A stretch of DNA of 64,000 nt from Geosiphon pyriformis uo1 (Eukaryota; Fungi; Glomeromycota). This document shows positions 1-64,000 of this stretch, piece by piece. The position numbers and the translations under genes are program-made. Each line of letters begins with the position of its first letter. Positions within the stretch are counted from its first letter, which is position 1. The notes beneath the pieces were generated by a model. It was given only the letters and a program-made list of their open reading frames with translations. It searched no databases and was not told the origin of the DNA. The DNA lies in the NCBI GenBank assembly GCA_016748015.1, contig JAAOMT010000697.1:256868-320867 (forward strand), in the 5' to 3' direction.

Positions 1-3000
1 TACAAGTCATTCCTTTGCTGGTAGAAATATTAAATTGGATATACCTTTTGGTCTGCAGTAGAAACATCATTATTACTTGTATCAAAAGTAAACAAAGGCG
101 AATCGGCCAAACCCGGTACAAGCCCCTCATTTGTTGCAACACTACCATTTGAGAAATCACCATTATCAATGGGATTATCTAAATCATCCATCGAATTTGA
201 GATGCCATCCTGTAGGCAGAAAATTATGGTTTTTTCCAAACCAGCAAGCATAATGTTGATATTCCAATCTGACCCAGTCGTATGAAAGCCTGTCCTAGTA
301 GAATCTATGATCCCAGTGGCTAAAGACTTTTCGTGGTGCTTTTCCATCTCCTCTTTCCATATTATTAACTGTTCGCACATGCATTGAAGTAAGGGGATTA
401 AAATAGTGTTAAAGGATTGTCTAAAGTATGGAAGTGAGTTTAAAATAAAATCCATCCATTGCTGGATCAAAGGTCTGTTTGAAGGAAGGGATAATGCTTG
501 AATTAGAACTTTTATAAGTGAAGGACAAATCCTAGGCGTTCGCACAGCTCGATGGTTTCCAAATGCTTCCTTTTCATCTTTTCTTGGTATCCTATCAGAT
601 AAAAATTGTTGAGAAGATGGCGCAATTTCCGAAATTGTGGGCTCAATTAATGGCGATCTTTTTGAAATGATACTTGAAGCAGGCGAAGAAGGTCTATGAT
701 GTGTTACGGGATTTGTTTTTGATGAAGATCCAATAATAATGATAGTAGAAAACAAAAGATGCAGAAGTCGTGCTTGCAAATCCAAACGTTTTGTTCGTAT
801 ACTATAGAGCATCTTACGCAACACAACATCATGAATCATAAGAACCAAATCAGCATCCACCAGCTCTGGTCGAGTAAGTAATATATTAAGCAAATCGGTG
901 GCATGAATTTGTATATATTCGTTTAATGTACTCATCGATGACAAAACCTCTGGCATTTCAGTTTCGATGTATCTCAAAGAAACTCTAATAAACAATTCTG
1001 TAAAGGAAATGTTTAAGGAAGAAGGAACCTCTTGGGAAAGCCAGTCACATTCTGCGAAAAATTCATACTTGGCAGTACCACTTCGCAAAGCTTTCAGAAA
1101 GCCCTGCCCACCGACCCTAGAAACTGTGAGCATAGTTTCAAAAACATATTTCACTTGAGCTTGGTTGAAAGGACGTGCATAGTAAAAAATTTCTAATAGC
1201 TCTTTATCGATTTCTATTTCAGAAATTCGGGATGTGATAGAAGGATCACAGATGATAGCGATTAAGGGATCTAGTAGTTTGGTATAACAATCTTGTTGGC
1301 ATCTTATCCATGTTTCACCGGCTCGACGATTTGTTGGATTCTCATCTCGAAGAGTATCTAGAATTAGAAACATTGGCTGAGAAAATTCTATGCTAATATT
1401 GCGATAATCGTCAGAAAGTCTCCAAAATATAGCAAAGCTTTCGTAAGAGGAAAGTCTAGCAATAGTGTCTTTTTGAATTAAATATTCCGCTATTATTGTC
1501 TCGACATACTTGGCTGGAGAGATTTGTTGAAGCATCCAAATAAGTTCAACAGTTCTCAAATGATACATAATGTTCTGAGGATTAAGAAATGACCATAACC
1601 TATCGACAATGATACGAGTTTGCTGCTTTGGCTCCAGTAATGATGGAGAAATAATTCGCTTTTCAACAATCAGATTAACAATAGTCGAAAGAGCCGAGTC
1701 GATTATATGAAAGTTATTGACCATATAGCAGCACTTAACCAACGAGTGGATCCAACCGCCATCAAAGAATTTAACTGTTATAAAACGCCGAACCTCAGTA
1801 GATTCGAATGGGTATGTGTTGAAATAAGTCGATATTTTCTTCAACAAAGTACAGCTTCGATCTAATACGGCAGTTATATGTGGTGACATGACGGAGTCGG
1901 TATATATGTGTTGCTGAATGATAAAACTGCTACTGGCGTTTTGAATAAAGTTCAAAAGAGCCTTGAGCAGCTCTTCCAACAGGGATAGTCCCTTTATGCC
2001 CTCGAACTCTTTACTGGCCAAGTTTTCATTTCCATAGAGGTAAAAATCACTGATATATTTGACGGGATCCATACCAGATGAAAATTTCAGTCTAGCATCA
2101 GACGTTTGATAAAAATTGGTTTGTTCTCCAGATGAAGCTTCCCAATTGAGGACCTCCTTTTGCTCGGATTTCAGTTCTGAATCAGAATTTTCATAATGAT
2201 GAAAAACCAAATAGGGAATTCTTTGCAGTAAATCGATTGCTAAAATCAGCGAGGTCCCTACTTGGGGCAAATATTCAATGAAATCTGAGCTATTTGCAAG
2301 TACCTATGAATGGAAAGCAGGTTATACAACACAGGAATCGGGTAAATATCATTATGATACATAAAATAGCTAGCGAATTACTTAAATAGCATACTTGCAG
2401 TTTGCATAGCAAAGCAATTAAGAACAATGGAATATGCATTCTTTGAATTTGTTCCTCATCCAATTTGAAGAAGTTCAATACAAACCCAACCAAATCTAAC
2501 GCCTAAAAAAATCGCTTCAGTAAGATTGGAAAAAACAAAAGTTAAGACAAAAAGAGTGATTCCCCACCGTTTTTCCTTTCTCATCGTGGCTAGGAAATTG
2601 ATCCTGCATTTGACCGTATAATTTCGACCAAAGGGTGTAAGGATCAATCATCTCCATAAACATATTCGCAGTTGGTAATAGCTACCAGAACAAAAAATGA
2701 GAAATAAATATTGAATAACCATTAAGAATCATACAAGAAATATTACCTCTTTGGAAAATTTGTGGGTTTTCAACGAGAGAAAAATATCAATAAGTATCTC
2801 TTGTACTATAGGTAATCCTATTTCCCATTTATCCATCAAAGATATCAGAATTTTATAGGGTCGTTGAGCAGTGTTGAGATCGCTTGAATTAGAAAAGAAT
2901 AAACTCTTGCGTCCAAATAATAGGTGATTAACGTTGGTACTTATAGAATTCATAAGCAAAAGGCATAAAAGGTGATTCCATTTAGATATATTTTAAATAC

Positions 3001-4563
3001 CCTGAGCGCAGCGACGATGGCTGATTTGGCGTATTCTTGAAAATGATAAATTTGTTGCTTGGAACCTTCTCCAGGGCCCAACAACCATGTATATAGCCAG
3101 CGATTTAATGACATATCTTTTCTCAAAACTACAGCAACTGCAGATTTCATCAACAAAATCAGATCCTCCTCTTTCATCATTCTGGAAAAAAAATTATATA
3201 ATGAGTTACATAAATAGAAAACAAATAAACAAATTAGGATCAAATCTACTCTCAAAACTTACTCCCCCACGTTCTTGTCTTTTAGCGGAAAGTTGGTAAC
3301 AAGTAAAATGAGAAGGTTTCGCCGTACCAAAATATTATTATCCCACAAGGTAGCCGAAAAAGCTCTAACAAGAAGGCTCACGTCATCACCAAGTACAACG
3401 GTCACATCTAATTTGACCAAATAAATGGTGAAAATGATGAATTGTGAGAATTCTTTTAGCGGCCATTACATAATTCACTTATCATTCACCATCTTCGGGA
3501 CGTTTTTTTAGAATCGCAAAAGCAACAAGAGGCATGATTCAAAATAAAAATAAAAATAAAATCAGTAGAACATACCTTCTTTGGAAGTGATTTTTGGCAT
3601 CCGGCGTTTTAAATAGTTCAAGGCAGGAATTCTCAAAGAGGGAGAGGTAATTAAGACAAGCCACATGCTTTGCATAAAAAACGATTGTTCAACTGTTCCA
3701 GATAGAAAATCGAGATGTGATAGTACCTGAAAATTTCAGAAAAAGTTATAGTTAAAATTGTGTTCAATAAGAGAAATTCCAAAATCAATAAAAAATATCT
3801 CGCAACCTTATCGAAAAATTCGCTACCCTCTTCGTCAAGCCCTGGCAATAAAGCAATAATGAAAGCCTTCATGACAGGTCGTAGCTTTCCACGTATTGGA
3901 AAGAAATATTTTTCGTATATCCCTAGCAATTGTGGCTGAATTGAATAAATTAATGTGAGAATTTGGAAGATATTGATTTATACATGTTAAATACGTATAA
4001 TGATAAATAAAAATCACCTTTACAGACATGGCAGCATATTGAAGGACTGGAAATAAGCCCTGTGAATATATTGCCAAATCTTCAACAAGATTATCCACCT
4101 ATTTTGGAAGATTTGATGGCTTCAATCAATAGAAGGGTATCTTCACGCCATAAAATGCATCAAAATTTGTCTTATGAACAGGGAGAATTTAAAATAAATC
4201 GAAAGCCATGACCAGGACTAACCCCTATACTCTGGAATATACACTCATAGACTTCCAAAGCTTTTTGATGAACTCCTGGCGGCAGGGCAGGGTTCAAGGA
4301 CTGTGCGAGGCGTTTGCCCACTAGGAGTTTCCTTGGTATTACATTAAACTGCTTGGCATTTGCTTGAAAAGCCTATAAAAATCAAAAATGGTTATTCGAG
4401 CCGTTTTTTGTCGACTTTTGAATTCACTTACCCTCAATAGCCTTCCCAAAAATGCACTAAAATCTGCCCACTCGTTAACCTCTTTATCAAAATAAAGCAG
4501 AATCTTCTCAACTGAGCTAACATATTTTTTGTAAGCTGGATTTTTTTGTAAATTTTGTTCCAT
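1..4563 (-). CDS. DOP1: Dopey/DOP1 family trafficking protein, multi-exon, 3' part runs off the left edge
   Basis: ATG at 4563. Spliced N-terminus MEQNLQKNPAYKKYVSSVEKILLYFDKEVNEWADFSAFLGRLL|AFQ...KRLAQSLNPALPPGVHQKALEVY matches Dopey_N. Later exons carry GLFPVLQYAAMSVK, ALLPGLDEEGSEFF and LRKDMSLNRWLYTWLLG. One ~2.2-kb exon (ORF 30-2270). GT-AG introns. Confidence 0.95.
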
Positions 4564-4701
4564 AGGGACGAGTGAAGACTTGAAAGCAAGGGAATTTAAA
4601 AATTGAATGTTATAATGAGGCAAGATCTTATTGCTTCACATGATTTTTGATACTATTTGTATGATCTGCTGCCAAAATTTCGGCTTTTTTTACCTCCTGA
4701 A
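4564..4701. promoter_or_regulatory. Very short divergent (bidirectional) promoter between DOP1 and MAK11
   Basis: Head-to-head ATGs at 4563 (-) and 4702 (+) leave 138 bp between them. Confidence 0.6.
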
Positions 4702-6358
4702 ATGATGCCTGCCAACCACAAGTCTCAATTAAAAAAAAGAAAACTTTCAAATAATTCCATCATTTCAAAAAAAGATAAAGCTCAAACAAAAAAGTTCCCT
4801 GTTTCTAAAAAGGCTAAAAGGGAGAAAGCGAATGATGAAGCAGTGAATAATAGTATTGATAATGATAACAGTAAGAAAACAAGAAAACTCGGCACAATTT
4901 GTTCCCCCACTCTGAGACGTGAAAGTTTTCGAATTATTGCTGGAAGCTATGAGCGCATTTTGTATGGTATAGATGCATATTGGATCAAACCGGAAGAGGA
5001 AGGCTTTGAAAATGTAATATAAACCATTAATTTTTTGTCAATTAATTTTTATATTGGCATCTATTTTCTACAAACTCGGTTGAATTTAGGAAAATCAGAA
5101 ATTGAAATTAGAACCCATTTTCATATTTCCTGCTCACAGTGGATGCATCAAAACAGTGGCGGTTGGAGGTCGATATCTTGCATCTGGTAGCTCAGATGAA
5201 TTGATCAAGTGTGTTATAGTCGTATTAGAACCTGCGTTTCTTTCTTGGGATATAATTATTGATTTTTAAAATACATATCTACAGATTATATGATCTCAAA
5301 AAAAGAAAAGAATATGGCTCGCTATGGCACCATCAAGGATCAATCACCTCACTTCAATTTTATAATGAAACCCATATGTTAAGTGGCAGCGAAGATGGAA
5401 CAGTTTGTATTTGGCGAACAAAAGATTGGGAATGTCTAATAACAAAGAAGGGTCACAAAGGACGTGTTAATTCCCTCGCTATTCATCCATCTGGGAAAAT
5501 TGCTTTATCGGTTTCCAAAGACAAGACTGTTGGACTGTGGAACTTGATGACGGGGCGTAAAGCAACTGCTCGTGGAATTGGAAGAGGTGAAATATCTTTC
5601 GATCTTTCAATAAGAAAAATCTTCAATTAAACAGATATCGATTTTTTTAGAAGGGGAAATAATCTCATGGAACACAATTGGTGATCAGTATGCTATTTTA
5701 ATAGCGAATGTGATTGAGATATATAATGTTGCAGTAAGTTTTCTTAATTTTTCATGAATTAAATTCTGGAATTTAAAAATCAATTTACTTGCATTTTTAG
5801 GATGCTAAGATCGTGCATAAATTTCAGCAGCGATCCCGATTTATTTGCATGAAATATTATTCCCACAGTGAGTTGGGAGAACTATTGATCACTGGTGGTG
5901 AAGATAAGATTATTAACATTTACAACACGAAAGATGGAACTTGCATGGTAACAATCTCTGGCCATCAAAATAGGTAGCATATCTTATTCATTTTCTAGGT
6001 CTATTATCTTCATCACTGGTTTTTATTAATAAAGATATTCTCAAAATTTAGAATCAAAGCTATTGATATAATAAACTTCAGCCCGAATGAAAATTCTTGT
6101 ACACAATTACCCCTTTTAGTTTCCGTTTCGTCCGATGGTGTTATTAACGTGTGGAATTTAGAAAAAGCTTTGAAATCTAGAGCTGAATCCAGCAAAGATC
6201 AAGACGATGAAAAGAAAGTTTTAGTTCAATCACCAACGTTTCAAACCCCTCTCGCCTCCTATGCTACCAAGAGTCGATTAACCTGTCTTGTATTGTCTGA
6301 TGTTCATTTCATCAAAAGTATCAATGATGCCCATGATAGTGAAGAGAACGGAGGGTAG
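4702..6358 (+). CDS. MAK11: WD40 60S ribosome biogenesis factor Mak11/PAK1IP1, multi-exon
   Basis: Lys-rich N-terminus, then FRIIAGSYERILYG, LEPIFIFPAHSGCIKTVAVGGRYLASGSSDELIK, LYDLKKRKEYGSLWHHQGSITSLQF and GHKGRVNSLAIHPSGKIALSVSKDKTVGLWNLMTGRKA. Ends ...SRLTCL...TAG at 6358. Confidence 0.93.
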
Positions 6359-6499
6359 GATTGATTTATCGAGAAAATAAGATCAAAGTTCGAGTACAAA
6401 AAACACTTCAATTCACTTCTTAAACTATATGTTTTGAAATCTTAGAATACTCTGAATTAACAATTTGGCATAGATATTCATAATTTCAAGCCATCACTG

Positions 6500-6592
6500 T
6501 TCGATTGGATTTGCAATCATGTAAAAAGCCAAGGTACATTTAGCGAAATATTGTCGCCAAACGCGTCTAATCAAAAATTTTAACATTTGAAG
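6500..6592 (+). promoter_or_regulatory. Candidate cell-cycle promoter elements upstream of shugoshin
   Basis: Reverse CCAAT (ATTGG 6504-6508), E2F-like TTTGGCGA on the - strand (6554-6561), MCB ACGCGT (6561-6566) and CHR-like TTTGAA (6586-6591). Confidence 0.35.
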
Positions 6593-6723
6593 CTTCGAAA
6601 AAAGCTAAGAATCATTACTAAATTCAATCAATTATCAATATCTTGATGATAAAACCTTTTCAGGAACACTAATTGTTAGTTCAGCTGAACCATCTTTTAC
6701 TTTTAACTAAGAGTTTGCCTACC

Positions 6724-8814
6724 ATGGAAACCTTGGAAGCAAGTATGAAACAACGAAAGAATATTTCTGCGGCTTTTCTAATTGAACTTACTAACATTTT
6801 TATACTTTCGTTGTATATTGTTAAACTTCAGTCAAGCGCAAACACATTAAGCAAAATCGCGCTATAATAAAGTATAATTCTTGTATTTAGCCTCAAAGAT
6901 CTAATATCAATTGGGTACTGTCAAATTGACCTCACAATTTTCTCCCAAAAGAAGTAACACTTTATATGCCATTCAACTTCGAAAGGCTGAAGTTGAAATA
7001 TCGCGACTTTCAATTGAGAATATTGAATTGAGAACGACAATTTCTCAGTTAACTGATCAAGTAGAAAAATTACAATGTGATCACGATCAAAGGAATTCCA
7101 CCAGCGATCTCTGTCAACCTTCTTTCAAAGTAATTTCAAATCAAATGAGAAATGTCTCTGAATGTCAATTTTCTTTGACAATTGATGAATTAGCTGGATA
7201 TATTTGAAAATTTTTCTAGGCAAAAAATGATCAAATAGCTGATATAATCCAACAACTTCGTTCGGCAACAGATTCTCTAAATGCATTGGTAGAAGCTGAT
7301 GCTCAAAAGCTTGTAGAAATTGACGATGGTATCAAAATTCTCTTTGAATTCTTCATGGATATCCTTGTTTATATCTTGGCTATGATCCAGAGTCTTTTTA
7401 ACCTAAATAGAGAACATTCTCGATCACAACTTCGCCGAACGATCGAGTGGAAACTCCGGAGTTTATAAATGCATAACTCCGGCAGAATTAGATATATGGG
7501 CCGAGAAAATACCAGATAAGAAGAAGCCATTGAATCTGGTGAACTCTCATAGATCTCATCGAAAATATTTCTTATTCTGTTTCAACGAGAATTCATGTTG
7601 GTCAACACTCGGCGGTATCTAGCTCACGATTTACCGAAAGCAGACAAAGCCCTTATCAGCCATCAAAGATGAGCCGGAAGAACCATTCATTGAAAAGGAG
7701 AATATGTTAAACTCGTATGAAATGATAAAATCCTATTTTTTAATTGATTTGTTGAACTAAGAGAATAATTCAACATTTGTACTAGCGGATACCCAGTCCA
7801 ATATGCAATAAATCCCCAAACTCTTCCGGATGAATCCCTTTCAGTTCGACCGGATACCTTGAATCCAAAAAATTATTCACTTTCCTCCAAACATGAAACC
7901 ATACCTAGCACCATTACTCAATATGAGGATAACCTGTCTCAAGTTCAACCAAATTCTTTCCAACTTGAGCATTTCGTTGATCATCTTGATGGGATAAATA
8001 AATCACTCCTGGCTGAAATTAACTTGTCTTCTGTTTGTGAATTCCCATCTTCTCAGCAATTTCAAGACCCTTCTCATCGACGCCAATCGCTCCCTCAGAT
8101 TGAATCATCTCAGATTGGATATATATCCCAAGAACATAATCCGTTTTTTTCTTCTCAATCTGATCTTAAATCAAAGCACGTTTACACCCCTCAACCGCAA
8201 CTGAAAAATACAAAATTCCAGAATTCTTCTATTAGGAGCACCTCAAATATGAGCGCCAAAAGTACAGGAAAACCCATTGATTTGGTTAAGGATATATCTC
8301 CTGCAGGTAAAAAGATTATTCAACAACGAATTGGATGCGTAGAGGATCAACCTTCAATAATCATCACCTCGAGTTCAAACAAGATTGAAGGTATCATCTA
8401 CGTAGCTTCTCTTATCGACCTACGCCGCATAATAATCCTTATTAGTTGTAGGCGAAGAACAAACTCGAACAAGAAGAAAACCTCAGATAAATTATACCGA
8501 GCCAAGCCTTCGCAGGTGAGATCCAAAAACATCTTTTCAAGCAAAAATCTCAAGATCATAAATAAAAATCTAATATCCCCATTCATCGTAGCAAATTGCG
8601 AAAAGGGGATCCATTCACAAATTCATTTGGAATCGCAGAATTTGATTTTACCAAAAGTGAACAACCCAAAAGAAAAAAATCGACGACTACGATAAAAAAG
8701 CGCACCGCTCTGTCCAATATTACCAACAGTAATATAAACCTTTTCTCAATTGGTTAAATTATTTTTGATCTTTTTGATAAAGCTTTTTGAATCATATTCA
8801 AAGTGACAGGATGA
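6724..8814 (+). CDS. SGO1: Shugoshin (centromeric cohesion protector), multi-exon
   Basis: Spliced N-terminal coiled coil METLEAIKRKHIKQNRAIIKSNTLYAIQLRKAEVEISRLSIENIELR. C-terminal SGO motif TRRKPQINYTEPSLR|SKLRKGDPF (8466-8606). The last small exon and stop at 8812-8814 are inferred. Confidence 0.88.
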
Positions 8815-8939
8815 AGACTTCAGCAGTAGCTAAAAAAAACCCCCCGATCATCTTGGAGTCGCAAGATTTGAAGTGCCCTATTTCAGTTTGATCAGAGGAT
8901 ACAGTTAAACGGAGTCGGATTTCGATTCAATTAAATATT

Positions 8940-9600
8940 TTTCTTAACAAAACTTTACAATGTTGTAGTCAAGTTCTTAAAAATAAGTTTGGCAAATGTT
9001 AAGACTAATAGCTTCTGTTCCTTTTGTTAAGTAGTAAATTAAGCTTTTAAGAAGATTGCATTTTACTTTTGTAATGTTGTAATTTCCAAAAAAATAGTTG
9101 TTGATTTGATTTTTAAAGTATTTGTAAAGTGTTTTCTTTACAATTACAATTCCATCTGGAATTCCAAATTTTGCTTGCAGTAAGTGTAAATTAACTGATA
9201 GTATTTTAGAGTTGTTGTATTAAAAGTGGTTACCACTTTGTATAACTTTTTGCTGTGTTAAATTTCTGGAAAAACACCAAATGTTACCAGAGATTTTGGT
9301 TGCTAATTTTGTTGTTAATAAAAACTATTAAATCTCTAATAAGTTATTTATCTCCAAAATATCTTTCTATATTTTGGATTAATGTAATATTGGACTTATG
9401 ATAAATGGTTAATTCTATATCAATAATTTTTAATGTAATTACTTTACAGTAAAAATCAATTCTTTTACAAAAAATTATTATAAAAATATTTTTTTTAAGC
9501 CAAAAATAACTAATTTGATTTATTAAAATTAATAATTAATTAATGAACAAATTTTGGTTTTTCAAATAAAAATTTTTTTTTTGATTTGTAATAATTAATT
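8940..9600 (-). mobile_element. Decayed 5' end of an LTR-B-family element (gag start, PBS, 5' LTR)
   Basis: 9130-9300 aligns by eye to 18860-19026. Decayed PBS ...AACACCA-AA precedes TGTTACCAG at 9282. 9330-9470 resembles LTR-B at 19090-19230. Confidence 0.75.
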
Positions 9601-11100
9601 ATAAAATTAATAATTTTAAAATAAAATATTTTTTTTAAAAAAAAGCTTTTTTTATATATTTAATTATAATATTATTTTAAGTTTTAACACTTTTTTTTCA
9701 TTAATATTTATATAATCTTTTAAAAATTACATGTATATTTTAAATATAATTGTAAAAAACTTTTTTTTTGTATTTTTATAATAATAATTAAAGCAAAAAA
9801 TAAAAAAATTGCAATTTTTTATTTTTTAAACTATTTATAATTATTAAAACTGCTTAATAATGTTTTATAAAAGTGTTTTCTTAAATAAATTAATAATAAA
9901 TTAGCTTTTTGTTAATTCTAAAGCATTATTTTTATCTTAAATTAAAAGTTTTTTTTAAAATTATTTTAATATAGTTTTTGTTTTGGTCAAAAATTTTAAA
10001 AAAGCTAATAATTAAATTATTATTTATTATTATTATTATTTTTATTATTTTTATTGTTTAAATAGTTAAAAAAACCAGATTAATTTTTTTAAAATATTAA
10101 AAATTTTTTTTTAAAGTCTTGTTTTTATGTTTAAAGTTAGTTTTTTTGGCTTTTTTGGTAATTTTGCATTATTTACACTAATTATAATACTTAATTTTAT
10201 TATAATAATAAATAAAAATTTATTTTAAATAATAATAACAAAAACATATTAATTATTCTTAGTTTAAATTAATTTTTATATTATTTAATATATTGATTTT
10301 TAACCAATTTTTTCCAATTTTAAAAGCAAAACAAATTAAATATTTGTATGTGTTTTTATCTATTTAATTTATTAAATTATTTTAATTTTAAAGATTAAGT
10401 TAATTAAAAGTATTTTTTGTTTTTTGATAATATTGTTTTTAATAATATTTAAAAAACTAATATTAATTATTAAAAATTTTTTAAATAAGTAATTATTACT
10501 TTAGTGTTTAATGTTTTTTAAAATCAAATTAGGTTATATTAAAACTGCTTTCTAATTTATACATAATTTTGTTAATATAAAATTAATATTTAAAAACAAT
10601 ATAAAGCTTTTTTGTATAAAATTTGTATTTAAATTTTTTTAAATATTGTTTTTTGTTTAAGTTTATTAATTTTATTTATTTTTTCACTTTAAAATTGTTA
10701 AATTTTTAGTAATTTCTGAATTTGCATTTTTTTATCATTATTGTTTTACAAAATATATATTAAAAATATTTTAGTATTTTTAATAAAATTTTTTAAGTTA
10801 AAATTTGCTAATATTTAATAATATATTATTGTTAAGTTATTTTATATATTTATAACTGTTTTTACTTATTAATTAATTTTAATTATAAAAAATAATATCA
10901 AAATTTTTTTTTATTAATTAAAAAAAATTATTGTTTTTTATGATATATTAAAACCAAATTGGTTAATTTTTTTTAATTATAGATTATAATTATATTTATT
11001 TATTTTTTTTATTTTATTAATAGCTAAAATATTTAATTATTATTTTTAATGTTTAAAAAAAACTTAGGTTTTTTAAGTTTATAATTAAATTTGTTTTATT
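9600..11100. repeat. Extremely AT-rich, unidentifiable transposon relic
   Basis: About 90% AT, no CpG seen, no ORFs. Similar tracts at 43.0-44.0, 50.7-51.3 and 62.7-63.6 kb. Confidence 0.6.
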
Positions 11101-11166
11101 TTTTATTTTTCTAATTTTTTTAATAATAATAATATATAACAATATACTCTTTATCTCTTTAATTTT

Positions 11167-12997
11167 ATGATCATGATCAGAACAAAGAGTAAAAAAGCTG
11201 TACTTGATATCTTTCCTGAGATATTTAATAAAATTTCAATCAGAAAAGCTCTCTTTGTTGTAGAAACAACTAGGCAGAACATTTTAAAAATCTTTTTTTT
11301 ACTTAGTAATTATAAAAAGCTGTCTTTAATAGTTATTGAAACAACTTCCTTATTTTTGGCTAATTTTTCACCAGTCAAAGTTCTTTCAAAGAAACACACT
11401 TGGGTTAGTCTCAGTATTGTCTTTATTCCAACTAAGAGCCCAAAAGTTTTTAATAATAAATTAACATCTGGTGCTGCTAGCACTATCTCTTCAAAAAAAA
11501 TGATCAAGAAGACCAAAAGTTCAGAAAAGTGGAGGCAGTTGCTTGTTTTTGCTATTGTTACACCAAACTCTTTTGTGATTCCCAATGAGATCTTAGATGG
11601 GATCTTCATAGTATCATCTAGCATATTATTCAAGATAGGCCAAAATCAACCATTGGCTATATTGCCTAATATGGTGTTTTTTAGCAGATCATCACCAGTT
11701 TTAAAAGCAAAACAATTATTTCCTGTGGTGTCACCTGTTTTTGAGAACTGGACTGACCAAATAGAAACTGAATTATCTTCTCCTCTGGTTTCTGGTGCTG
11801 TTATTAGTGGTGCTTAGGAAATTATTACTAGTTGTTAAAGATTTGTTGGGTAAGTAGTCTCTACTCTGGTGCCTAATACTACTTTTAAGATTAAATTAGC
11901 TTATGTTAAGGCTGTTTTTTAGTCAGTACATGGTTTTTTGAATGCAAAGTCAGTATTAAAAAACAATGTAAAGCTGTTTTGTGTAGAGTTTGCTTCTCAA
12001 ATGTTTTTGGAAGCAGTATTTTTGGTTGAACTTACAAGCTCTGTACATTTGACTATCTTCAAAATTGCCAAGTTTTTGGTGGTTTTTGAGTCTGGTTCCC
12101 CTTCTGCTGCTGTTGTGCTGTATGATGTGCCTTTAGATATATCTGCTACTAATATTAAGACAGCTCTCAGTGTATTTGGTAGTGTTCCTTATGTTGTGCT
12201 AAAGCCTACTGGCATTTGGCAATATGTAGTAATTTATTTTAAAAAATTGAACTTTACTGTATTTGCTTTAAATTATTAGTCAGTCTTGGTAGGCAAAAAT
12301 AGTGTTAGAATTCTCCCCCTGATAAATCAAAATAAGACTATTTTGTCTTATAATAGGTTTAAGGCCAAGTTGGTTAACCTTCCTTCTGAATGCACAGCTT
12401 TTAAAATTAGTAATATGATTTCTCAAGTTGGTGGTTAGACATGTTTTATCTCTTGTATTCTTAAATCCAGTTATTATTTTTGGTTTGTTTTGGTTACATT
12501 TGGTTCCCAAGCTAATTTGAATTCTGCTATTGTTAAAACTGGTACACTGAGAAAATATCATATTTGGTAGAAAACTTCTGGTTGTTGGTATTGTTTCAAG
12601 TGTCAAAAGCTAAACCATCTGGTTGTAAACTATAAGGTTTTTTCATTTCTTCCTTCCAAGTTTTCCAAGATGTTTATATCATGCTTTGTTGGTCCTAAGT
12701 TTTATGCCAAGACTTTTGCTTCCTTGAGCTCCTCTGAATTTTCACCTCTGTTATTTCTTGTCTTTTTTTTAGTTGTTATTGGTGATTTTTTAGTGCTGTC
12801 TTGATTGTCTTCTTTGGAATCTGATTTAATTAAGCTTTTTGCTTTGGTTGAGTTTATTGTTAAGTCTATTGGCTCTATGATTATAACTTTTAAACAGTTT
12901 ATTAATGGTAATTTGGTTTCAAGTAGTGCTTTTAATCTTAGAATCAATAAAGTTTTGGTGCATATAGGTTTCTTTAGTAGAACTGTTAATAAGCTGG
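11167..12997 (+). mobile_element. ORF1-only non-LTR element (half-LINE), 5' part
   Basis: Interrupted ORF with RRM-like blocks (VVLYDVPLDISATNIKTALSVFG...GIWQYVVIYF...SVLVGKNSVRI...KAKLVNLPSECTAF) and a decayed CCHC knuckle (CFKCQKLNHLVVNY). Homologous to LINE ORF1 at 37.1-37.6 kb. Split by LTR element A. Confidence 0.8.
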
Positions 12998-13908
12998 TGT
13001 TACAGATGATTCTTTGGGGTGTTGAGTGAATAACAAATTTGTAACTTGGTGCTCAAAATGATTAGTGACAATGATAATTTGAAGGTATTTTATCTGAAGG
13101 TTTTCCAATCGAGTTTTTTGTATAATGGACAGAGATTCAATGGTAACAGTTTATTAGTAGTTTCTTGAAACTGTAGTTTTGTCAATTGTTTGCTCAGCTT
13201 GATGGTTGATGATTCTTCTGATATAATATCTTCCATAAGTGTATACCAGTGCTGTTTCCTGATGTCAGTTTCTCTGTAAGTTCTCTAAGACTAAGTATTG
13301 TTTAAGCAAGTTTATTCCTCCATAAGTCCTCCAAAAGTAAGTATTGTTTAAGTAAGTTTTATTCTTCCATAAGTCTTCCAAGAGTAAATTCTTTAATCAA
13401 GTTAGTAGACAACAAAAAAAATAAAGAAAAAATAAAAGAAAAAATAAGAAATAAGCCAAGATGATTTGCAAGTTAGTATCCTATCAATAGCCATGATTAA
13501 GAGCTATTGTTCCAGTATGGTTAAGTATCAGTTACTATTAACATAAAGTGTTAATAGTGAAGAATGAATTTAATATAGCAAATAATTATTTATTTGAGGA
13601 TTGTGGTAACTAAGCTAAGGATTCTTGGTGTCGATTCTGTCTTTTCTACTTCTAATGCTATTGCTATATATACATATTTGAGATTCCTTAATTCTTCAAT
13701 TCCTTGTGACAAGAATCCTGCAATTCCTGATGAGAGGAATTCTGGAATTCTGGAATCTTGTGATTTCTCATCAAAGAATCTTGAAATTTCTGGAATTCTG
13801 CAATTCTTCTGAGAGGAATCCTGGAATTCCACATTTACTATGTCTATTTCTGATTGGCTAATCTCTACTTGCTAATAATAATATACTTCCTCTATTCTAT
13901 GAGTAACA
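12998..13908 (-). repeat. 3' LTR of element A
   Basis: Runs TGTTACA...GTAACA and is a direct repeat of 24546-25385. Contains a ~46-bp tandem repeat (13275-13390) and a GGAATTCT-type array (13680-13830). Confidence 0.93.
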
Positions 13909-13924
13909 TTATTCCCTTCTTTTA
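13909..13924 (-). other. Polypurine tract of element A
   Basis: The - strand reads AAAAGAAGGGAATAA immediately before the LTR's TGTTAC. Confidence 0.8.
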
Positions 13925-14730
13925 ATATTGAGCTCTATCGAAATCTAACTCTTTTAATTCCCCCTTTTGAATTATTTCTTGAACTTTTTTTTTGAGTATT
14001 ACTTGTGTTATTTGAGTTTGTAGCTCTTCAAATTGGGCATTAATCATTTTCCCCAATTAATTACTCATAATTGTATCCATTGCTGTATTGAGTAAGATTT
14101 CTGGTTGGTCTTGAAATCCCATATATAGCCAGTAAATGGCTCGAGCTTGTGTGGTTAGATTGTTCTTTTCCACAAATTGTTCCAGTTGTCTCAGTATTGT
14201 TGTGTCAAATAACCATTTTGTTTTGTCGGTGTACAAATTCTGGATATTTACATGTTGTTCCAAGTGAAAATGACAATAGTTTTTCGGAAATTGTTGTGTC
14301 CACTAAGTCTAAGTTTCTCTGGTAAGTTCTTGGTATAATCCGACTATTTGTTGTTCTTTCATGGCCAATTTTATCTTGGTCATAATCTTGTCAACAATAT
14401 TTTCAAGTTTTCTTTGTATTTTGTGTTGTGGTATTCTTGCAGTACTTTTGTATCGAATGGTTTGTTAATTGATTGTAATTTCCATCTCCTAGTGTTGGAT
14501 TAATTGAAAGATTTGTTGTGCTAATGAATAGATGTTGTTGGTAATTTCCATTTTTCTGCATTTTTTTTCTATCGCATTGACTATGCCTTTATATATTCTT
14601 TCTGTCAATTAATTGGACATGTTGTTATAAATAATGATAATTGGTTCCAGATCTCGTGGAATCTCATCTGGTTGGACTAGTATTCTCTGTATTCTCAATT
14701 GTAGAATATTACTGGTGGATGATAATACTA
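13924..14730 (-). pseudogene. Extra ORF of unknown function in the env position of element A
   Basis: Essentially one reading frame of ~265 codons (one homopolymer run uncertain): ...QRILVQPDEIPRDLEP...QQFPKNYCHFHLEQHV...AIYWLYMGFQDQPEILL...KELDFDRAQY*. Broken by TAA/TAG codons compatible with Gln codons. Ends at the PPT. Confidence 0.7.
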
Positions 14731-14859
14731 TATAATGGGTTTTGAGCAAGTGTAAATTTTGTGATGTTCTCCAAAAGGTGAAATGGTAATTGGCTGAAGA
14801 AGTTGAAGAATCTAGTAAGATTCATTTTGTGTATTAAGAACTATGTTTACTGGAACTGT

Positions 14860-15610
14860 AAATCGTCCAGTTGAACCAAAACCTTGAGTTCCTCTTTCAC
14901 TTTTTCCCAATTGTTCTCTGTTGTTTACTGATTGTAAACCCGAAATGTTAATTAAAGGTAAGTAAATTGCTTAAGCAATTTTTTCAGCATGTTCAATTTT
15001 GAATGGTTTGTCTGTCTCATTCTGTAACATGATGGTAATGTCTCCAGTGTATCCTGCATCTATAACTCCTCCTCTAATATTGATTTCTTTGCTTGCCAAT
15101 GATGATCTGGAGGCAATTTAAACCATTGCTCCTGGTGGAATTTCAAGAGCAATTTTTATATTGATTTTTGTCAAAGACTTTGGTTGGAGAATCAAAGTAT
15201 CTTTTCCTGGGTATCTTAAGTCATATCCAGCATCAATTTCGTGTGCTTTTTCTGGTCTGATTCCTTGGCCATGGTTGTCAAAATATTTNNNNNNNNNNNN
15301 NNNNNNNNTGTTCAATTTTGAATGGTTTGTCTGTCTCATTCTGTAACATGATGGTAATGTCTCCAGTGTATCCTGCATCTATAACTCCTCCTCTAATATT
15401 GATTTCTTTGCTTGCCAATGATGATCTGGAGGCAATTTAAACCATTGCTCCTGGTGGAATTTCAAGAGCAATTTTTATATTGATTTTTGTCAAAGACTTT
15501 GGTTGGAGAATCAAAGTATCTTTTCCTGGGTATCTCAAGTCATATCCAGCATCAATTTCGTGTGCTTTTTCTGGTCTGATTCCTTGGCCATGGTTGTCAA
15601 AATATTTAAG
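14860..15610 (-). pseudogene. Trimeric dUTPase domain of element B
   Basis: All five motifs present: DAGYDL, ASRSSLA, GGVIDAGYTG, KIA(Q>*)A and ERGTQGFGSTG. Partly repeated across the N gap. Confidence 0.92.
15289..15308. other. Assembly gap (20 N) flanked by a 299-bp near-identical overlap
   Basis: 14990-15288 repeats as 15309-15607, with one C/T difference seen. Confidence 0.95.
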
Positions 15611-18600
15611 TTGTAGAGGTGGTTGCTTTTCAAGAAGATAGATGGGAGTGGTTGGTAGTTCTTCTACTTGTTCAGATACTTCAAATTCAATTTCATTTTC
15701 ATCATTTTCATCTGGCAGAGGAATGCTAAGAGCATAACATTCTAAACACTATTGGTCATCACAAGACATAACACATTCTTCACACAATTGAATGTTCATT
15801 TGCTCTAATCATTGAATTTGAGCTTCTTTGGTCGGATATGTGTGGCTTGCAATTTGGTGGTAGGTTTCTACTTCATCTTCATAATCAAATCCAGCTAATT
15901 CCATGGTGTACTCAATATATTCAGCTTCTTTCATTTGGTGGACATCTTCTTGAATGGCTCCATTGATTAATGCCATTGCTAGGTCAAAAATCATTTCAGC
16001 ATTATGAGGGTAGTGGTAAAGTTTATTAAGAGCACTGTTGTATGCTGCATCAAATGGTGTCCTTCTTCTGACTTTTTCCAAAATTGATAGAGCATATTGA
16101 CAGGTTTGATCACATACTCCTCCTTTCATTGCTACATCAATCCAATTGTATTCTTCTGGTAGTATTTCTCCACATGTAAAGCAAAGTGTGTTGTCCCATT
16201 TTTCATTTCTTTTTGGAGATCCAAATCATTCTCTATGGCATGCTTTGCAAAAGTAATAGGTACGAGTTTCATATTCCTCTTCTGGAGAAATACATGCTCC
16301 CATTGATAAAAGTTTTTTGTTGCAATCTTTGCATTTGAGTGGAATATAAAGTGGTTGTTTCTGTGGTTCTGGTGTAGAATATCTAACTTTCTTCCATCCC
16401 CTTGATTCTTTGAAAATCTTTTGTTCAGTTTCTTCAGCCCAATTGAATGTTGATCCAAGAGCCATGTAGGTTTCAGTAAGTGGCATTTCTTTCTCCTCTT
16501 TAAATTCAAATACTAGAGCTTTTTCTGATTGTTTGTTAAAAGTACCACAGGTTGCAGGTACTATGGTATATTGTCCTTGGTATGAGATTTTAAGTTCTTG
16601 AGTTTCCCAGTTCAGGTTTGCATTGGCCTTGAGAAGCCAATCATTTCCAACTAGAGCTTGGTATTGGGGTGCATCTATAACAAGAACTTTAACTGGAATG
16701 GTGATTCTATCAATTGAAAAAGAGAAATTATCAATTTCTCCTACTGGAGTCTTCTTCATACCATCAGCTGTGACAATAACTGTTTGAGCTGGTTTGTCTA
16801 TGTTTCGTTTGAGTTGTTGCATCAGCTGGTAAGTGATGATACTTCCAGCTGATCCACTATCTAAGATTAAGCGAATGGGTTTTCCTTTCACTGTAGCTTC
16901 TGTGTACATGGCAGTAATTGCTTTCTGTTCATTGACTGCTGTATTACTAAGCAGAAATGGTGATTCATTTGCCTCAAATTCAAATGGAAATATATCTGAC
17001 AGATTAGCATTTTGGGCAATTTGAGCTGGAGGAATGGTGTGGTTGGAAGAGTTTGATCTTGGTGCTGCAATTTCACCTTCAGAAAGTGCAGTTTGTTGAA
17101 AATCCGATTCCTCTGGTATTGTAAGATAACTGGGTTGAGTGTGATAGTAATTGGGTCTTTGCTAGCCTGAATTTCGGGGAACCAACTGGTTATTTGGATT
17201 GATTCTGTTGTGGTTATTCTGCAATTAATTTTGGGATGTGGATTGGTTATGTTGAACCAATCTTCTTACTGGTACTGGATATTGTTGAATGGGTGGTGTC
17301 TAATATGGCTGAATTGGTAAAGGTTGCTGATATTGTTGCTGCATTGATTGTGGAGCTGGTGGATAGTAACTGTTTTGATTTTGTGGCCTTGGTGAATAAT
17401 AAGTTGGTAGTGGATATTGGTAATAGAATTGTTGTAGTGAAGAGTAATGTTGATTACTCCTGTTTTGTTGGTCTCTTTGTAATTTCCTACAATCTCGTTT
17501 CCAGTGTCCTGGAATTCCACAATAATGACAATTTTGAGATTGGTTGTTAGATGAGGATCCAAAATTGTTTTGGTTGCATTGTTGTGGGGGTTGATATCTT
17601 TGTGGTTGTTGTGGCTGTTGTTGTTGGTTTGTGAAATAGCTTTCAACTTTTTTTGTGAGTTGGTCTATCTTTTTTTCAGCTGCTGAGCTGGTTTCTCCAA
17701 TTGCAAGATTTACAAGCTTGGTGTGATTTGCTTTTTCCATTGCCATTTCATAGCTCTTTGCCTGTTTAATAACAGTTGCTAAGTCTGCTGGAACATGTGG
17801 ACAGACTTTCTTAATCAGTTTGTCTTTTAACCCTGCTATAAACTGATTCAGAATTTGAGCATCAGAATAGTAGTCATTGGTTTCCAATTGTCGGATTCAT
17901 CTGAGAAGTTTGTTAAATCTTCCAAGATAGGTCATAACAGATTTAGATGTTTCTTGTTTGATATTGCGAAAGTGGTTTCTGAGAGTGATAGAGATATTGT
18001 TGTTGGTGAATTGTTGTAGGAAAGCATCTTTGAATGCTTGCCAGTTTTCAAATGGTTCTTCTAAATTTTCAAATCATTCTCCTGCTGTTCTTTGGAGAAA
18101 GTAGGGAATTGCTTTAAGCATTCTTGCTGCAATCCAACCATTTGCATCTCCTGCTTTTTGAACTTTGTCAAGCCATTCTTGGGGACTGGTATCATTGTCT
18201 TTACCAATGAATTCTGGGATTTTTGCAATGTAAGCAGTTGCCATTTCTTCTTCGTTTTCTGGAAATTCTTCTAGTTCTGATTCAGTTTCCTTACTTTCCA
18301 AGCTTTCTGAGTGATTACTTTTGTTTTCCTGTAAGTAATTAATGATATTGGTACTTGTTGATATTGGTTCCTGCTGTTAAGTAGGATTTCTAGATAACTG
18401 AAAATCTTCTGGTCTGGAGAAATGGCTAAGTGGTGAACTTGGTGTTTATGGTTGAACAAGTGAAATTGGAAATAATGTAATAGAAAGTGGTAATTTGACA
18501 CTGGTTCCTTGTTCAGGTGTTTGCAAGTGTTTGGCAGTTGTCTTTTGTAGTGTTGTAGTGTTTGGAGTGGTTCTTGAGTATTGCTTCAATCTTTGTTTGC

Positions 18601-19006
18601 CTTTATTGCTTGTTTCTGTTTCTGATTCAAAGTCAAAAGAGTATTTGGACTGTACTGGGTATTTTTCTTCACAATACTTAATAATATTAAAATTAAGTTC
18701 TTGGAAGTAGGTAGCAAGTGTTTCACTGTTCAGGTTTTCTGTTTTCAAATGTGAATAATGCACTAGATTATTGTAGAGGTTGCTTCTAACTTCTGAAATG
18801 TTGTAGTTTCCAAAAAGATAATTGTTGATATGGTTTTCAATGTATTAGTATACTGATTTCTTTACAATTTCAATTCCGTCTGGAATGTTGAATCTTTGCT
18901 TGCAGTGAGTGTAAATTGACTGGTAATACTCTAGAGTTGCTGTGTTTGGTGTGATTGCTACTTTGAATTTGTTGTTGCTGTGTTATTTCCATGGGAGAGC
19001 ACCAAA

Positions 19007-20019
19007 TGTTATCAGAGGTTTTTGGTCTCTTTTCTTAAATGTTGGTAATGTTGATTTGCTGTGAATTTACGTTTTCAAGAAGTAGTTGAACCTCCAATAA
19101 CTGAATTTATCTTCAAATTATCTCTTATAATTTGAACTACTGGGCTTATAAGTGGAATGGCCAATTCCTTGCCAGTTACTTTATGTAGTTACGTTGTAGT
19201 AAATGTCAACTCTTTCCCAAGAATTGTTCATCTGGAAGCTTACTAAAAATGTGTAGTTACTTTGCTGTGAAAGTCAACTCTTCTACAGGAATCTTGTCTG
19301 TAGGCTACCCTAATGATTATAATAAGAAAAATAAAAGAAAATAAAAGAAATATAAAAGAAATAGAATTTTATCAAAAGAAACGTTTTCTATCCAGGCCTG
19401 AAGTCACTAACAGTTTACTGAAATTGGTAGCTAATCAATTTCAAAATGTTAGTTGGGTTTTGGGGATTTTCCAAGTACAATAATTAAAGAATTTGGTTTT
19501 TCGAATTATTTGATATTTATTTTTTTTTGTGTATATAGGAACAGTTTTTAAGAGATAAATCTAAAATAAGATACATTTTCCAGAAAAGAAAAGCTCTTCT
19601 TTTATACAACTTGTTGTAGTACTAGTTTATGAACTTGCACTTTTTCTCTTTGTCCAAATTCCAGCAAACTAAAGATACATTTTAATGAACTACAAGTTAT
19701 TTTGCTGAACTATTGATTAATTTGGGTGAACTATTCATAATTTCGGTGAATTTCTGTAAATTTCAGTGAATTTCTTATAAATTTCGGTGAATTTCTGTAA
19801 ATTTCGGCGAATTTTTGAATGTTACAAAGTTCAGGGTATTGTGTAATTTAATCATCTTACTTTCTGTTATACTAATTAGATTATTTTAATTGAATTGTGA
19901 TATGTAATAATTGATTAAATAATAAATGATAATTTGAAATGACATTAATATACTAATGAATTATAGGAATTATAAGAGTAATTTCATGCTAATTAATAGC
20001 TAAAATTCTACTGGTAACA
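19007..20019 (-). repeat. 5' LTR of element B
   Basis: TG...CA ends with short inverted termini. Reverse-complement homolog of the solo LTR at 35547-36519. Contains ~20-bp tandem repeats at 19735-19820. Confidence 0.9.
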
Positions 20020-23000
20020 ATGTGATATTGACATATCCACAAAGCTGTGAAAAGTCCGAAATGGTGCTTGGTGGTTGATCTTCTATTTCAGTGCTTAAGT
20101 ATCCAATGGTGGTTCCAGCTAGTATTACTATAACATTTCTTGTGTTATTATAGATGGAAATTTTGATGTGGCTATAATCTTTGACTGGTATATAGAGATT
20201 GATGAGTTTAATTTCTCTTGATTTACAAAGAGTTGTTTCTGCTTCAAAAATCTGATTCTGTTCTTTTACTTTCCACTTTATTCCTACCATGTACTGGCCA
20301 TATGATGAAATGGAAATTGCTTGACCCGTTAAGATAATTTCTCCTTGGTCAACAATTTCTTCTTCTGCCATATTGACTGGTACATCTATTCTACCCGTTG
20401 ATCTAAATCCCTATATTCCTCTTGCTGTTATCCTTAATTCCTCCCTATTTCCTACTAATACTAACTGAGCTATTTTCACCAGAGACAGGAATATTCCCTG
20501 TGCTATTTTTTTGTTTGGCTCTATGATATAGGCCTTTTTAGAGTCATTTTGTAGCATAACAATGATATTTTTTACATATATTCTGCATCAATTATTTCTC
20601 CTTTTATATTAATCCCTCTTTTCACTAAACTACTCCTAGATGCTAGTTGAACCATTGTTGTTACTGGAATTTCCAGTGCTACTTTTAGATCTATGCAGGT
20701 GTGTGAATGTGGTTCCAATTTTATAACATTTTTTTCAGGATATCTCAGATCAAACCCAGCATCAGTATTGTGTACATGTTCTGACATAATACCTTCATTA
20801 TTGTCACTATACCATTTCAACTCCTGTTCTTTGAAGAGGTCTGACAGTGCAATGTATTGTTCATATTTTGGGTTGGAGTTTGAATCTGAGTTGGAATCGT
20901 CATCATTGTTATTACCAATTTAAATGGAGCTGGAACCAGTGTTTTCATTGTCATTATTGTCAGAGTTTGAATCAGGATCAAATGGTGATTCCAATTCGGA
21001 TGTGCAGCTGCTGATTGGTTTAATTTCCTCCAGGATTGTGTAAATCATGCATGGTAGTGGATTGTAAATGAGGTCACACTTATTACAATATTGGAAGTCA
21101 CAAGGAATCAAACAGTAGTCACATAATCGGGTGTTTAGTTGTTCTAAATGCTGCTCTTGCTCTTCTCTTGTAGGTGCCAAATTTTGGTAGTATTTGTGGA
21201 AGTCTTCTGGACTTGTTTTTTCATTCATAAAAGCATCTGGGTTAGAAATATGAATGATATTGACCAGTTCTGGAGGATTGTTCTTAATTTTCAGTATTTT
21301 ACTGGGTATAGCATCTTCTATTTTGGCGTTGGCCATTTGCCAGATCTTCTCTTCATCATGGGAGTAACCATCTAAACGATTGAGTGCTCAGTGCCATGCT
21401 GCTGTAATTGGAGTACCACGACTCACCCAGTTACTAATAAGGATAGTGTATTGACACAAAGTGTTACATGTTCTTTCTTAACCAGGAATGTCATTCCACA
21501 TTCCTTCGTCGAGCAGTTGTTTGCTGCAAATGAAACATGATTTGTTGTCCCACTTGCCTTGTTATTTTGGATAGCCATAGCATTTTTTATGACAAGGTTT
21601 GCAATAATAGTGGGTTTGCGTTCAATGGTCCTTATCTAGCACAATTCAGACTCCCATAAAAGAAAGTTTCTTCCCACAGTCTTTGCACTTGAGCAGTATG
21701 TATGGCGATTATGGCAGTGGCTCATGAATGGAGTATAAACAAGTCCAGCCACTGGTGGTGTCTTTTGTTGATTCAGTTTCCTCCAGTATGTTGTCTTCTC
21801 TTTTCTTTCCTTTCCTTTTTTCTTCTTAACTTAGTGTAGATGACAACTCATTTTGGTTGTCATCAATCCAAGTGCCAATGGTAGTTTTCCAGATATGTTC
21901 TTCTTTCTGCTTTCCTTTTTTATGGTCGTCTTCATCTCAGACAAATATGGGCAGCAGTTCATTGTGCTCAACGTCAGCCCACGAAACCTGATACGCTTTT
22001 CATATTGGTTTCTTTGCTTCCTCCTCAAATTTGATTAGTGGCTGCAAGTTGGTTGGTTTAAAGTGGCCACATACTGCTGGTGCTCGAGTATGTTGACTGT
22101 TTTGGTTCAGTTGGAGCTCTTGCATTATTCAATTGAGTACAATATTTGTTTTGGATAGCCAATTATTTCCAACAAGAGCTTGGTACTAAGTAGCTTCCAT
22201 CACAAGGACTTTGATGAGTACTGTAATGTTGTTAATTTCGATAGGTAGGTTGTCTATTTCACCTATTTGAGTTTTGGTTGCTCCATCAGCTGTAATGATC
22301 CTTGCACTGGCAGCTTGGTCAACTCAGTAATCTAATTGATCCATGAGTTGCCTTGTTATGATGTTGTCAGCTAATCTACTATCTAAGATCAATTTGATAG
22401 CATGGCCATCAATTTTGGCATCTGTATATATGGCAGTGATTGGCTTCTTTTCAAGAGCTGCTCTACTGAACAACAGGATTTCAATTGTTTCTTCCAAGTC
22501 AAAGGGAAAGATGGCTGCAAGCAATTCATTGTTGGTGACAGTTGCTGGTAGAATGTTGTTAGTAAGTGCTTGTTGTTGGTTGGATCCCAAATTGTTGGTG
22601 GTGGCATCTTTTGGAGTAACCAAGAGACTTAAATAGTTCTGGGAATTCGATTTTGGGTTTAGAATCAGAGATCGGGGTTTTGATGTTGATTTCCTGATCA
22701 TCGGTTATAAGTGTTGCAGTTGGCTTTTATGTGACTTTGTTTACCACAGTTGTGACAGACACATGTTTTCTGCTGCCATGGTTGATTAATTAACAATGAT
22801 GGACATGTTTGATTTTGGAAATGATTGGCATTTCCCTGATTACTGCATCTTTGAAGAGGTTGATAAATGGACTGATGGTTGTTAGCTAAGTATCTCTTGA
22901 TTTTCTGATTGATGATATCACTGATTTGCTTCAATTTGGAATCCAAATCAAATGATCTATTCATTATTAAATTTACAGCTTGAGCGTGGTTGGCTTCTAG

Positions 23001-24545
23001 CTCAGCTGATTCAAAATCTCTGGTGTGTGTGACTGTGACTTGAAAATTGGCTGGGTGTAATGGACATATGTGTTGTAAAATACTACTGCACAGACCACAA
23101 ATAAACTGGTTGAGGATCTGGGGTTCTGTGAAATACACAGCATCAATGGCTTGAATTTGGCATAGGACTTTATAAAAGTATTCTAGATATGTTGTAACTG
23201 CTTCAGTATTATTCTGTTTGATTGTGGTAAAAGTATTGGCTAGACAATTAATACTGTTATTGTTGCTAAAATATCTCAGAAAGGCAGTTTTGAATTGTTA
23301 AAATGTTTGTGGTCTGGTGGCTAAACTCTGGTACCAAGAATTGGCAGTTTTTTTGAAAAAATATGGTATTGCCTGTAGGGCTCTGGCGTCATCTTAATTG
23401 TTTGCTATGATGGCCTTGGAGATGTCATTGATCTATGCTTGAGCGTCATTTTCTTCACCGGTAAAGTTTTCTAACTTTGTGATGGATGCATAGGCCATTT
23501 GGTTTATGTTTAGTTGTTGTGGTAGCTGTTGAAGTGGTTGTTGTTGCATGGGTTGTTGGGGTGGTAGTTGAAGTGGCTGCTGTATGAGTTCAGCTATTGA
23601 ATTAATTGGTGGTTGATTAATGATAATTACTAGAGGTAAGTTTTGTTGATTTATTAAATCAGAGTTCTGATTGTTTTGATTTTGCTGAGTTCTAATATTC
23701 GGAGTTTCAATTTCTGGATTTTCTATGTTTGGATTTCATGGAGTTTGAACATTTGGGGTTCTGAATTTTGAGTTTTCTGAGATCGGGTTTTGGTAAGTGA
23801 ATCCTTGATTTTCACTTCCTTCCTTTTTTTCCTCTGATAATTCCCATGGAGTAACAGCTCCGAAATCTGGTTGGGGTAGTGGTGATTGAATTCCTGATGA
23901 CATTGGGGATCATGATTTAAATCCTTCAAAATATGCACCATATAGTCCTAGTAAGTCTTTTTTTTATTGTTTGCTTTGGAACTGAAATTTTCCAAATGTT
24001 GATATCACATTTGATATGGACACATCTGCTGATGAAATGTTAATGGTGCTTCCAAATGTGTAGTGATATGATGGAGCGGTTGGTGATTTTACTCTGTGTT
24101 TCTTCCAACTAGGTAACTGTATTCTTTTTGGTGTTGCTGCTGGTGTTTGTATTTTTCCTTTACCTTTGTCTGCATAGGTAATAGGAAATTGTTGTTGCAT
24201 GTATCTTTCAATGGTTTGATTAATTTCCCTAATAATTGGGGCGAAACTGTGATTTCTTGGTAAGCTGGTGTGTTAAAATAATTCTGTATAGAAATTTTCT
24301 CTTGCTGACTTGATATTAACGGTTCCTCCTAAACAGTTTGTGATTTTATCATTAACGTAATAGTTGAAGGCTAATTCGGCTGAGTAGTGATTACTGTTTA
24401 ATCCTAATTGTTGGCTGTATTGTTGAAACAAGAATTTTGCAAATCCTAAGTGGTTGACTTCTATAATTTCTGATTCTGCCACATTTGGATGGTGTGTTGT
24501 TGGTGCTGGTTCTCTGTAGGATTATACCTCACAGAGAGCACCAAA
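20020..24545 (-). pseudogene. Element A gag-protease-Cys-rich-dUTPase polyprotein, decayed
   Basis: Gag (YFTEPQILNQFICGL), knuckle CHNCGKQSHIKANC, protease IKLILDS...ALVGNNWL, dUTPase DAGFDLRYP...ASRSSLV...GEIIDAEY...GFRSTG (20390-20820). Cut at 20020 by LTR-B. Confidence 0.88.
24534..24543 (-). other. Primer-binding site TGGTGCTCTC (same sequence in element B at 18995-19004)
   Basis: Lies 2 nt inside the 5' LTR and is complementary to a tRNA ending GAGAGCA-CCA. The tRNA was not identified. Confidence 0.85.
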
Positions 24546-25385
24546 TGTTACAGGTGATTCTTTGGAGTGTTAAGTAAATAACAAACTCATAACTTGGTGC
24601 TCAAAGTAATTAGTGACAATGATAATCTGAAGATATTTTATCTGAAGATTTTCTAATCGAGTTTTTTGTATAATAGACAGAAATTCAATGGTAACAGTTT
24701 ATTAGTAGTTTTCTGAAACCATAGTTTCGTTAATTGCTTGCTCAGTTTGATGGTTGATGATTCTCCTGGTACAATATTCTCCATAAGTGTATACCAGTGC
24801 TGTTTCCTGACATTAGTTCCTCCGTAAGTCCTCCAAGAGTAAGTATTGTTTAAGCAAGTTTATTTTTCCATAAGTCTTTTAAGAGTAAGTATTGTTTAAG
24901 TAAGTTTTATTTCTCCATAAGTTCTCTAAGAGTAAATCCTTTAATCAAGTTAGTAGACAATAAAGAAAAAATAAAAGAGAAAATAAGAAATAAGCCAAGG
25001 TGATTTACAAGTTAGTATCCTGTCAATAGCCGTGATCAAAAGCTATTGTTCCAGTATGATTAAATATTAGTTACTATCAACACTTCATGTTGATAGTAAA
25101 GAATGAATTTGATATAGTGAATAATTATTTATTTGAGGATTGTGATAACTAAGCTAAGAATTCTTGGTGTTGATTCTGTTTTTTCTGTTTTTAACACTAC
25201 TGTTATATATACATATTTGAGATTCCTCAATTCTTCAATTCCTTGTGACAGAAATCCTGGGATTCTTGGAATCTTGTGATTCCTGATAAGAGGAATTCTG
25301 AAATTCCACATTTACTACATCTACTTCTGATTGGCTAATCTCTACTTGCTAATAATAATATACTTCCTTTATTTTATGAGTAACA
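24546..25385 (-). repeat. 5' LTR of element A
   Basis: Direct repeat of 12998-13908, about 70 bp shorter in the GAATTC array. Confidence 0.93.
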
Positions 25386-25785
25386 TTGGAAAAAGAGATG
25401 ATTTCTTTGAAAAAAGAATGCTACATAAAAGATATTAATATATCTGGTAATTTGAAACATCTAATTGGTGTAGATGATAATATATTTTCTAACTTGATGT
25501 CTCTTTGGGCTTATAAGCTTATTTATATCAAAACTGATTCTTTGAAAACAGCTAAATGGCTGGTTGAGTTGGTTCTTAATAGTGTTATTTTGTTTAGTAT
25601 TGTTTAAAAGATATCTTCTTTGGATAAGTTTTCTTTTAAGGCTTTAATATAGTGTGTTTTTGATTGGTTCGAGTGACTAGTTATGTGTAGAAAATACATG
25701 ATTAACATCTAGTTTAGATCACTTAGTTTAATGTATTGTACTAAGTAGCTTTTGGGCTGTATTTGTTAAGCAATAATAATAAATA
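25386..25785 (+). mobile_element. ORF1-only non-LTR element, 3' part with LINE-type 3' UTR and (AAT)n tail
   Basis: The ORF continues LEKEMISLKKEC... to TAG at 25650-25652. A ~120-bp UTR homologous to LINE 42894-43010 follows, then AATAATAATAAAT. Confidence 0.82.
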
Positions 25786-26028
25786 AAAAACTTAAATATT
25801 ATAATTATTAAATTAATACTTTAAAAAAATTTTATATTTAATAAAAAACTCTTAATTATTAGTATTATTTTAAATATTTAGATTTAAATTATAAAAATGT
25901 TTTTATTTTTTTTTAAGTTTTTATTAAAGTTTATAATTAATTTTAAGATTTTTAAATCTTATTTTATTAGTATTAAGTTTTATATAAAAATTTTTATTCT
26001 GTTAATTTCTTTTGTTATTGTTTTTTTG

Positions 26029-26029
<1 letters not shown>

Positions 26030-26089
<60 letters not shown>

Positions 26090-28140
26090 TATTAATATTT
26101 ATTAAAAAAATTTATTTTATAATTACTTACAATTTTGAATTAAATAACTATATATATATTTTTAATAATTTGTAATAATATATTAAATAAACTAATCAGT
26201 TCTAATTTGGTATTTTTAATACTATTAAAAGCTATTTTAATCTTTGCTAACCAACTATTTAAAATAAATCTCTTATATAAGATTAAATACAAATTAATAT
26301 TGAAAAAATTCAAATTAATATTTAAAATACTATTAAAAACAACAAATAAATATTAATTAAAACCATTTAAAATAATAATTATTTATTTAAAAGCTTTTAA
26401 TAAACAGATAAATCTGAACTATAAACAAAAATATAATTAAAAAACTTTATATTTTTATATTACATATATATTATACTAAAATATTTATTATTATATAAAC
26501 ATTTTTAAATAATAATTAATAATTATTTGTGTAAAACTTTTATTAAATATGTGTGTATATTAACAATAAATCTGTTTATAAAGCCAGTTATTATATATAA
26601 GTTTAAATATTAAACCAATATAATAAAATTTTAATCAATATTATTAATAAAAGCTGAATTTTAATCTTTAAATTTAAATTAGTTTCTTATAAAAAATATC
26701 TAATTGTATTATTAACCAGTTTTATAAAACAATAAGTATTATTAGAAATTATTTAATTATTTACTATTATACAGCCTAATTTGTTAAAATATTAACTTAC
26801 TTATTATTAAAAATACTAAAATAATCTTTAAATTTTACCTATTTAACAAAAATATCTTTTAATTAAATAAAATTTCTAATATTATAATACTTAATTTAAC
26901 AACTGTTGCAAAAATTTGATACTTTTATTAAAAACTTAGCATTATAGATATCTAAAAAAGCTTAATTATTAGAAAAAATTGTAATATTAAACAAAACCAA
27001 AATATATTTAAGTGCTTATAATTTAGTCAAAGTTAAAGATAGCAAATTATGTACTTTAATACTAATTTTCAAATTAATATTAAAAAATAAGTAACAATAC
27101 TATTAATAATACAAAAAAATTGTAGTTTTTAATAAATTTAATTATAAAAATAGTTATATTAAACAAAAAAGTATTTTATAAGTTAAAGCAAATAAAAAAA
27201 CATTAATATTAATTATACTTTTTATAAAAAACTTTCCAAAATATAATACCAAGTTTTTAATTAGATTATTATATATAATAAAATCTAAAACACAAATAAA
27301 TTATAAAAAAATTAAGTTTTTAAGATTTATATATTTTCAGTAATAAAATTTTTTTAATTAAAACATTAACCATAATTATTTAATAATTAATTAGCAAAAA
27401 CAATATCAAAATATTTAAAACAAAATACATTGAATATTTTGACTGTTAAAAAAAAGTTATTGTCTAAAAATATCTTAATAATATTAGTTAAAAATTTATT
27501 TATAAGATTGATTATTAGCTTAAGAAAAACCAAAAAAACTTTGAAAAACTTAATTTATAATTTGCAAATTTAACAACTTATATTTAAATAATTTGTCAAA
27601 AATACTTTTAGTATTAGTAAAACAAATCACAAAAGTTATTTTGCTTTTAACTTAAACTTAATTAAAAAGTTTCAAATCATATAAAAAAATAGTAAACAGT
27701 TTTATTCAGAAAATTTTTAGATAAATTAAATTTAAATTTAAATTTTTTTCTTATCAAATAATCTTATTTTTTATATGTATTTTTACTAATAAAACTAAAT
27801 TAAGTTTTATAACTAATTATAAACTACAATATTATCAAAACCAAATATGTAAACTATTTATTAAAAATAGTTTTGTGCAAAGATAAATCATCTTAAAAAC
27901 AAATAAACTTAATTAAAAATCAATCTAATTTTTATTTATCTTTTTTATTAATAAATTCAATACTTAATAACTATAATTATTTTAATAAAATACATTAATT
28001 AATTATATTTAAAGCTATTTTTTTATGCATTTATATTTAATTTATTAAAATTCAGTCTATTTATATTAATATTAATAGTATTAATAATATATTTAACAAT
28101 ACTAAAACAATAATTTTTAATTATAACTATTAACAAAATA
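26030..28140 (-). mobile_element. Heavily decayed 3' part of a LINE (RNase H region) with (AAT)n tail
   Basis: (ATT)n at 26030-26087. The - strand near 26.95-27.07 kb reads KISIKVHNLLSLTLTKL*AL, resembling the RNase H segment at 41.7 kb. Confidence 0.6.
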
Positions 28141-28149
28141 CTAATTTCT

Positions 28150-28530
28150 ATTTTATTATTTGTTTGTTTGTTTGTTTTTTTTTATTACAGTTTAACAAGT
28201 GCAGCCCAATCACTACCTAGTATACAGAGTCAAAACTATGGACCTCAACTATATGTAATTCATGTATTTACTATATGTGACTAGTTATTTGGATTAATCA
28301 AAGTGATACTATGCACTTATATAAACAGAAACCATATTTATCAAGCCGAAAAAAAACAACCAAGGCTTATGAAAACCAAAACTCACTCCAAAAGAATCAT
28401 TAATATCAATCAACCTAACCATACCATTCAACAAACCTCGCTCTGAGCTGTAATGCACTAATGACAACACCTCTGAGTTACCAACCAGACCATTCCTTTT
28501 TATGCTAGCCCTAAATTTGGATCTGGTTTT
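28150..28530 (-). mobile_element. 5'-truncated LINE copy (ORF2 C-terminus, 3' UTR, tail)
   Basis: The - strand reads KRNGLVG...NGMVRLIDINDSFGVSFGFHKPWLFFFGL...SVYISA*, matching 42700-42893, followed by the shared 3' UTR and an A-rich (AAAC)n tail. Confidence 0.85.
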
Positions 28531-28929
28531 ATTAATTAATTAAAAAAAAGCACTAAAATTACAACATCAAAAATTATTTAATAAAAAGCACCAAAAAAAA
28601 GTATAAACATAATTATAAGAATTAAAATTGTTTATTAAAAAAGTATAAACATCAAAATAAATTGGTTATTATGCTAAAAAAATTAAATACCAAATATTAT
28701 CTATTATTATATTAAAATTTTGTTTATTATACAAGAATTTTATTACTAAAACCTTTAAATTTTAGTATTAATTTACTCAAGTACTAAGTTATAAAAAATT
28801 TATTAATTTTAAAAAACCATTTATAATAATATTAGTATTTTTAAAATTTAATATTAGATATTAGTTGTATTTTTTAATAAATATTTATTTAATATATTTT
28901 GTAAAAACCAATAAAAAACCAAAAACTTT

Positions 28930-30500
28930 TTTTTTTTTTCATCCAAAATTCCCAATAAAAAATCAATAAATTTTTTTTGAAAAAAGTTTTCTACCATTTA
29001 GTACAATAAATCCAAACTGTTTTTGCTTGATTATAAGACTATTGTCAGCCCCAGTGTTGCTATCATAAAGAAGACTGTTAAAAATTCTGGCTTGGTAATG
29101 GTTTTAAGGCTGTGTTGTTAAAAAAAAAGAGAAAAAGTGGTATTCTAAAAGATGATATTGGTAACAAAAAAGATTCAGCTAAAGTACAAAATAGTTATTT
29201 ATGAGGTTTAAAGGCTAATGACACCACTAAGTCTGATAGTATTAATATAAAGAAGGAGTGTCTGATAGAAAAAACCAGTTTTGATTATAATAAAGATGAT
29301 GCTTTTGCTAATGAGAATCCTGATCAAATGCCTAAAGGTTCATAAATTATAACCAAAAAGACATTTGGTAAGCTAATAGAGAAAATTAATTTCTTAAGTA
29401 GTAATAATAATGATGATATTTTCTTGAATATTTCACTTAATATTTTTTCTCTTGTAAAGAATTTGGTCAAAGTCTTTGTTCATAAATCTTTTACTTTGGA
29501 TATTAGACTGGATAAAATTGCTAGAAAAATGTCTCAAAAAAAATGCATGATGGTTAGAAAATTATTTTCAAGAATTAATGGTTTTGGAGAAATCTTTACT
29601 TTCTCAAAATTTGCTGAAATTATTAAGACAATGTTTACTTCCAAATTGAGTTTGGCATGAGCTTTTGAAAAGGCTGTTAATACAAAAATCTTGGTAAATA
29701 CTAATCTTAAAAAATCTGCTGGGTGTTTAGATTAGACTGTAGTAATAAAAAAAATTCCAGTTGAAACATTGGCTGAGGCTGTGCATACTGTGTTGTCTAA
29801 GTTTAAAATAATTAAGTCAATTAAAATACAGTTGGTAGGACTCTGGCAGAAGGCTGTAATTAAGTTTAAACATTTAGATTATGCTGATTTGGTTATAATC
29901 AAATGATCTATCTTAATTAAGAAAGATGCTATACATGTTGCTAAGACAAATTTGAACAAAGAATCATGGAATGTGAAAGATTATTATAGGGCACTGCTTT
30001 ACATATTGTCTGTAGGTACAAATGTTTATGACATTTGAGATTTTATTGAATCTATAAGTAAAAAAACATGTATTATTGATTGTTATTCAGCTATATATAC
30101 CTAGACCAGGTGTGCTATTATTTGTTTTAACTTTGCCAACTTGTTGAATGCTGTCATAAAATCCATATTAATGTTAAGGAATGTCAATTTGTACTGGTTC
30201 TGTTTGAGTTCAGTCAAGTGTGCCAAATATGAGAAGTTTGGTCATATGTTATTGGACTGTCTTGGTAGAAAAAAATTTCCTGGTGGTTTATCTCATAAAG
30301 TGTTGTCTAAGAAGGATAAAAGCAGATTGGCATCTATCTATGTTAAATATTTAGTATTGATTACTTATACTGTTTTTTTTAGTAGTGTCTTTTAGACAAA
30401 AATTGTTGATGGATCTTTTTTTTCTCCTCTCCTTATACATAATAGGTCTTTGAAATTTGGCTCTTTTTCAGAAATAAAATCTATTCCACTGATATCTATG
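28930..30500 (+). mobile_element. LINE 5' UTR and ORF1 fragment, 3'-truncated
   Basis: Aligns to 35300-35546 plus 36520-37840, with no LTR at the equivalent site. Confidence 0.88.
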
Positions 30501-32569
30501 AATGAGACATATATATAATATATTTTAATATAAAGTTTTTTGCCAAATAAAAATTAAAAGTCTTTTATAAATTGTTTTTATAATATATATTTATAAACCA
30601 GCCAAAAAATTACTTATAAAAATATCAGTTATAAATAAATTAAAATAATATATTAATAAAAAGTAAACTTAATTAATATTATTAAATAAATAACTATTAA
30701 TAATTTGGGTTTTTAATCTAATTTTTCAATAAATTTAATTAATAGTTTAAATATATTATATATAAAATAATAAATATTATTAAATATTATTATGTTATTA
30801 ATTAAAACAAATTTTTTATTAACATAAATTAAGTTTTCTCTTTTACATTTACAGTTTAATTTTTTGAATTATATTATATTTTATAAAGTTATTAAAGTTT
30901 AAAATTAGCCATTTTTATTATTAATTTTTAATTTTTGAATGCCAATCAATCAGATTTTAGCCAATCAGCAATCATTAAAGTTATATTACCATTGATAAAT
31001 TATCAAAGTATTATTATTTTCAAAAAAGCTTTCAATTAATATTAATTTAATCTTTAGATGGTTACTTTTTTATAAAGATATAGTATCTATCAGCCTGCAT
31101 GTCTTCTGCTGATAACACAGCACCATTAACCATAAATATTTTATTCACACTACTATCATATTCAGTTGTCATTATTAGGACAGAAACTCAGATATCAATA
31201 TTGTTTACATTAGACATTAAAGGAATCATAAAAGTACTATGAACAATTGTTGGAGAATTTGGGAATGTCATTCACACTCTATTTGTAATCTTGTGTTATT
31301 ATAATGTGAATACTTACTTTGAATTTACAAATAATCTTTTAATGACTATAATATTGTATTTCAAAGAATTGCTTAGATCTAAAAGATATATATAATCTCC
31401 TGTAATAAAGATTTTTGGTTAAATTTAATATTTGAATAAAAAATTATACCAAAAAAAAATATTATAACTAAAATACCTATTGTGTATTTAACCAAATCAT
31501 AATCTAGTTTTAAAATTGGTTTTCTAGACTGTAAAAAGAATTTTGATTGTTGAATATTTCAACAACTTATTAAAATGTAATATATAATAGCTTATTATAG
31601 TAATCAAAAAACTTATATTAATTGGTATTAATTTAAAGAAATTAAGTTGAAATTGAAAAATCTTTGGCTTTATTTTGATTGGAAAAACTGAAGTTGTTTT
31701 AAAGCCTATAATCTTAAATAACTCTTTTTTGTTTATATATTTTTTAATAAGTTTGTTTTGATACAAAAAATATATGAAATGTATTAGTTCAAGTAAATAA
31801 AACTCAAATTTTTTTGTAAAGACTTAATAAACTTTTTATTTGTAAGAATTTGGCATTTTTGAAAATACATAAATCATCATTAAAATACATAGCATTTTCG
31901 AAATTAATTGCAAATTCTGATTGAATTTATAAATAAATAATATTTTTTTCAAATTTTTTACTAATGTAATGTAGAAAACATATGTCAAGTATTAAGTAAC
32001 CAATAGAAAAGAAGTGCATAATACCAATCTCAATTATGTTTAAGGATTTTGGCTCTTTAATTACATCATAATATTCTGGATATTTTTCTTTGGACAGTAA
32101 ATCCATAAATAATTCGGCATATTGTCAACCACTAAATATGAAAATGAAAGGTCACAACTAGGCTGTAATACTAAAATTAAAATCTATTTCAAATATTTTT
32201 ATTTACTATCTTTTTGATTAACAATTATTTGCAAATTTTTCATTAACTTGAAGAGATTGGCTTCAATTTGAAAATTGGGTTTCTTTTGAATTAGTTGTTT
32301 AATTGTTAATATTAAACTTTTTTGCCCAAATTCTTTGTCATTAGTCGAAGAGATTTTTGTGGTAATTATTTTTATTGATGTTATCTGAATTTTTGGCTCA
32401 AATAATCTCTTCAATTCCAATAAAAAATTTTTTTGATGAATGTCAAAGGAGCTTTTTTTAATTGTTTTTTATTCAGAATTACAAAATAGAAATTAAAGTT
32501 TAAATTGGAACCAAAAAGATTTAAAAAATAGATATATACTTGAGTTAAAAATGCCATTTTTATTGTAAT

Positions 32570-34790
32570 ACAATTTTGTTATACAATATTAATGGTTCAA
32601 ATTTTTTAATTCTGTCCAAGCACCAATTACACACTAGATTAACATTATATTACATAAAAAAATGCCACTTTATTTTAAAGAAAAAAAAAGCTAAAGATCA
32701 AATTAGAAATAAAAAAAGATCATATAAAAAAACATATTATACTATTTTAATAAATAATTATGATATTGAAGTAAATAAATTTAACAGACTGAATATTAGT
32801 GATAGAAAGTGAGATAATAATGATAACAGTAGATAAGATGATACAGAAGATATAAAAGCCACAATTAGAATAAATACAAAATTAAAAAAATTCAGTTTAA
32901 TATGAAAAAATAACAATCATCTAAAAAAAAAAGTGAGACTCTTATATGACAAAAAAAATACCAAAGTCAACCTATTACAATAAATATAAACCAAATGATT
33001 TATTTACCAAAGCAGCAACTGAAACTAAAAAAATTATTACTTTTTTTAATATTAGTGATGTTTAAACTACAGACTTACAATAGTCTGAATCTAATAAATT
33101 TTTAAGCAATTCAGAAGGTAAGATTGATTTATATACTAATTAAATAAAAAAAGGACAAGAGTTAAAAAAACATTTAAAAAAACAATATGCTCAGTTAACT
33201 GTCTTTAAATATAATTAAAAAAGAGCTATTTTTGAATATTTTATCTTGTTAAATAATAATAATGAACATGAAAAAATTAATTCCAGTTTGAAAATTGTTC
33301 AAAAGATTTTTATTGATAGTAGTATATAGAAAGCACAAAAAATTCAATATCTTGCAAAGTATTGGTTGCTTAATGATAAGTTTCTAATATTAAAACATAG
33401 AAAACACCAAAAAACAATTAGAATAATTAATGATGAAAACATTGCAGAAAGATGTCATATTTGGATTAGAAACCAAAACTTCAATACCACTTCAACCACA
33501 TTTAAAAAATCCATCAAGCATGAATTGTTTCTTAATATTGGAATAATGAAAAAAAAACTATTAGTCTTATGACTGCAGTAAAATAACTCAAAATTCTTGG
33601 TTATTCATTCCAACAACATTATCAAGACTTATATTATGATAAACATGAAAGAAATAATGTCTTGCAATCTCGAAAAAAATTTTTAGAAAAAATATTTGAG
33701 CATAAAAAATATATGTCAAAGTATAAAAGTGAATTTATGGATTGAATACATTCTAACTTACTTAATAAAAAAAAAAAGAGTTCTTGTAATCCATAATAAA
33801 TGTATTTTTTATTTAAATAATAACAAGCATGACATATGAGCTGAGAATAAAAATTTGTTACTAAGAAAAAAAGAAAATAAAAAATCAATTATGGTCAGTA
33901 AATTTTTAACTAAAATTTATGAAAATTTATGTTTACAATAAAATAATATAGAAAACTATTCTAATATATCAGAAAAAACATGATGCTATTTGTAACTTGA
34001 TATAAATCAAGATAGTTATTAAACAGCAGACTATCTTTTTAAACAAATTAAATATAAAACAATTCCAATTTTTGAGAAATTATATTCAGATTGTACAGCT
34101 GTATTTGCTTTTAATAATAGCTCTAATTATATAGCATTTAGTAAAGATGCTTTAATTACAAGCAAAATAAATTTAAGTTCAGGTGGAAAGCAATTATTGA
34201 TGCAAGATACTTTTTTTGGATTAGATAATCAATTACAATCAATAATCTTCCTGGAAACATATTTAGATAAAAAACTTTGAGGATTGCTTAAAGAAATTAA
34301 ACAAGTATTAATAAAATGAGAAAAATGGCCATCAAAAAGATTAGTATTAGAATACAAAAAATGCAAAAAAAAAATCAAAGATTTTTCAAGAGTTTTTTGT
34401 TGTGCATGTCAAGTAATATCTTTGAAATTCAATTTTCTTGCTCAAAAAAATACAATTGAAGAATTAATTAAAAGTATAGGACATAAGTACATTTTTTTTC
34501 CAAAATTTCATTGCAAATTAAATTTTATTGAAAGATATTGGAAAGCTGCTAAAAGATATGCATGTAACAAATGCAATTATTCATGGAAAGGATTACAAAA
34601 AACAGTGTCTGAAAATCTTGAATCAGTATTTTTAATAACTATTAAATAATTTTCAAAAAAATGTTGGTATTATATGAATCTTTATAGAAAAGATCTTAGT
34701 AGAAAATTAGTAGAATATACTATAAAAAAGTATAAATCTCATAGAAAAATTCCAGATAATATTCTTGAAAAATTTGACAAATTAATAATA
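32570..34790 (+). mobile_element. IS630/Tc1/mariner-superfamily DDE transposase pseudogene
   Basis: Decayed motifs YYDKHER, VIHNKCIFY, RKKENKKSIMVSKF, AVFAFNNSSNY, GGKQ, GHKYIFFPKFHCKLNFIERYWKAAKRYA and KKYKSHRKIP. TIRs not resolved. Confidence 0.85.
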
Positions 34791-35238
34791 TTCAAACTTT
34801 GTAATACTGTATTTGGTTTTATATTATATAAAATTTAATAAAATTTTATTTTTTATTATAAATAATATATTAAAAACACATGTATATTAACCAATAAAAT
34901 TTAATTATATAAATAAAAATATGTAAAGATCATTATTTAAAATTTCGGACTGATCTATATTTTTGATGATTATAAATAGTTTGCACTATACAATTACTTA
35001 AAAGTTAGTTAAAGTTAATAAAACCATATCTAATATTAATATTTAAGCCAAAAAATAAAAAAACACAGCTGTTTTATATTAATAATTAAAAACTAATTTA
35101 ATTAAAATTAAAAATTAAAATAAATAATAATATATTATTACATATTAAAAATTTTTAATTTAATAGTAATAACTTTGTTAAATATTTTAAACTTATTTTT
35201 AATATTATTAAAAAAATATTAAAAACATTATAAAATAC

Positions 35239-35269
<31 letters not shown>

Positions 35270-35299
35270 TTTTTTAAAAATTAATACTTAATAAGAAGA

Positions 35300-38200
35300 C
35301 TTTCGTTCATCCCAAATTCCCAAAAAATAGCCAAAAAATTTTTTCTGAAAGAAGTTTTTTCACCATTCAGCACAATAAATCCAAACTGTTTTTGCTTGAT
35401 TATGAAGCCACTGTTGGCCCTAGTATTGCCATTCTGAACAAGTCTATCATGGAGCCTGGTTTTAATATTGGTGTTAAGTCTGCTGAATCTAGAAAGAAGA
35501 AGAGAGGTGGTGCTTTGGAGGATAATATTGGTAATAAGAAATTCGCTGTTACCAATAGAATTCTAGTTATTAATTAGCATGAAATTATCCTCATAATTCC
35601 TATTATTAATTAGCATATATTATTATTATTTCGATTATCACTTATTATTTAATCAAATTATCAAATATCATTATTCAATCAATAATCCGATTTGTACTCT
35701 AGAAATTAAGATGATCAAATTACACAATACTCTGAACTATTTAACATAGTCAAAATTCGCCGAAATTAATGAAAATTGGCCGAAATAATCAATAGTTTAG
35801 TGAAATAACTTGTAGTTTGCCGAAATGTATTTTTAGTTCACCTAAATTGTAGCAAAGAGAAAAATGCAAGTTTAAAGACTAGTATTACAACAAGTTGTAT
35901 AAAAGAAGAGCTTCTCTCTTCAAGAAAATGTATCTTCTCATAGTATCTGACCATAGTATTCTACTTTAGATATCTTAATTGAAACAAATCACTTTTTACA
36001 CACTTCAAATAAAAATTAAATATTCGAAACCCAAATTCTTTGATTATTGTACTTGAAATTCCCTCAACACAATTAATGTTTTGAAATTGATTAGCTACCA
36101 ATTTCAATAAACTGTTAGTAACTCCAGGCCTGGATAGAAAATGTTTCTATTAACAAAATTCTATTTCTTTTACATTTCTTGTATTTTTCTTTTATTTTTT
36201 TATTTACAATCATTAGGATAGCCTACAGACAAGATTCCTGTAAAAGAGTTGACTTTCACAGCAAAGTAACTACATATTTTCAGTAAGCTTCCAAATGAGC
36301 AATTCCTGGGAAAAAGTTGATGTTTACTACAATGTAACTACATAAAGTAACTGGCAAAAAATTGGCCATTCCACTTATAAGCCTAGCAGTTCAAATTATA
36401 GGAGATAATTTGAAGATAAATTCAGTTACTAGAGATTCAATTACTTTCTGAGAACATGAATTTACAACAAATCAACATTAACAACATTCAAGAAAAGAAA
36501 CCAAAAACCTTCAGTAATATTGCTGCTGCTAAGGTGTCAAGTGATTATTCTTGGAGTTCTGAGACTGGTAATACTACTAAATCAGATAGTGTAGACATGG
36601 AAGAGGAGTATTTGGTTGAAGAAACCAGCTTTGATTATGGGGATGATAAAGCTCTCACTGGAGGGGACTCGGAACAAACACCTAAGAGTTCAAAAATACT
36701 AACCAAGAAAGCACTGGGAAAACCACTAGGAAAAATTAACTTCTTGGATAAAGATAGTAATGACATTCTGTTGGACATTCTACTAACACTCCCCCTATTT
36801 TTAAAGACTTTGGTTGATGTTCCAGTTAGAAAATCGTTTGTTTTGGATATTGGCTTAGACAAGATGTATGAAAAATCTTCTTAAGAAAAGTTTTCAATGG
36901 TCAGAAAATTATTTTCAAGTATCAATGGTTTTAGAGGGGCCTTTACTTCCTCAAAATTTTCTGGAATTATTCGAATGACATTTACTTCTGAATTGGGTTT
37001 GATAAAAGCCACTAAAAAGACTACTGGTGCAAAAATCTTAATAAATACCAATCTTAAAAAATCCACTGGATCTTCAGATTAGACTGTAGTACTAAAAGAA
37101 ATTCCAGTTAGAATGTCAGCTGAGGCTGTGCATGCTGCATTATCCAAATATGGTGTAGTGGTATCAATTAAGATGTAATTGGTGGATTTGTGGTAAAAAG
37201 CTGTAGTCAAATTTGATAAGATTAAACAGGCTAATTTGGTTACAGCTTATTGGTCTATTCTGATTGAGAAGAATACTGTGCGTGTGGTCAGGACTAATAA
37301 AGATAAAGAATCATGGGATGCAAAAAATCATCATAAGACACTGCTTTACACTCTGCCAATAAGAACAAATGCTCATAACATCTGAGATTTTATTGACTCC
37401 ATGGGTAAAAAAACATGTGCAATTGATCATTATTCAGTTACATATGCTTGGGCCAGATGTGCTGTTGTTTGTTTCGATTCAGCTGAATTCTTGGATGCTG
37501 CCATGAATACTACTCCAGTTTTAAGAGGCATAAATTTGCATTGGTCTTGTTTGAGTTTTTCTAAATGTGCTAAGTATAAGAATATGAGTCATATATCATT
37601 GGGCTGTTTTATAGATGAGAATATTTCCTCTGGGAGATCTCCTTGTAAAATGTTTTTAGACATAGATAAAAGCAGATTGGCTACTATCTATGTCAAATGT
37701 TTGGCTCCTGTTGCTCATTTTGTTACTTTTGGTAAAGTGCCTTGGGCAAAAATTGCTGATAGATCTTCATTTCCTTTTTTTTCTGAGCATAGTAGTCTGG
37801 TTGATTCTGGTTCTTTTTCAGAAATAAAATCTATCCTATCTGTTATGATTGATATTAAAAAAAGGTTTGCTGTTTTGAAGAGCAGTTTTACCAGCCTTAT
37901 GGAACAAATTAGTGAGTTGGCTAAGAGATTAGACTTACTTGTGCTGGCAATTTCCCAGTCTAGCCTTAGATGTTAGCTGCTAATGACTTCCTCATTACAG
38001 AATCAAGTGAGTGATGTAGTAATGAGAAAAGGTTCAGGTGGGACCACAGGTGGTAAGACTGCTGCGAATTTGGAATCTTCTGTCTTTTCTGAGGTAAAAA
38101 GACTAGAAAACATGCTGGAAGAGCTTTCTGTTTCAGTTCTGAGTTTGACAGTGAGATTTGATAGTTCAATTTTGGCTGGTGGTGCATTTCCCAAACCTTT

Positions 38201-41200
38201 TTCTTAATGACCAGTCTAATATGGAAGATTGCCACATGTAATATTAGAGATATAAACAATTTAACTAAGCAAGAGGATATTGTGTATTGGCATAAAAACA
38301 TAAACAATCTGGTTTTAATTTTTACAGAAACAAAGCTGAAAGAAAAGGCCCATCCATAGATTGTTGACAAATTTAGTGGTGTCTATGTGTTTACTTTGGG
38401 TATGAATTCTGGCTACTTGAATTTGGGTGTTGCTATAGTTATAGACAACTCTTTGGCAAAGTATATATTTAAGATTTCTGAGGTTCTTGGTTAGCTTCTT
38501 TCTATCAAGTTGCTTTTCAAAAATAAATTTTCTGTTTCAATTCTGAGGCTTTATGCTGGTGTTTCTTCCTCAGTTTATTTTTTTCAAGCTAAAAAAATTA
38601 ACTCTTTTATTGCTAAAGCTGTAAGCAAGTTTTCTTTCATTGTTCTCAGTGGTGACTTCAATGAAGATGGTTCTTATAGATGTGCCAGTTACAAAAAGTG
38701 CCTTGATTTGGGTTTGGTTAACTCTTTGGATGAGGGCTCAATTGCTAAGATGCTGATACAGTGCAATTCTTGTGGAGTTACTAGAGTGATTAATTACTTA
38801 TTCATGTCTTCTAATCTGGTCAATTCAATAGTGAACCATGATGTGACTGATGTAGTTGACTATTTTAATACTAATTACAAAGCTATTGCTGTCTCTATGG
38901 GTCTTAGTGGTTTGTTGGATGTGCAGCTGTCTTCACTATGAAAGCAAGCTAATAAGAATTATTGAAAGTTTGACATTAAAAATGTCAATGTTGTAAAATA
39001 GTGTGAATTTAAGGACATTATGGCAGCTAATATTATTATGTTTTTGAATGAGTTTGCTAGGACAAAATCATTTTCAGATCTGAATGCAATGTGGGTTGTT
39101 GTTCACAAGATAATGGTTTTTTCTGCTAATGGTACTTTCAGAAAAAAGTGGTTCAAGAGTTTTAATGGTGTTTTTACCAAAGTGTCTTCTAGGTTTTATA
39201 AACTTGAATTGCTGGTATCCAAGTTGGTAAAAACTTCTCATTTGGCTTCTAGTAAGAATTTTGCTTTGTTGTTAGAAACTTGGGATAGACTCAATAATAG
39301 TGGTGTGGCAAAAGTAAAATCTCTTTTTCTTTCAGGTTATAGTTTTGATGTTATTTATTCTGAGCTGGCTAAGGCAAGGAAATCTTATTGCTCTTCCAAA
39401 TTGTTAAAATCAAAGCATGCTGAAAAGTCTCACATCAGACAGGCAATTTGTAAGAGGATGAAAAATTTTGAATTGGATAAGGATTATATCATCAGGAGTG
39501 TATTAGAGCATCTCTTTTGTAAGGTGGTATTAGATTATTTAGTTGTGGGCAATAAGTTGGTCTTGAAGCCAAGATTGGTCAAATTTAAGGTAAATACAAT
39601 CATGGAGAGTTAGACTAAAAGGTGTCAGGTGGTCAATAATGTTTCTGATCATTGGAGCTGTCAATATCAACCTTTGGAGTATGTTTTTGATAAAGCTTTT
39701 TCTGGTGTGATGTGTTTGATTGGTTTTAATAAACTATATGGAATGGTTTTTAATTTGCCTGATAGCAAAGCTGCTGGCCTCTCAGGTATCTCAAATGAGC
39801 TCTGGAAGCATTGTGATAAATCAGTTCTTAATCTGCTTTTGATATTTTTGAACTCTTGTTTGGTTTGTGAATCTGTACTTAGCTCTTGAAAAGAGGTTTG
39901 GGTCTCGATAATTCCTAAGTCTTATAACTGAGAGGGTGTTCTGACAAATACCCATTCTATTGTTTTAATTGAGACAGCTTACAAGATTCTTTCTAAGATT
40001 CTCTCTGATAGGATTTCTTTGGCATGTAGGACTTTTGATGTTCTTTGTGGAGACAATTTTTTGGTTTTAAAGGACACATCAATTTAGTTTCTCATTTTTG
40101 CAATTGGTTCAGTTATTGAAAATGTTTTGAAAAAGAATCAAGAGTTTTGGCTGGTTTTGCAAGACATGTGAAAAGCATACAATTCGGTCGGCTGAGAACA
40201 TCTTAAGAAGAGTTTAATTAGAATTAAAATGTGCAGCAAATTTATTTGATTCTTTGGTAATATTCATAGGGATCATATCAACAGAATTATGATGGATTTT
40301 GGTTTGACAAGTGATTATTGTGTGCATGATGGTTTAGACCAAGAAAAAGTTTTTTCTCCCTTCTGTGGCACATATTTTATGATCCTCTGTTGTGTGAAGT
40401 CAAGCATCAGGAAAGTATGTATGAGTATAGACTGAATTCAAATTTTGTTTCCAGAAGTGGTCACATTGAATTTCAGGCTGGACTTTCTTTTTTTTTTGCT
40501 GCCAGCACCTTCATTAATAATACAATTTAGATTGGTAGCAGTCAGAATGCTACTCAGCATATTTTCAATATTGCTAGTAATTTCTTTCAGATTAATGACA
40601 TTTTAATCAATAATGATAAAACAGTGGCCATTCCCATTAATAGCAAAGTTGACATTTTTTTTCTTTCTATCAGTAGTGCATCTATCTTTATCACTCAAAA
40701 GGGTGAATTTCATCTGTATCTGGGTATTTTTTTTTCGACTAAAGATCTTTCAAAGCCTAGTTTGGCTAAGGCATATTTGAACATTTGCTTTTTCACTAAT
40801 TTGGTTCTGAGAAAAGCTATTTCGGATAAGCAGTTTTTGTATTTGGTGTCAGCAGTTTTTTATTTTATAGTCAGTTATAGAATGCAGTTTAGTTTTGTTC
40901 TGGTGGTGTATGCAACAAATGAGATGCTATAATTCGTAAAGGGCTAAAGCTCAAGTCTGGCCTGCCTCTTAACTTTCCTAGTGATACAATTCACCACCCC
41001 TCCTTTTATGGTTTGAAATCTTTTGTGCAAATTCAATTTAAGAGTAAGATTGCTTTCTTTATTAGCTTTGTGAATGCCAATAGGATTCTGAGTCAATTGT
41101 TTTCTTACAGGTCTCATAATTTGCAAGTTCTTTGTTGGCATCCTGTTTATTCTTTGAGCTCTTCTGTTTGTGTTTGTGTTAGTGCTTCTAATAATTTTTT

Positions 41201-43031
41201 GGCAGACATAGTTCGTATTCTTAATGACTGTAGTTTGTCAATTGGTGGCTCTCTGACCAATTCTTTTTGCTTTTGTGATAGAGTTCCCATGTCTACTGTT
41301 TTTGGTGAGCCAAAGTTTTTCAAGTTTTTTTTTTTTCTCCAACAGTATGGCATTGCTTTCATGGATCAGCTTTGTGATTGTCATAGTGTTGTCTTTGATT
41401 GGTATACATTTAAGCGGTGGAAGAGATTGGACCCCTATGGCCTTATTCCTAAGTGGTTCAGACTTTCCTTTGCATTTCTCAATAATATGAATTTGTCTTT
41501 GGTTCTTCACTTGGCATCAAATGGTGTTGGTCTCCTAAACATTCTTGACTTAAGCAGTTTTGTGTCTGCATGTGATTATTTGTCTTGAGTAAATACTGGT
41601 AGTTTATCTGTATATACAGATGAATTTCTAAGGAGTTTAGATACAGTTGGCTGCAAAGCTGGTGCTGCTGTCTTTTTCAAAGACATTAATTTGGGTTTGG
41701 GCATTGGCATATTGGATCTAATATTATCTATTTTGGCTAAAATGCAAGCTATAGCATTAGCTTTGGAGTGTGTTCTTCTGTCTAGTTCTGTTCACTTGTT
41801 TTTGGATAGTCAATCTGCTTTAGATGCTTGCAAGTCAGAATTAAATTTGGTGTGTTCTGATTTTCATAATTAGTACTGGGTGGAGTATTAGCATATTGTT
41901 AATGTTATTTGCAGTAAAAATTTGAGTATTAGTTGACACAAGGTGAAGGGTTACTTTGGCATCTCAGAAAATGAGCTTGCTGATACAATCACTGGTAATG
42001 CTTCTATTTTTGACTGGTTTTTTTTTCCTTATCTAAGTGAACATTTTTTGGTGGCTAATGGCAGTATTATTTCTGACAATTCTAGACATTTTGTTCATGA
42101 TGTTTATTATTCTGTTTGTCGTGCACATTGGGAGGTTGGTTCTGGCTCAAAGTTTTTGGACTGCAGTTTGCTTTCTAAGATTAATTGGCATTGTTCTTTG
42201 TTTGTGTAACATCCTGATTTACACATGGCAGCTGGTTATACCAGCAAACCATTGGCTAATGTATGCACTTATTTTATGAAAGCTTTATATTATTGGTTGC
42301 TTGTAGCTATTTGTAAACACCTTTATAATAAATATTATCTCAGTATATTGTGCTTGTACTGTGATGAGATAAAAGTGTTAGATCATGTATTTTTTTATAG
42401 AGTTGACAAATCTGCTTGGCATCAGTTACTGAAATTCCACATGAGTTCTTGGAAGTTGCTTTTGGGTCTTTTTTATTCTTCTTTGGGTGTAATCCAATTG
42501 CTGTCAACCTGTGTTTCTGATCCCTCTTTATCAATGGCTTTTTTTAAGGGTTGTGTTCTTAATAATTGTTTTTGTAAGGCAGTTTTCATTTTTTGTAATT
42601 TTGAAATTGTTTGTCAAAAGGTTGTTGAATTTGTGCACTCTCTTAGTCTTGCTTTTAAGAATGATATATGGTTAGTTTATGCTAAATATTATGCATATAT
42701 AGAAAAAAATGGCTTGATTCTCTCAGATAGTTCTGCTTTTATATCGGTCTCTAGTTTGGCTTCAGGGCTTTCTAATGGTGTGGTTAAATTGTTTGGCATA
42801 GCTAAGACTTTTGGCATATGTTTTGGCTTTTGTAAATCTTGTTTGTTTTTTTTTGGAGTAGGTAATTCAGTTTCAGTTCATATATTTGTATAGTGTTGTT
42901 CTGATCAGCCCAAGTGGTTGGTTACATGTAGAAAAAACATGATTCATGCCTAATATAAATCATTTCTTTAATGTATAGAATTAGGCAGTATTTGGACTTC
43001 ACTCATTAAATAATAATAATAATAATAATAA
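35300..43031 (+). mobile_element. Full-length LINE (ORF1 RRM/CCHC; ORF2 APE-RT-RNaseH-Cys motif), pseudogenised
   Basis: ORF1 ends at 38207. ORF2 starts at 38207 with MTSLIWKIATCNIR...FTETKLK...VLSGDFNE (endonuclease), then KAAGLSGISNELWK...LQDM*KAYNSV (RT), LSVYTD...AIALAL...DSQSAL...KVKGY...NELAD (RNase H) and CLYC...DHVF. Stop at 42893, then (AAT)n tail. Confidence 0.93.
35547..36519 (+). mobile_element. Solo LTR of family B inserted in LINE ORF1
   Basis: Runs TGTTACCA...AGTAATA and is a reverse-complement homolog of 19007-20019. 4-bp TSD TCGC/TTGC. Removing it restores ORF1 as KKFAAAKV. Confidence 0.92.
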
Positions 43032-44287
43032 AATTTTAAAAACTATAACAAATTTTGTAATTTAAGTTTAATAATAGTATTTAAAACTTTTAAAATATAA
43101 ATTATTAAAAAAAACCAAACAATAATTAAAACCTATTTATTGTAAAACTTAATTTAATTTTACAGGCAAAAAAATAACAATTAAATTTAATAAAACTTCA
43201 ATTTTTTTGATTATAAATTTTATTAGATTAAACAAATTTTATAATTTTAATTTTAGCAATTTTAACTTAAATTAATATATTTTATTAATAATAATATTAA
43301 AAAAATTATGTGATATTAAAAAGACAACAGTTTTAATATAGAATATTAAAATAATAAACTATTTTAAATATAACAAAAAACTTAAAAAAAGCTAAATAAC
43401 TAAAAAACAGTTTTATAATTATTAGTTAAATAATTTAAGTTTTAATATTTATAATATTATTATTATTTAAAGATTTTTTACCAAATATATATTTTTTTTA
43501 AAATATTAAAATTAAAAATAACAATAATATATTTTTCTTAATAATTGAATTTAGAAAACCAAAAAATAAAAAAAGGCTACTTATATATTTAAGCAATTAT
43601 ATTACTGATTTTAAAGATAATATAATTAGATAAAAAATCAATTAACTTGCTTTTAAATACACTATAAAAGACAATAACTTTTTTTTTATCAAAACCAACT
43701 AATAAGCAAAAGTAATATTAAAGATTTTAAATAATTTAAATTAAATAATAATATATTACCACAATTTAACAAATCTTTAAAAAAAAATTGGTTTAAAAAC
43801 AAAATTAACAGTTTCAAAATTTTAATAGAACACAAAACTGTTGTTTTTTTAATAGATTAAAGAAAAAAACATTTTTAAAAATAATAAAAAAGTTATTATT
43901 AATATTTAAAAAAATTTGGTTGCTGGTCTGATATGATTAGTATTTAAAGTTTTTTGCTTATTAATTTATAATAAAGAACTTATTGAAGTTGGAAATATTG
44001 AAAAAGCTGAATATTTAATAAGAAATAGATTTATCAAAATTCATTTTTATTGGTATTACTTTTAATTTTGAAACCGAAAATTATCGGATTCTTTCTCGCT
44101 TAGATTGAATTAATGCAGACATGCTTAATAAAAAATTTTTTCTTGGATAATAATTTTTGTGTGCCCAAAGGTAAATTCGAACCCCAAAATTCCTGCGTGA
44201 CACAATGTTCAACTGTCTGGCTTGAACATTAAAGTAATAATAAAAAAGGTAGTACAACTCCAATTTTGAATTTGCAAGTCCAAAAGT

Positions 44288-46646
44288 ATGTCTGATGCAG
44301 CCATTTCACAGTTTTACAAGTATGTTGACGATAACCAAGATCACTATGTTCAAAGGCTGCGAGAAGCGGTAGCCATACCAAGGTATAATTCCTATCGTTA
44401 AGCATTCAGGGTCAAGTTAAACCCTTTTGAATTTGACCAGAGGCTTTGAGAGTTATCAAAGGACATGAAAGAATCTGATCTAGCCTCTGGTGAAATAAGT
44501 TATTAAATTTTTGAAATTCATCCTCAACGCTATTTCAGCATAAGTTCCGATGTTTCACGCCGCCCCGATGTCTTCCGTATGGGGGATTGGTTGATCGAAA
44601 TTTTCAAAAAACTTGGAATTAGGTGCCTTGTGCTTCAATTTGCTTTTTGGAGATGCTAGATTGGCATTTCATAATCCAATTTCAAATGATGCTTGTTTTC
44701 GAGAAAGTTATCGAGTAGAAGATCTAGGCACTCACGAAATGGATGGTCAAACCCTTAAACTGCCACCAATTCTTTTGGGTAATTATGGCGATGATCCCAA
44801 CAAGAAAACCCTGTTGGTTTATGGGCACTACGATGTGCAGCCGGTCCGTGTGAAGTAATTTATTCCTACCCCGTCTGATCGTAGATTTCTTTTAACCTGA
44901 AAAATGTACTTGGTTTTATCATGAAATAGGCTTTAAAAGAAGATGGATGGGACACAGATCCCTGGGACTTAGTAGAGGACTCCCATGGCCGTCTCCTAGG
45001 CCGAGGTTCCTCCGATGACAAAGGACCAATTCTTGGGTGGCTGAACGTAATCGAAGCCCATCAAAAGTTGGGATTGGAGCTTCCGGTCAATCTTAAGATA
45101 TGCTTTGAAGGTACGTGACTTGGAAATTAGGATCAGATATCTGTATTTTACATAACTCGAGAATCTGAACTTGGAATTTATTAGGCATGGAGGAAAATGG
45201 ATCTGAAGGTTTAGATGATCTGATCTTCCGTGAAGCCAAAAGTTATTTCAAAAATGTAGACGCCGTCACAATCTCGGATAATTATTGGCTTGGAACCAAA
45301 AAACCTTGTCTGACCTATGGATTACGTATGTAAGCCTTGGGATTTTTCGTGACATAAAAGTTTCTTCAATCTATTGATCATATCTTTATATCTATATGGA
45401 TTCTTCAAGGTGGAATCTCGTACTATAAGTTAATTGTATCTGGTCCTGGGAAGGATCTCCATTCCGGCGTCTTTGGTGGCACTGTTTATGAGCCAATGAC
45501 CGATTTGGTACATCTCTTAAGTAAACTGATCAAACCTGATGGGACCATCTTAGTTCCCGGAATTTATGATGATGTAGCAACAGTGACTGGTTGGGGAGAC
45601 TATTTTTACGATTAAATTAAATATTAACTTGCTCTTAATTTGATTTATTTAACAACTTTTTATCACTTGTTTCCGCTTAGATGAAGAAAAGAAAACTTAC
45701 GAATCAATCGACTTCTCAGCCGCGGACTTGCACCAGGCAATTGGGTCCAACAGTTCTCGGCACGAAAAGGAAATTGACACATTGATGCATCGGTCGGTTC
45801 AAAACATCTGAACGTTCTTTAGATAATTCTTAGGTCATATAACGCAAATAAGTGATTTCTCCATATTTCTTACCTTAGATGGCGTCATCCAACCCTTTCT
45901 TTACATGGAATCGAAGGTGCCTTTTCTGCACCTGGTTCCAAAACTGTCATACCGGCAAAAGTGATTGGCAAGTTTTCAATACGTTCCGTGCCAAACATGG
46001 AGCCCGATCGTATCACACAATTGGTCACTGAGTATTTAAACGCTGAATTTGCGAAACTTAAAACTAAAAATAAGATGAGTGTTGAATTAACGCACGGGGC
46101 CAAATCGTGGGTTGCTAGCCCGAAACATTGGAATTTTGGTGTGTCCATGATATCCCTTTTTTTATCATACAATTTAGTAAAGTTCCCGAGGGAAAGTCTT
46201 CTAAAACTGACATTTTTGATAAAAATTCAGTCGCGGCTGCCAAAGCTGTCGAAAAAGTCTTCCATGTTAAACCCGATTTGACGCGTGAAGGAGGATCTAT
46301 TCCTGTCACCTTGACCTTCCAAGACGCACTTGATGGTAAAAACGTATTGTTACTCCCGATGGGTCGTGGGGTGGGTATCAATATTTTTAACTTTTCTAAT
46401 CGCTACATGAAAATTTGTTAACCATAATCAACTTTTTTCATTAACATAATATGTGAATTAAGGATGATGTGAGTAAATTTTACAATATCACTTCACTAGT
46501 TAATGTCTATGAATACTGACACTTTTTGGAACATATTCTAGGGTGCACATTCTATCAATGAAAAATTAGATCGCTCAAATTATATTGAAGGAATTAAATT
46601 ATTAGGAACGTACTTATATGAAGTGGCTCATATTGAAGTAAAATAA
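44288..46646 (+). CDS. DUG1: Cys-Gly metallodipeptidase (M20 family, Dug1/CNDP2), multi-exon
   Basis: [94 protein letters not shown] and GRG|DD|GAHSINEKL. Confidence 0.96.
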
Positions 46647-47145
46647 AAGTTGGCAGAACTGAAGGTTACATGTTATTATTTTTACAATGTACAAGGAGTG
46701 TCGATAAAAGGGTTATATATATGAACTGTCAACGGTGCTTTCACTATAAAAATTAAGGTAGACTTTAAAATGCCTCAGATCCAATACTGAGTTTTGGCAC
46801 CAATAATGGAATTTACAATTATTACCTTTTAAGATTCACCATATCGTTTACTTGATGTCCATTAAACTCTTCATCCTCAATGAAGTCCCTCTGACAAAAC
46901 TTCAGAAGAAAACCATTCTATTTAGATATTTTGGTTGTAGTAGATGGATAACTAGCGTGTACATAGCCTTTACAATAAATCCCATACCTAAGCTCCATAG
47001 TGTTATCAAATGATTATTCGAAGTTGTCTATCTTCGAATTGCCATTTTCCTAAGTTACAAAAATGTGGATGCGATGGATCGTATTGAAAAGCAAACACGT
47101 TATGACAATCCCGCGATCACCCGATTTAAAGCAACTTGAAGTCGA

Positions 47146-50100
47146 TTATTGGAAGATGGTCTCCTCATGTTTACGTTTGGCTGTATAAGTACCCGGTTTT
47201 GCCATCGCAGAAGGATGAGAAGCAAGTTCAGGGGGAATTCGCGAGATAGGGCTCTTGAGGATCATTTGCTTCAAATCGTACCTATAAAAGAATGTCGATC
47301 AAAAATTTATTCAGAAATGGAAGGATCTGTTGAGTTGATACTTACATTACATCAGCATCGCTCGGGGACAAGAAGGTAATGGCAACACCTGATTTACCAG
47401 CACGGCCAGTACGCCCAATACGATGCGTATAATCTAGAAATTATAAAAATATTATTTGAGGCTCAATTGAAATCGGGATTACAAGGTTTTTATTGAACAT
47501 ACCTTCAATGTTCTTGGCCATGTCATAATTGATGACCAGGGAAACATTTTTGACATCAATACCTCGTCCAGCGACATCAGTAGCAACTTTGAAAAAATTA
47601 GTTAATTTAGATCAAACAAAAATTAAACTTTTGATAAAAGACATACCAAGAATATCCATTGTGCCAGTCTTGAGGTGTGCCAAGGCACTCTCTCTGATAA
47701 AATAAAAAAATAAATACTTGGCTATGTTTAATAGAAAATCAGAGATTTATAAATATTAACCGTTGCTCTTGAGTCTTGCCACCATGTAAAGTTGTTGCAC
47801 GGTACTATAAAATAAAGAGCAAAGAGACATTATTGGAGCCAACTATAATATGCATATAATAAGCTCAAGTATATACCCCTAATTTGTTTAGCGCTCTTGC
47901 AAGTACATCGCAACCCTTTTTTTGATTGACGAAGATAATTATTGGCGGGTCATAAGACCCATGTAAAAGCTCCAATAGACGCCCCCTATTAAAATCAAGC
48001 AGGATATCAGTGTCAAAAAAATCCAAAGGAGGCAAAATAATATTTCAATACATACTTCTTTCGGCTTTCATCATGAATCATTTCAACTCTTTGTTCAACA
48101 GTATCTACTGCTTGACCAGCTGTCCCAATTGTGACTACGGCAGGTCGTCGCAAATATCTTAAGTAGTTATAAAGGAAATTATGATATTTTAGGAGATCCA
48201 AAGAACAGTCGAATCAAGTATCAAATATAGGATTGATTAGCAAACCGTTTTGCTAAGCGTTCAACTGCAGGGGGCATAGTAGCCGAAAACATGACAGTCT
48301 GTCTATAACGTTCTTTTTGACCGAGCTTTTTAAGCATTTCAATAGGATTCTCAGCCTCTTCACTATCAGGCTTAACGTTTGAGACAGGCAAAGCATCCAA
48401 TATTGTGTTAACGTCAGTTTCAAAACCCATATCTATCATACGATCAGCCTAATAAAAAATAAAGGAAAAACTTAGTATTTTGATGGTTTCCCATATTATA
48501 TTAAATTGCTTTAAGATACGTACTTCATCCATGACCACATAGGTACATTGATTCAAAACTAAAATTCGGCGATCAAGACAATCTTTTAAACGACCAGGTG
48601 TGGCGATGATAATTTCAGCCCCATTTCTTAAGTTGAAAGCTTGTTCCTCGACGGCGTGCTAGTTAATCAAAAGTAAATTTTATATCAGAATTTAAATATA
48701 TCTATATCATATATCAAAAATAAACATCCTGCCAACATACCCCACCAACAATCGAAACACAATTGAATCCCATAGGCGCAGCGAATTTTAAGGTTTCTTG
48801 CTCAATTTGCTGAGCTAGTTCACGAGTTGGGGCCAAAATCAAAGCATAAGGGCCCTCGGACATGTTTTCTTCGCATAATCGGGGAAGATCAGATATATAC
48901 ACGAGCATAGGAATAACAAAGGATGCTGTTTTACCACTTCCTATAAATATCCCAAATGAGTAGCTCGTTATTTGACATATAAAGAAGACACGCTTAGAGT
49001 ATCGTTTGGTACCTGTTTCTGCAATACCAATAATATCTCTATTTTGTAATCCAATTGGTATAGCTTGCCGCTGAATTGGAGTCGGTTCTTTGTATCCAAT
49101 ACTGTCAATTAAATTGAGAATGCGCTCGGAAAGACCAGATTCCTTCCAAGACCGGATGGCATTTGGGATGCTGCCACCTAAGAAACACAAAATTAATAAA
49201 TATATTCAAAAAAAACCTCCTTCATTCTCTTAATTCGTAGTACCTTTAGTTGTTATGTTGAAATCTTCCTTAAAGATACGCCAGTCTCTTTCTTTCATCT
49301 CAGTCAAAGGTTTCTCCGACCAATGTCTATCATCCCACATAGTTTTCATTTCTTTACGCCTGTCAATTTCCATTCGTTCCCTGTAAAACAAGCGGAATTA
49401 GTATTGAATTGAAAGTAAATATTCAAAGCAACTCGAAACATACTCAGCGCGATCTTTCTGATCCACTGTCCTTCTTTCTTCTAAAAGTTGATTATAAAAT
49501 TGTGCCCGATCACGCTTTTGTTCCTTGATATCAATCCCTGCGAAATGACCTCTTCCGAACATTTGAGCATTATGCCTCGTTGCATAGAGCGGGTTGAAAT
49601 CTTGGGAGGTGTCTTCACCAGCATCCCAATCAAAAACGAATTTTTTCTCATTCATTCTGCGTATTTTACGTTTCTTTCGCTCGCCACCCATGTATCGTTC
49701 CTAATTCATTGTAATATTGCTTGTGAAATGAGTCGAATGAGTATTTGAGTAGTAATATTTAATTTATAAATACGAACTCTAATCGCCTGCAGCTCTTTAT
49801 CATCTAGTTTTTCCTCTGGTTGATTGGTATCAAGTTTCTCGACTATACGTTTCTCTGGAGCTTCTCGCTCTCTCCCTCTTCCCCTTTCCCGATCGTAGCG
49901 TTCATGTCGGTCACGTTCATACCTATCGTAATGATCCCTCCTATCTCTGCCATAGATTTGATTATTATTGCCTCTTGACCTGTCACGATCATAACGTTCA
50001 TATCGGTCACGCTCATATCTATTGTCGTAATAATCCCGCCTATCACGACCGTGCCCTTTTGGTTGAGATGGCTATTAATAACAATTGATTGAGGAAACGA

Positions 50101-50436
50101 TAAATCCACTGTAAAAAGGTTTACCGTTTTGGCGGGAATCATCCATAGCCCTCCTTCGTTCTTCATCGTGCTTTTGACGTTGATCCCCCAGCTCTTTTTG
50201 TCTCTTTTCTAAGGCCTGCTTTTCCTTTTCTTCTTTCTCCTTCTTGGTTTTTTCTCTTTCATCCTTTGTTAAAAATTTTGGCTAATGGAAAAAGTATAAA
50301 GTTAAGAGGATGCATGTTATGTTCCAAGGAAAAAGAAAATACTTGCCCGATCATTTTCTTGCTTTTCTGTTAGACGCTTTTGCAATAACTCTTCTAAGGA
50401 AATCGGGACTTTTCTGGTTGCGGTGGCGCCGTTCAT
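47146..50436 (-). CDS. PRP28: Spliceosomal DEAD-box helicase Prp28/DDX23, multi-exon
   Basis: VPISLEELL...[72 protein letters not shown] and [10 protein letters not shown]. Stop at 47146. Confidence 0.97.
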
Positions 50437-51269
50437 TGCTCAGCCAAATGGGTTATTCGTGAAATTCCGGTGGAAGGAAAGAAGTATCAATAAATTCGAT
50501 AACTTTTTTTTGTCAGATCAATTCATTAGCCTATACATGTATAATAAAGCGGATTTCATAGAGAATCATGTGAACCCATTAAAAATATTATGTTAAAATT
50601 ATCTGCAATTTTAATATACAGTATAAGGCAGAAAAGTTTCCATTTGACAAAAAATTGTTTTTTGTAAACACCTTTAACTTTGAAACAAAAACATCATATT
50701 TATAATATTAATTTGTGAATTGATGATATAGAAATGTAAAAAAAACTCATTAATTAACAAATTTATTATTATTATAATAATTTGAAAAACAAAAATAATA
50801 AACACATAAATAAAAATATAAAACTAAAAATATTTTATAAAATAATATCTATAATGATAAATATTTTAATGGTAATTTTTTTATTATATATTTTAATTTT
50901 AAGTATAATTTATGCACTTTTTATACATAATTAGCTATTTAAGCCAGCCAAAACTATATACGTAAAACTCATAACAAAATTCAAATTTAAAAATCTTAAT
51001 TAATTAAATTTAACAATTTAATATAATATAAAAAGTATTTAATATTTTATTATTAGCAGTTTTAATGTTTTTGAAATTGCAAAATATTTTTTTAATTCAT
51101 TTGTAAAAATTTATTTATTTATTAATAATATAAATTTTTAATAATAAAGATTTTATGTTTAAATATTAAAAATATAATCCAATTAAAAATTAATTTTATA
51201 TAATAATAATATTATATAATAAATTTAAATTATATTTAAACTATATATAATTGATTATTTATATTAATT

Positions 51270-53620
51270 AAAACTATTTTTAATAAAAAAGTTTTTTAGT
51301 TGTTTTTTTAACTATTTAATTTAATATATCTAAACTATTCTTGTTTAATTATAAGACTGTCATTGATCTTGGTATTGCTGTTATGAAAAAGTTTATTAAA
51401 GATTTTGGCTTTAGTATTATTAATAAAAATGTTTTTTAAGGAAAAAAAAAAGAGAAAATGCTCTAAAAAACAATATTGTTGATAAAGATAATTTTACCAA
51501 AAGTTTGATTGGAAATTTTTAAGGTTTTAAAACTGGTAATACTACTAAAATTAATAGTATTAATATAAAAAAAAAGTTTTTGGTAAAAAAAATCAGTATA
51601 AATTATGATAAAAAATTTTTTTTAAATAATGGAAATTTAAACCAAATATTAAAAAGACCCAGATTAATAACTAAGAAGATCTTGAGCACACTTTTAAAAA
51701 AGATAAATTTTTTAAATAACAATAATAATTAATGATGTCTTCTTAAATACTTCTGTAATTTTTTCTTTATTTTAAAAAAATCTAATTAATATATTTGTTA
51801 AAAAGTCTTTTGCTTTAAATATTAATCTAAATAAGATTGTTAAAAAAATATTTTAGAAAAAACTCAATAATTAAAAAATTGTTTTCAAAAATTAATAGTT
51901 TTAGAAAAAGATATTTACTCTTACAAAATTTGTTGAAATTATTAGAGTTGTATTTATTTTTGAATTTAGCCTAACATAAATAACAAATTTGACAAAAACT
52001 GAAAATGTTTTTGTTAATTTTGGTATTAAAAAGTTTACTATATGCTCAAATTAAGCTATAATTGTTAATTAAAATATTAATTAAAACTGTACATACTGTA
52101 TTATCTAATTTTGGTAAAATTAAGTTAATTAAGATATAATTAATAAGACTATAACAGAAGACTATAGTAAAATTTAATTAATTAGAACTTGCTAATTTGA
52201 TTATAGCAAAATAGTCTATTTTGATTAAAAAAAATGCTGTACATATAGTTAAAACTAAGATAAACAAAAAAACATAAAAAACAAAATACTATTATACAAT
52301 ACTGCTTTATATTTTATTTGTAAAAACAAATGCTTATAATATTTAAAATTTTATTAAATTAATAAATAGAAAAATATGTAATTGTTTGTTTTAATTTTAT
52401 TAAATTATTAAATGCTATTATGAGAACCATATCAGTATTAAGAAACATTAATTTATATTGGTTTTATTTAAGTTTAATCAAGTATATTAAATATAAAAAA
52501 GTAAATTATATATTAATTAAGTGTATTAATAGTAAAAAAATTTTTATGATCAATTTTTTTTACAAATTTTTTTTGGAAATAAATAAAAACAGACTGGTTG
52601 TTATTTATGTCAAATAATCAGTTTTTATTGCTTATTTAGTGTTTTTTAGTGGTTTTTTGAACAAATATTGTTAATAGCTCTTTATTTTTTTCTTTTTAGA
52701 CAAATTAGTTTATTTAAAGTTGGTTTTTTTTTAAAAGTAAAATCTTTTTTGCTAGTTGTATTGAATATTAATAATAAATTTACAGTTTTAAAATGCAGTT
52801 TTGTTAATTTTATAAAACAAATTAATTAGTTGGTAAAAAAATTGGATATACTTAGACTAATAATTTTCTGAATATTAGCCATTAGTAATTCTTTTATTGC
52901 AAGATTAAAAAATATATATAGCAATAAATAAGAGTTTGAATATAGCCATTAGTAATAAAACCATGATAATAAAAAATTATCTATTATTTAAAAACATTAT
53001 TAGATTGAAAATATGCATAAATAATTTATTAAATATGATTTTGGATCTGTTAACTAAAGTAAACAATATTGGTTTAAGTTTGAATATCTCTTTTTACCAA
53101 TAATTAATCTTGTTTAAAAAATTGCTATGTGTAATATTAAAGATATTAATGTTTCTGCCAAGTAAAAAAATATTGTTTAATAGTATAGAGATTTAAATAA
53201 TATAATTTCTATTATTATAAAGACAAAATTAAGATCTAATATTAGGTTATAGATTATAAACAAATTTAACAAAGTACAAATCTTCATATTTGGTTTAAAT
53301 AAAAGTTTTTTAGTGCTAATATAATTATTATCATAAATGATTTTCTGGTTAAATATATTTTAAAAATAGAAAAAATTTTGGTTTATGTAAGTTTAGTCTG
53401 TTTTTTATTTAAAAACAAACTTTTAGTTATAGTTTTAGATTTATATGCTGGTGTTTTTGTAGAAGTTAAGTTTAGATAGACTTTAAAAATTAATTTTTTT
53501 ATTGTCAGAGCAGTTAACTTTAGCATTTTTGTGGTTTTAGAAGAGATTTTAACAAGAATAAATATAAAAAAGTGTGAATTTTAAATTTTGTTAGAATTTG
53601 GGTTTGGTTAATTTTTTCAA
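51270..53620 (+). mobile_element. Strongly decayed LINE 5' half (ORF1 and endonuclease start)
   Basis: Collinear with 35330-38720 minus the solo LTR. KIAMCNIKDINV at ~53.12 kb. Confidence 0.8.
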
Positions 53621-54110
53621 TATTATTGAAGGTTTTTGGTCTCTTTTTTTAAATATTATCAATGTCTGTTTATTATAAATTTACATTTTCTGAAAGTAGT
53701 TAAATCTCTAATAACTGAATTTATTTGCAAATTATCTTCTATAATTTAAATTACTGAACTTATAAGTAGAATAGCCAATTTCATGCCAGTTATTCTGTAT
53801 AGTTATATTGTAGTAAATATCAACTCTTTTTCAAGAATTATTTGTTTAAAAGTTTATTAAACTATATAGTTATTTTGCTGTAAAAATCAACTTTTTTACA
53901 AGAAATTTTGTCTGTAAGCTATCCTAATAATTATTAATAAAAATAACAGAAATATAAAAAAAATGAGTTTTTGTTAAGAAAATCATTTCTGGTTTAAGTC
54001 TAGAATTACTAACAAATTACTGAAATTGGTAGTTAATTAATTTTAAAACATTAGTTAAATTTTGGAAAATTTCAAATATGATAATTAAGAAATTTGGTTT
54101 TTGAAATATT
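53621..54110 (-). mobile_element. LTR-B-related sequence inserted in the LINE
   Basis: Aligns to 19007-19510. The right boundary is unresolved and may extend to ~54890. Confidence 0.78.
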
Positions 54111-54899
54111 AATTTTAAAAAATTCACTAGCAATATCCAAAATATATTGTATAGAAGTCTAACTATTTTTTATTTAAATTGTATTATTAACAAAAATACC
54201 AGTCATAAAAATAAATAAATTCTTTTTACTGATTTTTATTCTGTCTATTTTTGCCACAAAGTTTGTGTTAATTTTATATTTACATAAATGCTTGTGTTTT
54301 TTATCTTGTATAATAAAAAATTATAAAAAATTCTTTAAAAAAATAATAAAAAAACTTTACTTTAATTCAATTTATCATATATTCTGTAATTACTCAAAAG
54401 TCCAAAGTCTATTATCATTCTATTAATTTTGTTTATATATATATTTCTAAAAAACTTAATAAACTAATTACATATTTTAATTTACTTTAAACTAGTTTTT
54501 AGATAATGTTACTTAACTAAGTTATATGTTTTATGTATATCCTATAAAACCAGTCAAAGTTTTTGGTTTTTTTTTAAAACATTTTTTATTATTAAACCAA
54601 CAACAAAAACAGGCAACTAAGTTAAAGTATCTTTTAAAACTAAAAAGTTGTTTTTATAAAAAATGTTAAAATTGCTATATGTAAATAAAATACAATTCAA
54701 AAAAAATGTTAGACAAAATTTTTTTAGTTATTTTAATAAACACAATAGGTTAAGTATTTGTTAAAACACTATTTTATTTATAAAACTTAGAAATTATTGA
54801 AACTCATGCTTTTTTTTACAGAACTAGAGTATTATTAAAAGCTAAATAAAAGTTTAACAAAACCAAAAAACATCTTATTACTAGATTGTCACAATGTTT

Positions 54900-57800
54900 T
54901 ATAGTTTATTAAGTATATTAAACAAATTAGCAGCTTTATTATTAAGCAAATTATTAATTATTCAAACTAATTCATTTATGCCAATCTCTTTTATTATATT
55001 TAAAAAAATATTATTACTAATATAATTTAAAAACATATATTGGTAAAATCACAGATTAGGCAGCATCAAACATATTTTTTGCTTTTTTATTTATCTTTTT
55101 ATGATTTTATTAACTTTAAGCTTTATTTTATTTAATACTAAAATTAAATTTTCTTTAATTACCAAATAATCTAAAACTATTTTGTAAAATAATTATTTCA
55201 ATATGCTTTTTATTATGTTTTTTTTGTCAAAATTAAAATTAAAAAATTTTTTTTAATTGCTTTTTTAATAAAAATATTTTTGGTTACTTTTAATTTATAG
55301 TATTTAAATCTCTAATAAATTTTCTTAATTATTGACAAATTTTTAATAATATTTAGTGATTTTATACTATTATAAATTATATTGCTAATTTTGGTAGTCT
55401 TAATATTATTAAGAATCAATTTAGCTTTAATAAGATAATTAAGTTTAAATATTTTATTTAAACTTAACTTTTTTACAATTTTGGCCACTAATAATTTTAA
55501 CTTAAAAAATTTTGATGATTGTTTATTTCTTAAACAAATAAACTTACTAAACCAATATTTAAAAACCACTTTATTAATTGATTTTACTATTGTCTTCTTT
55601 AAAACATCCTATATTTTGTTCAAATTAATAAGAATTTTTGTATTTTTAAATTTGTCTATTAATATAAAAAGTTTAATAAAAAAACAATTTTTAAATTATG
55701 TTTATTTAATATTATTTTCATTCTTAATTTTGAATTTTTAGTAGTTTTTATTAGCTTATTTCTGAATATTATTTAAATAAGTATTTAAAAAAATTTTCAA
55801 ACTAACAAAAACAATAACTATCTTATAATTAATATCAAAAAACTTAGACACAAAACTAATTTTATAGTACAGTAAACTCTCTTTATAATCACACTTTTTA
55901 GTCAGCACATTTGTAGTGACTATAGAAAAATAAAACTATAAAAAATGATTAATATCTTATCACATGATCTATATATTACATGCATAATATAATAACCAAT
56001 TATATATATTTTATTTAAAAAAGCTATTTATTTGCAACTGTTTTTTTTCTTCTTGAACTTTGAAAACAGTATTATGAATTAATGTTCTCAAAGTTTTAAA
56101 AAAGTCTAAATTAACTTTTTCACTATACTGCTTTTTACAATAGTGCAATATATCTTCAAGTGCAGTTTTATCTTAATGTGTAAATAGCAAAGACAAAGGT
56201 TCATCTTTATTTTTACTTTCTAAATTTTTATTTGCATTAGAATTTCCACTATACTTGTTGTTAATAAGATCCACAATTTTATCCTCTGAGACATAAGTGA
56301 ATAATAATTCAAACTTGTCAATATTAATGAAGTCTATTGTCAATAGCTTGTTAATATTAACATGCTCAATAAAAACTTATACTTCTTGTAGGAGTTCTTG
56401 TTCAATATCTAATGGATGAGTTGGCATTTGACTATTATTCAGAATTCTCATATAACATCAACAGTTTTGGATTGTAGTTGTTGTTACTGCTAACCATGTA
56501 TTAATTAGAAAGTCAACCACATCCTTTAATGTTACTGTTAATATTGGAATCTTGCTATCATACTGATTAATAAAATGGAAAAGAAACAACTTTCAGTATT
56601 GTGCCTTAAAGAATACAATAATTTCTGCATCTAATAGTTGTAAATGGAATATTGTATTAGATAGCAAGTATCTAATTATAATATTAGATAATACAGAAGG
56701 TTCTCTACCATAGAGACCAGTATTATTAAGCAATAGCAAAATCTTTTTTTTCTTGTGACACATTTCTTCATTTAATAAATTAAGCCATTCACTAAAAATA
56801 TTAGTTTATATCCATGCTTTTGTATTGTAACAATAAGTGATTGAAAGTGCATTTATATTAATATTGTGAAAACATTATGGCTTTGTGGCTTTGCTGATAA
56901 TTAAAGACTGCAACTTGATGTTGCCTGTTGCATTACAAGCAAAAAGTATGGTAATTCAACTCTTATCACACTTGGTGCCAAAGGTAGATCTTATTGTCAA
57001 AGTTGTATTTGGTGGCATTCTAAAGAATAATGCTGTCTTATTGGCATATTAAACATTATTTAGATTATATTCGCTGATAATCTCATGCAGTTTCTTTCAT
57101 TCCTCTGGTAAAATTTCCAAGGGACACTGTTTGTTTTACCATGCATCTTAATGTGGTGCAAATTATAACATTTCTTGAACTTTTCTAACCAATTATTTGA
57201 TGTTTTAAAGTTATTTTCTTCTGGAAACTTTTCAGCAAACTTGAAGGCTTTCATTTGTAAAAATTTTCCAGTAAGAATGCAGTTGGTAGCTAGTGCTCCA
57301 AGCATCTATTCTCCTAGTGCATCATTTATTTTTGGAAACATTTCTTTTCTGTTCTTTGTCAATTGACCAGAGTTGCCAAATACATTTTTTTTAATTTATC
57401 AGTCTAATTTCGTGAGTATTTTTGTTACAGTGGAGCAGTCAACCTTTAGATTAAATATTTTGATAAGTCTATTTGCTAAGTAGTCAGAATGCTCTAGTTT
57501 GTACTAAAAGAGAGCCTTTTTAGTCTCCAAAGAGATTGCTGCTTGCTTTTAGTTCACATTTTTTAGCATGTTAATAAGAACACACTTTTTATTGCATTTT
57601 GCTTTTATAATGTATTGATGTATTTGTTATGTCTCAAACATTATTTTGTCTTATATCTAATTGGACATGTAAAGTGTCTCATGTCATATGAAGTGCTTTA
57701 GATTATAAAAAGTAGCCAAATTATAAAAATAAAGATTTTAATCCAACTGTAGGATTCTAAATGCAAATGACAGATTCTCGATAAAAAGAAACCTAATTTC

Positions 57801-60800
57801 GATAATGCATTTACAACACTTTTTGCCTCTTATCTTCAACTAATGATCAATAATAAAGACTGTCAATTTGATCTTCTGCATACTTGCATAATTGCATAAA
57901 AGATAGCACAATGTCATGTTGTCAAGCTTTCCAAACACAGCAATGCCTATATCAATTAAAATATTGATATAAAATACTTTGCACAATGTCAAGGATATTA
58001 GAGTGAAAGTCAACTGCAGTTTTTTAAAAAATGTCCTAATTATCATAAGTTGTGAGATTTGATATGTAATATATATAGGCATGCAATGACTTCCGAATTA
58101 ATATAGTCATATGTTGTTTCTAAGAAAAATCTATCTGTTGAAGATTACTTAGAATGGGCCCAAAATAAAACAGATCCCACATTTAGGTTAAAGTATGAAC
58201 AAGTCTTTTTTTATTTACAAGCAATTATTAACTTTTGCACTGAAGTTCATTTCAATAGGTCTTTATTAAGACTTGTGGCTAGACAAATATTTGCACCAAT
58301 TTGGTCTGTTTAGCACTATCCTATTTACTAATTAATTGAAATTGCTGATGAAAAACAATGGCTATGATTGAAGCCTAAAGTTTACAAGCTAATTCAAAAA
58401 AAAATTGTAATTTCTCAATTTAAACTTTCAAATCAACATCAAGGCCATGATGCAATACTTGAAAAAATTAACAAAATGCTCAAATCATTGATTCTTTCTA
58501 TATCTTCACAATGGCATTGGAAAATTGCAATACATAACTGTATCAAATTTAAGAGATTGCATACTAACCTCTTTAATGTTATCAGATATTTTAAAAGTGA
58601 AATATACAGATCTTGTACATGTTTTAGCTTTATTGTTGAATCAAATCGATTTTAAGTTCAGATAAGAAAGACACAGTTTGTAAATCCAAATGTCTCTAAT
58701 TATGTTTTTTGTAATATTGGTCATGAATAGATATTAAGCAAAAAAATGAAAAAATTCAGTGAAATTGCATGGATGAAAAAAATAGACTTTCTTAAAGCAA
58801 GGTAAATTAAAAAAACATTATTAAGTACTTGGAAACCAATCCAGTAACAAGTGAAAAAGCAGATCATCAAAAAATGTAAATCTGTTAATAAAATTACAAC
58901 TATTATCTATTATTAACTCTCTAATATCTCTTTTAAGTGATCATGTTTTAGAAGCTTATCAAGTTAATCGTGTAACAGTCTAATAAATATCCTTTAAGAA
59001 GTTAGAAATATATTGTATTGTGTACAGTTTTGTTTATGTTGAGTTGGGTGTATTACCATTTATAATTGGCATTTTTAAAACATGATATGTTCAGTTTAAG
59101 TCCAAATTTCCGTTTTGTGTAATTATGTTTGGATTATAAAAAGCATTCAATACAGATTTATTTGCCCCAAAAAAGTTGATTTTTAATACATCTTTAAAAC
59201 TATTAGTCAAACTTTTGCTTGTTAATACTAAATATTAGTTAAATGATGAATATAATTGCTAGTATGGAGCCTTTTTTTAATTGCGGATGCCAAAGTTGGT
59301 GTGAAAATGTATTTATTGGGTATATATCAGAATTCTTATGCTCTGAGTTTTATTACTGGTCATATTTCTCTTTCTAAAGAAAGGTAAATTCAAACTTCAT
59401 TCCCAGTTGATTTGCTTGAGCAATGTTCTATTAACAAACTTGTTCCCAAAGGATTCCATTGGGTCATTATTTTTGCTTGTAGGTCTGTTAATTCCTTCTC
59501 CCAATATGGAGAAAAAGTAATCTCATTAGCCAAATTTTGATCCAAAGTAACTTCATTGATACCTACAGCAATAGCCTCCAAAGCACTACCAATCTCTGAA
59601 GCACCACCAGTCTCCAAAGCACCAAGAGCAGCAGTACTGTATTATATGTTAACTATTATTAAAACTTTCATAATACCCACAAACAACAAGTCAGATATAA
59701 TAGTTCCATCATTGTCTTTTAATGGCAGTGACAGCTTATAAAGAAGAAAAGTAATTGAATGTTTTAATATTTCAAAAATTTTGTTTAGTGTTTTACAATC
59801 ATTTTCAGAAACTTCTTTAATTTTTTTTACTATCATAAAAAGAATAATTTCTATTAACAAATCAGGAAATCTTCCTGACTGTACATGTCTAATTAATTAT
59901 GAAATGATATCTAATGTTCATATCTAATATCATATGATTATAGTGTGACTATAAAAAGTAGAAATTACTTATATTCTGCTATCATATTTGTGAGGATAAG
60001 AACTATAAGAAGATATATATAGTAAAAGTAACTATAAGAAGATAATATTATATATAAATAGTTTTGGTTTTTAAAAAAATGTGATTATAAGAAGATAGTG
60101 ACTATAACCAGAGGGACTATAGAGAGAGTTCACTATATATTACTGTAGATAACAAATACTTACTTACAAAAATGTAATTAATAATCTTCTCAACTCTCTT
60201 AAAATAGCTTTAGATAAAAATATTAATTAAAAAATATTTACCAAAAGAGTTGATTAATCCTAAATCTAAGAACTTTTTAAAACTTGTATTTTTCTTAAAA
60301 CTATCTTTGTTAAAATTATTACTTAAGACCACAAAAAAGCTAAAATTTACTATTTTAAAGATAATAGAATTAATATTAGAAGTCTAACCAAATCTAATTT
60401 TAGTAAATATACTAATATATAAATTAAAAACCATGACAGATAATTTATTTTTAAATAAAAAATAGATTAAAATAATTTAACTTAGAATCTTCTTAATTTT
60501 TAATACATATCTAGTCAAAAAATTATTTATAATAATAGTCATATTAACATTAAGAAACCTATCAACCAAACTTAATATAAAAATCCAAATATTATCAAAC
60601 TTATTCACAATTTATGACTTAATATTAGACTTTAACTAAGTTTTTATAACAATAAAAATCATATTATTAGACTTTATATGCCAATAAATAATGTCTTTTT
60701 GCTTAACCAAATTGTTTATTTTCTTAATATTACATATAACAATTTTTTAAATAAAACTGGTTATTAAGAAAATTTGAAACCTAAACTTAAACCAAGATTG

Positions 60801-62720
60801 TTAATTCTAATCAAAAAACTTAAAACCATATTTGACAAGTTTTTCATATTATTTTTTAATTTTAAAAAATTCAGCAAATTTAAAAATACTGTTTTTACAA
60901 TAACTTTGTTACTAATAACTACACTTAAACTTTTATTTATTACTATATTTACTTTTTGATTTTGTGATAAAAAGATTACCAATAGCTAATATTTAAAAAT
61001 TGGCTGAAAATTTATTAGTCCAAATATATTTAACTTTTTAGTCAGTTTACTAATTTGTTCTATAAAATTAATGAAACTGTGCTTAAAAGTTATAAACTTA
61101 TTATTTATTTTTATAAACCCTAATAAGAGAAATTTAATATTCAAAAATAAATCAATATTAAGAAAAACTAAAAACACAATACAAATAAAATTACTATTAG
61201 CAATTTGTGTCTATGTTTTACTACTAAAAAAACTGGATAAGCAATAAATATCTGCTTTTTTATATATATGCCAGTCAATTATATTTAATCTTAAAAAATA
61301 ATCAGTTTTTTATTATAACTACTTAGATTTCTATTAGTTAAATACATATCAGAAAAATGACTAAATTTTTTATATTAAATACAAATAGCCAAAAACATAT
61401 CAATCCAATACAAATATATATTCTTAAAAACTAGAACAGAATTAATAACATATTTATTATATCTATATTTTTTCAGATTATAACTAATAAAACAAAATTT
61501 TTTACTATATAATAACAACAAATTAAAATACTTATAAACAATAATACCAACTAATAAGATATATAATAAAGTTTGATAATAAACTTTTAAACATTTATAT
61601 TTATTTATTTTTAATAGTCTTAGTTATATAAACAAAATTTTTTTTTATAAGTACTAACTATTTAGCTGTGATCAAATTAACAATTTAGCAGACTTAAATT
61701 TAATTAAAATCTTTTGACAAAAACCAATCAGTTATATCTTGATAGAAATAATCTTATTAAACTTAGAAAAAACTGATTTTATAGTCAATTTAGAAAATTA
61801 ACTAGAATTTTTTTAACAATTACTTTTTAATTTATGCAATTGTTTATTTTTTTGATATTATTATTGACCAAAATTTTCTTATTAATAGCCAGTTTCTTAG
61901 TTTTACTTAAACTTAATTTAAAAATAAATAATAATTTAATGATATCTAAAAATTTAGAAGAACTAAATATCTTTTTAAAACCATTAATATAATAAAATAA
62001 TTTTTTTATTAACAATTATTTATTATCAAAAGTTTTGTAAGACATTACAAAAAACTTAATATTTAATGTAAAAAAATTTTTAAACCAAAACTTTTAATCT
62101 TCTTATTTTGTAATTTGATTAATAATAATTTTTAAAATCTATTAAATTTAAAAGCTAAAAACACTAATATATTGTTATTATTACTTAATTTATCAAAGAA
62201 AAATTTATTTAGCAGTTGTTTTAAAACATATATTTTAATGAATATCTTTTTTAAAATAATATTATTTATTATTTTATTAGTTTCTAAAGTGTTTAAGTTT
62301 ATATAATTAGTTTTTTTTGTAATTGTGTTTTTTATGTTTTTTATATCTGACATTTTACTAATGCTGGTTTTTTTGCTATTTATTTTATTATTTTAAAACT
62401 TTTTGCAATTATTATTATTAGCATATAAATTGCTAATAAGAAGAAAATTAACCAATAAATCTACTATATTACTAATAACTTCAGGCTTTTTTGGTTTTTT
62501 ATATAAAGCATTATAAGAGTAAAAACTTTCAATATGCTTTTTTTTAATACCAAACTGGGTCTTCAATTCAATTAAACCAGAACTAAAACTGCCAGCAAAA
62601 AAGCTTACCAGTTTTATAGTAATAAAAATAAGTGTATTAAAAAAAATAACTGTAAAAACAGAAGAAAAAAAAAAATTTTTTTTATTTTTTCGATTATTTT
62701 ATGTTTTTACTGTAACCAAA
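54900..62720 (-). mobile_element. Decayed LINE 5' half of another subfamily, interrupted by a pogo element
   Basis: ORF1 from ~62.6 kb (FAGSFSSG...KKKHIESFYS...YKKPKKP) to 60764. Endonuclease reads ...EKIINYIFVS|...SKFFDINYK continuously across 55870-60135. Confidence 0.75.
55870..60135 (-). mobile_element. pogo/Tigger DNA transposon with cargo
   Basis: Imperfect TIRs YAGTRAACTCTCTYTATARTC, TA on both flanks and subterminal TATAGTCAC repeats. Transposase pseudogene at ~56050-57570 with CENP-B HTH (FKTSNNWLEKFKK) and DDE_1 (ITILFACNATG, NTKAWI, ILLLLNN, LQLLDAEII). Confidence 0.88.
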
Positions 62721-63609
62721 AAATCAACAAAAAATTAATATATGTATTAATTATTTAATATTATATAATTAATTATTTTATTTTTAAATAATAATTATTA
62801 ATCTAATTATTAATTTAGTTATTAAATTTTTTAATAGTTATATAAGTAATAAATTTTTTAACTGTAAAAAAACATAAAAACCAAAATAAATTATAATAAT
62901 TACATATTTAATACTTTTTTTTATATTATTTTTTTCTTTTTTTTGTAGATAAAAATTTATTTATTGATATTTACATACTTTATTTTTTTATTTGTATTAT
63001 TAAAAAACTATTTGTTTGCTTTTATAATTTATTAAATAAAAAAATAAACAAAAATATAATAATATTTATTATTAATTCTAAGAATAATAACAGCAGTATT
63101 ATCTTGTTAACAATTATAAATTATTTTCAAATTTTCCAGAAAAAATTAAACAACTATAATTTTAAACCTAATTATATACACTAAATTTTTTCAAATTTTT
63201 GATTGAATTTTTTTTTTAATTATTTTTATTATTATTATTTTTAATAGTTATTTTTTTATTTATTTATTAGCTTATTACTCAAATTTATAATAATATATTT
63301 TTAAGTTATAATTATATATTATATATATTTATATTTTAATTTGACAATTATTAAATTTATTTCAAAATTATAATACAATAAATTTTCTCTATAGTTATAT
63401 TTTTTGGTTAACATATTTATGATAACTATAAAGAAATATAATTATAAAAAATAATCAATATTTGTTATATAATTTATATATTATATAAATAATATAATAA
63501 TTAATTAAATATATTAAATATTTATAAGACTATATTAAAAAGTTTTAAAAATTAATAAATAACAGATTGAATATTTTTGTTTCTGTTTTTATATTTTTTA
63601 TTAATATGT

Positions 63610-64000
63610 TGTTACTCATAAAAATTAGGAATTATAATAATAAATAAAATAGCCAATCAAAAATAAGTATTATAAAAAAAAGAATTTCAGAATTTCTCTT
63701 AAGGAATTGCAAGATTTCAAAATTCCAGAATTCCAGAATTCTTCTTGAAAAATTGCAGAATTTCAAAATTCCAGAATTCTTTTTAAAAAAATTGAAAGAT
63801 TTCAAGAAATCTTATAAATTATATATATATAATAAGAATATTAGAAGCAAAATAAGTATTCAATCTATATTTAATAGAGTTTAGAACAACAATACTCTTC
63901 TTTTCAAAAAAAGTTTTTTATAACTTAAAGTAAAATTACATTAATATTAATAAAATATCTAATTATCATCTAATTTATATTATTATTGTTTGATTAAAAA
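63610..64000 (+). mobile_element. Decayed LTR-A-related LTR, runs off the right edge
   Basis: TGTTACTCATA start, AGCCAATC, a (TTCCAGAA)n array and TATATATA, in the same order as the reverse complement of 13908-13660. Confidence 0.75.

Follow-up and report, generated by a model that had tools for sequence, protein, structure and literature searches.

Context-dependent C>T erosion of transposons in a Geosiphon pyriformis locus and a candidate DIM-2-like methyltransferase

Introduction

The 64-kb stretch of Geosiphon pyriformis DNA that was analyzed here (contig JAAOMT010000697.1; hereafter the window) raises the question of which process has removed cytosines, in CpG and in other contexts, from a block of extremely AT-rich DNA at positions 9481–10080. 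The original prediction, which was made from the sequence alone, was a RIP-like C>T hypermutation that is restricted to repeats, is not limited to CpG, spares GpC and follows a context rule of its own. We examined the layout of the locus, the direction and context of the substitutions, and the presence of a candidate enzyme.

Results

Layout of the window

The exon at 30–2303 showed 100% identity to Dopey of Geosiphon pyriformis (Glomeromycotina), the next matches being those of Ambispora at 55%. Gene islands at 1–8700 and 44050–50600 are set amid nested remnants of Gypsy, LINE-like and DDE elements (Table 1). Judged by alignment, the block 9481–10080 is an eroded Gypsy LTR passing into an eroded LINE copy: the tile 9400–9899 had its top match in the LTR at 19007–20019 (score 105 versus 41 for shuffled sequence) and the tile 9900–10399 in the LINE sequence at 11140–12997 (102 versus 49). 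The LTR that begins at 9282 aligned with copies at 19007, 36521 (inverted) and 53619, an eroded primer-binding-site-like sequence was observed immediately left of its terminus, and CpG disappears within ~50 bp of the element edge at 8950.

Further structural features were as follows. The second LTR (19007–20019) separates the two sets of Gypsy internal regions, in both of which a dUTPase-like frame follows the protease (15437–15748 and 20572–20919, with a Pfam match for the second). An exact 299-bp duplicate at 14990–15607, flanking a 20-N gap (15289–15308), is probably a scaffolding overlap. A metagenome scan with the gag-protease ORF as query found no relative. Within the GC-richer LINE-like copy, an RT-like region was located at 39602–40450 (RVT_1, E 0.012, below the Pfam cut-off), and a DDE_3 transposase-like fragment, also below the Pfam cut-off, was found at 34320–34649 inside the 21%-GC block 30000–35000. 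Long (ATT)n/(AAT)n tracts lie at 26028–26092 and 35190–35280, within eroded transposon DNA. The host gene at 6720–8700 has introns and a coiled-coil-like start and gave no Pfam match; it resembles shugoshin and may be a shugoshin-like gene.

Table 1. Positions of transposon copies and host-gene controls in the 64-kb window
Feature	Position	Strand	Remarks
Block of the original prediction	9481..10080		9.3% GC, eroded transposon DNA; first ~250 bp an LTR copy; end towards eroded LINE copy; middle without assignment
Eroded 5' LTR of a Ty3/Gypsy element	9282..9720	-	Terminus TGTTAC at 9282; right end approximate; aligns to 19007-19650 and 36521-36050
Truncated internal part of the Gypsy element of LTR 9282..9720	8919..9281	-	Homologous to 18643-19006; CpG vanishes here beside the host gene
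Eroded tandem LINE-like copy, ~10% GC	10243..10975	+	Copy of 11620-12385 (32% GC); score 548 versus shuffled 43-57
3' LTR of Gypsy insertion, TG...CA ends	12998..13908	-	Left target-site copy CTGG at 12994-12997
5' LTR of the same insertion as 12998..13908	24546..25385	-	Right target-site copy TTGG at 25386-25389; the pair is the cleanest post-insertion mutation record
Gypsy internal regions, two sets	14000..24545	-	gag, zinc knuckle, aspartyl protease, dUTPase; CpG o/e 0.1-0.2
Further copy of LTR 19007-20019, inverted relative to it	35547..36521		Forms the second young pair
LINE-like copy, GC-richer (34%), broken frames	36420..42890	+	Proxy for the ancestral state
Eroded LINE copies, 16-17% GC	51300..56000		Include eroded LTR copy 53619-54107
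Eroded LINE copy, 15-19% GC	60100..62100	-	
Control host genes: Dopey, WD40 protein, third gene	1..8700		CpG and TpC kept
Control host genes: M20 peptidase, DDX23-like DEAD-box helicase	44050..50600		CpG and TpC kept

Composition and repeat specificity

The dinucleotide counts given for 9481–10080 in the original prediction proved exact (CG 0, GC 8, AC+GT 25, TC+GA 11, at 9.3% G+C). A count of eight GC was reached by none of 20,000 mononucleotide shuffles (mean 1.3), and the modest gap of 14 between AC/GT and TC/GA compared with a shuffle mean of 0.26 (p 0.029). The lack of CG is not significant by itself in so AT-rich a block (1.3 expected, p 0.25). The other tiles with GC of at most 14% (7,000 bp) displayed observed/expected (o/e) ratios of 0.13 for CpG, 2.33 for GpC, 1.19 for ApC and 0.60 for TpC; the corresponding values in the gene blocks 1–8700 and 44000–50200 were 0.81 and 0.94 for CpG, 1.09 and 0.99 for GpC, and 1.18 and 1.09 for TpC. 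No TpC deficit was seen in the moderately AT-rich blocks 30000–35000 and 56000–60000 (0.99 and 0.95), though CpG was lost there (0.09 and 0.12) and GpC stood at 1.41 and 1.47. In the eroded tiles CCA survives (o/e 2.4) and CCT does not (0.4).

With a scoring scheme tolerant of C>T and G>A, 27 of the 31 AT-rich 500-bp tiles matched a transposon copy of the window at scores of at least 89 (shuffled 38–62); four were left without assignment, and none of the 31 had a gene as its top match. Introns (~1.3 kb, hand-picked, some with inexact boundaries, short or failed picks being dropped) had 27% GC and ratios of 0.88 for CpG, 0.92 for GpC, 0.72 for ApC and 1.21 for TpC, and intergenic/UTR DNA (1.7 kb) was similar in composition. 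The TC:AC counts were 154:91 in introns versus 252:514 in eroded tiles (p 2e-16). Relics of ~10% GC lie beside copies of 34% GC, and the borders towards genes are sharp. As had been proposed, the C>T erosion is confined to repeats and spares genes and introns, a confinement demonstrated by composition rather than by the substitution spectrum. At third codon positions, a comparison that was informative for CpG and not for the other contexts, host genes had TY 0.30 and AY 0.26 versus TY 0.30 and AY 0.39 in transposon ORFs, and CpG occurred at 61/217 host positions versus 8/323.

The coding changes noted earlier in the transposon ORFs were borne out when GC-richer ORFs were compared with eroded copies over codons aligned without transversion or gap: D>N affected 27 of 37 Asp codons and E>K 22 of 26 Glu codons, and stop codons had replaced Gln at 5/9 and Trp at 5/8 positions.

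Direction of the substitutions

The two LTRs at 12998–13908 and 24546–25385 were most likely identical at the start, since they possess TG...CA ends and a CTGG/TTGG target duplication and since the reading frame that the insertion interrupts is open and in register on both flanks; the pairing is read with the caveat that the scaffold gap 15289–15308 lies between them, and the insertion junction was spanned by no copy in the window. The target duplication (12994–12997 and 25386–25389) has undergone mutation too and is consistent with a CCGG that has decayed. Over 842 columns the LTR pair differed by 90 transitions and 6 transversions. Among the 88 transitions with scorable context, CpG cytosines accounted for 16 (of 22 present) and non-CpG cytosines for 72 (of 269). 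Non-CpG C>T at 27% of sites, set against transversions at 0.7% of columns, points to an increase specific to cytosine transitions.

Contigs from public runs gave the same picture for the family. In run X1, 12,264 contigs fell on 12900–14000, where 204 of the 220 variable places were transitions, and the family majority was C or G in 21 of the 27 displayed rows at which the window has T or A (40 of 228 rows displayed). Between 24715 and 24835 all 18 variable places in the family-wide contigs were transitions, each fitting an ancestral C or G. In these data contig depth does not equal copy number, copies below 80% identity are excluded, the existence of subfamilies means that sites are not independent of one another, and the source sample may itself be X1. 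The few contigs of runs X2 and X3 (13014–13407) were GC-richer than the LTR of the window (T>C at 17 and 20 places), with CpG in their loose ends, as if derived from a little-eroded copy.

Overall, the changes are polarised as C>T on both strands and arose after insertion. Both strands were changed in both LTRs (28+13 and 25+24), and C>T and G>A were interleaved in each of four copies (run tests, p 0.06, 0.20, 0.57 and 0.83), although many rounds of mutation would blur strand runs. Where both cytosines of a CC pair had changed in the young LTR pairs, the changes lay in opposite copies 12 times versus 4 times in the same copy (p 0.08), a tendency that a simple TpC-sequential model does not predict.

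Sequence context of cytosine loss

Beyond CpG, loss depended on the 5' base. In the LTR pair, cytosines differed at 38/106 TpC, 14/52 CpC, 14/79 ApC and 6/32 GpC sites (TpC versus 20/111 RpC, p 0.0035), and pooling of the two young pairs gave 71/195 TpC versus 44/222 RpC (p 0.0002). ApC and GpC were lost alike (p 1.0 in the LTR pair, 0.59 in the pooled young pairs). In nine older pairs, for which an already eroded copy serves as ancestor, the cytosines of the GC-richer copy were lost at 295/363 TpC, 163/226 CpC, 205/347 ApC and 131/224 GpC sites; all of these alignments come from within one 64-kb window and from contigs of public runs. Family-wide at 24740–24802, with edge sites dropped for low cover, a loss of at least 4% was recorded at 10/13 YpC versus 3/13 RpC sites (p 0.017).

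Examination of trinucleotides in the young pairs revealed RCA as the slowest class (11/75) and YCY as the fastest (57/169), with TCC (22/54) and TCA (29/76) the fastest non-CpG trinucleotides starting with T. No preference for CpA was detected either in the older pairs (CA 69%, CC 63%, CT 70%) or in the young ones (25%, 38% and 24%), and the loss of CpG showed no preference for a 5' T in a small sample (ACG 16/21, TCG 10/17). The order of loss is therefore CpG > TpC > CpC > ApC and GpC, with a rate at TpC roughly double that at ApC or GpC. The erosion is not CpG-limited and does have its own context rule, in which cytosines after a pyrimidine, T above all, are the fastest to go.

Simulations, in which GC-richer copies were eroded to 10% GC, reproduced most of this composition. 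With relative rates taken from the LTR pair (5' T 2.2, C 1.5, A 1, G 1), the ratios obtained were 2.39 for GpC, 1.31 for ApC and 0.55 for TpC versus observed values of 2.57, 1.18 and 0.58, the exception being CpC (0.92 simulated, 1.32 observed). Uniform loss left all contexts at about 1.0, unlike the observed values, and sparing of GpC alone led to 4.5 for GpC, 0.78 for ApC and 0.84 for TpC. The excess of GpC accordingly follows from the 5'-pyrimidine, mainly TpC, preference, GpC being a slow context on both strands. In the original prediction GpC was held to be over-retained and TpC depleted, and both hold; a special sparing of each GpC site does not, given the equal loss of ApC and GpC and the outcome of the simulations. 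A small extra protection of GpC may nonetheless exist (43% versus 58% lost in old pairs under a strict filter).

A DIM-2-like methyltransferase in Geosiphon

An exhaustive HMMER search with a DIM-2-like protein of Jimgerdemannia placed the G. pyriformis protein G9A89_014285 fifth (E 1.3e-74), and proteins of Ambispora, Acaulospora, Basidiobolus and Dentiscutata ranked below it among the matches named (10 of the 150 listed). When methylases of Jimgerdemannia served as queries in two word-indexed protein searches, no match from Glomeromycotina emerged; since the exhaustive search did find Glomeromycotina proteins, these blanks are sensitivity failures. G9A89_014285 has RFD-like, DUF7893, BAH and C5-methylase domains, the same as in ascomycete proteins named Dim-2, and retains the catalytic motifs FCGGG, SPCQGFS, ENV and QTRRRV. 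Its best PDB match was 9BAQ, the Neurospora DIM2 (228 bits versus 174 for DNMT1). In a quick tree of 36 methylase domains, which held no named fungal DNMT1, a Glomeromycotina clade (99) fell in a weakly resolved, open group (86% SH-aLRT) with Mucoromycotina and ascomycete DIM-2, apart from a plant MET1-like clade (100). A DIM-2-like candidate with intact catalytic motifs, for which the original prediction had suggested a search, thus exists in Geosiphon. The accessible text of PMC8298701 reports both RID and DIM-2 in the AMF clade, and excerpts of PMC7862722 and PMC13297926 note DIM-2 in early-diverging fungi.

Discussion

A proposed link between repeat mutagenesis and non-CG methylation

The feature is real, and it probably reflects a repeat mutagenesis of the DIM-2/RIP type, a process from which this subphylum had been considered free. 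We favor, with a probability of roughly 0.55, the reading that non-CG methylation linked to DIM-2 drives a cumulative C>T decay of Geosiphon repeats. A DIM-2-like methyltransferase would methylate repeats in all contexts within heterochromatin, and the methylated cytosines would be deaminated or mis-repaired during vegetative growth, so that C>T changes accumulate mitotically. The TpC bias would then reflect a flanking preference of the enzyme or of the repair step, and CG methylation as in Rhizophagus would account for the loss of CpG. Copies would slide from ~35% to ~10% GC, an end state in which GpC is left over because it is a slow context on both strands. The enzyme is likely connected with the erosion, the connection being made through the presence of the gene.

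Several observations weigh against the DIM-2 reading. Dentiscutata and Acaulospora, relatives of Gigaspora, have DIM-2-like genes as well, and the accessible part of 10.1101/2021.03.30.436303 states that neither Gigaspora margarita nor Mucoromycotina yielded detectable RIP signatures. The Dim2 preferences described in excerpts of PMC8016269 relate to the base that follows the cytosine (CA in Zymoseptoria and CT in Neurospora), which counts against it since the rule in Geosiphon concerns the 5' base. The blocks at 30000–35000 and 56000–60000, which lack a TpC deficit, count against it as well, as does the tendency of double changes in CC pairs to fall in opposite copies.

Repair, RIP and deamination as less likely explanations

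An unlikely alternative dispenses with non-CG methylation: CpG decay would be joined by a C>T rate that is raised throughout closed chromatin, where cytosine damage at dipyrimidines, spontaneous or linked to UV, would be repaired less well, and old copies would drift to an AT-rich equilibrium. The trinucleotide order, with RCA (a non-dipyrimidine context) slowest and YCY fastest, is what dipyrimidine damage leads one to expect; the twofold context effect is modest, and the most eroded copies are the older ones, as their many transversions and gaps indicate. Tandem CC>TT changes are a hallmark of UV, however, and they were not in excess (the 4 same-copy versus 12 opposite-copy cases above). The non-CpG C>T changes of the LTR pair dwarf its transversions, and introns at 27% GC have TpC in excess, both of which speak against such a general process.

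True RIP, in which duplications are detected by premeiotic pairing and bursts of C>T, set off by a RID-type protein, fall on TpC rather than CpA, appears rather improbable. It would explain the near-pure C:G>T:A spectrum, the confinement to repeats with sharp borders next to genes and the ~10% GC relics beside 34% copies, and it gains from the RID reported for the clade. The CpA preference is absent, though, the interleaving of C>T and G>A within each copy differs from strand-coordinated runs (subject to the blurring mentioned), and CpG is the fastest context, as in methylation decay; furthermore, a survey across the fungal kingdom places repeat-enriched signatures almost exclusively in ascomycetes (PMC12543289, in its accessible parts). 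The term RIP-like, used in the original prediction, consequently suits the outcome and not the canonical features, as there is no CpA bias, the run tests on four copies gave no significant strand-coordinated runs (with the same proviso about blurring), and RIP indices are near zero (for six AT-rich blocks, product index 1.05–1.14 and substrate index 0.76–1.08). TpC is the target of several APOBEC3 enzymes, and the rapid loss of TCC and TCA would suit a TpC-preferring, APOBEC-like cytidine deaminase that acts on transposon DNA or reverse transcripts to make the non-CpG changes, but this is the least probable source, as both strands of both LTRs are changed without significant strand runs, unlike single-strand editing, and RpC sites also change heavily.

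Comparison with known systems

The DIM-2 reading has its closest parallel in Zymoseptoria tritici, in which, according to the accessible text of PMC8016269, Dim2 increases the mitotic rate of C>T in repeats by a factor of more than ten, no sexual cycle being needed. The two systems share transposon-confined C>T, mutation at non-CG sites and the presence of a DIM-2-family methyltransferase. The same text describes CpA as the Zymoseptoria target, with no high mutation rate at CpG and very little methylation of CpT, whereas in Geosiphon CpG is fastest, the 3' base among A, C and T matters little and a 5' T matters. Causation was tested in Zymoseptoria (PMC8016269, same parts) and is inferred in Geosiphon, which belongs to a different phylum.

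Canonical RIP, which is RID-dependent and CpA-directed in Neurospora crassa and other Pezizomycotina (PMC12543289, excerpts), likewise produces C:G>T:A in repeats on both strands, and AT-rich relics, nonsense and E>K/D>N changes and the sparing of genes are common to both; Geosiphon departs from it in the context and index features given above, and its strand runs were not significant in the four copies. Transposons of Pucciniomycotina (rusts and relatives) undergo a strict TpCpG hypermutation, as described in the accessible text of PMC3318451. In Geosiphon, too, a 5' T raises C>T in the repeats of a fungus outside Ascomycota, but the effect falls on non-CpG cytosines and the loss of CpG shows no T preference (small sample). 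The CG methylation of transposons in Rhizophagus irregularis, of the same subphylum (10.1101/2021.03.30.436303, accessible part), would explain the CpG loss and does not account for the loss of most non-CpG cytosines.

A broader proposal, which we advance tentatively and at somewhat less than even odds, is that Geosiphon possesses an active RIP-equivalent genome defence outside Dikarya, in which an ancient mutator of the DIM-2 type, or one assisted by RID, follows a 5'-TpC rule that standard RIP indices overlook and turns transposons into 10%-GC relics; repeat-directed mutagenesis would then go back to the ancestor of terrestrial fungi, and its target rules would differ from lineage to lineage.

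Relation to previous reports and implications

No report of C>T erosion of repeats in Geosiphon or AMF was found in the literature searched, from which subscription papers, including the genome paper, were out of scope. RIP is mentioned 0 times in PMC11952901, which treats AMF transposons including those of Geosiphon; in PMC12543289, Geosiphon is not named in the main text as far as accessible, and 12 of the 19 supplement files contain neither Geosiphon nor Ambispora.

The Geosiphon and Gigaspora genome papers may bear on the question of novelty. Indices based on CpA miss the Geosiphon context, and screens that use them would under-call genome defence in early-diverging fungi. The erosion is also relevant to the question of how symbionts that are presumed to be asexual keep transposons in check when they have no premeiotic RIP step, and dating by LTR divergence in the Geosiphon lineage would badly overestimate ages.

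A minor observation concerns the Jimgerdemannia gene models, in one of which the C-terminal part of a DNA methylase is joined to Dopey; two neighboring genes were probably merged by annotation.
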